Source of the DNA: an uncultured Clostridia bacterium
GTDB lineage: Bacteria > Bacillota > Clostridia > Oscillospirales > Acutalibacteraceae
DNA length: 41,112 nt
Direction of reading: 5' to 3'
Assembly (NCBI GenBank): GCA_937897215.1
Contig: CALCBQ010000049.1
Location: 1-41,112, forward strand
Made by a program: the position numbers and the translations under genes. Below are positions 1 through 41,112 of the stretch, piece by piece. The stretch's first letter is position 1, and the number at the start of each line of letters is the position of its first letter. Under the pieces are notes generated by a model that was not told where the DNA came from, did not search any database, and saw only the letters and a program-made list of their open reading frames with translations.

Positions 1-84
1 TTCCCGGCTGCCGTCTTCTGGCAGCTCATGTACTGCGGACCCTTCATCCGTTTTCTGTTCCGCAAACTGTTTCCGGAGAAATAA
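1..84 (+). CDS. 3' end of an unidentified (hydrophobic) protein, truncated by window edge
   Basis: Frame 1 is open from base 1 to TAA at 82-84. It translates to FPAAVFWQLMYCGPFIRFLFRKLFPEK. No start is visible and no family is recognisable. Confidence 0.3.
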   Translation, partial: FPAAVFWQLMYCGPFIRFLFRKLFPEK

Positions 85-90
85 GAAAAG

Positions 91-180
91 ATATCCACAA
101 AGGGAACCGTTTTTCCCCTCTCTGTCCACAATTTCTGTGGACAGACGGTGCAAAATGGTTCACCTTCTGTGGATATCTTT
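91..180. repeat. ~90-bp imperfect palindrome between convergent genes, carrying four TGTGGAYA / DnaA-box-like 9-mers
   Basis: Outer arms are AAGATATCCACA (91-102) and TGTGGATATCTT (168-179). Inner arms are CTGTCCACA (122-130) and TGTGGACAG (136-144). The segments between them (GGGAACCGTTTT / AAAATGGTTCACC) are also largely complementary. Confidence 0.7.
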
Positions 181-195
181 TTGTTTTTTCCCGGA

Positions 196-786
196 TTACT
201 CCTGCGGTACCGGATTGGATACGCTGACTACATGATCATACCAGGTTCCTTTTTTACCAATGATCGCAACATTGAAATCCTCGTCCAGTTTTTCTACCGG
301 GATATCAAAGCCGTACACTTCATCTGTGGTTCCGTCAGAATACGTTACCTCATCTGTGGTCGGCTCGATCAGCTCTGCGCCGTCTGCCTGTGCTTCTTCT
401 TTTGTTCCCACAAAGACATTGACAATGTTTTTGGATACCAGGCTGACGTGGATGGTCATTTTTCCGTCTTTTACCGTCAGGACACCCTTTCCTTCTTTTG
501 CTTCATTGACATGGAACATATTGCTGTCTGTATTGAAGTCTGCCGTATACGTACCGTCTTCCAGCTCTGATGCGCTGCTTTCGCCTACAGTCTCCTCTGC
601 CGATGCGCTTTCTGCCGAAACATCTGATGTGGATGTACTGCTCTCTGTCTTAGATGCATCCTGTACAGAAGTGGAAGATACGTCCGCTGCGGAAGACGCA
701 GATGCTGCATCCTTTCCGCCACATGCGCCGAGCATGGATACAGTCAGTGCTGCTCCAAGAAAAAGAACTGCCAATTTTTTTCTCAT
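196..786 (-). CDS. Secreted lipoprotein of unknown function
   Basis: Signal peptide MRKKLAVLFLGAALTVSMLGAC has a lipobox (LGAC), followed by a Ser/Ala/Glu-rich linker and a ~110-aa globular domain. It lies 23 nt downstream of trmFO, with AGGAGG upstream of the ATG. Confidence 0.8.
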   Translation of the reverse strand: MRKKLAVLFLGAALTVSMLGACGGKDAASASSAADVSSTSVQDASKTESSTSTSDVSAESASAEETVGESSASELEDGTYTADFNTDSNMFHVNEAKEGKGVLTVKDGKMTIHVSLVSKNIVNVFVGTKEEAQADGAELIEPTTDEVTYSDGTTDEVYGFDIPVEKLDEDFNVAIIGKKGTWYDHVVSVSNPVPQE

Positions 787-809
787 AATAAATTTCCTCC
801 TTAAATTAA

Positions 810-2129
810 TTATTTTTTATAAAAATCACTTAAAATTTCAATGGAACGCGCGGCGAGAGCCTCATTCTTTGCCTTTTTGCCGCCCTTTACTCGTTTTTCA
901 AGAGGTGGAACGATGCCAAAATTCGCATTCATAGGCTGAAAAGAGCCAACGCCCCCGTTTGCTACGTAGTATCCCATTGCACCAATAACGGTTTCTCTTG
1001 GGAAAATTACTCTGTCTTCGCCCAAAGCTGCTTTGGCCGCATTTATACCAGCCACAATTCCGGAAGCTGCTGACTCAACATATCCCTCAACACCTGTCAT
1101 CTGCCCCGCAAAAAACAGAGTGGGTTCTCTTTTTACCGAGTAGTCAGCGTCAAGTAATCCCGGAGAATTCAAGTACGTATTCCTGTGCATTACGCCGTAT
1201 CTCACAAATTCTGCATTTTCAAGTCCGGGAATCATGGAGAAAACGCGTTTCTGTTCGCCAAACGCAAGATGAGTCTGAAATCCGACAATATTATACAGCG
1301 TTCCTTCAGAATTATCCTGTCTTAACTGGACAATAGCATATGCATCTTTTCCGGTAGAAGGGAGAGGAAGGCCAACAGGCTTCAACGGACCAAATAAAAG
1401 AGTCTCGTATCCGCGTTTTGCCATAACTTCTACAGGCATACATCCCTCAAATACAGTGAGATCTTTTTGACTTTCACGGTCAAAATCCTTGAGTTCTGCC
1501 TCACGTGCACTTATCAGCGCCTGATAAAAAGCATCATACTGCTCTTTGGTCATCGGACAATTGATATACGACGCCTCTCCTTTTCCGTATCTTGAAGCAA
1601 AAAAAGCAACGTCCATATTTATGCTCGAAAACTCAACTATAGGGGCGGCAGCATCAAAGAAATGAAGCTTGGTTGCCCCTATACGCTTGCTGATATTTTC
1701 GGAAAGTGCATCCGACGTCAAAGGGCCGGAAGCGACAACCGTAATTTCGCCTTCCGGAATCTCTGTGACTTCCCCTTCGATAACTTCGATATTCGGATGG
1801 TTTTTGATCTTTTCTGTGATATACGAAGAAAACTCTTCTCTGTCAACGGCAAGTGCGCTGCCGGCAGGTACCTCTGTAGCGTAAGCCGCCTCTATAACAA
1901 GAGAGCCAAGAAGCTTCATTTCTTCTTTCAAAAGTCCAACCGCATTAGAAGTAACGTTTGAACGCAAGGAATTGGAACAAACCAATTCTGCAAAATTTTT
2001 ATTGTGGTGCGCAGGCGAAAACTTTTGCGGCTTCATCTCAAAAAGACGAACATTTACACCAAGGTTTGCAGCAGCAAAGGCTGCTTCGCATCCGGCAAGC
2101 CCCGCACCGATTACATTAATTACTGCCAA
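810..2129 (-). CDS. trmFO: Methylenetetrahydrofolate--tRNA-(uracil-5-)-methyltransferase TrmFO (Gid)
   Basis: N-terminal FAD fold [19 protein letters not shown], 439-aa length, and Gid/TrmFO-type motifs throughout. It sits directly after topA, as in the conserved Firmicute dprA-topA-trmFO block. Confidence 0.95.
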
Positions 2130-4409
2130 TTAAATCTCCTCTGTCTGAACAAGCGCAGGTGCTTCTGCCTTGTATCCGCAATCCTTTTCGTGGCAGACAT
2201 ACAAGTCCTTGCCTTTTTTACGGAAAAGCATTTTTCCGCAATCCGGACATTTTTCATTGGTAGGCATATCCCATACAGAGAAATTGCATTCGGGATAACG
2301 CTCGCAACTATAGAATACAGTCTTGCTCTTACCCATTTTGGAAACAACCTTTGCTCCGCACTCGGGGCACGCCACGCCTATATCCTTCACACGCTGCTTG
2401 GTGAACTTACATTTAGGATAATTTGCACATGCGTAAAAGCTGCCGTAACGGCCGGTTCTAAGAATCATATCTCCGCCGCACTGCTCGCACTTAAAGTCGG
2501 CAATTACCTGTTTTTTCTCTTTTTGTTCCTCGTTTTCGGGCTTATCAAGAGACTTTGTATTCTTACAGGTGGGATAGTTAGGACAAGCGGCAAAGCGACC
2601 GAAACGTCCGTTCTTTATAACCATCTTGCTTCCGCACTTTTCACAGATAATATCTGTCTCTTCGGCGGGAATTTCTATACTTTCCTTAGAAAGATTCTCA
2701 TCTGCCGCCTCAAGAGCTTTTGCAAAACCAACGTAGAATTCGCCAAGAACGCCTTCCATAGTGCTTTCGCCATTCTCAATACCGTCAAGTTTTGCTTCCA
2801 TCTGCGCGGTAAATGCGTAGTCAACTATATCGGGGAAATTCTCGACCATAAGCTTAGTTGTAACTTCTCCGAGCGTAGTAGGAACAAGAGTTTTTCCTTC
2901 GCGAGTAACGTAATTACGAGCCACTATCGTAGTAATTATAGGAGTATAGGTACTCGGACGGCCAATTCCTTTTTCCTCAAGGAATTTAATAAGCGATGCC
3001 TCTGTAAATCTTGGAGGTGCTTCTGTGAAATGCTGAAGCGGCTCATAGTTCTCGCATACGAGAGTGTCATTCTCGTGAATTACAGGAATTTTTACATTTC
3101 TTATGTTATCGCTGTTTTCGTTCTTGGGAGCTTCATCCAAAGATTCTTCATAAACAGCCATATATCCCTGAAACTTAACAGTGTAACCGCTTGTACGGAA
3201 AGTGTAACCGGCAGCATCAAAGTCAATTGTTTCGGTATCGAACACTGCCGAAGCCATCTGGCTGGCAACAAATCTGTCCCAAATAAGTTTATATAACTTG
3301 TACTGATCAGGTGTAAGATATTTGCGAATGTTAGCAGGCTCAAGTCTTACGTTAGAGGGACGAATAGCTTCGTGCGCATCCTGGGCATTTGACTTTGTTT
3401 TATACACTCTCGGGCGGGTAGGACAGTAGCTTTCGCCGTACTTTTCCGCTATAAGTTCGAGAGCTGCACTCTGTGCATCTGCGGATATGCGGAGCGAGTC
3501 GGTACGCATATAGGTAATGAGACCCTGAACGCCGCCGTTTTCGCTTCCAAGATTAACGCCTTCATACAGTTCCTGAGCAACGCGCATAATTCTCTGCGAC
3601 TGGAATCCGAGCTTGCGCGAAGCCTCCTGCTGCATTGTAGAAGTAGTGAAAGGCGGTGTAGGCTGTTTGGATTTAGCAGCCTTCTTAACGCTGGTGCAAA
3701 TGAATTTTGCTCCGTTGATGTTTGCGAGAACAGCATCAACAGCCTCTTTAGAGCCAAGTTTAATTTTGCTCTTGCCTTTTCCTACAAGCCTTGCCTTAAC
3801 AGACTTATTGTCATTAGTAGCAAGAAGCGTGTCAATTGTCCAGTACTCTTCAGGAACAAATGCGCGGATCTCGGCCTCTCTATCTACAATTATACGCGCA
3901 GCAACAGACTGAACTCTTCCTCCGGAAAGACCGCTCTTGACGCTTTTCCAAAGGAACGGACTGATCTTATAGCCAACAATTCTGTCAAGAATTCTGCGTG
4001 CCTGCTGAGAATTAACGAGTTCTACGTCAATTCCTCTGGGGTGCTTAATGGCATCCTTTATAGCAGTTTTGGTAATCTCGTTAAAAGCAACTCTATAACA
4101 CTTCTCCTCAGGGATTCCAAGGGCTGCCGCAAGATGCCATGAAATAGCTTCTCCCTCACGGTCAGGGTCGGCTGCGAGAATAACTGCTTCCGACTTGTCA
4201 GCAAGTTCTTTTAACTCTTTTACAAGTTTTTCTTTGCCTTTGATAACCATATATTTAGGAGCAAAATCGTTCTTCACATCAACGCTTAACTTAGCCGCAG
4301 GCAAGTCGCGCACATGACCTTTTGAAGAAACTACTTTATAGTCGCTACCAAGGTATTTTTGAATGCTTTTTGCCTTTGATGGAGATTCGACAATAACAAG
4401 TTTTGACAT
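2130..4409 (-). CDS. topA: DNA topoisomerase I
   Basis: TOPRIM start MSKLVIVESPSKAKSIQKYLG, DPDREGE motif, active-site region LITYMRTDS, and four C-terminal Cys4 zinc ribbons (CEKCGSKM...CPNYPTC and similar). Confidence 0.97.
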   Translation of the reverse strand: MSKLVIVESPSKAKSIQKYLGSDYKVVSSKGHVRDLPAAKLSVDVKNDFAPKYMVIKGKEKLVKELKELADKSEAVILAADPDREGEAISWHLAAALGIPEEKCYRVAFNEITKTAIKDAIKHPRGIDVELVNSQQARRILDRIVGYKISPFLWKSVKSGLSGGRVQSVAARIIVDREAEIRAFVPEEYWTIDTLLATNDNKSVKARLVGKGKSKIKLGSKEAVDAVLANINGAKFICTSVKKAAKSKQPTPPFTTSTMQQEASRKLGFQSQRIMRVAQELYEGVNLGSENGGVQGLITYMRTDSLRISADAQSAALELIAEKYGESYCPTRPRVYKTKSNAQDAHEAIRPSNVRLEPANIRKYLTPDQYKLYKLIWDRFVASQMASAVFDTETIDFDAAGYTFRTSGYTVKFQGYMAVYEESLDEAPKNENSDNIRNVKIPVIHENDTLVCENYEPLQHFTEAPPRFTEASLIKFLEEKGIGRPSTYTPIITTIVARNYVTREGKTLVPTTLGEVTTKLMVENFPDIVDYAFTAQMEAKLDGIENGESTMEGVLGEFYVGFAKALEAADENLSKESIEIPAEETDIICEKCGSKMVIKNGRFGRFAACPNYPTCKNTKSLDKPENEEQKEKKQVIADFKCEQCGGDMILRTGRYGSFYACANYPKCKFTKQRVKDIGVACPECGAKVVSKMGKSKTVFYSCERYPECNFSVWDMPTNEKCPDCGKMLFRKKGKDLYVCHEKDCGYKAEAPALVQTEEI

Positions 4410-4441
4410 ATATCATCATCCTAAAATCGTAGATTTTTGTT

Positions 4442-5644
4442 TTAATTTATTTTATATCGTCTGCCACTTAATTGTGTAACAAGACCATAAATTTCAAGTT
4501 CTGTAATTGCAGATAAAATTTTATCTGTTGTAAGATTACACGCTGATGTGATTTCATCAACATGAACAGGCTCTGCACCTAAGAATTCATACACCTTTAA
4601 TGCATTAGCAGTAAGGTATGACGGCGCCGGCTTTTTAACAATGGGTTTAGACTTTTCAACTATCTTTTCAGTTGAGTTTTCTGTGTTTTTCTGCCCATGC
4701 CCAGAGTATTTTTGCATTCGTTTTACAATTTCATCATCAGGAAACCTTTCTATGTTACCCAATTTATCATAAAACTTGTAACAATATTCCTCCAAAATAT
4801 CATTAGGAGAAAATACCGCTTTCGCACCATTTCGTATAAGGTCGTTTGTCCCTAAAAATGATGAGCGGGCTAAATCGCCGGGAATTGCGAAAACATCTCT
4901 GCCTTGTTCCCCTGCTAATCTTGCGGTAATAAGCGAGCCGCTACGCTCCCCTGCCTCAACAATAATCGTACCAAGAGAAAGTCCTGAGATAATACGGTTA
5001 CGAAGAGGAAATGTTGTGCGACTTGCAGGTGTAAATGGTGGAAATTCTGTAACAAGTGCACCATTTTTTGCAACCTGTCTGCGAAGGTCTTCGTTATCCA
5101 TAAGATATTTTGTACCAAGACCGCAACCAAGCACACAAATAGTTTTACCATTTTCGTCAAGAGCACCTCTATGTGCGGCACTATCAATACCTAAAGCACC
5201 GCCTGAAACGATTGTGAATCCCACACTTGCCATTGCTGACGATAATGCGCGTGATACTGTTACTCCATAGTCAGATGCTTGTCTTGCACCAACTAACGAA
5301 ATCGATAATTCATTTGTAAGTACAGTTTCATCGCCATCCACAAACAACACAAGAGGTAAGTCTTGTAGATTGAGCAAATTCTGCGGATAATATTCACTTG
5401 ATGGAGTTACGACTTTCCAACCATTTTGTTTTGAAACTCTTAAAATCTCCTCCGCTTTTTCGATGGGGAAGCTTTTAAGTTTTTCAATTCGTTTTTTAGT
5501 CAATACATTCAACTCGAAAAGTTCGTTAAATGTTGTGCCGTAAATCTCATAAGGATTCCACTCATAATGAGAAACCAAGTCAAGACAAGATGCACCTGCA
5601 CCTAATCCACAGGACAACCAAATCCAATATAAATCGTAGTTCAT
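4442..5644 (-). CDS. dprA: DNA processing protein DprA (Smf)
   Basis: Rossmann-type DprA core (VSGGALGIDSAAHRGAL, GTIIVEAGERSGSLITA) plus a C-terminal winged-helix tail. I prefer the ATG at 5644, which forms an ATGA overlap with the upstream stop, over the GTG at 5659 given in the ORF track. Confidence 0.9.
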   Translation of the reverse strand: MNYDLYWIWLSCGLGAGASCLDLVSHYEWNPYEIYGTTFNELFELNVLTKKRIEKLKSFPIEKAEEILRVSKQNGWKVVTPSSEYYPQNLLNLQDLPLVLFVDGDETVLTNELSISLVGARQASDYGVTVSRALSSAMASVGFTIVSGGALGIDSAAHRGALDENGKTICVLGCGLGTKYLMDNEDLRRQVAKNGALVTEFPPFTPASRTTFPLRNRIISGLSLGTIIVEAGERSGSLITARLAGEQGRDVFAIPGDLARSSFLGTNDLIRNGAKAVFSPNDILEEYCYKFYDKLGNIERFPDDEIVKRMQKYSGHGQKNTENSTEKIVEKSKPIVKKPAPSYLTANALKVYEFLGAEPVHVDEITSACNLTTDKILSAITELEIYGLVTQLSGRRYKIN

Positions 5645-6423
5645 TTTACCAATTCCCACATTGTTATTGATGCGGCAGCGGCGGCATTAAGAGACTCTGC
5701 TCTGCCCTGCATTTTTATTGTGATTTTCTTATCGCACACACCAATAATTTCTTTTGATACACCATTGCCCTCGTTACCGATAACACAAAGCGCACCCATT
5801 GAGAAGTCCGTTTTTGTAATATCATCAGCATCACGGTCAGGCACAGTTGCAAAACTTTGGATACCAACCTTTTTGCAAAGGTCAATTTGTTCTTCAAGAT
5901 TTTTACACACCTTTACAGGCAAGCGGAATAATGCACCCATTGATGCGCGAAGTGCTTTCGGATTGTAAATATCACAACCGCCACAAATAACCATACCGTC
6001 AATACCGAATGCTTCGGCAGTACGGGAAATTGCGCCTAAATTGTCAGGATTCTGAATAGTATCAAGAGCAATATATTTTTTGCCACCTTCATAGTCAAAA
6101 TCATTTGAACGCATTTTCACAGCACACACGACACCCTGTGGAGTTACGGTATCACTAATGCTTTTAAGCACATCTTCACTTACAAAAAAGAAATCACTAC
6201 AAACGCTTTTAAGTTCATTTATACTGTCAGCGTATTTTTCAGCACAAGTTTCAGTGCAGAAAACAGACACAATTTCGCATCCGCTTTTTACTGCATCACA
6301 ACAAAGGCGGACACCTTCAAGAACGAAAAGTCCACTGTTTTTACGGTCTTTAGAAGATGTTAAAAGACCTTTGATTTCTTTAATTTTCGGGTTATTTTTA
6401 GCAGTTATAACAAAATCTTTCAT
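5641..6423 (-). CDS. TrmH/SpoU-family RNA 2'-O-methyltransferase
   Basis: N-terminal substrate-binding domain plus SpoU motifs (LDTIQNPDNLGAISRTAEAFG, VIGNEGNGVS, ESLNAAAAASI). Confidence 0.85.
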   Translation of the reverse strand: MKDFVITAKNNPKIKEIKGLLTSSKDRKNSGLFVLEGVRLCCDAVKSGCEIVSVFCTETCAEKYADSINELKSVCSDFFFVSEDVLKSISDTVTPQGVVCAVKMRSNDFDYEGGKKYIALDTIQNPDNLGAISRTAEAFGIDGMVICGGCDIYNPKALRASMGALFRLPVKVCKNLEEQIDLCKKVGIQSFATVPDRDADDITKTDFSMGALCVIGNEGNGVSKEIIGVCDKKITIKMQGRAESLNAAAAASITMWELVK

Positions 6424-6429
6424 AATTCA

Positions 6430-6472
6430 AAAAACGGAAAAACCACGCGCGAGGGGTTTTCTCGGCGTGGTT
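6430..6472 (-). terminator. Intrinsic terminator after rplT
   Basis: Minus-strand stem AACCACGC...GCGTGGTT (6441-6448 / 6465-6472) followed by TTTCCGTTTTTTG. Confidence 0.7.
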
Positions 6473-6480
6473 AAGTTATA

Positions 6481-6837
6481 TTACTTCAATGCTTCTTTAG
6501 CTTTTTCTGTAAGAGCTGTGAATGCTGCAGGGTCTGCAATAGCAATTTCTGAAAGCATTTTTCTGTTAAGGTCAATACCAGCTTTTTTAAGACCGTTGAT
6601 GAATGTTGAGTAGTTCATACCATTCATTTTGCAAGCAGCTGAAATTCTTGTAATCCAGAGCTTTCTGAAATCACGTTTCTTCTGCTTTCTGCCGATATAT
6701 GCATAGTTACCGCTCTTCATAACTGCCTGTTTTGCAGTTCTGAAAAGTTTGCTCTTTGAGCCATAGTAGCCCTTAGCGAGCTTTAATACTTTATTTCTTC
6801 TTTTGCGAGTCATCATCGCACCTTTAACACGTGCCAT
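6481..6837 (-). CDS. rplT: 50S ribosomal protein L20
   Basis: [39 protein letters not shown] is canonical L20. GGAGGT Shine-Dalgarno upstream. Confidence 0.97.
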
Positions 6838-6919
6838 TTCTCTTTACCTCCGATAGATTAGATACGTTTATGTGTTTTCACACTATTATTGTGTTTCCCA
6901 TACCTGTTTATTACGAAGT

Positions 6920-7047
6920 AACAAGGTTCTGGGGTACCCATAGAAATCTTTGATTTCGTTATGGGTCGGGTTCTTATTGTCGCAAGACAACAAGGTTCCG
7001 GGGCACCCGTCCGCATTTTCAATGCGTTGACGGGTCGGGTTCTTATT
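6920..7047 (-). repeat. Two tandem 59-nt structured repeat units (69-nt period) in the rpmI-rplT spacer
   Basis: Unit A is 6989-7047 and unit B is 6920-6978. Shared flanks are AATAAGAACCCG... and ...CCCC(G/A)GAACCTTGTT (minus-strand sense). Each unit holds a two-tier hairpin whose stems differ between units but stay complementary (ACCCGTC/GACGGGT vs ACCCATA/TATGGGT; CGCAT/ATGCG vs GAAATC/GATTTC). Confidence 0.75.
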
Positions 7048-7240
7048 TATAAGGAATAAGACGCTTAATCTGTGCTGTATTTGTCTTATCAGCAACAGCG
7101 TTCTTGCGAAGTCCTCTTTTTCTCTTTGTGCTCTTCTTTGTTAAGATGTGAGACTTGTTAGCGTGTGCTCTGATTGGCTTGCCGTTCTTTGAAAGCTTAA
7201 ATCTTTTTTTAGCTCCGCTATGTGTTTTAATCTTTGGCAT
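7043..7240 (-). CDS. rpmI: 50S ribosomal protein L35
   Basis: [21 protein letters not shown] is canonical L35. 65 aa. Confidence 0.95.
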
Positions 7241-7274
7241 AATAATATCCTCCTAATATAATTTACTACCTTAA

Positions 7275-7793
7275 TTATTTCGCATTCTTTGGCGACAAGA
7301 ACATAAGCATTTGACGACCTTCAAGTTTTGCAGGTTTGTCAACATTGCTTACTTCTTCAACAGCAACTGCAAAACGTTCCATAATACCGTTACCTAAATG
7401 AGCGTGAGCCATTTCACGACCTCTGAAACGGATTGAAACCTTAACTTTGTTGCCTGCCTTTAAGAACTTAAGGGCATGATTTACCTTTGTATCAAAGTCA
7501 TGAGTATCAATGTTTACAGAAAGACGAATTTCTTTTGTTTCAATAACTTTCTGATTTTTCTTTGCTTCTTTTTCTTTCTTTGCCTTATCAAAACGATACT
7601 TGCCATAGTCCATAATTTTACAAACCGGTGGCTGAGCGTTAGGGGCAATTTTTACAAGGTCAAGACTGCGTTTTTCTGCTTCTTTAAAAGCATCTTTAGC
7701 AGACATAATTCCAAGTTGTTCACCACTATCTGTGATAACTCTGACCTCTTTGTCGCGGATTTCTTCATTGATTTGCAATTCTTTGGTACTGAT
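7275..7793 (-). CDS. infC: Translation initiation factor IF-3 (probable non-AUG ATC start)
   Basis: ISTKELQINEEIRDKEVRVITDSGEQLGI aligns to IF-3 N-termini. The ORF-track extension to 7850 reads through the leader terminator. AAGAGGTG lies 7 nt upstream of the in-frame ATC at 7791-7793. infC is classically initiated at a non-AUG codon. Confidence 0.9.
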   Translation of the reverse strand: MSTKELQINEEIRDKEVRVITDSGEQLGIMSAKDAFKEAEKRSLDLVKIAPNAQPPVCKIMDYGKYRFDKAKKEKEAKKNQKVIETKEIRLSVNIDTHDFDTKVNHALKFLKAGNKVKVSIRFRGREMAHAHLGNGIMERFAVAVEEVSNVDKPAKLEGRQMLMFLSPKNAK

Positions 7794-7941
7794 AAATAAA
7801 CACCTCTTTAACGAAATTAAAAATGCGGACAGAAATTCTGCCCGCACCATTACAAATCAAACTTTTTAGTAAAGTATTGACCGGTCAACTCTAAGCCGAC
7901 GGGTGAGAACAAAAAACTGTTCTGCTTTATTTTGCTTTGTT
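7794..7941 (-). promoter_or_regulatory. infC-rpmI-rplT 5' leader, L20-leader-like transcription attenuator
   Basis: A ~145-nt leader lies between a consensus promoter and infC. It contains several hairpins (AGAACA-gttttt-TGTTCT; palindrome TTGACCGGTCAA) and ends in an intrinsic terminator. This matches the position and logic of the Firmicute L20-responsive leader. Confidence 0.5.
7815..7846 (-). terminator. Leader (attenuator) terminator upstream of infC
   Basis: Minus-strand UGCGGGCAG-aauuu-CUGUCCGCA (9 bp including one G-U) followed by TTTTTAATTT. It lies between the promoter and the infC Shine-Dalgarno. Confidence 0.65.
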
Positions 7942-7969
7942 ATTATAACACAAATTTCACTGTTGTCAA
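7942..7969 (-). promoter_or_regulatory. Sigma-A type promoter of the infC operon
   Basis: Minus strand reads TTGACA (7964-7969), a 16-nt spacer, then TGtTATAAT (extended -10; -10 at 7942-7947). Confidence 0.6.
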
Positions 7970-7986
7970 CAGTTTTTTGAATTATT

Positions 7987-8268
7987 TTATAGAAATTGCT
8001 CTGCTGAAACCAATGCCTCTGCTGAAATTTTTGTTCCCAAACAAAATCCATCGCAAAAAGATTGCTCACTTATTAAAAGACCATAATCACTGACACAATC
8101 GTAGTATTTTTCTAAAATCTCTTTTTGTTCATCGTTAAGTTTTGATTTTAGATTTTTGTAGTTATCCGACATCAGTTTTTCCATTTTGGCAATTTCAATA
8201 TTATTCATTCCCAAACGCGATACAGGGTCCAAGTTTCCACTCCAAAGCTCAGAAATAGTTTTTGTCAT
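7987..8268 (-). CDS. Small helical hypothetical protein, divergent partner of the XRE regulator
   Basis: 93-aa ORF with no signal peptide and a Cys-containing C-terminal half (YYDCVSDYG...SFCDGFCLG). It is divergently arranged with the HTH gene across a 104-bp AT-rich region. I do not recognise the family with confidence. Confidence 0.55.
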   Translation of the reverse strand: MTKTISELWSGNLDPVSRLGMNNIEIAKMEKLMSDNYKNLKSKLNDEQKEILEKYYDCVSDYGLLISEQSFCDGFCLGTKISAEALVSAEQFL

Positions 8269-8372
8269 AATATCATCTCCAAATAAGCAATTTATAATAT
8301 TATAACACCGTTCGATACTAAAATCAATAGTATCATTTGATATTATGATATTATTTTTTAGGAGATGATTTT

Positions 8373-8591
8373 ATGAAAGTTGCTGAAAGAATTCGAAGCC
8401 TTAGAGAAGATAGGGATTTGTCTCAAACAGTTATTGCTGAATTTTTAAACACATCACAAACTGTATATGGCAGATATGAAAGAAATGAAAGAAGTCTGCC
8501 AATAGAAATGTTGTATGAGTTGTGTAAGTTCTATAATGTTTCAGCAGATTATATCTTGGGCTTAACAGATAATCCAAAAGTGAACAGATGA
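8373..8591 (+). CDS. XRE-family helix-turn-helix transcriptional regulator
   Basis: IRSLREDRDLSQTVIAEFLNTSQTVYGRYERNERSLPIEMLYELCKFYNVSADYILG is a canonical Cro/C1-type HTH. AGGAG lies 8 nt upstream. Confidence 0.9.
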   Translation: MKVAERIRSLREDRDLSQTVIAEFLNTSQTVYGRYERNERSLPIEMLYELCKFYNVSADYILGLTDNPKVNR

Positions 8592-8598
8592 AATGTTG

Positions 8599-8626
8599 GG
8601 GACGCACCACAGCGTCCCATTTTTAT
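8599..8626 (+). terminator. Intrinsic terminator after the XRE gene
   Basis: GGGACGC-accaca-GCGTCCC followed by ATTTTTATTT. Confidence 0.6.
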
Positions 8627-8630
8627 TTGA

Positions 8631-8816
8631 CAAATTTGAGTTTGTCGAATTCAATTCGTAATGCGTAATTCGGAATTCGTAATCCCCCCCTCAGTCGCTT
8701 CGCGACAGCTCCCCCTCAAGGGGGGAGCCCAATTTTTGCCTTCCCCCTACGAGGGGAAGGTGGCAAAACGAAGTTTTGACGGAAGGGGGGCAAAGAGTTC
8801 GACAAACTATAATTTG
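8631..8816. mobile_element. MITE-like non-coding element (186 bp) with ~19-bp terminal inverted repeats
   Basis: Left end is CAAATTTGAGTTTGTCGAA. The reverse complement of the right end is CAAATTATAGTTTGTCGAA. The interior has AATTCGTAAT repeats and G/C-rich hairpins (GCTCCCCC-tcaa-GGGGGGAGC; CCTTCCCC-ctacga-GGGGAAGG). The first ~72 nt recur at 41041-41112. Confidence 0.6.
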
Positions 8817-8841
8817 TGCGGAAAAATATGATTAGCTTTGC

Positions 8842-8876
8842 AAAAAAAGACGGTCAAAAAATTGACCGTCTTTTTC
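8842..8876 (-). terminator. Bidirectional-type intrinsic terminator after the lipase gene
   Basis: GACGGTCAA-aaaa-TTGACCGTC is flanked by an A-run and a T-run. Confidence 0.7.
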
Positions 8877-8878
8877 TG

Positions 8879-10906
8879 TTATTCTTCTCTTTTCTTAATC
8901 ACTACGCCCGTTGCAATTATTGTTCCTGCAAGGACTGCTACTGCAGTTGCAACTGTTGAAATACTACGGTTTGTTTTTGGAATATCGCCCTCAACATTTT
9001 CTGTGTTATTTTCGCTATCATTACTTGTTGTTGATTCGGTTGTATTCTCTGTTGTTGATTCAGTTGTATCATCTTCAGGTGCAGTTGTGCTTTCAGTTGG
9101 TTCTTCATCAGGTACAACATCGGCAACCTGTGAAAGATAACCGAATCGTGTCATCTGTGCATCTGTCATTGGTGTAAAGCAGAACACAGATGTTGTGTAT
9201 GTAAGCTGAGTATTAAGAAGCGAATATGTAATCTGCACTTCAAAAGGTATATTCGCATTTTCAAAATCGTTATTTGTTGCTTTGAATTTATACACTTTTC
9301 CTTTTGAAATTGTAAGACCTTGAGCATACTCAAAATCTATATCTGCACCAACAGCCTCAATTGACCAGATTACCACATCTGCTTCAACCGACATATTTTT
9401 AACTACAAGTGCTGTGTCTTTTGTTGAATGATAGCCCGAACTTGTATTATCAAATCGTGCATAAAGAATTTCGCCATTATTCTGAGACATATTGAACTGT
9501 GGGTATTCTTTGCTTGAGTAAACATTGACAATGTCGCCCCACAAGAAATCGTGAACAAGGTTCTTTGAGTATTCGTCGTGCATAATCATACCATGGCCCT
9601 GATTTCTCACATACCAAGTTGAATCCGGTAAAAATCCGGTTGATGCATCAATATCGAATTCAGGAGAAATATGATAATGATTTGGATTATCACAAACTGT
9701 GTTTGCTTGTGTATAATCACTTGCAAAACTTTCGTTTACAGGTGCGCAATCTGACCCTGATGAAAGATATGTATCAATAAGAATATCAGAGTTGTATTTT
9801 CCGTTTGGCGAAGTATAACCGTTACCTACAACATAACCAATCTGCACACCATCTTCAGTTAATTCTGCAAGTTTATTTGCAAGACTATCTCCGCCATTAG
9901 AAATCAATGTATGATAAGCAGTTGTATCAACATAAAGTTTTTTGTTATCTACAACATTAAGTCCTGTATAACTTATTGCTTCTTCAAAATAATTATATGG
10001 CACAAAATCCCAGAGTGATGGAATTGAAATAATGCCATTCCAAAGGTCTGGATATGTGAGTGCATTATTAGCAACATCAACTATACCGTCAGTTGAAAGC
10101 AATTGGAAAATCCATTCCCAATCCTTTTCATATTCAAAACCATGCTCAATAAACGCTACAATTTCATCAAGCGGAACATTAAGATATTCGCCTGTAAAAA
10201 GCGAGCCACAAAGAGTAGTTCCCAGCGTTGCAGGATTGCCAAACATTGCTCGTCTAACATCGCCTTTATCCCCATAGAAATAAAGATATGTAGTACCGTA
10301 TTGACCGCCGTGGCTTAGCCCGTAAATATCAACTTTATCTGAACCTGTAATTTCTTTTACTTCTTGAATGTATGCATCAAGTGCAGCGGCATAATCAAGC
10401 TGACTTCTACGCCAGTCAAAAGTAAACCCGAAAACATTTTCAGCACCCACTTCTTCTATTGCCATATCTGCAACTACTCTTTCAGGAATATACTGCTCCA
10501 TACCATTTTCAATAAGTGTTGAAGCACGAGTTGCCGCCGCGCCACTTGGATATGGTACAAGGTTATTCTTTGATGTACCATCAGGATTCATACCAATTGG
10601 TGCAAGATACTCTTTAATCTTTTTAGCAAGTTCAACAGTCAAATCCGCCTGATTAAGTGTAACATCTGCAAGCAATTCAACAACATCTGCACCGATATTG
10701 TCAAAATTCAACGGCCAAGCAAGTTGAACATTTCCGTTTTCATCAAAAATTGGTTCGCCGTTTTCATCTGCATAGGCAAGATTAGGGCCTGAATAGCCCT
10801 GCAGAATTACTACGGGTACTTTTTCTTCTGCTCCTGCAACAACACCTATTGAAACTGCAGAAACAATTATAAGAACTGCGAGAATAACTGATAAAATCTT
10901 TTTCAT
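8879..10906 (-). CDS. Cell-surface alpha/beta-hydrolase (lipase/esterase, LCAT-like) with Thr/Glu-rich stalk and C-terminal anchor
   Basis: Signal peptide MKKILSVILAVLIIVSAVSIGVVAGA and nucleophile elbow GLSHG (DIYGLSHGG). The C-terminus has TESTT-type low-complexity repeats, then IPKTN, a hydrophobic helix and KKREE. Confidence 0.8.
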   Translation of the reverse strand: MKKILSVILAVLIIVSAVSIGVVAGAEEKVPVVILQGYSGPNLAYADENGEPIFDENGNVQLAWPLNFDNIGADVVELLADVTLNQADLTVELAKKIKEYLAPIGMNPDGTSKNNLVPYPSGAAATRASTLIENGMEQYIPERVVADMAIEEVGAENVFGFTFDWRRSQLDYAAALDAYIQEVKEITGSDKVDIYGLSHGGQYGTTYLYFYGDKGDVRRAMFGNPATLGTTLCGSLFTGEYLNVPLDEIVAFIEHGFEYEKDWEWIFQLLSTDGIVDVANNALTYPDLWNGIISIPSLWDFVPYNYFEEAISYTGLNVVDNKKLYVDTTAYHTLISNGGDSLANKLAELTEDGVQIGYVVGNGYTSPNGKYNSDILIDTYLSSGSDCAPVNESFASDYTQANTVCDNPNHYHISPEFDIDASTGFLPDSTWYVRNQGHGMIMHDEYSKNLVHDFLWGDIVNVYSSKEYPQFNMSQNNGEILYARFDNTSSGYHSTKDTALVVKNMSVEADVVIWSIEAVGADIDFEYAQGLTISKGKVYKFKATNNDFENANIPFEVQITYSLLNTQLTYTTSVFCFTPMTDAQMTRFGYLSQVADVVPDEEPTESTTAPEDDTTESTTENTTESTTSNDSENNTENVEGDIPKTNRSISTVATAVAVLAGTIIATGVVIKKREE

Positions 10907-10959
10907 AACAATTCCCCTTTTGAGAAAAAATCTTATACCAATATTTTACACCTAAATGA

Positions 10960-11003
10960 AATAAAAAGCAATAAAACAGCGACACTCTAAACGAGCGTCG
11001 CTG
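10960..11003 (-). terminator. Intrinsic terminator after the 410-aa lipoprotein gene
   Basis: Minus-strand CAGCGAC-(13 nt)-GTCGCTG followed by TTTTATTGCTTTTTATTT. Confidence 0.55.
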
Positions 11004-11039
11004 TAAAAATTTTTATGCTATTTTTGTGAAATGTTACAA

Positions 11040-12272
11040 TTATTCAGCTGTTTCTTCTACTTCCCAACCAAAATTGTAAGTAAGTGAAGATGTGCAAGGG
11101 AATTCTACAACTACTGTGCCGTATTTTGAGAGCGCGCCTGTAAATGTTACATTTGCAGTAATAATCATATTCTTTTCATAAGTTGCATAAGTCATCTGGT
11201 CGTTAACTGCGTTAAAGCCTGCCATAATTTTGCAAGGTGCAAATGCAATCTCAAATGAGTTGACTGTCATATATTTTTCTGCAACCTTAAACTGTTCTAA
11301 AATACCGTCTTTTTCACGAATTGAGAATGCTTTTGTTACGCTTGCTTCTTCAGGTTTAACCATAATGCCGATTGTTCTGTAAAGTTCTGATGGAACAAAA
11401 ATATATTCGCCATCTTCGTCTTCTGCATTATTGCCCTTGTCATCAAGGTCATGAACTAATGTAGGAACAACAGATGTATAAATAGGATAAGTAACAATAC
11501 CTGTTTCTGCGTCTGTTGTTGTGTAAAGGTCTGCGAGTGTAAGTGTGCTTGCATTCTTCTGACCAAGAGGATAAATGATATTTGTCAAATCCTCGTTGAA
11601 ATCAGTTGCAACCAGGTCATCCTCGTCGCCTTCTTTAACCTGATACTTTTCTTCATTAGAAATGTTCATAAGGTATTTGCCGATATCTTTAAGAGCCATA
11701 TCTGCATAAAGGCGGAATGCAGCACGAAGTTCTGGCTGATTATCAAGAAGATTGCCTTCTGTATCTCTGAAATAAACAGTAACATCCTTATAGCTAATTG
11801 AGCCATCCTCTTCTTTGCCTTCACTACCACCATGGTTAATCCAGAAATTTTCATAGTATGAAACACGAGCTACGCCTGTTGTTTTGATTTCGTTGATTTT
11901 TTCATTAAAGTAATCAAGAACATCCTGCTGATTGCCTGTAAACTGTGCCCATTCTCCTTCAGAAGCAAGGGCCAGAATATCTTTGAAGTATTCTTCATTT
12001 CCGAATTTTGAAACCAGCTCATAATATGAAAGCTTTACAGTTTGTTCATCAGTTTTTTTATTTGTATTTTCAAAAAGGATTGCAAGTTTGTCGCCAGGTA
12101 AAACTTTTTTTAATTCGCCATATGTAAACTCAAAATATACATCTTGCAAATCAGTTTTAACGGTTACAGGAGTTGGTCTTTTAACTTCAGATGTACCACA
12201 ACCTGCAAAAGTTGCTATCATAAGAGCTATAACCATTACCACGCTTAAGATTCTCATAACATTCTTTTTCAT
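11040..12272 (-). CDS. Lipoprotein of unknown function (410 aa)
   Basis: Signal peptide with lipobox (MIATFAGCGT). No recognisable catalytic motifs. It lies 22 nt downstream of the M28 gene, so the two are probably co-transcribed. Confidence 0.8.
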   Translation of the reverse strand: MKKNVMRILSVVMVIALMIATFAGCGTSEVKRPTPVTVKTDLQDVYFEFTYGELKKVLPGDKLAILFENTNKKTDEQTVKLSYYELVSKFGNEEYFKDILALASEGEWAQFTGNQQDVLDYFNEKINEIKTTGVARVSYYENFWINHGGSEGKEEDGSISYKDVTVYFRDTEGNLLDNQPELRAAFRLYADMALKDIGKYLMNISNEEKYQVKEGDEDDLVATDFNEDLTNIIYPLGQKNASTLTLADLYTTTDAETGIVTYPIYTSVVPTLVHDLDDKGNNAEDEDGEYIFVPSELYRTIGIMVKPEEASVTKAFSIREKDGILEQFKVAEKYMTVNSFEIAFAPCKIMAGFNAVNDQMTYATYEKNMIITANVTFTGALSKYGTVVVEFPCTSSLTYNFGWEVEETAE

Positions 12273-12294
12273 TATTTACATTCCCCTTTGGAAA

Positions 12295-13563
12295 TTAATA
12301 TGTTTCCTTAAGACCTTGTTCATCAAACAAGAAAACAGTTTCAAGAACAATTTTAAGTACATCCTCAACAGTTTTCATTTCAAGCATTTTAACTGTATCA
12401 AGACGAGTGTGATAATATCTTGCAGGAGCAGGGTCCATACTTGTAAATGCTACTGATTTAATACCACCCTGTTGCATTGCTGCAGCGTCAGTTGAGCCGA
12501 GTGGTGTTGTTGTGAATTTAACAGGTACTTCTGCGTTTTCTGCCGCTTTTTTCATAAGAGCACAAGCAGATTTATCAAGTTTAACTGTTGCAGTCATATC
12601 TTTTGTAACAACGCCCATAAATTCGTAATCGCGAAGTGTATCAAGTGCTACGAAAACAGTTTCAACACCGTCGTTTTTATATTCGTTTCCGTGCAATTCA
12701 GCAAATGCTTTTGAGCCACGAAGACCTTCTTCTTCAGCACCCATTGATACTGCAATAACTTCAGTATTTTCAAAACTGATATTGTTATTTTTGAGATAAA
12801 GAAGAACTGCCATAGATGTAAATACACCTGTTAAATCGTCATTTGCGCCGTCAACTACTAATTTCCAGTTTACAAAGAAGATTACAGATGCCAAGAATGG
12901 CACTACAATCGCCTGTAACACGATTAACACGATATTTGCACTACTGTTGTCTATAAACATACCAACAATGCCTACAACGAGGGTTAAGAGAAGTCCTAAA
13001 ACTGCACCTGCAACAACTGCTGTAACCATTTTAGGTCCACCTATATATGTATAACGCCATTCATAAGCAGAGTCAATGTGTCCGCCAATGATAATTCTTC
13101 TTTTAACTTCGCCTTTTGCTTTGATTTTGCAGATTACATTGCTTGATTCTTCTTTTTTGAAGAATGGGTCAAGCACTTTTTTGTAAAGCAAAAATTCGCC
13201 AACAAGGAAAAATATTGAGATTACACAAAGTGCAATAGAAGCAATGTGGAATGCATTTGCGAGTTCAGGCACTGCGCCTGTGTATGCTACAATTCCTAAA
13301 ACTGCCGCAATTAAAGCAAGAATACCGTCAATTGTAACCCAACTCATAAACGCTTTTGGGCTTAATGTGAAATTCTCTCTTGTAACTTCATCGGCAATAG
13401 GAGTCATTACTTTTTCAACATAATCCTGAGCCTTTTTTTCGCCCTCATAACCCGCAGGGCGAGGACCCACCTGCTCACATACTCTTTTTATTTCACGAAC
13501 TGCAAAGTTTGAACATTCGCGCACTTTAGAAGCGTAATGAGCGTTACTTTCACTTGCTTTCAA
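12295..13563 (-). CDS. Membrane-embedded M28-family metallopeptidase
   Basis: M28 metal-ligand motifs are present (IIGGHIDSAY, GANDDLTGV, GAEEEGLRGS, ARYYHTRLD), interrupted by several TM helices. The start is TTG, with GGAGGT 8 nt upstream. Confidence 0.8.
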   Translation of the reverse strand: MKASESNAHYASKVRECSNFAVREIKRVCEQVGPRPAGYEGEKKAQDYVEKVMTPIADEVTRENFTLSPKAFMSWVTIDGILALIAAVLGIVAYTGAVPELANAFHIASIALCVISIFFLVGEFLLYKKVLDPFFKKEESSNVICKIKAKGEVKRRIIIGGHIDSAYEWRYTYIGGPKMVTAVVAGAVLGLLLTLVVGIVGMFIDNSSANIVLIVLQAIVVPFLASVIFFVNWKLVVDGANDDLTGVFTSMAVLLYLKNNNISFENTEVIAVSMGAEEEGLRGSKAFAELHGNEYKNDGVETVFVALDTLRDYEFMGVVTKDMTATVKLDKSACALMKKAAENAEVPVKFTTTPLGSTDAAAMQQGGIKSVAFTSMDPAPARYYHTRLDTVKMLEMKTVEDVLKIVLETVFLFDEQGLKETY

Positions 13564-13618
13564 GAATAATTACCTCCAAAAAGGCAAAACACTTTGCCAC
13601 AATAATATAATTACAATT

Positions 13619-13647
13619 ATATTAACACATTTTTTATGTTAAGTCAA
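13619..13647 (-). promoter_or_regulatory. Candidate promoter for the M28-lipoprotein unit
   Basis: Minus strand reads TTGACT, a 17-nt spacer, then TGtTAATAT. Confidence 0.35.
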
Positions 13648-13736
13648 TTTGAAAAGGTTGCAAATATTGACATCGCGGTAAAAAAAGAATAAACTATATG
13701 ATGTTAAAAAGAAATTTATCTCTAAGGACTTAAAAT

Positions 13737-14564
13737 ATGAAAAAAAGACGATTAAAAATACGGCTTGCTCTACTTGTAGCATTAGTTTCAATTCTTGGGC
13801 TTTTATTAATTTTATTTGCAGTTTTCTGTCGCGGTGGCAACTACAACGAGGTTGAAATCACAACAGAATCAACCACCGTAGAAGAAACTACCACACTACC
13901 ACCTGTACCTGAAGAATCAACTACAGAAGAAGAAAGCACAACCGAACCCGAAACTACAACAAAACCACCTGTAAAGTGGGATAATTATAATCCAATTGAG
14001 GTACTTAACAGTGAAAACTGGGCGACCGCTCTTATCAGTAAAAAATATCCGTTAGGCAAATCATACAGTCCCACTCTTGCACCTGTCGTTGACGGCAGTT
14101 CAGTTACTGCAGACACAAGAGTTTCTGATGCATACAAACTTATGTATGCAGATGCATTGGCACAAGGAGTTGTACTGACACCATATTCCGGATACTGTAG
14201 TTATTCTCGTCAACAATCAAACTATGAAAACAAAGTTCAGGCATTTATTTTGCAAGGTATGACCGAAGACGAGGCAAAGCAAAATGCAGAAAAACGAATT
14301 GAACCAGCAGGAAGTAGCGAAAACGGTGCAGGTCTCAGTGTTGATATTGTAAGTGCAAGTGCAGGATTTGCATCAACTAACGAATACAAATGGCTTGTAA
14401 ATAATGCTCATAAATACGGATTTGTTCTTCGTTACCCTGAGGATAAAACAGAAATCACAGGAATGATTTATCAACCATGGCATTGGCGCTATGTTGGTGT
14501 TGATGCTGCAAACGAAATGAAATCAAATAATCTTTGTTTGGAAGAATACCTTGAAGCAATATAA
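13737..14564 (+). CDS. VanY/M15B-like D,D-carboxypeptidase homolog with substituted active-site residues
   Basis: N-terminal TM anchor, Thr/Glu-rich linker, then a VanY-type domain (YGFVLRYPEDKTEITGMIYQPWHWRYVG). At the expected SGYRS, SxHxxGxAxD and ExxH motifs it reads SGYCS, SSENGAGLSVD and QPWH. Confidence 0.85.
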   Translation: MKKRRLKIRLALLVALVSILGLLLILFAVFCRGGNYNEVEITTESTTVEETTTLPPVPEESTTEEESTTEPETTTKPPVKWDNYNPIEVLNSENWATALISKKYPLGKSYSPTLAPVVDGSSVTADTRVSDAYKLMYADALAQGVVLTPYSGYCSYSRQQSNYENKVQAFILQGMTEDEAKQNAEKRIEPAGSSENGAGLSVDIVSASAGFASTNEYKWLVNNAHKYGFVLRYPEDKTEITGMIYQPWHWRYVGVDAANEMKSNNLCLEEYLEAI

Positions 14565-14569
14565 ATTTG

Positions 14570-14602
14570 ACCCATCTGTTAATTACAGATGGGTTGTTTT
14601 TT
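14570..14602 (+). terminator. Intrinsic terminator after the VanY-like gene
   Basis: ACCCATCTG-ttaatta-CAGATGGGT followed by TGTTTTTT. Confidence 0.7.
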
Positions 14603-14611
14603 GATTTGTTT

Positions 14612-14647
14612 TGACAAATCAAAAAAGCCACTCGTGTTGAGTGGCTT
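14612..14647 (-). terminator. Intrinsic terminator ending the large surface-protein operon
   Basis: Minus-strand AAGCCACTC-aacac-GAGTGGCTT followed by TTTTTGATTTG. Confidence 0.75.
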
Positions 14648-14665
14648 TAATTTTTGGTTAAATCT

Positions 14666-15691
14666 TTATTCTGCAATAATCTCGCGTTCGTCTTCTTCGT
14701 CTTTTTTACGTTTGAAGATAATAAGGATGAAGAAGAACAAACTTAACCCCATAACTGAACCCATTATAACAGGATTTTCAAATACTTCTACAAAAGTATC
14801 CGGAATCGGAATAATTGGTGTTGGCTTAACCGGTCCACCGATTGTAATTATTACACCATCTTTATCTTCATCTTTTGGGTCTGTTTCAGGCTTTGGAGTC
14901 GGCTTATCATCAGGATTGCCGTCCGGGTCCTCAAAATCGGGATTATCAGGGTCGCCCGGGTCTGTATCATCAGGGTCTATGTCAGGCTTGCCATCGTTAT
15001 TATTATCGAGTATATAGAAATCAAGATATATTTTATCGGCATCAAGTGGAATAATAACTACTTGTGTACCGTCAGATGCTGTTGTAAGCTCAGGCTTGTC
15101 AACATCAGCTCTTACTATTACAAAAGATGTGTTTGCAAGTACTTCGCCATCTTTTGAAATCTGCACAAGGTGTTTACCATCTGCAATATCTTCAACAGAG
15201 TATCTGCCGTCTGCGTTAGTTTTTGCTGTTGCGCTGCCGAAATCAAAACTTAAAGTTGCATCTTTAAGTTCTTTATCTCCAAAATACACAGTACCTTCAA
15301 TATCTACCTTGCCACATTTATCATTTGCATCGTCAGAGCACTTTTCAAAAGTAAACTCAACAAGGATATCTGTATTAATATCTGTGATTTTAAGATTTCC
15401 GTCTATATACTGATTTGTTACATCAGTGCCGTTGATTTCAATGGTATCAAGATGATAGCCATTTTTAAAAACTGCACCAAGGTCGATTTCACCAAATCTG
15501 TTAATTTTGAATTGTGTACCATCAGGGCAAAGTTTACCATTTACAAGCACATAACCACCATCATTATAAACAACGGTTACTGTATGCTCATCAGGAACAA
15601 CAGTTGAAATAGTTGTATTACTTGCAAATGACGGTATAGCCATAGCAAACACTATAGCTAATGCCATAATAATACTTAATGCTTTTTTCAA
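14666..15691 (-). CDS. Secreted stalk protein with C-terminal membrane anchor (last gene of the operon)
   Basis: Signal peptide ends at SFA. There is a repeat-like beta domain (HTVTVVYNDGGYVLVNG...GYHLDTIEINGTDV) and a CarboxypepD_reg/Cna-B-like segment (GTVYFGDKELKDATLSFD...TNADGRYSVEDIADGKHLV). A long Asp/Pro-rich linker (DPDDTDPGDPDNPDFEDPDGNPDDKPTPKPETDPKDEDKD) precedes a TM helix and a charged tail (KRKKDEEDEREIIAE). Confidence 0.8.
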   Translation of the reverse strand: MKKALSIIMALAIVFAMAIPSFASNTTISTVVPDEHTVTVVYNDGGYVLVNGKLCPDGTQFKINRFGEIDLGAVFKNGYHLDTIEINGTDVTNQYIDGNLKITDINTDILVEFTFEKCSDDANDKCGKVDIEGTVYFGDKELKDATLSFDFGSATAKTNADGRYSVEDIADGKHLVQISKDGEVLANTSFVIVRADVDKPELTTASDGTQVVIIPLDADKIYLDFYILDNNNDGKPDIDPDDTDPGDPDNPDFEDPDGNPDDKPTPKPETDPKDEDKDGVIITIGGPVKPTPIIPIPDTFVEVFENPVIMGSVMGLSLFFFILIIFKRKKDEEDEREIIAE

Positions 15692-15736
15692 TGAAATCCA
15701 CCTCCTTAATTATTTTCTTATTATAAAAACAATTAA

Positions 15737-16234
15737 TTAAGCTTCATAAGCTACTGTGTATGTGATTGTACCAGTATATGCGCCAACGGGAGCAGCATCA
15801 AAACCTGCAACTGTAATTGTTGCATCTGTACCACCAACATCAGATGCTTTTGCACCGTCATTTACACCTGTAAATGTTGTTTCACCTGCACCAGCAAGTG
15901 TGTATTTAAGTGTTGCTGTTGTTTCTGCGTTTTTCATAACGCCATTGTTTGCATCGTCAGTATCTGAGTCATAGTTTACTGCAACTTTAAGGCTTGCACC
16001 AACAAGAAGCTGTGATGTAACTGTATAGCCTACTTCATAAGCTGTTGTTTCATCATCCCAAGCAACAGAAATTGTTGCAGGAATTTCAACGGTATATGAT
16101 GTGTCAGTTGATTCGTTAAATGATGTTTCAACGTTTACTGTATTGTCGCCAAGAACAGCAGTTGCTGCAAATGCAGGAACTGCAACTGCCATCATCATTA
16201 CGAGTGCTAATGCAATAGAAATAATCTTTTTCAT
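15737..16234 (-). CDS. Small secreted paralog P7 (165 aa) of the tandem family
   Basis: Signal peptide MKKIISIALALVMMMAVAVPAFA. Family motifs YTVEIPATISVAW, YTVTSQL, LKVAV, LKYTL and C-terminal VGAYTGTITYTVAYEA. Confidence 0.85.
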   Translation of the reverse strand: MKKIISIALALVMMMAVAVPAFAATAVLGDNTVNVETSFNESTDTSYTVEIPATISVAWDDETTAYEVGYTVTSQLLVGASLKVAVNYDSDTDDANNGVMKNAETTATLKYTLAGAGETTFTGVNDGAKASDVGGTDATITVAGFDAAPVGAYTGTITYTVAYEA

Positions 16235-16261
16235 AATAACTTACTCCTTTGAGTATAAAAA

Positions 16262-16747
16262 TTAAACGATTTCTGCTGTGAATGTAAGTGTATCTGTGTA
16301 GTTATCGATTGCAACTGATTTCCAGTCACCAAGAGCAATTTTAACTGTTACACTTGCAGTATCATCATAAACTGCAGAAGGTGCTGTAAATGTTGCGTTA
16401 TCAAGTGTGTAAGCAAGTTCGCCACCATTACTTGTCATTTTGTAAGCTGCGTCAGCGTCAGCAACTGTAACTTTAACAGCTTCGCCTGTTTTAAGCTGAC
16501 TTGCAACTGTATATTCAATGTCTTTTGATTCTGTTTCCCAAGGAAGTGTCTGAGTTGCAGGAATTGTAACTGTGTACCAAGCAACTTCAGTATCGCCGAT
16601 ACCGTCGTTATCAGTATCTTTCTTTGTGTCTGTATTGATGATTGTGTCGTTACCTGCGTTTGAGCCACCTGTAACAGCAGCAAAAGCAGGAACGCAAATT
16701 GCCATCATCATAACAAGTGCCATTGCGAGTGCTAAAATCTTTTTCAT
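16262..16747 (-). CDS. Small secreted paralog P6 (161 aa), with DxDxDG loop
   Basis: Signal peptide MKKILALAMALVMMMAICVPAFA. DTDNDGIGDTE insert at aa 44-54. Motifs YTVTIPATQTLPW, YTVASQL, VKVTV, LAYTL and YTDTLTFTAEIV. Confidence 0.85.
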   Translation of the reverse strand: MKKILALAMALVMMMAICVPAFAAVTGGSNAGNDTIINTDTKKDTDNDGIGDTEVAWYTVTIPATQTLPWETESKDIEYTVASQLKTGEAVKVTVADADAAYKMTSNGGELAYTLDNATFTAPSAVYDDTASVTVKIALGDWKSVAIDNYTDTLTFTAEIV

Positions 16748-16766
16748 GTTAATTTACCTCTTTTTG

Positions 16767-17231
16767 TTAAATATTTGTAAGCTCTGCGCTGAATGTTAAC
16801 GTTCCTATATAGTTATCAATTGAAGCTTTGTCCCAATTAGCAGTAGGAATTTGCACCACTACGCTTGATTTTTCTGCATTTTCAGGAAGAATAACAGATT
16901 TTGTTGTAGTGTACTGATTTGTACCACTCTTTAATGAATATTCAAGGAACGCAGTATTTGCTGCATTTTTCATTTTGCCGTCTGCATCAGCATCAACTGT
17001 AACTTTTACGCCTTTACCTGTTGCTAACTGACTATAAACTGAATATTCAACCGCTTTTTCGGTTTGTCCCCAAGTAATTGTTGCAGTAGCAGGAATTGTT
17101 ACTGTAAAAGATGCGCCAACTGTTGAGCCGTCAACTCTTACAGGAGTACTACCAACATATTCAGCAAATACAGGAACACAAATTGTGAACATTAACACGA
17201 TTGCAAGAGCCAATGAAAGTACTTTTTTCAT
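16767..17231 (-). CDS. Small secreted paralog P5 (154 aa)
   Basis: Signal peptide MKKVLSLALAIVLMFTICVPVFA. Motifs FTVTIPATATITW, YSVYSQL, VKVTV, LEYSL and YIGTLTFSAELTNI. Confidence 0.85.
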   Translation of the reverse strand: MKKVLSLALAIVLMFTICVPVFAEYVGSTPVRVDGSTVGASFTVTIPATATITWGQTEKAVEYSVYSQLATGKGVKVTVDADADGKMKNAANTAFLEYSLKSGTNQYTTTKSVILPENAEKSSVVVQIPTANWDKASIDNYIGTLTFSAELTNI

Positions 17232-17251
17232 ATTAAGCCCTCATTTCAAAA

Positions 17252-17719
17252 TTATGCATTAACAAGTTCTGCTTCAAATGTGATTGTTCCTTCATAAGTT
17301 GCAATTGAAGCAGCTGCCCATTCACTTGCATCAATTGTAAGATTGAATGCATGAGGTTCGTTGTTTACAACTGCACTTTTTGCAAGACCTGTTGTAGCGT
17401 CAGCAACTGCAAATTCGATTGTTTCGTTTGCAGCGTTTGTAAGGTCTTTTGATTTTGCAAGAGTAACTTTTACGCGTTTGTCTGTCTGCACCTGACTTGT
17501 AATCTTGTATGTGCCTTCTTTTGTTGTGTCGCCCCAAATAAGGTCAACTGATGCAGGGATTTCAACTGAATATGTGCCGTCGCCCTTGTCAGTAATACCG
17601 TCAACTAAAACTGTTGAATTGCCTGACTGTGTTGTAGCATTAAGTGTGCCTGCAAAAGCAGGAACCATAATCGCCATCATCATAACAAGAGCAAGAGCAA
17701 TTGAAATAATCTTTTTCAT
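17252..17719 (-). CDS. Small secreted paralog P4 (155 aa)
   Basis: Signal peptide MKKIISIALALVMMMAIMVPAFA. Motifs YSVEIPASVDLIW, YKITSQV, VKVTL and YEGTITFEAELVNA. Confidence 0.85.
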   Translation of the reverse strand: MKKIISIALALVMMMAIMVPAFAGTLNATTQSGNSTVLVDGITDKGDGTYSVEIPASVDLIWGDTTKEGTYKITSQVQTDKRVKVTLAKSKDLTNAANETIEFAVADATTGLAKSAVVNNEPHAFNLTIDASEWAAASIATYEGTITFEAELVNA

Positions 17720-17744
17720 AAATCTTATCTCCTAGCTGTTAAAA

Positions 17745-18227
17745 TTAAGCGTCAACAACTGTTGATGTAAATGTAAGTGTATCGCTATAAGTGTCGATAG
17801 CAGCAGCATTCCAAGCTGATTCTTCAACAACAATGCTATATGTGAATGTTGCATTTTCAGCTGTAACAACAGGGCTTGTTGTTTTTGCTGTAGTTGTACC
17901 AGTAAGTGTGTAAGCAAGAGTAGCGTTTGTAGCGTTTAACATATTGAGTCCATCGCCTGTATCAGCAACTACAACCTGAACACATTTACCTGTTCTGAGA
18001 TTTGAGTCAACTGAATAGCTGAAGTTTGTTGTAACTGTGTTCCAAACAATATTCATTGTTGCAGGGTAAGTAACTGTGTAAGTACCGTCGCCTGTGATTG
18101 CAGATGTATCTGTAACTACCTGTGCAGTACCTGACTGTGTTGTAGCATTAAGTTCAGCTGCAAATGCTGGAACCATAATAGCCATCATCATAACAAGTGC
18201 CATTACTAAAGAAATAACTTTTTTCAT
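17745..18227 (-). CDS. Small secreted paralog P3 (160 aa)
   Basis: Signal peptide MKKVISLVMALVMMMAIMVPAFA. Motifs YTVTYPATMNIVW, YSVDSNL, VQVVV, LAYTL and YSDTLTFTSTVVDA. Confidence 0.85.
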   Translation of the reverse strand: MKKVISLVMALVMMMAIMVPAFAAELNATTQSGTAQVVTDTSAITGDGTYTVTYPATMNIVWNTVTTNFSYSVDSNLRTGKCVQVVVADTGDGLNMLNATNATLAYTLTGTTTAKTTSPVVTAENATFTYSIVVEESAWNAAAIDTYSDTLTFTSTVVDA

Positions 18228-18257
18228 AATCTATATCTCCTTTAATTATTTATAAAA

Positions 18258-18758
18258 TTATACTCTTTCAATTTCTGCTGTGTATGTGAGAATATCTTTA
18301 TATTCTTCAACAACTGCTGAATTCCAGTTATCTGCAGTAATATTAACATTAACTGTCTTTGTTGCTGCAGGATAAATTGTAGGTACTGTTGAATTGAAAG
18401 CAGCGCCTTCGCCTACGAGAGCGTATGCAATTTCATAAGCACCGTCATTTGTTTTCATAACGCCTGCACCTGATACTGTAACCTTAACTCTACCATCTCT
18501 CTTAAGGTGTGATTCAACTGTGTATGAAACATCAGTGTCTTCTGTACCCCAAGGGATTGTTGTGTCAGCAGGAATTGTAACTGTGTATTCTTCTGCATCT
18601 GTGTCGCCGATACCGTCATCGTCAGTATCTTTTAATGTTGATGTGTTGATGATAACATCTGCCTCATCAGGATTTGCATTAAGTTCTACTGCAAATGCAG
18701 GAACCATAACAGCCATCATCATAACAAGTGCCATTGCGAGTGATAAAATCTTTTTCAT
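18258..18758 (-). CDS. Small secreted paralog P2 (166 aa), with DxDxDG loop
   Basis: Signal peptide MKKILSLAMALVMMMAVMVPAFA. DTDDDGIGDTD insert at aa 44-54. Motifs YTVTIPADTTIPW, YTVESHL, VKVTV, IAYAL and YKDILTYTAEIERV. Confidence 0.85.
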   Translation of the reverse strand: MKKILSLAMALVMMMAVMVPAFAVELNANPDEADVIINTSTLKDTDDDGIGDTDAEEYTVTIPADTTIPWGTEDTDVSYTVESHLKRDGRVKVTVSGAGVMKTNDGAYEIAYALVGEGAAFNSTVPTIYPAATKTVNVNITADNWNSAVVEEYKDILTYTAEIERV

Positions 18759-18797
18759 AATTGTTTTCTCCTTTATATAAAGATTAAATTTACTATT

Positions 18798-19247
18798 TTA
18801 GACCGCATCGGTATATTCAGCAGTGAATGTTAAAATATCACTGTGTTTACCGCTTGCGGCATGAAGCCATTCATTATCTTCAACCTCTACTGATAGAGTG
18901 AAGCTTTCACCATAATCACCAGGGAAGAAAGAGATGTTGCCGCTTAATAAACTGTATGCGATAGTTTTCTCACTATCTTTTTCGTTTACCAAATTATAAT
19001 TGTTTTGCGAAGAAACTGAAACATTTACCATTTTGTCAGGTTCAATAAGCATTTTTGTTGCTGTTACTTCGCCAATATCCATAGCAGTTGTCTGCCACGG
19101 AATTTCAATGTCTGCAGGATAAGTCAACTCGTATTCTACTGCATCAGCCTTTGTGGAAATCTCCATTGACTGGTTACCTGCAAATACTGGTGTAACGCAA
19201 AGTGTAAGCATTACAATCGCTAATCCTACGGAAAAGAATTTTTTCAT
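18798..19247 (-). CDS. Small secreted paralog P1 (most divergent member)
   Basis: Signal peptide MKKFFSVGLAIVMLTLCVTPVFA. Motifs YELTYPADIEIPW, VNVSV, IAYSL and HSDILTFTAEYTDAV. I prefer the ATG at 19247 because GGAGGAG lies 9 nt upstream; the ORF-track ATG at 19256 abuts the Shine-Dalgarno. Confidence 0.8.
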   Translation of the reverse strand: MKKFFSVGLAIVMLTLCVTPVFAGNQSMEISTKADAVEYELTYPADIEIPWQTTAMDIGEVTATKMLIEPDKMVNVSVSSQNNYNLVNEKDSEKTIAYSLLSGNISFFPGDYGESFTLSVEVEDNEWLHAASGKHSDILTFTAEYTDAV

Positions 19248-19268
19248 TTCTGTCATCTCCTCCCCTTA

Positions 19269-22200
19269 TTAACTTGTTACGTCGACTGTATAAGTCAACT
19301 GCGTACTATATGCGCCAACAGGAACATTGTCCCAAGCGGTTTGCTCAATCTTAATGCTTGGTTTATCTGGTGGTGTTGTGCCTGTTGCCACATCGCCTGT
19401 AAATGTTGTTTCTTTAAAGTTTGTTGCCGTGAAAGCAAGTGTATGTGTGCCTGTTGAATCAACAAGCTTACCTGCTTCTGCACCTGAATCTTCAACACTT
19501 ACTAAAAGTTTTTTGTTAGCAAGTGATGCTTCAACTGAGTAAGAAACATCAACATTATCAGTTGTGTCCCAATCAACCTGAACTTTTGCAGGGATTGTAA
19601 CTGTGTAAGCCGTAGCAAGTGTACCAGTAAATGTTACAGGTAATTCCAGTGTTGCAATCGGAACAAGGTCTGCGCCTGTAAGCCCCGCATCAATATCTGC
19701 AGTTTCATAAACATTAAAGGTAATTGAGCCTTCATAAACTGCATCTTTAGGAACAGCACTTGCAATAGTTGAGTCAACTGCAATTTGAAGCGGAACTCTT
19801 GCAAAAACTTCGTCAGGATACAAGTTATCGTATTCTCCCAATGTCAACGGAGTATCTGCTGTAAGACCGTCAACAGTGAATGAGTTAAGGTCAGCAAATG
19901 TTGTGCCCGAAGTTTGTGTAAGCTTTAAATCTGAAACTGCTTGAAGTGTAACTGTTGTGTCAAGCAATGCTGCAATATACGACAAATCAACATAAGCAGT
20001 ATCTTTCATTGACTCTTCGTCGTTATTATTAAGTGTAACTGTAGCCAATGAACTACCATCTGTTTCAGCATCCATAATTGAAATATCACTTACAGAGAAC
20101 AATCTGACAATTTTCTGTTCAAGCTCATAAAGCTCTTCAACATTATAATAAGCAGGTAAAAATGAGTTGTATTCGTCAAGAATGTCTTTTACATATTGAA
20201 GCTCATCTGCTGAGAAACGAACCCTGTTTGCAATATGTTCACTTGCAATATTATAAACTGTCTGCAATTTTTCTTGGAAAGTAAGAATACCACCTTTTAT
20301 TTCCTCACCATCAATGTTATAGGTTTCGGTATTTTTAAGGAAATAAGTGAAACCACGGGATGTATTCTTAAGCTGTGGATAAATTGAACCGTCGTCAATA
20401 GAAGTTTTTGAATAATATTGTAACGGACTATAGTTATCTCCAAAGAATTTTTCTACACTATCTCTGTCAGCGATGCTTAAGAAATTACCAATTTTATAAT
20501 TATCAGAATCAGTAACACTTTCGTCCTTATCATCAAGTATACCGTCATCTTCATAATCGTATTTCACATTATACAAATCGGTAATCTTAGGAAGGAATGC
20601 AAGAGCTTCATTCTTGATGTTTTCAAGAGTTACAGTCATTCTCATTGCCATATTATAGGCATTTAAGAACTGTTCTTTCACCGTTGGGTCAAGAACGGTA
20701 TTTTTCTGACTTACTGTATATCTGCTGTAACTTTCTTTATAGTATTTAATAATTTCTTCAGCTTTAGCCTTGTCAATTCCCATAGAAGCATAGTTTGGAA
20801 TCGGCACTTTATTACCTGCATCATCTTCGCCTATAACAAATCCCGGATAAGGAATGTCACTTTCGCCGTCAACTGTAGTTGTTCTTATAACTTCAGGAAG
20901 AGAGTTTACAAAATCCGTAAGCTGAGCAGGGTCATAATTAGGCGGCAGAATTTTCGTAGTGTCATTAGCATATTCTGCATATGAATCAAGAACCGCCTTT
21001 GCTTCTGTTACCTTTCCCTGTTGGAAAGGCACAAGAGCGTTATACTTTGCAAGTGCATCATCATATCTCGCTTTAATTGTTGCTGCATCATAAGGGTCAA
21101 TAGCCTTAACTGCCTCTTCAAACTGCTTAGCAGGAAGTGATTTTGCATTAAATACTTCTGCATAAGATTTGTCACTTCTTGTTGAATAAGCTGAATACCA
21201 ATCTGAATAAGTAAAACCTACATTATCGAAAATAACGCTCTTCTCATCAAGAGAATCGCCATTTACACCTGCAATACAGAACTGAACAGCAAAGATGTTG
21301 TTCAAATATGTTGCATTTTCGTCCATCTTGGTTTCGCTGGTTGTCATACCCAAAATCGAACTTTCCTTAACCTTAATGTGATAAAGAGGAATCATAATAT
21401 ATCCCTTATATCCATCCAGACCAAGCGCGTCTCCCCAAGCAGAGTTTTGGGCTGAATTAAATACATACTGGCTAGTTGTGTGGTTAAGAATCCATTGGCC
21501 TTGTGTTGGCGAACCTTCCTTGGAATCAAGAATGAAGTATTTCCAGTTTTCTTTTTTGTAATTTTCACCACCAAGAGTGGCATCGCCCATATTAACACGA
21601 GCCTTAATAAAGCGACCGTTTCCATCGTGTGTAAAAAGATTAACTGTAAAATGGAAGTTTTTAATTTTAGAAAAGTCTACATAGAAAACGATTGAAAGTG
21701 GGGTCTTTTCAGTACCACCTGTATATTCTCCCTGAGCAAGTCCACCAAGGTTTACTCCTGACATATTGTTGCTATAGCCAGCGCCTATTGGGTTTCCATC
21801 TTTTGTAAGCGTAACTGTATGGTAAGAACCATCGTTTTCAGATGCAGTAAACGCACTATCTACATAAAGGTTTGCACCCTTAGATTTCATATATCCTTCG
21901 TTCGTAATGGTTGCCCAAGATGCATTATAATTCACCTTGCCATCCATTGCCTCTTGACTCTTATCCTCATCTGTTGTTACATATCCATAATAGTCACTAT
22001 CTGTAATATTAGCCGTGCCATTTGTTGTGTAAGTAACAAGACTCTTAGTATGTCTCCAGTCATTTGCAAGATTACTTGTACCTGCTACCACACCATTGGC
22101 ACTCTGAAATCCTGTAGTGTAAGCATCTTGGTTATCTTCAAGCTGCCAAGCTTTTTCACCAATTTCGTATTTCTCAAAATCATTGAATACTATGAACGGA

Positions 22201-24434
22201 TTGTCTGCAAGCTGTTGACCAACTATAAAGTCGTCTTCTATTTTTTCAGTACCATCAAGGAGTGCTACATATTTAAGGATTTTTTCTTCTTCAGCTTTAC
22301 CTAACATATCAAGCTGACCAATGTTTAAGAGAGCATACGCTTTCCAGATTTTAATGATTTCTATACGAAGAGCATCACTAACAGATGAAATATTTTCAGG
22401 TGCAGGAAGTTTTTCCATAGCACGAATAATAAGAGGAACAAGTTCGTTTCTATCTGCATTAGCACTACCATAAGTTCCTGCTGCTACGCACTTTTCATAA
22501 GCATCCCAAGCTTTTGCCCAGGAATCTCTGCCAAGCTTCTCAGCCGCTGCCGCAAGACCTATGCCATCACCATCGTCCGTCTTATCAAGAGATAAGAATG
22601 CGGTATCTCTACCCTTTGACTCATAAATTTGTCTATATGTTTCAATTAAATCAAAAATGTACTCGATTTCACGATAGTCAGCCCAGTCAGGGTCTTCTAT
22701 ATATTTATCAATCTCATCAAAAATAATTCTTGAAATTTCTAATGCTTCGTCATAATAAACTGACATAGGGTCGCCGGTGTTTGGTTTATTGTTAAGAGTG
22801 TTCTCTGTATACTTATCATACTTATCGTCATTTTCACGATAGAAGAAGATGTTATCAACATAGAAGCTATGTTGAAGACTGTCTGCTGAACAACCCTCAA
22901 TAGAAAAACCTGCGTTGTAGATATCTTCAATAGCTTTAAGACCTGCTTCTCTGTTCTGAACCATACCATTTGCTATGTAAGCACGGTCAGCTGAATAATT
23001 TCCCGTTGTAACAGTTGTCTTTGCTTGAGTCTCATCAAGTGGAACTGCAAGCATAAAACCTGCTTTTGAATAATCAATAGGAGGATTACCGTTTGTGTAG
23101 CTTTGCTTCAAATGTGTAATTCCGTCAGCATTGAACAAATATAAGTGTCTGTCGCCTCCATTCATAAAACCTGAACTTGAGCGTAAACCTCTGCGGTGAA
23201 TCAGAAGTGCATCCTGTATACTTGTACCCGCTTTGTCAACAGTAATTTTACCAAAAGTCATTGACCTTAGCCAATTTTGAACATCAGAATCCTGAACGGT
23301 GTTATTAATACCACTTTTATAATCGTGTCCTGCCGCCAAGTCCTGATTACTGATATCTATATAAGAATCAGTTTCCGAACACATAAACTTAAGAGGTACA
23401 CGTACATAACCTTTGAAGTTGCCAATATCAGCAGTACCATCAGCATTAAGCATAACCTTATTCCATCCACCGTCTTCACGCTGAACATATACATAAGGGT
23501 CCTCGCCTGTGTATGTTGGAGCCGCTGTACCTTTTGTTGAATAAACTATAGAACCAACTCTCTGATAGGTATCAAGAGTTGTATCATCATCTATCCACTC
23601 TAACCACATTTTTTCATTTGTACGAAGTCTGAAAGATACGCCTTTAAGCTCTACATTTGTAAGGTCCATCCAATACCACATTTCTGTAGCACCCTTATAA
23701 TCCCATGTTGAACGAGAATAAGAGGTGTCAAAAATCTGTGTGCTTGTTGGCTGATTATTCATTATAAAACGAAGGGCCTTGGTATCACCAATATTATCTG
23801 TCAAATCCTCTGTACCGGCTTCAGACGCAGTTCCCATATAAAGTAGTTGACCGCCTGTAACCACACCGTCGTCTGTTCCACCACTTTCAAAAGTCATAAT
23901 TTCACGAACGGCTGTATTACTTGTTGAAAATCCTTCAAATTTTTCAGGGTCAAGACCGATTGCAGGAATATCCGAAACAGTTGCATACATTGACTGTGAG
24001 AACCAATTTTCGTTATCAACTGCTGTGATTGTTACGCTGTAGCGATTGTTCTCAAAATCAATTGTGCCAATATCGGCTGCCTTGAAGGTTGCTGATGTTC
24101 CTGTTACTTTAATTGTATCAAGAACATTCTTTTGGTGAACCGCATTCTTCGCACCCATATCAACAAGTTCAAGAATATAAAAAGCAATAGTTGTTGTCTC
24201 ACCCTTGAATGTTTCTTTAGGTGTAGCTGCCGGAAATTCTACCTGAATATTTCCGTCATCATCAAGCCACGCATCAGCACCTTGTTTAATAGCATCCTCA
24301 CTGAAATATGGTGCAGGGTCATAGGAGCCGGGAATTATTTCCGCGCCCACCATCATAAACGGTATGGATGCAATAATCATTACCAACGCGAGTGCGATAG
24401 CTATGCACTTTTTGGAAGATATTTTTTTCTTCAT
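19269..24434 (-). CDS. Giant secreted surface protein (1721 aa) whose C-terminal module is homologous to the small paralogs
   Basis: Signal peptide MKKKISSKKCIAIALALVMIIASIPFMMVGA. Two internally duplicated beta-sandwich-like modules (aa ~165-533 and ~745-1076) end in FYVDNIFFY and VIFDNVGFTY. A long helical Tyr-rich middle follows. The last ~113 aa read AYTVTIPAKVQVDW...SYSVEASL...LLVSV...LAFTA...VGAYSTQLTYTVDVTS. Confidence 0.85.
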   Translation of the reverse strand: MKKKISSKKCIAIALALVMIIASIPFMMVGAEIIPGSYDPAPYFSEDAIKQGADAWLDDDGNIQVEFPAATPKETFKGETTTIAFYILELVDMGAKNAVHQKNVLDTIKVTGTSATFKAADIGTIDFENNRYSVTITAVDNENWFSQSMYATVSDIPAIGLDPEKFEGFSTSNTAVREIMTFESGGTDDGVVTGGQLLYMGTASEAGTEDLTDNIGDTKALRFIMNNQPTSTQIFDTSYSRSTWDYKGATEMWYWMDLTNVELKGVSFRLRTNEKMWLEWIDDDTTLDTYQRVGSIVYSTKGTAAPTYTGEDPYVYVQREDGGWNKVMLNADGTADIGNFKGYVRVPLKFMCSETDSYIDISNQDLAAGHDYKSGINNTVQDSDVQNWLRSMTFGKITVDKAGTSIQDALLIHRRGLRSSSGFMNGGDRHLYLFNADGITHLKQSYTNGNPPIDYSKAGFMLAVPLDETQAKTTVTTGNYSADRAYIANGMVQNREAGLKAIEDIYNAGFSIEGCSADSLQHSFYVDNIFFYRENDDKYDKYTENTLNNKPNTGDPMSVYYDEALEISRIIFDEIDKYIEDPDWADYREIEYIFDLIETYRQIYESKGRDTAFLSLDKTDDGDGIGLAAAAEKLGRDSWAKAWDAYEKCVAAGTYGSANADRNELVPLIIRAMEKLPAPENISSVSDALRIEIIKIWKAYALLNIGQLDMLGKAEEEKILKYVALLDGTEKIEDDFIVGQQLADNPFIVFNDFEKYEIGEKAWQLEDNQDAYTTGFQSANGVVAGTSNLANDWRHTKSLVTYTTNGTANITDSDYYGYVTTDEDKSQEAMDGKVNYNASWATITNEGYMKSKGANLYVDSAFTASENDGSYHTVTLTKDGNPIGAGYSNNMSGVNLGGLAQGEYTGGTEKTPLSIVFYVDFSKIKNFHFTVNLFTHDGNGRFIKARVNMGDATLGGENYKKENWKYFILDSKEGSPTQGQWILNHTTSQYVFNSAQNSAWGDALGLDGYKGYIMIPLYHIKVKESSILGMTTSETKMDENATYLNNIFAVQFCIAGVNGDSLDEKSVIFDNVGFTYSDWYSAYSTRSDKSYAEVFNAKSLPAKQFEEAVKAIDPYDAATIKARYDDALAKYNALVPFQQGKVTEAKAVLDSYAEYANDTTKILPPNYDPAQLTDFVNSLPEVIRTTTVDGESDIPYPGFVIGEDDAGNKVPIPNYASMGIDKAKAEEIIKYYKESYSRYTVSQKNTVLDPTVKEQFLNAYNMAMRMTVTLENIKNEALAFLPKITDLYNVKYDYEDDGILDDKDESVTDSDNYKIGNFLSIADRDSVEKFFGDNYSPLQYYSKTSIDDGSIYPQLKNTSRGFTYFLKNTETYNIDGEEIKGGILTFQEKLQTVYNIASEHIANRVRFSADELQYVKDILDEYNSFLPAYYNVEELYELEQKIVRLFSVSDISIMDAETDGSSLATVTLNNNDEESMKDTAYVDLSYIAALLDTTVTLQAVSDLKLTQTSGTTFADLNSFTVDGLTADTPLTLGEYDNLYPDEVFARVPLQIAVDSTIASAVPKDAVYEGSITFNVYETADIDAGLTGADLVPIATLELPVTFTGTLATAYTVTIPAKVQVDWDTTDNVDVSYSVEASLANKKLLVSVEDSGAEAGKLVDSTGTHTLAFTATNFKETTFTGDVATGTTPPDKPSIKIEQTAWDNVPVGAYSTQLTYTVDVTS

Positions 24435-24473
24435 ACTCTTCTTCCTTTCTGTTTCTAATCTATATAAAGTAAA

Positions 24474-25292
24474 TTATTTTACAATAAGGTCTGTTTTAAC
24501 AACAAAATTGTTGAGTGGTGTTCTTGCCTGGTCATAAGAATATGGCTGTTGATGAACAATCGCTTTATATTCTCCTGCCGGGAGTGAACGGGAAATCTTG
24601 AATCTTGAAACTGAATAACCCGGTTGAACAAGCCCTGACTGATAAAGTTTTTCATCAGACTCATCAATAATACCGTTTTCATTACCATCAAGATAAATTG
24701 TGAATACAACAAAGCAGATGCCCTTGTTCTTCTCAGAGTTTGAAAGAATAAAGTTCTGTTCAACCTGACCCGCTTTGAAATTAATCTGAGCAATACCGTT
24801 CATTGTAACATTCTTTGAGCCCATATCTTCAACTTTATCAGGTAAGTCAAGCTCACCTAAACCTTGTTGCTGGTCAGCATCAAGATAATTAGGGTCCGTT
24901 GTGGAAGGTTCATCATCGCCACCACCAATCAACATTCCCAAGCCCGCAATCAAGCCCACAAGAACGAGAAGCCCTAAAACTATCATTGCAACAATGGCTA
25001 TAAGATTATCTTTTTTAACTGCAATAAACGAGCCGGACTCAAGCTCAATATAACCTATTGTTTTATATCTTGCAGAAGTTGTTGACTTGTAAACAATTTC
25101 TTCAATATCATTTGAAGTGATTGTGCCGATTTCATCTTTTCCATAAGCCAACTGACCAACTACACGAATACCACCGTCTGGGTAAAGGGCTTTCATTTCT
25201 TTAACGGTATAACAACCAATTTCAAACCCAGTATCTTTATTATAGTATGACTCTATATAGTCGTTGCCTTGTTTAACATTAAATACTGCCAA
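24474..25292 (-). CDS. Bitopic membrane protein (first gene of the operon)
   Basis: TTG start with AGGAGGG 7 nt upstream. The layout is a ~95-aa N-terminal cytoplasmic domain, one TM helix (IAIVAMIVLGLLVLVGLIAGLGMLIGG), an acidic linker and a ~135-aa extracytoplasmic beta-rich domain ending LPAGEYKAIVHQQPY...VVKTDLIVK. Confidence 0.75.
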   Translation of the reverse strand: MAVFNVKQGNDYIESYYNKDTGFEIGCYTVKEMKALYPDGGIRVVGQLAYGKDEIGTITSNDIEEIVYKSTTSARYKTIGYIELESGSFIAVKKDNLIAIVAMIVLGLLVLVGLIAGLGMLIGGGDDEPSTTDPNYLDADQQQGLGELDLPDKVEDMGSKNVTMNGIAQINFKAGQVEQNFILSNSEKNKGICFVVFTIYLDGNENGIIDESDEKLYQSGLVQPGYSVSRFKISRSLPAGEYKAIVHQQPYSYDQARTPLNNFVVKTDLIVK

Positions 25293-25351
25293 AACAGTAC
25301 CCTCCTAAAAATGAAGATAGCTATAGATAATAATCCTATTATAGATACTAT

Positions 25352-25381
25352 ATTTTACCTCAACACAACACTACTTGTCAA
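25352..25381 (-). promoter_or_regulatory. Candidate sigma-A promoter of the surface-protein operon
   Basis: Minus strand reads TTGACA (25376-25381), an 18-nt spacer, then TAAAAT (25352-25357). A perfect TATAAT lies 9 nt further downstream as an alternative -10. The promoter lies just after the terminator of the upstream operon. Confidence 0.45.
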
Positions 25382-25400
25382 GTATTTTTGAATAAAAAAT

Positions 25401-25440
25401 GAACAGAAAAACCCACGCAAATTCGACAATCTGCGTGGGT
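25401..25440 (-). terminator. Intrinsic terminator after the SPFH gene
   Basis: Minus-strand ACCCACGCA-(12 nt)-TGCGTGGGT followed by TTTTTCTGTTCATTTTTT. Confidence 0.75.
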
Positions 25441-25483
25441 TTTATTAGTTATTAGTCATATTTAGACAATGTGTTTTATTTTT

Positions 25484-26377
25484 TTATTTTTTCACAAGTT
25501 CTGTAAGAGATGTTGCAAGGCCTGCAAGTCCCTGAATTTCTGATGGGATAATAATCTTTGTAGCCTGACCATCAGCTGCTTTTTCGAATGATTCAAGAGC
25601 TTTAATACTGATAAACTCTTTACTTGGATTTACCTTGTTAATCATTTCAATACCTGCTGCAGTTGCTTCCTGAATCTTAAGGATTGCTGCTGCCTCGCCT
25701 TCTGCTTCACGGATTTTTGACTCTTTAACAGCATCAGCACGAAGAATTGCAGATTCTTTTTCGCCTTCTGCAACAAGGATTGCTGCTTTCTTTTCGCCTT
25801 CTGCCTGAAGAATCTTTTCACGGCGTTCACGCTCTGCCTTCATCTGTTTTTCCATTGAATCCTGAATTTCTTTTGGAGGCATAATGTTTTTAAGTTCAAC
25901 ACGATTAATCTTGATGCCCCAAGCGTCTGTTGCTTCGTCAAGTACTGTTGTGATTTTTGAATTGATTACGTCTCTTGATGTAAGAGTTGCGTCAAGTTCC
26001 ATATCACCAATAATATTACGAAGTGTTGTTGCTGTAAGATTTTCAATAGCCATCATTGGTCTTTCAACGCCATAAGTGTAAAGTTTAGGGTCGATAATTC
26101 TGTAGAAAACAACTGTATCAATTGACATTGTAACATTATCTTTTGTAATAACGGGCTGTGGTGGGAAATCCACAACCGCTTCTTTAAGGCTTACTCTTTT
26201 TGCTACTCTGTCAATAATAGGGATTTTTACGTGAATACCTGTATCCCATGTTGTGTGGTATGCACCAAGGCGCTCAATAACATAAGCATTTGCCTGTGGT
26301 ACGATGATTACGTTTTTAATGATGATTGCAATTACAAGCACTGCGATGATAATAAAAGGTGTAATAATAAATTCCAT
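25484..26377 (-). CDS. SPFH/Band-7 (stomatin/prohibitin-like) membrane protein
   Basis: N-terminal TM helix followed by an SPFH core (VIERLGAYHTTWDTGIHVKIPIIDRV...VVFYRIIDPKLYTYGV) and an Ala/Glu/Lys coiled-coil tail. AAAGGAG Shine-Dalgarno. Confidence 0.92.
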   Translation of the reverse strand: MEFIITPFIIIAVLVIAIIIKNVIIVPQANAYVIERLGAYHTTWDTGIHVKIPIIDRVAKRVSLKEAVVDFPPQPVITKDNVTMSIDTVVFYRIIDPKLYTYGVERPMMAIENLTATTLRNIIGDMELDATLTSRDVINSKITTVLDEATDAWGIKINRVELKNIMPPKEIQDSMEKQMKAERERREKILQAEGEKKAAILVAEGEKESAILRADAVKESKIREAEGEAAAILKIQEATAAGIEMINKVNPSKEFISIKALESFEKAADGQATKIIIPSEIQGLAGLATSLTELVKK

Positions 26378-26400
26378 AATTTTTCTCCTTTAATAAATAA

Positions 26401-26847
26401 TTATTTAGTTATAACGAGCGTTGTTCCCTCAACGCTTATTATTTTAACTGATTGGTCTTTTTCTATTTTTTCGCCATTTTGAGTTTTTGCTTTCCAATAA
26501 ATGTCGCCTACAAGCACTTTACCATTAAGCCCATCTGTTTCTTCTGTAGTTTTACCGTATTTACCGATAAGCTTACTATCTGCACTGACTTCGTCTTTAT
26601 CTTTTTTTATGTATTTCTTGTAAACCTTACGAGAAATAATCATAGCAATTATGCTTAGTATTACAAAGACGAGCACCTGAACAAGAAAACTATCAACTAC
26701 TAAAGACACAAGACAAGTAAGAAGCGCTGCAGGTACAAACCATATTGATACAAGTGCCGCCGTTGAAAGTTCAATTATAAGCGCTACAACACCCACGGCA
26801 ACCCACAATGCCCAAAGATTTTCAAAAAAGAATTCCAACTCTTTCAC
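26401..26847 (-). CDS. NfeD-family membrane protein
   Basis: Multi-TM N-terminus plus a C-terminal OB-fold (GKVLVGDIYWKAKTQNGEKIEKDQSVKIISVEGTTLVITK), immediately upstream of the SPFH gene (the classical NfeD-SPFH pair). The ORF-track start is GTG. An in-frame TTG at 26838 has better AAGGAG spacing. Confidence 0.85.
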   Translation of the reverse strand: MKELEFFFENLWALWVAVGVVALIIELSTAALVSIWFVPAALLTCLVSLVVDSFLVQVLVFVILSIIAMIISRKVYKKYIKKDKDEVSADSKLIGKYGKTTEETDGLNGKVLVGDIYWKAKTQNGEKIEKDQSVKIISVEGTTLVITK

Positions 26848-26851
26848 TCCT

Positions 26852-27187
26852 TTACTTAATTACATATTTGTAAAGTGCGTTCATAACAGTATCTTCAAAA
26901 CTGCCTGATGCACCCCAGTCAAATCTTAACAAGCCTTGACCTCCACCACCACTTACAACGTGAATGTGTGTTTTGCCTCGAAGATTGTCAGCAACAACTG
27001 TAAGTGTAAGTCGATTGCCTGCGCGATAATAATGCTTTTCATAAACTGAAACCGTAAGTTTTGTACCGTTACCCATATCACTTACATATTCGTCGATTTT
27101 TTGACCTGTGATTGAGCCGTTTATAACTGCTTTATCAATAAGGTCAATTGCCTCATCAGGCGGAACTGATACATAAAAATCTGTCAT
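26852..27187 (-). CDS. Small soluble hypothetical protein (112 aa)
   Basis: ORF beginning MTDFYVSVPPDEAIDLIDKAV, with GAGGTG 5 nt upstream of the ATG at 27187. The longer ORF-track start would overlap the upstream gene by 32 nt. Family not recognised with confidence. Confidence 0.65.
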   Translation of the reverse strand: MTDFYVSVPPDEAIDLIDKAVINGSITGQKIDEYVSDMGNGTKLTVSVYEKHYYRAGNRLTLTVVADNLRGKTHIHVVSGGGGQGLLRFDWGASGSFEDTVMNALYKYVIK

Positions 27188-27200
27188 ATCTGCACCTCGC

Positions 27201-27761
27201 TTAAAGTAATTGAACAAACGCTTTTTGTGCAAGTTCTTTCATTTGTGTTGCAAGTATTGCAAGCACCATTGCTCTAAGTGCTGTTCTCAGTTTTTTCTGG
27301 GAAACACCATCGCTGATTTTTGCGTGTTCAAGACGATTATCAATAACACGGTCAAGATATTCTGTATCTGCAACAGCATTCTGTTGACACGTATAAATTA
27401 TACTACACAGAATATTGAATAATTCTCTGTCCGGCAAAATGTCGTCTGAACGGTCTTCTACTGACCCATTGATGTAACTCATCAGAAATGCGATTTGTTC
27501 AAGTTGCATTGAGCCACGCATCATATTTATAAGAATAATGCGCATTACTTGTTCTTCGCCGTAGCGTTTGCCTTCAGGATTTTTTACCCAGCCACGCTTT
27601 ACCCAATTCTGAATTGTTGAGGCTTCAAGCCCTGTAAGTTCTCTGACCTGTGCCAAGGTTAAGCCTTTTGTAACTGTCAACAGTGGAGCTATGACAGAAT
27701 AACAATTATCTGCCGCAACACTGTTAAAGTTCAGTACTGTACCTGGTATTAATTCCAACAT
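27201..27761 (-). CDS. MerR-like HTH / DUF1836-like protein
   Basis: LTLAQVRELTGLEASTIQNWVKRGWVKNPEGKRYGEEQVMRIILINMMRGSMQLEQIAFLM resembles the DUF1836 HTH pattern. First gene of the HTH-small-NfeD-SPFH unit. GGGAGGTGGAG Shine-Dalgarno. Confidence 0.65.
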   Translation of the reverse strand: MLELIPGTVLNFNSVAADNCYSVIAPLLTVTKGLTLAQVRELTGLEASTIQNWVKRGWVKNPEGKRYGEEQVMRIILINMMRGSMQLEQIAFLMSYINGSVEDRSDDILPDRELFNILCSIIYTCQQNAVADTEYLDRVIDNRLEHAKISDGVSQKKLRTALRAMVLAILATQMKELAQKAFVQLL

Positions 27762-27779
27762 ACTCCACCTCCCTTATGT

Positions 27780-27799
27780 TGTGATATGATTATATCACA
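27780..27799. promoter_or_regulatory. Perfect 8+8 palindrome overlapping a -10-like TATAAT, upstream of the HTH gene
   Basis: TGTGATAT-gat-TATATCACA on the plus strand; the minus strand reads TGTGATATAATCATATCACA. It lies 18 nt upstream of the ATG at 27761 and is a candidate autoregulatory operator. Confidence 0.4.
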
Positions 27800-27943
27800 G
27801 GTTCAAACGAACTTCAAGTGTGTTTTTATGACTTTTTTGTCATGTTTTTAATATTTTTGAGGCGCAGTTTGTATTTTTCTCTTTATTTCACACTTTTTCT
27901 TTATTTTTTATATTTTTTTCTCGATTTTTATAAGAAAACCCAC

Positions 27944-27970
27944 AAAAAACGGCGGGGTCAAGACCCCGCC
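27944..27970 (-). terminator. Intrinsic terminator after the MATE gene
   Basis: Minus-strand GGCGGGGTC-tt-GACCCCGCC followed by GTTTTTTGTGGGTTTTC. Confidence 0.75.
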
Positions 27971-28001
27971 TTACTAATAGTTATAAAAATTTGTGATTTA
28001 A

Positions 28002-29366
28002 CTACATCATTATATCTTTCATTTTTTCTTTTGCATTTTTCAATGTTTTCTTTAAGAAAATTGAACTCAAAACAAGTGATACACTCTCTGCTATTGGGAA
28101 CGCAAACCACACAAGTTCAAGACGACCAGTCAGTGAAAGAAGCCATGCTGCAGGAAGCAACACTACCAACTGACGACAAACAGAAACCAACAAACTGTGG
28201 TTAGGATTACCGATTGCTTGACAAACAGAGCCCGCAATAATACAGAATCCTGCAAAAATAAGGTGTATTCCGATAATTCTTAGTGCCGGTACACCTATCT
28301 GGAGCATACCTTCTGAAGCGTTAAAGAATCCGAGAAGAATGTGTGGTATAAACTCAAATGCTAACAATCCTACAAACATAATTGAAATTGCAGTAACAAT
28401 TGTAATTGTGATTGTCTTTTTTACTCGTTCGAATTTTTTTGCACCGTAGTTGTATGCAATTATCGGCACCATACCATTGTTGAGCCCGAAAATTGGCATA
28501 AAGATAAAACTCTGCAACTTGAAATATGCACCAAAAACTGCGGTTGCAGTTGTTGTGAATGCAATAAGGATTTTATTAAGACAGAATGTCATAACAGAAC
28601 CGATTGACTGCATTACGATTGACGGAAGACCGATTTTATAAATTTCTTTTACAAACTCTTTATTAAAGCGGATTAACTTGAAACTTATATGAACATCTTT
28701 ATTGAATTTAAGATTGAAAATGATTGCTGCAAGACCTGCCGTAATCTGCCCTGCAATTGTTGCTATTGCTGCACCTGCAACTTCAAGTTTTGGGAAACCA
28801 AACAATCCAAAAATCAAGATAGGATCAAGAATAATATTAACGATTGTACCAATAAGATGTGTAATCATTGTGCAGAATGTTCTGCCTGTTGCCTGAAGCA
28901 TTTTTTCAAAACAGAATTGGGCAAAAATACCTACCGCACCACACATACAGATTGTTGCATAGTCTGTACCATATTTTACAATTTCTTCTACATCTGTCTG
29001 TGCTAAAAAGAACGGCTTTGAAAAGAAAAATCCAATCAAAGCAAAAACTACATAACTGCAAGCGAATAAGAAAATACCCGTATTTGCAATTTTGTTTGCC
29101 TTGTCAAATTCTTTTGCACCGAGCGCGCGGGATAAAAGCGCATTCATACCTACTGCAGTACCGCCACACACCGCAATCATAAGTTGCTGCAATGGGAACG
29201 CAAGCGAAACTGCATTCAATGCATTTTCACTTAACTGAGCAACAAATATACTGTCAATAATGTTATAACATGCCTGAATAACCATTGAAAGCATCATTGG
29301 TGCAGACATTGAAAACAACAATTTCCCTATAGGCATTACACCCATTTTGTTTTCTTTTTCACTCAT
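28002..29366 (-). CDS. MATE-family efflux transporter
   Basis: 454 aa with 12 predicted TM segments and MATE-type motifs (PIGKLLFSMSAPMMLSMVIQACYNIIDSIFV...; second-half repeat YKIGLPSIVMQSIGSV). Confidence 0.92.
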   Translation of the reverse strand: MSEKENKMGVMPIGKLLFSMSAPMMLSMVIQACYNIIDSIFVAQLSENALNAVSLAFPLQQLMIAVCGGTAVGMNALLSRALGAKEFDKANKIANTGIFLFACSYVVFALIGFFFSKPFFLAQTDVEEIVKYGTDYATICMCGAVGIFAQFCFEKMLQATGRTFCTMITHLIGTIVNIILDPILIFGLFGFPKLEVAGAAIATIAGQITAGLAAIIFNLKFNKDVHISFKLIRFNKEFVKEIYKIGLPSIVMQSIGSVMTFCLNKILIAFTTTATAVFGAYFKLQSFIFMPIFGLNNGMVPIIAYNYGAKKFERVKKTITITIVTAISIMFVGLLAFEFIPHILLGFFNASEGMLQIGVPALRIIGIHLIFAGFCIIAGSVCQAIGNPNHSLLVSVCRQLVVLLPAAWLLSLTGRLELVWFAFPIAESVSLVLSSIFLKKTLKNAKEKMKDIMM

Positions 29367-29380
29367 TTTTTACATCCTTA

Positions 29381-29417
29381 AAACACAAAAACAAACCGTA
29401 CTTAGTGTACGGTTTGT
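29381..29417 (-). terminator. Intrinsic terminator after the BY-kinase gene
   Basis: Minus-strand ACAAACCGTAC-actaa-GTACGGTTTGT followed by TTTTGTGTTTT. Confidence 0.7.
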
Positions 29418-29431
29418 AACTTTTTATTTAA

Positions 29432-30946
29432 TTATTTCTTACTCTTTTTTTCGCTACCTGAACCATAGCCATATCCATAGCCGTAACCGTAACCATAACC
29501 GTATCCGTAGCCATAACCCTTCTTGCTCTTTCTTGAAGTCTTAAGGAATTTATTTGCTACACTTACTTCTGTGCCGTTGTAGATACAACCAACAACCTCT
29601 TTACCTGTTGCACTCATATCTTCAATTGCTTTCTTGATACGGCGAATTGGAGAATGGTCATTACGAACAACTACCATACAAGCATCTGCATACTGAGTTA
29701 CGATTGCCGCGTCAGCAACAAGGCCTGCCGGCGGAGTATCGATAATAACATAATCAAACTCATTCTTAACTGCTTCAATTATTTCTGCAGCTTCATCAGA
29801 AGCAAGAAGTTCTGCAGAGTCGTTAACCGGTTGACTTGAAATAAGAAGGAACAAGTTGAACTTTTCAAAATACTTGATTGATTCGCTAAGTGATTTTTCG
29901 CCACGCACTACGCCTGCAAGACCTGATTCGTTAACTGCAGAAACACCCAATGTTTTGTAAACTGATGGTTTACGAAGGTCGGCATCAATAAGCAATACTG
30001 ATTTACCGTTCTGTGCAAGAGCCAATGCAGTATTTGTTGAAATTGTTGTTTTACCTTCATTTTCAGAAGCACTTGTAATTGTGAATACTTTATAATTCTG
30101 ACGCTTTGCAACGTTTTCAATCTTAGTACGAATAAGCTTAAATGCTTCAATGAACATAAAGCCATTCTTTCTGTCTGTAATAAGAATATTCTGTTTTTCG
30201 GCATCTTTACCTGACTTTTTAATACTGATAATTGAGCCAAGAACCTTGCTGCCAAGTTTCTTTGTAATATCGTCAGATGCTTTAACTGTATCTTTAATAA
30301 AGATGATAAGACAGATTGCAAGAACAACCATACCTGCGCCTGCAACAAAGCCCAATAATGTATAAAGAAGTGTTGTGTTGTTAGCATTTGCTTTTTCAGG
30401 TTTTACAGGAGGGTCAATAAGAATAGCACGAGTACTCTGGTATGCCTTTTCTGTAATCTGGCTATAGTTATTAACATAACTTGTTGCAACCGCATAAGAA
30501 ACATCAGGGTCAGATGATGTAATAGAAAGTGCAATGATAGCAGTATCTTCCATAAGAGTTGAACTTACCATTCTCTTAACATCGCCACCTGAAAGGGCTT
30601 TACCATTTACTTTGTAGCCACTGTTTTGTGCAACAATTTCCATAAGACTGTTTGTTTCAGTCATAATATACTGATAGTTTTTAGCAAGGTTAACACCTGC
30701 ACTGATATCAGAAGCAGACTGACCTGAAGTAATTGTGTTTTCGCCCTTGTTATCAATAACAAAACGCATTGTACATGTGTAAGATGGTACATAATTGAGT
30801 TTTGCAACACCAAAACCAATACCTGCACAAACAACAGCAGCAATTGCAATAATCCACCATTTTTGAATAATTCGTACTGCATATTGAGTTATGGTCTGAA
30901 AATCAATACCTTCTTCAACCTGATTCATTTTAGAATTGTATTCCAT
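29432..30946 (-). CDS. Fused Wzz/CpsC-type chain-length determinant and CpsD-type tyrosine autokinase (BY-kinase) with (GY)9 tail
   Basis: N-terminal Wzz domain with two TM helices. Walker A ITSASENEGKTT, Walker A' LLIDADLRKP, Walker B VIIDTPP. The C-terminus is KKGY x9 GSGSEKKSKK. I prefer the ATG at 30946 (AGGAG 8 nt upstream) over the GTG at 30964. Confidence 0.9.
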   Translation of the reverse strand: MEYNSKMNQVEEGIDFQTITQYAVRIIQKWWIIAIAAVVCAGIGFGVAKLNYVPSYTCTMRFVIDNKGENTITSGQSASDISAGVNLAKNYQYIMTETNSLMEIVAQNSGYKVNGKALSGGDVKRMVSSTLMEDTAIIALSITSSDPDVSYAVATSYVNNYSQITEKAYQSTRAILIDPPVKPEKANANNTTLLYTLLGFVAGAGMVVLAICLIIFIKDTVKASDDITKKLGSKVLGSIISIKKSGKDAEKQNILITDRKNGFMFIEAFKLIRTKIENVAKRQNYKVFTITSASENEGKTTISTNTALALAQNGKSVLLIDADLRKPSVYKTLGVSAVNESGLAGVVRGEKSLSESIKYFEKFNLFLLISSQPVNDSAELLASDEAAEIIEAVKNEFDYVIIDTPPAGLVADAAIVTQYADACMVVVRNDHSPIRRIKKAIEDMSATGKEVVGCIYNGTEVSVANKFLKTSRKSKKGYGYGYGYGYGYGYGYGYGSGSEKKSKK

Positions 30947-31044
30947 ATTTAATGCTCCTATCACATAAATTCCCAGAATATTTATTTAATTCAATTCATT
31001 ATATCAAAGCAATTTGTTTTATGCAATCTTTTTTTAGAAATAAT

Positions 31045-32688
31045 TCAACTTTCCTGAACTTTTCCGTTTAAAACCGTAATTTCATAATCGCAATTAAACA
31101 AAACTGACTCTCTGTGTGTAATAAACAATACTGTAATATCTTTTCTTGCTTTAAGATTTTCAATGAGTTTCTTTTCACTTTCGCTGTCAAGGGCACTTGT
31201 TGATTCATCCATAAGAAGAATTTTTCCGTTACCTAACAACGCTCTTGCAACCGCAAGTCGTTGTGCCTGACCTTCAGAAATTCCGCCACCGTCTTCACTT
31301 AATACGAAATCAAGGCCACCGTCAATATCATAAACAAATTCAGCACAAGCATCTGAAAGTGCTTTATGAATTTCTTCTTCAGTTGCTTGCGGATTCAACA
31401 TTGTAACATTTTCTCTTATTGTACCACTGAAAAGCATATTTCCCTGTGGCACAACTGAGAACAAGTGTCTTGTTTTCTGACAAGCATAATCGCCTTTTTC
31501 GGTTTCTATAGAAATGCTACCCTCGTCTGCCGAATAAAGACCTGTAATCAATTTAAATATTGTGGATTTACCCGCCCCTGAAGGACCTTTAATACCTACA
31601 AAATCGCCTTTGTTTACAGAGAAACTTATATCTGAAATAACTTTTTCGTCCGCATAGCCAAAACTGATATTCTCTGCTTTGATTTTTTTGAAATCTTCGT
31701 ATGACACGCTGTAATCGCACTGCGAATCGTCTTTTTCGATTTCAGAAATTTCCATAAGTCGTTGTGCTGATGCAATCATAGCATAAAACGATGGCAACAC
31801 GCTTGTTACACCCATAACGGGAGATTGCAACTGATTTACAAGCTGAATAATTGCAATAACTGTACCAAATGTCATCATACCATTAAGCACACCATAGGCG
31901 CCGTATGAAACCGCCGCTAAAAAGCCTGTGGCAAAGGCAAGAGAAAAACTGATTGTTGCAAGAATTGAAAAACTCTTTTTTCTTACCTTTTCACGATAGA
32001 ATTTTTTCTGTTGTTTTTGCGAGCGTTTTATAATTTTTTCTTCTATGCCGAAAACTTTAACAGCAAAAAGATTTTCAAGCATTTCTTGCATAAACGAGCG
32101 AACTCTTGCATCTCTTTTCTGCACGGCAAGATGTAAACTCTTAAGTTTCTTTCTGAAAAGTGCTGCTACGAAAATTAATATTGTTCCGCAGACTATAAAT
32201 ATAAGGGCAAAGCGTTTATCTAAAGTCCAAAGAGCAATCGCCGCACTTATAATTCTAACAAGATATCCCACCAAAGTAGGTAAAATGTGAATGTAACTAT
32301 CACTGACAACTGTAACATCCGCAGTAAGTCGCGCCATAAGGTCGCCACTATGACGCTCATTTACATTTGCGTATTTACTATAAATTATGTTGCTGAAAAC
32401 ATTGGTTTTTAATCGGATTTCAGATTTACCCTGACCGATTGCTTCAACAAACGAAGCAACAACGCGAGCAATAATCTGAGATATAATCAAAAAGCAAAGG
32501 ATTAACGCGTTTTTGAAAAGTGCGTCTGCATCTTTGTTTTGTGCGTTATCCATTACGATTTTAGAAAACATTGCAAACAAAGTTACGCACACAGCAGACC
32601 AGGCGTTGAGTACCACAAGCACTACACCTTCTGCTCTGCGTTTTTCGCAGTTGTTATAAATCCATTTTAAAACTGCTGTATCTTTCAT
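31045..32688 (-). CDS. ABC exporter, fused permease/ATPase (no peptidase domain)
   Basis: Six-TM domain followed by an NBD with GPSGAGKST (Walker A), ISEGQAQRLAVARAL (signature) and ILLMDESTSALD (Walker B). Confidence 0.92.
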   Translation of the reverse strand: MKDTAVLKWIYNNCEKRRAEGVVLVVLNAWSAVCVTLFAMFSKIVMDNAQNKDADALFKNALILCFLIISQIIARVVASFVEAIGQGKSEIRLKTNVFSNIIYSKYANVNERHSGDLMARLTADVTVVSDSYIHILPTLVGYLVRIISAAIALWTLDKRFALIFIVCGTILIFVAALFRKKLKSLHLAVQKRDARVRSFMQEMLENLFAVKVFGIEEKIIKRSQKQQKKFYREKVRKKSFSILATISFSLAFATGFLAAVSYGAYGVLNGMMTFGTVIAIIQLVNQLQSPVMGVTSVLPSFYAMIASAQRLMEISEIEKDDSQCDYSVSYEDFKKIKAENISFGYADEKVISDISFSVNKGDFVGIKGPSGAGKSTIFKLITGLYSADEGSISIETEKGDYACQKTRHLFSVVPQGNMLFSGTIRENVTMLNPQATEEEIHKALSDACAEFVYDIDGGLDFVLSEDGGGISEGQAQRLAVARALLGNGKILLMDESTSALDSESEKKLIENLKARKDITVLFITHRESVLFNCDYEITVLNGKVQES

Positions 32689-32697
32689 TTTCTCGCC

Positions 32698-32964
32698 TTA
32701 TTCGTCAAGCAAATTATGCTCTTTCATTTTCTTTATAAGATTTTCAACATCTGTTTTTACTCTTTCAACAGACACTCCGTAATCTTGTGAAATTTTATTC
32801 GCAATATCTTCAACAGAATTTGTGCCGTCAAGCATATTAAAAACATCTGCACCAACACTGTTAAATGTCATTACACCATTAAAATTAAGTTTTTGTTCTC
32901 CTGTTGCAATAACAATTTTTTCGCCTGCAACATCTTTAAGAATGTATCCATCTTTGATTTTCAT
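32698..32964 (-). CDS. PqqD-family protein (RiPP recognition element-like)
   Basis: 88 aa. The pattern LNSVGADVFNMLDGTNSVEDIANKISQDYGVSVERVKTDVENLIKKM is typical of PqqD/RRE proteins. There is an ATGA start/stop overlap with the upstream gene. Confidence 0.8.
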   Translation of the reverse strand: MKIKDGYILKDVAGEKIVIATGEQKLNFNGVMTFNSVGADVFNMLDGTNSVEDIANKISQDYGVSVERVKTDVENLIKKMKEHNLLDE

Positions 32965-33680
32965 TCTTTAATCAACCTTTCAATCTCGTTATAAGCCACT
33001 ATTGCCGCATCATCATCCATATTGCAACCTAATGAGAATACGGGGACTTCTGTTAAAAGTTTATCTGCAAGTTCAAGCATTTTTTCTGCAAGTTCTTTAC
33101 TGTTCGGTCTGATTGTCTGACTTAAAAGCATTCCTATGGCTTGAACTGTCGGCATTCTTTTAACTTCGTTCTTTTCACTTCTATGCAAAAAAACCAGAGC
33201 TCTTATAGGAACTTTCACATCAACATTTTCGTCGGTTTTCCCCGAAAAAGGCGTTCCGCAAGCATACCATTTGCCATTTTTAAGTACAAGTGCCGGTTTA
33301 TCGTCATTTATAATTCTTGTGCCTTCAAGATTTTTAAGCCACAAATGTGTATGTGTGGATTTTCCTGTTCCGCTTTTTGCAGAAAAAAGATATGCATATC
33401 CATCTTTTTCAACACAAGATGAGTGAAGCATCATACCGTCGTGTTTAAGTAATTCGTTGTAGAACGCTTCGCCTGTCCACATATATTCATGGTCATCAAG
33501 TGAAAGATGTGGCATTTCTTCTTTTTTCTGTCTGATGAAATCTTCTTTTACACTCAATCTAATCTGAACTTCATCATCAGAAAAATCCGCTTTGTAGGAT
33601 TTCGAACGGTCTTTGAGAAGTTTTCCGCGCACATAATATTCAGTTTTAAATCCTGCAATTATATACTTTTCCATTTTCAA
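32961..33680 (-). CDS. HPr-kinase-C-terminal-like P-loop protein (RiPP-cassette type, not HprK itself)
   Basis: MLHSSCVEKDGYAYLFSAKSGTGKSTHTHLW...IINDDKPAL...GTPFSGK resembles the HprK/PEPCK-like P-loop domain found next to PqqD proteins. It lacks the HprK N-terminal domain. The ORF-track start is TTG; an ATG at 33674 is an alternative. Confidence 0.6.
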   Translation of the reverse strand: MKMEKYIIAGFKTEYYVRGKLLKDRSKSYKADFSDDEVQIRLSVKEDFIRQKKEEMPHLSLDDHEYMWTGEAFYNELLKHDGMMLHSSCVEKDGYAYLFSAKSGTGKSTHTHLWLKNLEGTRIINDDKPALVLKNGKWYACGTPFSGKTDENVDVKVPIRALVFLHRSEKNEVKRMPTVQAIGMLLSQTIRPNSKELAEKMLELADKLLTEVPVFSLGCNMDDDAAIVAYNEIERLIKE

Positions 33681-33692
33681 AATCCAATCAAA

Positions 33693-35405
33693 TTATCGTT
33701 TCAAATAGTTCATAGGGTTAACATTTCTGCCGTTAACCTTAACTTCAAAGTGAAGATGAGCACCAGTAACATAACCTGTTGCGCCAATCTGACCGATTGC
33801 CTGACCTCTTACAACCTTTTGTCCTGAATAAACTCTTATTGAGCCCGCTTTCATATGACAATACATTGTTGAAAGTCCGTTAGCATGTTTAATCATAACT
33901 GTGCAGCCGCCCGAATTATACCAACCGGCATAAGTAACTGTACCCGACTCAGCCGCAACAACTGTACAACCAGAGCTACCGCCCGGACGGACAATATCGA
34001 TACCCGCATGCCAACCGTCGCCAAAGTTACGACGACCATATCCTGATGAAATTGAATAAGCACCAACTGCAGGCCACAAAAGACGACCGCCACCTGATAC
34101 AACTGCACCTGATGAGTAATTGTTCTTCTTTGTACCTACTTGTACTTTTTGGTCTGTCGGCTCACTGATTGTTGTTCGTGAAACCTCTTTTGTTGACACT
34201 CTTACACCGTCGATATAAGTTACAAGTTCCGTTACTTCCTGAACGCCGTTAACACCTTTTGTAACTGTCTTTTTGTCGCCGATATAAAGTTTATCTGTTT
34301 TTATTTCTACTGTCTTATAAGGGATTTCAACTTTTCTTGTTTCAGTTTTTGTTGTCTGAACTCGAAGAAAATTAACCTCGTTTGACAAAAGAATTTGCTG
34401 ACCTATATAAATATTTTCTTTAAGAGATGGGTTAAGATTGAAAATCTGTGAGGATTTCATACCGAATTTCTGGGCAATCTGAGAAACAGTATCCCCTGCC
34501 TGAACGGTATAGTAGCGTGCTTCACTTTTTTTAGAATTCAATTTTTCACTAAGGTATGCAGCGTCTTTTACTGTGGTTTCATTATCAGGATAAAGCCCTT
34601 GAACATATTCAATATTTTCAACAAAACTCACAACCGCATTTTCTTCGTCAGTTTCATGCTCTGCAAGAATACTGTCAAAAACGCTTAACGCGTCAGTTTC
34701 ATTTTTAACCGCACATACAAACTGGTTATCAATATAAATTCCGCAGGCATTTGTGATTTTACTGTCAGAATTCTTAATAAGTTTATCACAAATTTCAGAA
34801 GCATCGTTTATCTGACTTAACTTTACCGGTTTGATTTTATATTGTGCTTCGCCTATAAGTTCTGTTTCTTTGCCGTCATCTGTAACAACTGATGATGCGG
34901 CAGAAATATCAAGTCGCTCGTATGCCAACTCCCGTGCTTCTTTATATACTTCTTCATTCTGCACATAACCGATTGTTTTATCGTTGTAATTCACTTCAAG
35001 CGCAAAAGTAGTATCTGCCCACAATGTTGCCACATTAAGAAGAATAACAAAAGCCGCTACAGGTAATGCAAAATTAAGCACATAGACAAACGCTTTTCTA
35101 TAGCGTAAAGTTGCTTTTTTTACATAAGCCAAAAATTTCTTAAACCAGTTACCCTCAACTTTTGCCTGACTAAGTTTGTCAGAAACTTTTCGGGTGTCTT
35201 CAACCAAATCTTTTATTTCACTTACAATTTCGTGAAAGGTTTTAAGGGCAAATTTATCAATAAGAATAAACAATGTAAAAACAAGCGTAGCAATGGTCTT
35301 TATGGGTTTAAGCAATAAAGCCCACAGTCCCTTAAAGAATCTTTTGCCATATCTCAAGGTTTGAATTCCGATATAATATATTTGATTGTAAATGTTTTCG
35401 AACAT
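33693..35405 (-). CDS. Membrane-anchored M23 peptidoglycan metalloendopeptidase with LysM and G5 domains
   Basis: N-terminal TM helices. LysM (YYTVQAGDTVSQIAQKFGMKSSQIFNLNPSL...IYIGQQILL). G5 (TKGVNGVQEVTELVTYIDGVRVSTKEVSRTTISEPTDQKVQVGTKK). Intact M23 motifs HAGIDI and GAHLHFEV. Confidence 0.9.
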   Translation of the reverse strand: MFENIYNQIYYIGIQTLRYGKRFFKGLWALLLKPIKTIATLVFTLFILIDKFALKTFHEIVSEIKDLVEDTRKVSDKLSQAKVEGNWFKKFLAYVKKATLRYRKAFVYVLNFALPVAAFVILLNVATLWADTTFALEVNYNDKTIGYVQNEEVYKEARELAYERLDISAASSVVTDDGKETELIGEAQYKIKPVKLSQINDASEICDKLIKNSDSKITNACGIYIDNQFVCAVKNETDALSVFDSILAEHETDEENAVVSFVENIEYVQGLYPDNETTVKDAAYLSEKLNSKKSEARYYTVQAGDTVSQIAQKFGMKSSQIFNLNPSLKENIYIGQQILLSNEVNFLRVQTTKTETRKVEIPYKTVEIKTDKLYIGDKKTVTKGVNGVQEVTELVTYIDGVRVSTKEVSRTTISEPTDQKVQVGTKKNNYSSGAVVSGGGRLLWPAVGAYSISSGYGRRNFGDGWHAGIDIVRPGGSSGCTVVAAESGTVTYAGWYNSGGCTVMIKHANGLSTMYCHMKAGSIRVYSGQKVVRGQAIGQIGATGYVTGAHLHFEVKVNGRNVNPMNYLKR

Positions 35406-35461
35406 AACAATTCCTCAATTTCTTATCTGTAAACAGACATAAAAATCCAATATATAGCCGA

Positions 35462-35490
35462 ATTATACCACAAAAGAATGAAAAAGGCAA
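35462..35490 (-). promoter_or_regulatory. Candidate promoter of the M23 / P-loop / PqqD / ABC operon
   Basis: Minus strand reads TTGCCT, a 17-nt spacer, then TGgTATAAT (extended -10). It lies ~55 nt upstream of the M23 ATG. Confidence 0.5.
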
Positions 35491-35621
35491 GTTACAGTTA
35501 TTGCCTTTAATATACTATAATAAATATATATTTTTTCTAAATATTCATTTACTTTTTTGATGTGTTGTTGTATAATGACTATAATTGTATAAATATGCAC
35601 ATTTTTTAAGGGGCGAAGGAA

Positions 35622-36482
35622 ATGAAAAAAGGTACAAAAAGATTTTTAGGTTTTGCAATTCCAACAACAATCACAACAGCTCTTGCGATTGCTGCAAGAA
35701 AAAAGTATGTTGATATCCGTTACGGCGCAAAAAACGCAAAAGATACTCTTAAATTCAGCGAATCAGTTGAAACTGAAGCACCTGAAGTTCATCTTACAGC
35801 ACACAGAGGACTTTCTTCTGTTTGTCCTGAAAACACAATCGAAGCGTTCAAAGAGGCAGCAAAATACAACTATTACGCTCTTGAATGTGATGTTCACTGC
35901 ACAACTGACGGCAAATGGGTAATTATCCACGACTATATGCTTCAGTCAATGTGTGAAGAAAAAGGCGACGTAAAGACTATGTCTTACGATGAAAAACTTT
36001 CAAAAATCAGATTTACAAACGGTGCTAACATCAAAGATTATCCTGATGCTCGCCCTTGCCTTGTTGAGGAATTTATTGAAATTTGCAAAGAGGCAAACAT
36101 TAAACCAATGATTGAAGTTAAAGATAAGAGAATTGACAAGGTTGAATCTCTTTACAAAATCATTTGTGATTACGGAATTGAAGACGATGTTATTCTCATT
36201 TCATTCCATAAAGAAGTGCTTCGTGAATTCAGAAAGCTTTCTCCTAATATGGAATTATGGCTTCTTGTTCACACTATTACTGATGAAAAAATTCTTGAAT
36301 GTATTGAAAACGGTAATGGTGTTGCTTTTGAGGCAAAAAGAAGCAACTCTGAAACAATTCAAAAAATTCACGACGCTAACCTTACAGCTGCTTGCTGGAC
36401 AGTTGACACAAAAGAAATGCTTAACGAAATGATTAAAAATGGCGTTAAGTACATTACAACAAACGCTATACTTCCTGAATAA
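35622..36482 (+). CDS. Glycerophosphodiester phosphodiesterase (GDPD family), membrane-anchored
   Basis: N-terminal TM helix and GDPD motifs HRGLSSVCPENTIEAFKEA, ALECDVHCTTDGKWVIIHD and MIEVK. Confidence 0.9.
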   Translation: MKKGTKRFLGFAIPTTITTALAIAARKKYVDIRYGAKNAKDTLKFSESVETEAPEVHLTAHRGLSSVCPENTIEAFKEAAKYNYYALECDVHCTTDGKWVIIHDYMLQSMCEEKGDVKTMSYDEKLSKIRFTNGANIKDYPDARPCLVEEFIEICKEANIKPMIEVKDKRIDKVESLYKIICDYGIEDDVILISFHKEVLREFRKLSPNMELWLLVHTITDEKILECIENGNGVAFEAKRSNSETIQKIHDANLTAACWTVDTKEMLNEMIKNGVKYITTNAILPE

Positions 36483-36506
36483 ATAAGAAATGAAGGAATG
36501 ATACGA

Positions 36507-36863
36507 ATGAAAAGATTTGAAGGTCTTTTATCTGCATCACCTGAAAAAAGATATAAAAACTTTATAAGTACAGTTGTTGACCGTGAGGAAGTATGGATTT
36601 TATCAAACGAAAATGGTTATGCAACTTATGATGATGAAAATTATACCAACTTGCTTATTTGGCCTGAAAAACAGTTTGCAGAAATGTTTGCCGATGGAGA
36701 TAATGCGGTATCAATAGAAATACACAATTTCTGTCAACGTTGCAAAGAAATGCTCAATAATAATATAGGATTTTTAGTTTTCTATAACGGGCAGGATGCT
36801 TATTGGGCTGACGCAAATAAGATTTTGAACGATATACAAGAAGAATTAAGTTTAGTTGAATAA
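36507..36863 (+). CDS. DUF2750-like hypothetical protein
   Basis: YKNFISTVVDREEVWILSNENGYATYDDEN...LLIWPEKQFAE is similar to DUF2750. The ATG at 36507 has GAAGGA 9 nt upstream; the ORF-track ATG at 36498 abuts the Shine-Dalgarno. Confidence 0.65.
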   Translation: MKRFEGLLSASPEKRYKNFISTVVDREEVWILSNENGYATYDDENYTNLLIWPEKQFAEMFADGDNAVSIEIHNFCQRCKEMLNNNIGFLVFYNGQDAYWADANKILNDIQEELSLVE

Positions 36864-36910
36864 TCCACGGGTCGTCGACAATGCCGACCCCTACGAAGAG
36901 GTTTATATAA

Positions 36911-38566
36911 ATGACAGACTGCAAAAAAATTGCTGAACTTATTTTTAGCGATGTGGACAAGTCCACAGACTATTATGAAGAGCTTTACCCTGCAAGAAAT
37001 CTTCCTGAGGGTGCAAGAGTAACAAGATTTGCTCCAAGTCCAACAGGGTACTTGCATTTTGGCGGACTTTATGCAGGTTTCGCATCAAAGCTCACAGCAC
37101 AAACTACTGACGGCGTATTTATGCTCCGTATTGAAGACACCGACAAGAAACGTGAAGTTGAAGACGGTGTTACAGGTATTGTAACAGGTCTTAAGGCATT
37201 CGGTGTTTCCCCTGACGAGGGTGTTACAGGATTCAGTACAGAATACGGCAACTATGGTCCTTACACACAAAGTCATCGTCGTGCAATATACCGTACATTC
37301 GCTAAAAAGTTAATGGAAGAAGGCAAGGCATACCCTTGTTTCTGTACCCCGGAAGACCTTGATGAAATCCGTGCAAAACAAGAAAATGAAGATATTAAAG
37401 GTTACTACGGCGCTTATGCAAAATGCAGAGATTTAAGCGACGACGAAATAATTGAAAAAATCAACGCAGGTGTTCCTTACACAGTTAGACTTCGTTCAAT
37501 CGGCGATATTTCAAGAAAAATTAAGTTTGACGATATGATTAAGGGCAAAATTGAAATGAGCGAAAATGTGAATGATGTTGTTATCTTAAAGGCTGACGGA
37601 ATTCCAACTTACCATTTTGCTCACGCTATTGACGACCACTTAATGCACACAACTCATGTTGTTCGTGGCGACGAATGGATTGCTTCAGTTCCACTTCATA
37701 TTGAACTTTTCAGAGCTTGTGGATTTAAGCCTGTTAAATACGCTCACATAGCCCCTATTATGAAAGAAGAAAACGGTGGTAAGCGTAAACTTTCAAAGAG
37801 AAAAGACCCTGAGGCAAATGTTTCATACTACATTGAAAAAGGTTACCCTGAAGCATCTGTTAAAGAATATATGCTTACAATTCTCAACTCAAACTTTGAG
37901 GAATGGAGAAAGGCAAACAAAACGGAAGATATCAGTAAATTCCCATTCAACCTTAAAAAGATGAGCGTTTCAGGTGCACTTTTTGATATGGTTAAATTCA
38001 ACGATGTATCAAAAAATGTTATTTCTGTTATGACTGCAAAAGAAGTTTATAAACTTGTTACAGATTGGGCAATGGATTACAACGAAGTGCTTTACGCACT
38101 CTTTGTTGATGATAAAGAAAAAGCAACTGCTATTCTTAACATTGACCGTGATAACCCAAAGCCAAGAAAAGATATTGCTTGTTGGGAAGAAGTAGAAAAC
38201 TACGTTTCATTCTTCTATAACGAACTTTATGATGCAGATTACACTCTTCCTGAACACATAAACCGTGCCGATGCAGTTGAAATCCTTACAAAGTATAAGG
38301 AAATCTATTCTGCAAACGATACAAAGGAAGAATGGTTCAATAAAATCAAAGAGCTTTGTTCTGCGTGCGGATTTACTCCTAATGTTAAGGAGTATAAGCA
38401 AAATCCTGATGCATTCAAAGGTCATGTTGGTGATGTTTCAACAGTTATTCGTGTTGCAGTTACTTCTCGCACAAATACCCCTGATTTGTATTACATTATG
38501 CAAATTTTAGGTGTAGATGAAGTGATGAACAGAATTGACAATGCGATAAATTCATATAAAGCATAA
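36911..38566 (+). CDS. gltX: Glutamate--tRNA ligase (long form, HIGH variant HFGG)
   Basis: Class I signature RFAPSPTGYLHFGG and KLSKRK (KMSKS-type), with a GluRS-type core (RIEDTD, HLMHTTHVVRGDEWI). Confidence 0.9.
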   Translation: MTDCKKIAELIFSDVDKSTDYYEELYPARNLPEGARVTRFAPSPTGYLHFGGLYAGFASKLTAQTTDGVFMLRIEDTDKKREVEDGVTGIVTGLKAFGVSPDEGVTGFSTEYGNYGPYTQSHRRAIYRTFAKKLMEEGKAYPCFCTPEDLDEIRAKQENEDIKGYYGAYAKCRDLSDDEIIEKINAGVPYTVRLRSIGDISRKIKFDDMIKGKIEMSENVNDVVILKADGIPTYHFAHAIDDHLMHTTHVVRGDEWIASVPLHIELFRACGFKPVKYAHIAPIMKEENGGKRKLSKRKDPEANVSYYIEKGYPEASVKEYMLTILNSNFEEWRKANKTEDISKFPFNLKKMSVSGALFDMVKFNDVSKNVISVMTAKEVYKLVTDWAMDYNEVLYALFVDDKEKATAILNIDRDNPKPRKDIACWEEVENYVSFFYNELYDADYTLPEHINRADAVEILTKYKEIYSANDTKEEWFNKIKELCSACGFTPNVKEYKQNPDAFKGHVGDVSTVIRVAVTSRTNTPDLYYIMQILGVDEVMNRIDNAINSYKA

Positions 38567-38578
38567 AGAGGCAAAACT

Positions 38579-40243
38579 ATGGACGAAATTATTACAACTA
38601 CTTCAAATTTTATACACGATTTCATTGATGAAGACCTTAAAAACGGTGTATATAACAAAGTGCAGACTCGTTTTCCACCTGAGCCAAACGGTTATCTTCA
38701 CATTGGCCACGCTAAAGCTATCTGCATTAACTTCAGCACATCAAACAAATACAAAGGCGAATGTAATCTTCGACTTGATGATACTAATCCACAAAAAGAA
38801 GATACAGAATATATTGATGCTATCAAAGAAGATATTGAATGGCTTGGCTTTAAGTGGAACAAGTGTCTTTTTGCATCAAGCTATTTTGATTACATCTATG
38901 AATGTGCAGTTAAACTTATTGAAAAAGGTCTTGCTTATGTTGATGACCTTACTGCTGACGAAATCAGAGAATACCGTGGCACTCTTACAGAACCGGGCAA
39001 AAACAGCCCTTACAGAGAAAGAAGCATTGAAGAAAACCTTGATTTATTCAAGAGAATGACTGACGGCGAGTTTCCTAACGGTGCAAGAGTACTTCGTGCA
39101 AAAATCGATATGGCAGCATCTAACATTAATATGCGCGACCCCGTTATTTACAGAATTGCTCACGTGCCACATCACCAGACAGGCGACAAATGGTGTGTTT
39201 ACCCAATGTATGACTTTGCACACCCATTGTCAGACGCAAAAGAAGGCGTTACACACTCTCTTTGCTCACTTGAATTTGAAAATCACAGACCACTTTATGA
39301 CTGGTTCTTACAGGCACTTGATATAGAAACGCCACCAAGACAGATTGAGTTTGCTCGTCTTAACCTTAACTATTGCCTTACAAGTAAGAGAAAATGCTTA
39401 GCACTTGTAAACGAAGGCATTGTTGATGGTTGGAACGACCCACGAATGGCTACTCTCAGCGGTATGAGAAGACGTGGCTATACACCACAAGCGATTCGCA
39501 ATTTCTGTGAAAAAATCGGTGTTTCAAAAGCATATTCAGTAGTTGATTACGGTCTTCTTGAATCTTGTGTACGTGATGACCTTAATGCGAACGCTCCAAG
39601 AGCTATGGCAGTTCTTCGTCCGCTTAAAGTTGTTATTGATAACTACCCCGAAGACAAGACAGAAACACTTGAGGTTGAAATTCATCCTGAACACCCTGAA
39701 ATGGGTACTCGTAAAGTTACATTCGGCAAAACTTTGTATGTTGAGCAAGAAGACTTTATGGTTGAACCTGTTAAAAAGTATTTCAGACTTTTCCCAGGTA
39801 ATGAAGTTCGTCTTAAGAGTGCATACTTCGTTAAGTGTGTCGGCTATGATGCAGACGAAAATGGTAATGTTACTTGTGTTCACTGTACTTATGACCCTGA
39901 AAGCCGCGGCGGTAATTCCCCTGACGGAAGGAAGGTTAAAGGTACACTTCATTGGGTAAGTGAAGCAGACTCATTTAAAGCAGAAGTTCGTCTTTATGAC
40001 AGACTTTTCAATAAGGAAAATCCATCTGACGAATCTGCCGGTGCGTTCACAGAAAATCTTAATCCTGATTCACTTGTTGTTCTTAAAGATTGTCTTATTG
40101 AAGGTGGTCTTAAAGATGGTCTTAAGGCTGGAGATACTTTCCAGTTTATGCGTCAGGGTTATTTCTGCGTAGATATTACATCAACTGAAGATAATATTGT
40201 ATTTAACCGTACAGTACAGCTTAACTCTTCTTGGGGGAAATAA
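38579..40243 (+). CDS. glnS: Glutamine--tRNA ligase
   Basis: [16 protein letters not shown] (HIGH), LTSKRK (KMSKS-type), [10 protein letters not shown], and a C-terminal beta-barrel anticodon-binding domain (TLHWVS...[12 protein letters not shown]) typical of GlnRS. Confidence 0.95.
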
Positions 40244-40246
40244 ATT

Positions 40247-40948
40247 ATGAGTAAAAAGAATAAAATCAAACAAAAGACAACCGGGTTTGACATTGTTTAC
40301 CGTGTTGTTACTGCAGTAATTGCGGTAGCTATGTACCCTATGTTCTATTTTGCAAACTTATTTACAATTGAAATCAGACACACACAGATTTCAGACTGGC
40401 TTAACAAGCTTAACGGTGGAGATACTCTTCATGTAACACATGAATCATTCTCACTTGCTACAATGTCTAAATGGGTTGAAGCTCTTTCAAAATTCACAAA
40501 TGATAATTTTGATTTCAAAACAAACATTTTACAGAATTCAACATTCACACCAATTGTTGTTGCTGTCGTTTTTGTTGCTATCGCGTTGGTTATTGGTCTT
40601 GTGATAATCGGTTTTGCTGCATTCTCTAACAAAACAAAGGTTGTTATTGGTCTTTCTGCCACAGGATTTTTAAGCACAGTTGCTTCAAATATCTCATTTG
40701 GTGTTTTTGCAAAACCAATAATTTCAGGAGATGTAACTCTTGCTAAACTATTTGATATAGATGGTATTATCGCTTCTCAAATTATTAGTTTGTTGGGCGA
40801 AGTTTCTATTTTCACACTTGATACTGCATTCTATGCCGTTATGTTCTCAATGCTTGCTATTCTTATCTGGTCTGCTTCTGTTCTTGTTGTAAACAAGAGC
40901 GAAGAAAAAGAAAAAGCTATGAAAGAAGCAGCAAGAAAAAACAGATAA
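40247..40948 (+). CDS. Multi-pass membrane protein of unknown function
   Basis: 233 aa with at least four hydrophobic helices and a Lys/Glu-rich tail. It starts 3 nt after the glnS stop. Confidence 0.7.
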   Translation: MSKKNKIKQKTTGFDIVYRVVTAVIAVAMYPMFYFANLFTIEIRHTQISDWLNKLNGGDTLHVTHESFSLATMSKWVEALSKFTNDNFDFKTNILQNSTFTPIVVAVVFVAIALVIGLVIIGFAAFSNKTKVVIGLSATGFLSTVASNISFGVFAKPIISGDVTLAKLFDIDGIIASQIISLLGEVSIFTLDTAFYAVMFSMLAILIWSASVLVVNKSEEKEKAMKEAARKNR

Positions 40949-40967
40949 ATTTTAAATGTAATACTCG

Positions 40968-41000
40968 AAAAGCCATTGGAATTTTCCAATGGCTTTTTTG
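40968..41000 (+). terminator. Intrinsic terminator after the membrane-protein gene
   Basis: GCCATTGGA-attt-TCCAATGGC followed by TTTTTTG. Confidence 0.75.
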
Positions 41001-41040
41001 TTGGTTTGTTAAAGTTTCTTTTCAAATGCTTTTATTTAAA

Positions 41041-41112
41041 CAAATTGGAGTTTGTCTAACTCAATTCGTAATGCGTAATTCGGAATTCGTAATTTCCCCC
41101 CTCAGTCGCTTC
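41041..41112. mobile_element. Second copy of the MITE-like element, truncated by the window edge
   Basis: CAAATTGGAGTTTGTCTAACTCAATTCGTAATGCGTAATTCGGAATTCGTAATTTCCCCCCTCAGTCGCTTC matches 8631-8702 with a handful of differences by eye, in the same orientation. Confidence 0.55.

Follow-up and report, generated by a model that had tools for sequence, protein, structure and literature searches.

Ten co-oriented genes on the minus strand of a 41,112-nucleotide stretch of DNA from an uncultured Clostridia bacterium, hereafter called the window, form an operon (positions 14666-25292) whose probable product is a surface appendage, anchored in the membrane and assembled from small subunits with a pilin-like fold; genes for a chaperone, an usher or a sortase are absent from its neighbourhood. 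The operon encodes a bitopic membrane protein (g1), a secreted giant (g2), seven small paralogous proteins (g3-g9) and a stalk protein with a C-terminal transmembrane (TM) anchor (g10). The same gene order, with 4-11 small paralogs, was found in 45 other species-level gut genomes. The operon and its boundaries comprise the following features:

25408-25443, minus strand: terminator (16-bp stem, then a T-run) of the upstream SPFH-like gene; upstream boundary of the operon
25352-25381, minus strand: predicted promoter-like site upstream of g1, TTGACA-18-TAAAAT, score 11/12
24474-25292, minus strand: g1, bitopic membrane protein, 272 aa (ORF, hydropathy)
19269-24434, minus strand: g2, secreted giant, 1721 aa, with the shared module at its C-terminus (ORF)
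19272-19676, minus strand: C-terminal pilin-like module of the giant, approximately residues 1587-1721 (BLASTP against g9; aligns with the seven small proteins)
18798-19256, minus strand: g3, small subunit type 3, the most divergent, always directly after the giant; proposed adaptor to the giant (ORF)
18258-18758, minus strand: g4, small subunit type 4, with a calcium-site-like DTDDDGIGD loop insertion (ORF)
17745-18227, minus strand: g5, small subunit type 5 (ORF)
17252-17719, minus strand: g6, small subunit type 6 (ORF)
16767-17231, minus strand: g7, small subunit type 7 (ORF)
16262-16747, minus strand: g8, small subunit type 8, with a DTDNDGIGD loop insertion (ORF)
15737-16234, minus strand: g9, small subunit type 9, the modelled subunit (ORF, AlphaFold2)
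14666-15691, minus strand: g10, stalk and anchor protein, 341 aa (ORF, hydropathy, homolog comparison)
14615-14648, minus strand: intrinsic terminator closing the operon, 10-bp stem at 14648-14624 followed by a T-run

The original prediction for this region described ten genes spaced by 12-45 nt, each with its own Shine-Dalgarno sequence, between a promoter-like site and a strong terminator. All ten ORFs were found on the minus strand as described, with intergenic gaps, from g1 to g10, of 39, 12, 39, 30, 25, 20, 19, 27 and 45 nt, and a purine-rich GGAGG/AGGAG-like sequence precedes all ten start codons, more weakly at g7 and g8. The two bracketing elements are also present at the ends of the operon. 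The promoter-like site at 25381-25352 is of the sigma-70 type and is the best of the region (11/12), in a set of sites which overall barely exceeds chance (55 found, compared with 43.8 ± 6.1 in shuffled sequences); it sits in the sole sizeable intergenic gap, just past the terminator of the upstream gene. The closing terminator reads AAAGCCACTC-loop-GAGTGGCTTT, then TTTTGATTT. Internal terminator hairpins, reported as absent, are indeed lacking as far as strong ones are concerned, but two weak 6-bp stems (25047-25029 and 15824-15806, the only internal terminator-like matches) lie within coding sequence. The GC content of the operon (0.37-0.40) is that of the window (0.38).

Nine of the ten products had been expected to carry signal peptides, and hydropathy identified N-terminal signal-like segments in g2-g10; the leaders of the small proteins end in AFA (five) or VFA (two), as had been noted. 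The leaders are of the MKK type and the twin-arginine motif is absent, which indicates Sec and not Tat export. The membrane tethers ascribed to the first and last genes were recovered by hydropathy as an internal TM segment in g1 and a C-terminal one in g10. Regex scans of the ten proteins gave no match to LPXTG, NPXTN, LAXTG or YPKN motifs, in line with the reported absence of LPXTG and YPKN-like signals.

The neighbourhood survey agrees with the proposal of a single conserved Sec-dependent unit. The other genomes with the operon are those of Ca. Fimenecus, Eubacterium sp. CAG:180, Ruminococcaceae/Oscillospiraceae and Acutalibacter, and the hosts are gut fibre-associated Oscillospirales. The gene for the giant recurs in 46 public-genome loci, where identity between giants falls to 23 % with the paralog types still in position. 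When present (44 of 46 loci), g1 is always the first gene; g10 closes the locus in 35 of 46, and most of the remaining loci stop at a contig edge. No further gene family is conserved near the operon, the best being present in 12 of the 46 loci (flank clustering), and the conserved neighbourhood lacks a sortase, a signal peptidase, an usher and an ATPase, as anticipated from the operon, and also a chaperone. No sortase was detected in the window or the 46 loci by Pfam searches of the operon proteins, flank clustering or a scan for the TLxTC signature, which is absent from any plausible sortase ORF. PapD-like chaperone and usher domains were likewise not found in the operon proteins (Pfam, NCBIfam).

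None of the ten proteins reached the curated cut-off of a Pfam or NCBIfam model, PHROGs and PADLOC gave no match with E below 0.004, and PDB sequence searches returned no relatives. Public records label all ten "hypothetical protein". The term undescribed thus holds for all four protein types, none of which is present in curated family libraries or in the literature searched.

BLASTP and profile searches agree that the giant has a module in common with the small proteins. The motifs previously recognised in the C-terminus of the giant correspond to a BLASTP match of its residues 1595-1717 to g9 (E = 4e-11, 35 % identity), and the region aligns with all seven small proteins; the giants in the library match the small-subunit profile solely at their extreme C-terminus. 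The small-subunit domain family comprises 906 clusters at 50 % identity. Invariably at the C-terminus, the module occurs alone (approximately 150-190 aa), on proteins of 238-473 aa or on giants of 1226-1866 aa, and is also carried by orphan cargo proteins whose genes lie at a distance from any cluster, such as BspA-type LRR and ubiquitin-like proteins. The family consensus reads YTVTIPAxxxIxW(G/D/E)... and ...Y-x-D/G-T-L/I-T-F/Y-T, with one conserved Trp. The N-terminal strand, V-x-T-x-T, is conserved, and a variable loop lies between it and the core.

The types of small subunit keep their position across loci, type 3 being first, followed by 4 and then 5, and type 9 ends the array wherever this is fully within the contig. 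The view that the small subunits are alternatives to one another is contradicted by these positionally conserved, anciently diverged types; their fixed positions favour an ordered heteromer and indicate non-redundant roles. The start of g3 is most likely the second ATG (19247), predicting 149 aa, because the Shine-Dalgarno sequence abuts the first ATG and public calls of orthologs are also of 149 aa. Residues 43-75 of g8 gave a weak Pfam match to the Binary_toxB calcium-binding domain (E = 0.095).

The AlphaFold2 model of g9 (pLDDT 93.3, pTM 0.82) suggests that the module is an Ig-like domain of approximately 130 aa with chaperone-usher pilins as its nearest, weakly scoring, structural relatives. 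The best Foldseek matches in the PDB were nearly all such pilins, including CS17 (8ehs, probability 0.99), SafA, the FimH pilin domain with the FimG N-terminal extension, CsuA/B, CsuE, FocH, SefD, HdaB, FimA/G/I, Caf1, DraD and the FimD-N/FimC/truncated-subunit complex 3bwu, at scores which are weak (E at least 0.018, TM 0.33-0.52, rmsd 5-15 Å). The fold of an independent low-depth model of a small subunit matched AfaE, DraE, DaaE, EcpA and CfaE. Ig-like sandwiches are common. Curated pilin models (Fimbrial, SCPU, Fimbrial_CS1 and others) gave no match above threshold in 134 family members and the ten operon proteins; below threshold, SCPU matched two of the 134 (E = 0.0098), Fimbrial_CS1 one (E = 0.0044), both being faint traces of the pilin superfamily at the sequence level, and DUF4402 matched g9 (E = 0.42). 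The N-terminal strand of the g9 model is confident (pLDDT 83-94) yet placed in no sheet, and the monomer is complete and confident, with no evident open acceptor groove. Chaperone-usher pilins polymerise via donor-strand complementation, and the pilin resemblance of a high-confidence model makes the strand-exchange type of fibre in the original prediction more than a guess.

The g1 protein has a conserved cytoplasmic N-domain of approximately 91 aa, a TM segment (residues 92-126) and an extracellular C-domain of approximately 145 aa, the N-in orientation being predicted from the KK that precedes the segment and the DDE that follows it. The alignment of 31 homologs contains 24 invariant columns, with no match in Pfam, NCBIfam or the PDB, and public gene calls contain the exact 272-aa product with a TTG start. 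The giant, with homologs of 1226-1866 aa among the representative-search matches, gave no Pfam or PDB match, profile search included. To the eye, its sequence contains beta-rich blocks ending in '..DN(I/V)xF(Y/T)'-type strands, reminiscent of carbohydrate-binding modules.

The g10 protein consists of a signal peptide, a conserved beta-rich N-region of approximately 200 aa, an Asp/Pro-rich linker, the sequence IPIPDTF...ENP, a TM segment (residues 306-327) and a KRKKDEEDE tail; the N-region and the C-terminal TM segment are present in 35 homologs. In g10 and 25 homologs, Pfam gave CarboxypepD_reg-type matches, all sub-threshold, suggesting the prealbumin-like/CarboxypepD_reg-type sandwiches that are typical of Gram-positive surface stalks; WxLIP_PGBD, WxLIP_HBD, DUF916 and DUF3324 were not found in this set. 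The C-terminus is built like a degenerate cell-wall sorting signal, in which a motif is followed by hydrophobic residues and then by a KRKKDEE tail. The motif varies in the family (PDTF, PNTS, PDTS, KTG, NLG), and in distant homologs reads (I/V)(I/S/A)KTG...ENP. As the tail resembles a sorting signal in homologs, sortase-independent anchoring of g10 is not certain.

We propose, with moderate confidence, that the product is a Sec-exported multi-subunit appendage of a Gram-positive gut anaerobe, in which a cargo-bearing giant, ordered paralogs and a g10 base are joined by strand complementation. It would be a heteromeric fibre or stalk, independent of chaperone, usher and sortase. In the manner of a two-domain tip adhesin, the giant would attach by the copy of the module at its C-terminus and be the distal cargo or adhesin, and the seven positionally fixed paralogs would polymerise as an ordered series of adaptor or shaft subunits. 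The base would be g10, which has beta-sandwich domains, an Asp/Pro stalk of sufficient length to span the wall and a TM anchor at the C-terminus, and g1, with its conserved extracellular beta-rich domain, may be the assembly or holding (platform) factor at the membrane. Joining of the subunits would be non-covalent, probably by beta-strand complementation through the conserved N-terminal h-x-V-x-T strand, and cargo encoded elsewhere with the same C-terminal module (LRR, ubiquitin-like) could dock onto the same structure.

A more far-reaching version, which we put forward tentatively, is that the operon represents a class of Gram-positive pilus not recognised before, whose subunits are distant relatives of chaperone-usher pilins and self-assemble by donor-strand complementation, with an adhesin of 1700 aa at its tip, a TM-anchored stalk as its root and the module as a cargo tag. 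If this is true, the fibre forms on the cytoplasmic membrane with no need of a chaperone, an usher or a sortase, and its pilin module doubles as a genome-wide 'plug-in' tag by which unrelated cargo, such as BspA-type LRR proteins and a secreted ubiquitin-like protein, is displayed on the same fibre. Against the proposed strand complementation, the putative donor strand is kept in the cargo fusions and in the giant. The tip adhesin of a chaperone-usher pilus would not need a donor strand of its own, and the retained strand may therefore be merely strand A of the fold. Because module genes also occur far from the clusters, a general surface-targeting or anchoring domain fits at least as well as a pilin.

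Such a domain is the core of a serious rival, a possible reading that we nevertheless rather doubt, in which the module is a WxL-like, non-covalent surface-retention domain for peptidoglycan, a wall polymer or g10/g1, and no fibre exists; the small proteins would be a wall-bound platform or stabiliser, and the giant and orphan cargo would be displayed on the wall. In gene content the operon parallels Csc/WxL clusters, where a small protein consists of the domain alone, a large one ends in it and an Ig-like protein has a TM helix at its C-terminus (PMC9772566, PMC10599100). The invariably C-terminal position of the module, the orphan cargo genes outside clusters and the completeness of the modelled monomer also agree with this rival. 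In spacing and pattern the terminal strand, Y-x-D/G-T-L/I-T-F/Y-T, is also reminiscent, though no more than that, of the distal block of WxL, Y-x-x-x-L-T-W-x-L; its distal aromatic residue is Phe or Tyr without a following x-L. No match to the WxL Pfam model (PF13731) was found among the ten window proteins at E up to 1, or among 134 diverse members and 18 giants at E up to 0.1. Of the two WxL motifs, D-x-R-G-T-x-A-G-W-x-L and W-x-L (PMC9772566), neither was matched, and the conserved Trp lacks the D-x-R-GTxAG context; the WxL signature is thus absent, as the original prediction had stated. Nor did g10 match WxLIP_PGBD or WxLIP_HBD (WxLIP models PF06030 and PF11797). WxL clusters have one or two small proteins, and a role as wall platforms alone hardly accounts for 4-11 positionally fixed paralogs; the nearest solved folds, moreover, are those of polymerising pilins.

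The remaining rivals concern anchoring, role and developmental context. Covalent anchoring of the complex to the wall, with the C-terminus of g10 acting as a divergent sorting signal cleaved by a housekeeping sortase encoded elsewhere, is unlikely. Sorting signals such as that of M protein read LPXTG-E..NP, and g10 homologs have a comparable order of motif (distantly (I/V)(I/S/A)KTG, then ..ENP), approximately 20 hydrophobic residues and a KRKKDEE-type tail, but the g10 of the window has IPIPDTF, with no Gly after Thr, the motif is variable across the family, LPXTG is absent from the ten proteins, and no sortase was found in the window or the 46 loci. Somewhat less probable still is a substrate-capture or nutrient-acquisition complex, the role first proposed for Csc clusters (PMC1534035), in which the giant would serve as a scaffold that binds or degrades polysaccharides and the small proteins would be lectin-like binders. 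That precedent, the gut fibre-associated Oscillospirales hosts and the impression of CBM-like beta-rich blocks point towards it; against it, no CAZyme, CBM, cohesin or dockerin match was found in the giant and 17 homologs, and no sugar transporter or regulator is conserved near the operon. As this reading concerns the role of the complex, it is compatible with the proposed assembly mechanism. Clostridia can sporulate, and the first fold search, of low confidence, listed Ena2A fibres at low rank, but an Ena-like endospore appendage or exosporium fibre is disfavoured as very improbable: all subunits have Sec signal peptides, the promoter-like site is of the sigma-70 type, DUF3992/Ena gave no match, Ena is not among the 50 matches listed for the confident model, and a membrane-anchored base protein is unfit for mother-cell assembly.

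The proposed appendage may be compared with several known systems. Chaperone-usher pili (type 1/P, class 5 CS1/CS17/CFA-I and archaic Csu/CupE) provide the nearest solved folds to the small subunit, at weak scores, and share with the operon a two-part distal protein with a C-terminal pilin-like domain, several ordered minor-type subunits, Sec export and an alternating C-terminal strand, G-x-Y-x-G-T-h-T-h-T. Unlike them, the operon belongs to a monoderm host, encodes no PapD-like chaperone or usher and has a TM-anchored stalk protein as its base; the N-terminal strand is retained in cargo-bearing proteins, and no pilin Pfam model is matched above threshold. Sortase-assembled pili are similar in their Gram-positive host, tip-shaft-base logic and g10-like sandwiches, but the operon has no LPXTG, pilin motif or cluster sortase, and each of its subunits is one small domain with another fold.

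The WxL/Csc clusters of Lactobacillales encode a small WxL protein, a large WxL protein, a WxLIP (DUF916-DUF3324-TM) and often a small LPXTG protein. Shared features are the domain, always C-terminal, on small domain-only and large proteins, a beta-sandwich (Ig-like) protein with a C-terminal TM helix and gut commensal hosts, whereas the operon has many more small paralogs, an additional N-in bitopic first gene and hosts among Oscillospirales, not Bacilli. Insertion of a strand in trans into the WxL module has been predicted (PMC10599100).

Peptidase_M73/TasA-type subunits, SipW and TapA gave no Pfam or NCBIfam match, and no peptidase gene is present in the cluster or its flanks. The haloarchaeal tafi are chaperone-free donor-strand filaments on the cytoplasmic membrane, with TafC as the tip, TafE as the adaptor, TafA as the shaft and TafF as the C-terminal TM anchor (PMC11821415); archaeal threads (PMC9715654), bundling pili and TasA (PMC9245690) and cannulae (PMC12518558) are likewise chaperone-free donor-strand structures. 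The operon differs from tafi in being bacterial, in Sec and not Tat export, the tafi-defining Tat signal being absent, and in its far larger distal protein, and from tafi and thread-type systems in general in its 4-11 distinct small paralogs in place of one major subunit and in the absence of a SipW-type peptidase. The proposed appendage corresponds to them in envelope logic and in its parts, with FimA-like subunits, an adaptor, a tip protein that bears an additional domain, a C-terminally membrane-spanning anchor and accessory membrane proteins, and with neither chaperone nor usher. Tafi and thread-type filaments would thus be an analogue of the proposed appendage, matching it in architecture only, and not fellow members of one family.

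The surface operon consists of ten serial open reading frames on the minus strand (window 14666-25292), encoding a bitopic membrane protein (g1), a giant of 1721 amino acids (g2), seven small paralogs (g3-g9) and a stalk or anchor protein (g10), with nine intergenic gaps of 12-45 nt. A purine-rich Shine-Dalgarno sequence precedes all ten starts, although it is weaker at g7 and g8, and the base composition is that of the window. The following elements were found at its two ends:

25443-25408, minus strand: terminator of the upstream SPFH-like gene, directly followed by the promoter-like site
25381-25352, minus strand: promoter-like site TTGACA-18-TAAAAT (11/12, the top sigma-70-like score in the region)
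14648-14624, minus strand: terminator 3' of g10, with a 10-bp stem and a T-run

Promoter-like sites as a class were hardly enriched (55 vs 43.8 ± 6.1), and the promoter call is therefore based on position and score rather than on statistics. The only internal terminator-like matches were two weak 6-bp stems, both within coding sequence. An Rfam scan for regulatory RNA found none in the operon leader; its sole match was an unrelated L20_leader at 7811-7933 on the minus strand, ahead of a ribosomal-protein operon (59.4 bits against a gathering score of 58.7). The flanking genes, whose translations were judged by eye, are housekeeping-like: SPFH/band-7-like and NfeD-like proteins upstream (25484-26847, minus strand) and a VanY-like D-Ala-D-Ala carboxypeptidase-like protein and a membrane M28-like peptidase downstream (12295-14564). 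They are syntenic in close relatives only.

Sec-type leaders were recognised on g2-g10 by hydropathy and alignment, those of the seven small proteins ending in AFA or VFA. By hydropathy g1 is an N-in bitopic protein with its transmembrane segment at 92-126, and g10 has an Asp/Pro-rich linker followed by a C-terminal transmembrane segment (306-327) and the tail KRKKDEEDE. The original prediction of a ten-gene operon was thus confirmed in its reading frames, gaps, Shine-Dalgarno sequences, leaders and topology, as well as in the absence of LPXTG-type and YPKN-type motifs from the ten proteins. The g3 gene was likewise present, but its start needed a minor correction, probably to 19247. At 19247-19256 the first ATG abuts the Shine-Dalgarno sequence, and the second, which begins a protein of 149 amino acids (MKKFF...), is likely to be the true start, in agreement with public gene calls of orthologs.

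The signal peptide, MKKxxSxxLAxVMxxAxxVPAFA, is better conserved than the mature domain, the mean majority-residue frequency being 0.66 in the leader and 0.40 in the core (124 proteins, at most 50 % identical). It corresponds to the first 23 codons of g3-g10 (window 15737-19256 and 14666-15691), g10 having the common leader, and its conservation may point to a dedicated step of recognition or processing. A lipoprotein reading of the 'C-V-P-A-F-A' leaders was rejected, since the Cys lacks conservation and the residue at position -1 does not fit. When the small proteins were compared with g10 using hhalign, the signal peptide alone aligned (96.8 % over 25 columns), and nothing aligned with g1, so common ancestry of the small-protein domain with g10 or g1 was also rejected. 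Two invariant Cys residues, C-x7-C (FEKCSDDANDKCGK), are found at residues 118-126 of g10 (window 15310-15340) in 26/26 aligned homologs and may be joined as a disulfide or bind a metal in this extracellular protein of an anaerobe.

Searches of the ten proteins against Pfam-A and NCBIfam gave no family at the curated cut-off and only sub-threshold noise; PHROGs gave one weak unnamed match (E = 0.0043) and PADLOC nothing. Prophage and defence-system readings were dropped because these library scans gave only sub-threshold noise. Homologs were also scanned singly against Pfam. No family was found for the pilin-like module, the giant or g1 among 134 diverse module proteins, 18 giants and 31 g1 homologs, and 14 of 26 g10 members had a recurrent sub-threshold CarboxypepD_reg-type sandwich. 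PDB sequence searches, single and profile, with the module, the giant, g1 and g10 gave nothing meaningful, and a profile of the most divergent (g3-type) members brought only further unnamed orthologs. The public records name these proteins 'hypothetical protein', and full-text literature searches did not find such a system described in Clostridia. The operon is a genuine and conserved feature that lacks annotation, and all four of its protein families are orphans.

A scan with the giant profile, one genome per species, identified 46 loci, all from metagenome-assembled or uncultured gut genomes (Ca. Fimenecus, Eubacterium sp. CAG:180, Ruminococcaceae, Oscillospiraceae, Acutalibacter and 'Clostridia bacterium'). 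The gene syntax recurs at these loci: wherever the contig permits, g1 is followed by the giant, 4-11 small genes and finally g10, with giant identity as low as 23-25 % across loci. No further gene family recurred in the flanks, the best being local synteny of close relatives (12/46 loci), and no sortase signature was found at the 46 loci. The small paralogs are positional orthologs, in that type 3 (named, as are the other types, after the window gene) always follows the giant, then come types 4 and 5, and type 9 is last. The array therefore consists of anciently differentiated parts, and the small subunits, originally proposed to be alternatives, are neither interchangeable nor recent duplicates. 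In the window the small genes form one series, 3-4-5-6-7-8-9; in some lineages a second series seems to have been added as the 6-7-8-9 block. Several species (loci L004, L005, L007, L009-L012, L035 and L043) have 3-4-4-5-x-9 and then 6-7-8-9, both series ending in type 9.

The small proteins have 21-31 % identity with g3 in full-length alignment and 16-35 % with g9 as mature proteins, and all seven have in common the motifs Y-T-V-T-I-P-A, I-x-W, S-Q-L, V-K-V-T-V, L-x-Y-T-L, W and Y-x-D/G-T-L/I-T-F/Y-T. The final ~130 residues of the giant match g9 (BLASTP E = 4e-11). HMMER, run exhaustively over 1.84 billion representatives, placed 906 clusters at 50 % identity in the module family with E up to 1e-3, 312 of them with E up to 1e-10. 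The module is at the extreme C-terminus in every match listed, either alone in proteins of ~150-190 amino acids or terminal on proteins of 238-473 amino acids and giants of 1226-1866. The N-terminal parts of the mid-size proteins are BspA-type LRR_5, ubiquitin-like or leukocidin-like. One of these, P0205 (also P0220; L047:8001-8717), is a secreted protein of 238 amino acids in which a signal peptide of the MKK/VPAFA type and a ubiquitin-fold domain (Pfam ubiquitin, E = 2e-26) precede the module; its orphan gene, adjoining MurL and Mur-ligase genes, is of a type found on 15 contigs, and a surface-displayed bacterial ubiquitin-like protein would be unusual. P0162 (also P0163, P0173 and P0174; L050:8001-9389) represents BspA-type LRR_5 proteins ending in the module. 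Their genes have housekeeping neighbours, the second gene downstream codes for a cohesin-domain protein, and the contig edge carries a sortase gene. Both fusions lie far from any cluster, showing that the module serves as a C-terminal tag outside the operon.

An AlphaFold2 model from the eight-paralog alignment was mediocre (pLDDT 65), its best PDB matches in Foldseek being AfaE, DraE and DaaE, then EcpA and CfaE. With 79 homologs aligned, g9 was modelled at pLDDT 93.3 and pTM 0.82, and ~24 of the best 28 PDB matches of this model were chaperone-usher subunits, led by the CS17 pilin 8ehs (E = 0.018, probability 0.99). Further top matches were SafA, the FimH pilin domain with bound FimG extension, CsuA/B, CsuE, FocH, SefD, HdaB, FimA, FimG, FimI, the FimD-N/FimC/truncated-subunit complex 3bwu and Caf1; DraD and AfaE were lower, at ranks 39-43. 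As TM-scores were 0.33-0.52 and rmsd 5-15 Å, the modelled likeness to chaperone-usher pilins is consistent but weak and falls short of proof of homology. SCPU and Fimbrial_CS1 appeared as stray Pfam matches in a few module proteins, and Foldseek against viral structures gave nothing. A conserved h-x-V-x-T strand motif marks the mature N-terminus; a variable loop lies between it and the core, and the strand is kept in the cargo fusions and the giant. In the g9 model, which looks complete as a monomer, this segment has pLDDT 83-94 and no sheet assignment. In g4 (18258-18758) and g8 (16262-16747) the loop carries a DTD(D/N)DGIGDT(D/E) insert, conserved in orthologs, whose DxDxDGxGD sequence pattern resembles a thrombospondin-type-3 or dockerin-like calcium site.

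The reading with the best support is a heteromeric appendage that is Sec-exported and rooted in the membrane. The giant would be its distal cargo, attached through the C-terminal module, and the small paralogs an ordered series acting as adaptor or shaft; g10 would form the wall-spanning, membrane-anchored base and g1 a membrane factor for assembly or holding. Subunits would be joined by strand complementation and presumably polymerise. The main alternative, pointed to originally, follows the logic of the WxL/Csc surface clusters of Lactobacillales, the module being a domain that retains proteins at the surface by binding the wall or anchored proteins. The orphan module-bearing genes, distant from clusters beside murein ligase or housekeeping genes, favour such retention. 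By every test applied (Pfam model, motif definitions) the module is not a WxL domain, and neither g10 nor its homologs are WxLIPs (the DUF916-DUF3324 membrane proteins of those clusters) according to Pfam. The two readings converge on strand insertion into a module-type domain, as AlphaFold predicts a strand of the anchored partner inserting into the WxL domain (PMC10599100). As for the base of the proposed appendage, the g10 tail (window 14666-14830, and homologs in L013-L042) shows the three-part arrangement of a cell-wall sorting signal, in which a motif is followed by ..ENP, ~20 hydrophobic residues and the KRKKDEE tail. Distant homologs read (I/V)(I/S/A)KTG at the motif, so that covalent anchoring by a sortase encoded elsewhere is conceivable, although the window protein itself has IPIPDTF.

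Gram-positive bacteria have sortase pili, type IV pili and TasA-type fibres. If the appendage reading is true, a chaperone-usher-like pilin assembled without chaperone or usher would be a further Gram-positive fibre route and would bear on the origin of donor-strand fibres on either side of the monoderm/diderm divide. Ca. Fimenecus (= CAG-180) and related Oscillospirales are common in human and animal guts and uncultured, and the operon is the most conspicuous candidate adhesion or colonisation apparatus of this lineage. With ~900 clusters at 50 % identity and no annotation, the large family defined by the module merits a curated model, and the module's attachment to the C-terminus of unrelated cargo points to an exploitable display system. 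A genuinely new class of Gram-positive pilus is the less likely outcome but has a substantial chance; this kind of system, a module-sharing and probably strand-complemented surface assembly with tip, adaptors and anchor, has known analogues. Its parts list mirrors that of chaperone-usher pili, which have a tip adhesin of two domains, minor subunits in a set order and a terminator, and mirrors more closely that of chaperone-free donor-strand filaments on a single membrane, such as the haloarchaeal tafi, in which TafC is the tip, TafE the adaptor, TafA the shaft and TafF a C-terminal transmembrane anchor (PMC11821415).

Follow-up and report, generated by a model that had tools for sequence, protein, structure and literature searches.

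Seven tandem copies of an apparently undescribed beta-sandwich module in a ten-gene operon of uncultured Clostridia: candidate subunits of a surface assembly

Seven tandem small genes within a ten-gene operon

The window analysed here is a stretch of 41,112 nucleotides from an uncultured gut Clostridia bacterium, whose relatives include Candidatus Fimenecus. It contains seven tandem minus-strand ORFs (P1–P7) at 15737–19247, each with a signal peptide and a GGAG-type ribosome-binding site, and this array sits inside one ten-gene operon running from 25292 to 14666. The order of the operon is a conserved membrane protein (gene 1), a giant protein, P1–P7 and a C-terminally membrane-anchored, putative stalk protein (last gene):

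25408–25443: terminator of the preceding gene; the promoter-like site lies just downstream
25352..25381, minus strand: promoter-like site upstream of the operon (TTGACA, 18-nt spacer, TAAAAT)
24474..25292, minus strand: gene 1, 272-aa bitopic membrane protein
19269..24434, minus strand: giant secreted protein, 1721 aa, with signal peptide
18798–19247/19256, minus strand: P1, 149 aa counted from the ATG at 19247
18258–18758, minus strand: P2, 166 aa; DTDDDGIGDTD loop at 18597–18629
17745–18227, minus strand: P3, 160 aa; paralog chosen for the structure model
17252–17719, minus strand: P4, 155 aa
16767–17231, minus strand: P5, 154 aa; own distinct leader variant, kept in P5 orthologs
16262–16747, minus strand: P6, 161 aa; DTDNDGIGDTE loop at 16586–16618
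15737–16234, minus strand: P7, 165 aa
14666..15691, minus strand: last gene, 341 aa
14624..14648, minus strand: terminator-like hairpin closing the operon

The operon is organized as a single unit: a single promoter-like site precedes it, a terminator follows the last gene, and no strong terminator lies in between. The promoter-like site agrees with the consensus at 11/12 positions and is the best match in the region, as a consensus match only.

The products of P1–P7 are secreted proteins of 149–166 aa, as judged from their signal peptides. They are strongly acidic (pI 4.05–4.8), carry no wall-sorting signal and stop 2–5 residues past their last strand. An initial annotation, made from the nucleotide sequence alone, had described the region as seven tandem paralogs, and the ORFs, leaders and alignable mature parts bear this out. 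The repeat spacing proposed there is also real, although the start-to-start distances that we measured (484–531 bp) span a slightly wider range than the ~480–510 bp originally given. The near-identical string reported for P2 and P6 was recovered as well: the first 47 nt of both genes differ by one base, and nt 16–46 form an exact run of 31 nt. In their mature parts the paralogs are mutually 20–47% identical; P6 is closest to P2 (47%), and P1, with 20–31% identity to the other paralogs, is indeed the outlier that it was said to be.

A beta-sandwich module shared with the giant protein

Each small protein consists essentially of one acidic, Thr-rich beta-sandwich module of ~115–130 residues behind a conserved leader. 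The similarity extends beyond the signal peptides: in a leave-one-out HMM test, each mature part scored 55–108 bits against the profile of the others, far above chance (at most 14.5 bits for 1000 shuffles), and the mature parts are homologous. The repeated duplication proposed to lie behind the array can be retained, with the addition that it is ancient. All four ordered motifs of the initial annotation were found in the alignment of the copies, along with a fifth conserved strand, TLxYxL, missing from its list. The conserved motifs fall on predicted beta-strands and the loops show higher entropy and more gaps, in agreement with the claim that leader and strands are conserved while the loops vary. 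Behind the N-terminal strand comes a linker whose length varies widely; in the distant locus L011 it is Pro-rich and ~45 aa long. In multidomain members of the family this strand is contiguous with the upstream domain, so that instead of being exchanged it may be just the normal first strand of the fold.

The giant protein itself ends in an eighth copy, which aligns with all motifs:

19272..19610, minus strand: eighth module copy, C-terminal ~113 aa of the 1721-aa protein

Its score in the leave-one-out test was 67.9 bits. In all eight copies the first motif keeps its P, A and W, and a single V and a single T are likewise unchanged. This copy falls outside the interval 15737–19247 to which the initial annotation referred. 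Among the family representatives, large proteins of ~1650–1870 aa with the module at their C-terminus recur, and a stand-alone LRR_5 protein also carries it C-terminally. Because the module also ends the 1721-aa protein and LRR-containing proteins, we infer that it serves attachment or assembly. The family comprises 910 clusters at 50% identity (314 of these at E ≤ 1e-10), has no sequence match in Pfam, NCBIfam or PDB, and is apparently previously undescribed.

Positional orthology among relatives

P1–P7 each have a 1:1 ortholog at the same position in four related MAGs (L001, L002, L003 and L006). These orthologs are 55–99% identical in the mature part (at least 76% except for P7 in L001), against 20–47% among paralogs, and their dN/dS is 0.04–0.37 for every copy. 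Such strict positional orthology, together with these dN/dS values, indicates that each array copy keeps what appears to be a maintained role of its own. P1, the outlier among the paralogs, is yet the most conserved copy across genomes. It always comes directly after the giant gene, and a P1-like gene follows the giant gene in L011 too. The cassette of membrane protein, giant protein and array is present in L001–L006, L010 and L011, with the anchor wherever the contig extends that far; the version in L011 is distant, has a high GC content and lies in another genomic context. Across such distant cassettes the gene order stays fixed, and the linkage of the small genes to the membrane protein and the anchor is strict.

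These data bear on the first interpretation of the array, which treats the copies as interchangeable subunits of a fibre or as adhesins with antigenic variation, their surfaces diversifying and their ends homogenised by gene conversion. Loops do vary more than strands, and the expected variation of the array among relatives is seen in the number of small genes (6 to 10 among the window and its relatives), yet the copies correspond position by position and are not interchangeable. The gap between ortholog and paralog identity and the low dN/dS of every copy largely contradict interchangeable subunits and variable antigens with diversifying surfaces. All seven genes lie in one operon, each with its own ribosome-binding site, and no switching element was noticed among them. 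We regard this interpretation as very improbable; the leaders, discussed in the last section, bear on it as well.

Instead, each copy could be secreted to bind ligands on its own, for example as a lectin-like or nutrient-capturing protein, with duplication widening the ligand range and no mutual assembly. Every copy does have its own leader and ribosome-binding site, the divergent loops could serve as ligand sites and an assembly enzyme such as sortase is absent from the window. However, the most conserved parts of the module are its edge strands, not its loops, and its presence at the C-terminus of giant and LRR proteins, like the fixed order and linkage of the cassette, makes independent binders a rather improbable explanation.

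The membrane protein, the giant protein and the anchor

In the gene 1 product, a conserved N-domain on the cytoplasmic side is followed by a TM helix (~residues 97–122), a disordered linker and an ectodomain. The ectodomain is a ~120-aa beta-sandwich in which Cys193 is invariant and one loop is rich in D/N. The protein has no Pfam or PDB sequence match; its homologs form 78 clusters at 43–94% identity (at least 50% for near-full-length matches), and it heads the cassette in L001 and L011 too. In the AF2 model (pLDDT 83), the Foldseek matches of the ectodomain are led by the chaperone-usher chaperones CsuC, FimC, FaeE, DraB, CfaA and Caf1M, with E 2e-3 to 2e-2 over ~115 columns.

For the giant protein, sequence searches of Pfam, NCBIfam and PDB gave no match; its putative role is that of a distal or adhesive part. 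Its orthologs are 56–71% identical (best tblastn segment), with an identity that is mosaic block by block. It is this protein, not the small genes, that is the clearly mosaic, recombining component of the operon.

The last gene product has a leader of the array type and two beta-rich domains, followed by an Asp/Pro-rich linker and, at the C-terminus, a TM helix with a charged tail, both conserved; it is a putative membrane-anchored base or stalk. Against the family profile its leader alone aligns (hhalign E 7e-10), the mature part being unrelated. In L004 and L006 the linker grows to 666–669 aa via Asp-rich repeats. The window yielded no Pfam match to sortase, and neither it nor the operon contains a gene resembling an usher.

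Fold predictions and likeness to known surface systems

The AF2 model of P3 (pLDDT 77) is all-beta, and its best Foldseek matches are chaperone-usher pilin domains, all weak (E 0.01–0.2; TM 0.2–0.42). Chaperone-usher pilins or pilin domains make up ~21 of the 50 best matches of the module model and nearly all of the best 12. Neither the module nor the gene-1 ectodomain model gave a match at E ≤ 1e-3; TM-scores lie at 0.2–0.4, and generic Ig-like folds are found as well. An hhalign profile comparison of the module with E. coli Fim pilins returned nothing (probability 0.35%), and the copies do not belong to the fimbrial, SCPU or DUF4402 sequence families, the sole match being DUF4402 to P7 at E 0.42.

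Like the operon described here, the chaperone-usher pili of Gram-negative bacteria (Fim, Pap, Csu) have several paralogous subunits of ~150 aa and a large tip protein with the subunit fold as its C-terminal domain. The C-terminal strand motif of the module, Y-x-D/G-T-L-T-F, resembles pilin F strands. In contrast to those pili, the operon lacks an usher and has no outer membrane to cross, shows no profile-level sequence similarity and has a transmembrane protein as base, and the gene-1 ectodomain is a single, membrane-tethered domain whereas PapD-like periplasmic chaperones have two domains. One possibility, which we hold to be unlikely, is that this bacterium, with a single membrane of the Gram-positive type, builds a donor-strand pilus with the help of a chaperone but without an usher, from P1–P7 as ordered pilins joined by beta-strand complementation. 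In this scheme the giant protein would serve as a two-part tip adhesin, its C-terminal pilin-like module accepting the first strand; the last gene product would act as membrane-embedded terminator and base, and gene 1 would be a membrane-tethered PapD-like chaperone. Such a structure would correspond to chaperone-usher pili in a monoderm, or be distantly related to them.

In cluster architecture, the operon parallels the WxL/Csc clusters of Lactobacillales and Listeria (small WxL, large WxL and WxLIP, the latter DUF916-DUF3324-TM). In both, several small secreted proteins consist of one beta-rich domain only, and a large protein bears this domain C-terminally, after putative adhesive regions. 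Both also have a secreted partner that combines beta-sandwich domains with a TM helix at the C-terminus, and LRR fusions. The module might then be a WxL-like, non-covalent wall-binding domain: the small proteins would coat or prime peptidoglycan, the giant protein would be held by its own C-terminal copy, and no fibre would form. Published WxL clusters fit this scheme, with their small domain-only proteins, a large protein with a C-terminal domain and a partner in which Ig-like domains are combined with a TM helix at the C-terminus; the WxL domain also has a labile N-terminal strand joined by a loop, comparable to the module here (PMC9772566, PMC10599100). The stand-alone LRR protein with its C-terminal module also recalls the WxL protein ElrA with its WxL domain. 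However, hmmscan with Pfam WxL (PF13731) gave no match for the eight window copies (E ≤ 1) or the 56 family representatives (E ≤ 0.01), and Pfam WxL, DUF916 and DUF3324 went unmatched in nine window proteins and 56 family members; the 341-aa last gene product, analogous in topology to WxLIP, matches neither DUF916 nor DUF3324. The conserved Trp residues of the module stand in W-x-[TDEQ] and W-x-x-A, outside W-x-L motifs, and the two conserved Trp-x-Leu motifs that WxL has on adjacent strands are absent. The proteins are strongly acidic (pI about 4), and a role in wall binding alone would hardly account for 7–10 distinct domain-only proteins, each of them conserved. WxL/Csc clusters, moreover, have 1–2 small genes against 6–10 here, and the operon has an extra N-terminally anchored membrane protein as gene 1, lacks an LPxTG protein and belongs to the class Clostridia, whereas the WxL/Csc hosts are Bacilli. 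A wall-binding role without a fibre is unlikely in our view.

Sortase-assembled Gram-positive pili likewise obtain a tip adhesin, shaft subunits and a base from one operon, as proposed here, but the window has no sortase gene, the small proteins have no LPXTG-type sorting signal and the pilin motif was not seen. TasA/CalY fibres and the F-ENA/ENA spore appendages of monoderm Bacillota consist, like the assembly proposed here, of small beta-sandwich subunits, which N-terminal strands or hooks join (PMC12357932). TasA and ENA structures are absent from the best 50 fold matches of the module model, and Pfam scans of the window proteins and 56 family representatives gave no match to Peptidase_M73, DUF4183 or DUF3992. 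The operon has no SipW-type peptidase gene, and its small proteins have classical signal peptides, whereas ENA subunits have none.

A proposed heteromeric surface assembly

It is likely that the small proteins are subunits of a surface structure, as was initially suggested: they have signal peptides, the giant protein bears the same module and the last gene product is membrane-anchored. We lean towards the view that P1–P7 are ordered, non-interchangeable structural subunits of a heteromeric surface assembly built by the ten-gene operon. In our best reading, a heteromeric surface fibre or complex would carry the giant adhesin; its physical assembly, subunit order, strand complementation and chaperone role are those that we propose here. 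Sec would export all parts by means of the shared leader, and the modules would then bind each other, probably by pairing of beta-strands, among them the conserved one at the N-terminus and the Y-x-D/G-T-L-T-F strand at the C-terminus. The resulting short fibre or stalk would have the giant protein, with P1 as its fixed adaptor, at the distal end, and the last gene product would tether this fibre to the cell through its C-terminal TM helix and an Asp/Pro-rich spacer of variable length. The membrane-tethered Ig-like ectodomain of gene 1 would help assembly or belong to the base.

To our knowledge, the structures by which uncultured gut and rumen Clostridia attach to host or substrate are essentially unknown. 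The module defines a conserved surface operon of these bacteria and represents a sizeable family missing from Pfam, NCBIfam and PDB. If the parts assemble as proposed, they would form a new, sortase-free type of Gram-positive surface fibre, whose ordered minor subunits and recombining giant tip protein would be a target for cryo-EM and colonisation studies. If the fold hints towards chaperone-usher pilins and chaperones are real, they bear on the origin of donor-strand assembly and its distribution outside diderm bacteria.

Leader similarity and short gene conversions

The likeness of the leaders had been attributed to gene conversion or purifying selection. Of these, constraint on the amino-acid sequence is the main cause, because within the window the leaders do not resemble each other more at synonymous sites than the mature parts do (same codon given the same residue, 0.58 versus 0.60) and each array position keeps its own leader variant across genomes. 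The former observation also argues against ends homogenised by conversion, although leader homogenisation is strong in locus L005 and gene conversion does have a part as short local tracts:

16701..16731, minus strand: 31 nt of the P6 leader that exactly match P2 18712–18742 and hold the footprint of a P2-to-P6 micro-conversion
17622..17645, minus strand: 24-nt tract of P4 (nt 74–97) identical to P3 18130–18153, encoding LNATTQSG

At nt 18, 20 and 23 of P6, the window is unlike all four orthologs and the same as P2, and the differences between P6 and its L003 ortholog concentrate in the leader (5/69 nt versus 7/414 nt; Fisher p = 0.018). For P4, the orthologs of L001, L002 and L006 read LDVN(T/A)QSG, and the window and L003 have the P3 version. 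Both conversions, P2 to P6 and P3 to P4, are real.

A secreted protein family within a ten-gene operon

The tandem array of paralogs described in the initial annotation is confirmed by our analysis and is extended by an eighth module copy and by a ten-gene operon. The family of small secreted proteins P1-P7 and this operon are real, conserved and undescribed.

Features of the operon in transcriptional order (all genes on the minus strand)
25443-25408: terminator preceding the operon
25381-25352: best promoter-like site of the region, preceding gene 1
24474-25292, minus strand: gene 1, 272-aa protein, first gene of the unit
19269-24434, minus strand: giant gene, 1721-aa secreted protein
15737-19256, minus strand: P1-P7, seven consecutive ORFs
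14666-15691, minus strand: anchor, 341-aa protein, last gene of the unit
14648-14624: terminator after the anchor gene

No strong internal terminator was found within the ten-gene unit. The seven small ORFs encode acidic (pI 4.05-4.8), Thr-rich proteins of 152-166 aa, P1 being 149 aa long when started at the ATG at 19247, a choice backed by its orthologs. Each gene is preceded by a GGAG-type ribosome-binding site, with a start-to-start spacing of 484-531 bp, and each protein carries a 23-residue leader ending in VPAFA or VPVFA. The four strand-like motifs previously listed are present in the seven-protein alignment, which also contains a fifth conserved strand, TLxYxL. Homology extends beyond the leaders: when the mature parts were compared one at a time with an HMM of the other copies (leave-one-out test), their scores were 55-108 bits, whereas the best of 1000 shuffles scored at most 14.5 bits. 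The C-terminal ~113 residues of the giant protein, encoded upstream of P1, reached 67.9 bits in this test and constitute an eighth copy of the module, as we call the mature beta-sandwich domain of the small proteins; none beyond these eight was found in the window.

Scans of Pfam and NCBIfam with all operon proteins and 56 distant family members yielded no family above threshold, and no PDB sequence was matched by the module profile or by the giant, anchor and gene 1 proteins. Literature searches on PapD-like or donor-strand systems in Firmicutes and other monoderms turned up no account of the module family. Matches to phage head-fibre, tail-tube and M60_C families were rejected as weak (E 6e-4 to 0.1) and below the curated cut-offs; the surrounding genes are housekeeping genes, not phage genes.

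An exhaustive profile search recovered 910 clusters (50% identity) at E <= 1e-3, 314 of them at E <= 1e-10. The family alignment has no conserved stretch of 7-10 columns. Most members are ~150-180 aa long, many others ~1650-1870 aa with the module at the extreme C-terminus, and a few ~240-470 aa with the module behind an LRR_5 or ubiquitin-like domain; one LRR_5-module gene is solitary and remote from any array. Fusions behind ubiquitin-like domains or BspA-type LRR_5 repeats are seen in family members P0213, P0229, P0164, P0165, P0176 and P0121, those with ubiquitin-like domains having no obvious signal peptide. One 3240-aa family protein gives 39 partial matches to the module profile.

Old duplications and conserved array positions

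Related loci were sought with the giant protein as query; those compared here are L001-L006, L010 and L011. The syntenic ones come from uncultured Clostridia MAGs of goat and water-deer cecum, including Candidatus Fimenecus sp.

Small-gene counts downstream of the giant gene
7: window, L001, L002, L003, L006, L010
6: L004
10: L005

The distant, high-GC cassette L011 lies in a different genomic neighbourhood. Gene 1 is retained there at 31% identity, together with a giant gene ending in the module, a P1-like gene and additional small genes of larger size.

In L003, L002, L001 and L006, every paralog of the window is matched by an ortholog at the same array position; the mature parts are 76-99% identical (except P7 against L001, 55%), as compared with 20-47% among the paralogs of the window. 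Since orthology is positional and dN/dS among orthologs is 0.04-0.37 for every copy, the duplications are old and each copy is individually maintained. The same data do not agree with the proposal that these proteins are interchangeable or antigenically variable subunits, and the initial interpretation is supported only in part. P1, rightly singled out as the outlier among the window paralogs, is the best conserved copy across genomes and always adjoins the giant gene; the more distant loci L004 and L005 show remodelling at the middle and distal positions.

The giant protein is a block mosaic. Over residues 1101-1300, its identity is 98-100% with L004 and 39-59% with L003 and L001; over residues 1401-1700, it is 94-99% with L003, drops from 94% to 82% with L002, and is 18-44% with L001 and L004. 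The pattern is suggestive of strain-to-strain recombination in the exposed component.

Leader conservation and local gene conversion

Protein identity is 66% in the leaders versus 31% in the mature parts, a contrast for which gene conversion had been considered. However, residues that are identical share their codon equally often in leaders and mature parts (fractions of 0.58 and 0.60, respectively), and leader variants group by array position across genomes, not by genome. The baseline similarity of the leaders therefore reflects constraint on the amino-acid sequence, and pervasive leader gene conversion in the window is ruled out by the synonymous-codon statistics and the ortholog clustering.

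Short conversions can nevertheless be demonstrated, including the very P2/P6 stretch initially quoted: the first 47 nt of the two genes have one mismatch and contain a 31-nt exact run. Nucleotides 18, 20 and 23 of the window P6 equal those of P2 and differ from all four orthologs, indicating conversion from P2 to P6; relative to its near-identical L003 ortholog, P6 differs at 5/69 nt in the leader versus 7/414 nt in the rest (p = 0.018). In the window and L003 lineage, conversion from P3 to P4 covered 24 nt (nt 74-97), which code for LNATTQSG. Nucleotide identity among the leaders of eight L005 copies is 87-97%, against a protein identity of 22-43% among their mature parts; the 30 bases upstream are likewise shared by copies 3 and 4. 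This array of ten small genes (L005:15116-20189) is the clearest case of concerted 5'-end evolution.

Comparison of the anchor with the module by hhalign aligned the leader only (E 7e-10), the mature part of the anchor being unrelated. The leader type MKKALSIIMALAIVFAMAIPSFA is common to the anchor and the small proteins (15737-18758), and its Met-rich core, VMMMA, is unusual. The recurrence of this leader type on a protein with an unrelated mature part points to a functional constraint on the leader; on sequence grounds, a requirement dedicated to export or sorting may lie behind it.

The terminal genes of the operon

The gene 1 product is a bitopic protein: a single TM helix follows the cytoplasmic N-domain, and a disordered linker leads to the beta-sandwich ectodomain. 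Its conservation far exceeds that of the small proteins, with 43-94% identity over 78 clusters (at least 50% for near-full-length matches). In the ectodomain, the single Cys193 is invariant, and a TIYLDxNxNxxID loop and a QPY motif are present; the cytoplasmic domain is conserved as well.

The anchor has a leader of the small-protein type and two regions rich in beta structure, as well as an Asp/Pro-rich linker, a TM helix at the C-terminus and a charged tail that is conserved. It measures 341 aa in the window versus 666-669 aa in L004 and L006, owing to Asp-rich repeats. The linker grows from ~40 residues to ~370 in L004 (9963-11969) and L006 (17761-19758); its repeats, of the type DTDGDGIPD..DDDDDNDG, resemble calcium-binding D-x-D-x-D-G loops and have no Pfam match. 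The ORF immediately downstream of the L005 array is not an anchor homologue.

Predicted structures

Modelling of mature P3 with AF2 on a 65-sequence alignment gave an all-beta sandwich (mean pLDDT 77) in which the conserved motifs lie on strands, and variation and indels in loops. A Foldseek search against PDB gave no match at E <= 1e-3. Chaperone-usher pilin domains (PapGII pilin domain, CsuE, DaaE, PsaA, CooA, MyfA and type 1 pilus subunits) head the list with ~21 of the top 50, at E 0.01-0.2 and TM 0.2-0.42, below formal significance. For the gene 1 protein (model pLDDT 83), the best fold matches of the ectodomain are the chaperones of such systems (CsuC, FimC, FaeE, DraB, CfaA and Caf1M), with E 2e-3 to 2e-2, probability ~1.0 and ~115 aligned columns, likewise below formal significance; pilins and generic Ig-like domains rank after them. 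No similarity was returned by hhalign, either between the module profile and E. coli Fim pilins or between gene 1 and the module. We regard this model-based resemblance to chaperone-usher proteins as a lead rather than a classification.

The N-terminal strand, which covers residues 11-17 of mature P3 and is the least confident strand of its model, has the consensus x-V-x-V-D/T-T and precedes a linker of widely varying length, the leader-to-core region spanning ~13-54 aa across representatives by a crude leader call. Among these linkers are D-x-D-x-D-G loops in P2 and P6 and, in L011, a Pro-rich linker of ~45 aa. In multidomain members the N-terminal strand runs straight on from the upstream domain; it may be exchanged between subunits or may be a regular first strand of its own domain. 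The insert between strand and core in P2 (18597-18629) and P6 (16586-16618), DTD(D/N)DGIGDT(D/E), fits the D-x-D-x-D-G calcium-loop pattern; P6 weakly matches the anthrax PA calcium-binding domain (E 0.095).

Known surface systems and a proposed assembly

The closest known organization is that of the WxL/Csc clusters of Lactobacillales, which encode small and large WxL proteins along with membrane-anchored WxLIPs (PMC9772566, PMC10599100); their defining sequence features were looked for in the operon proteins and in 56 family members and are absent. Sortase pili, TasA, F-ENA/ENA and type IV pili/pilins were rejected on domain and signal features.

Chaperone-usher pili offer another parallel: their subunits are paralogous, their tip protein has the subunit fold at its end, and a chaperone-like Ig domain and a pilin-like C-terminal strand motif are shared features too. 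This resemblance as a whole rests on weak fold matches. In contrast to these pili, the system of the window has neither an usher nor a sequence-level link, and we consider it unlikely that it is a donor-strand pilus of a monoderm bacterium. The operon is rated instead as an undescribed variant among the multi-protein Gram-positive surface clusters.

The best-supported reading is that the ten genes encode a heteromeric surface assembly. The module would act as an assembly or attachment unit, and the seven small proteins could be ordered structural subunits, with P1 as a fixed adaptor to the giant protein, itself the distal and probably adhesive part. The anchor would tie the assembly to the membrane via a spacer whose length seems adjustable, given its different sizes in the window and in L004 and L006, and the gene 1 product may help assembly or form part of the base.

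Neighbouring genes

The window is chromosomal, low-GC (~37%) DNA with housekeeping genes including topA, dprA, infC, rplT and Glu/Gln-tRNA synthetases; it contains no sortase, usher or dedicated secretion gene. A 675-aa secreted protein (8879-10906) without Pfam match has a GLSHGG (GxSxG-like) motif and a Thr/Glu/Ser-rich linker. Its C-terminus (IPKTN, a TM segment and a KKREE tail) resembles a class-B-sortase-type sorting signal; IPDTF precedes the TM helix of the anchor. Between this gene and an M28 peptidase gene lies that of a 410-aa putative lipoprotein (11040-12272; leader ending in FAGC), which has no Pfam match and is conserved in L001. The class-I Glu/Gln-type aminoacyl-tRNA synthetase genes (36911-38566 and 38579-40243) are adjacent and in tandem.
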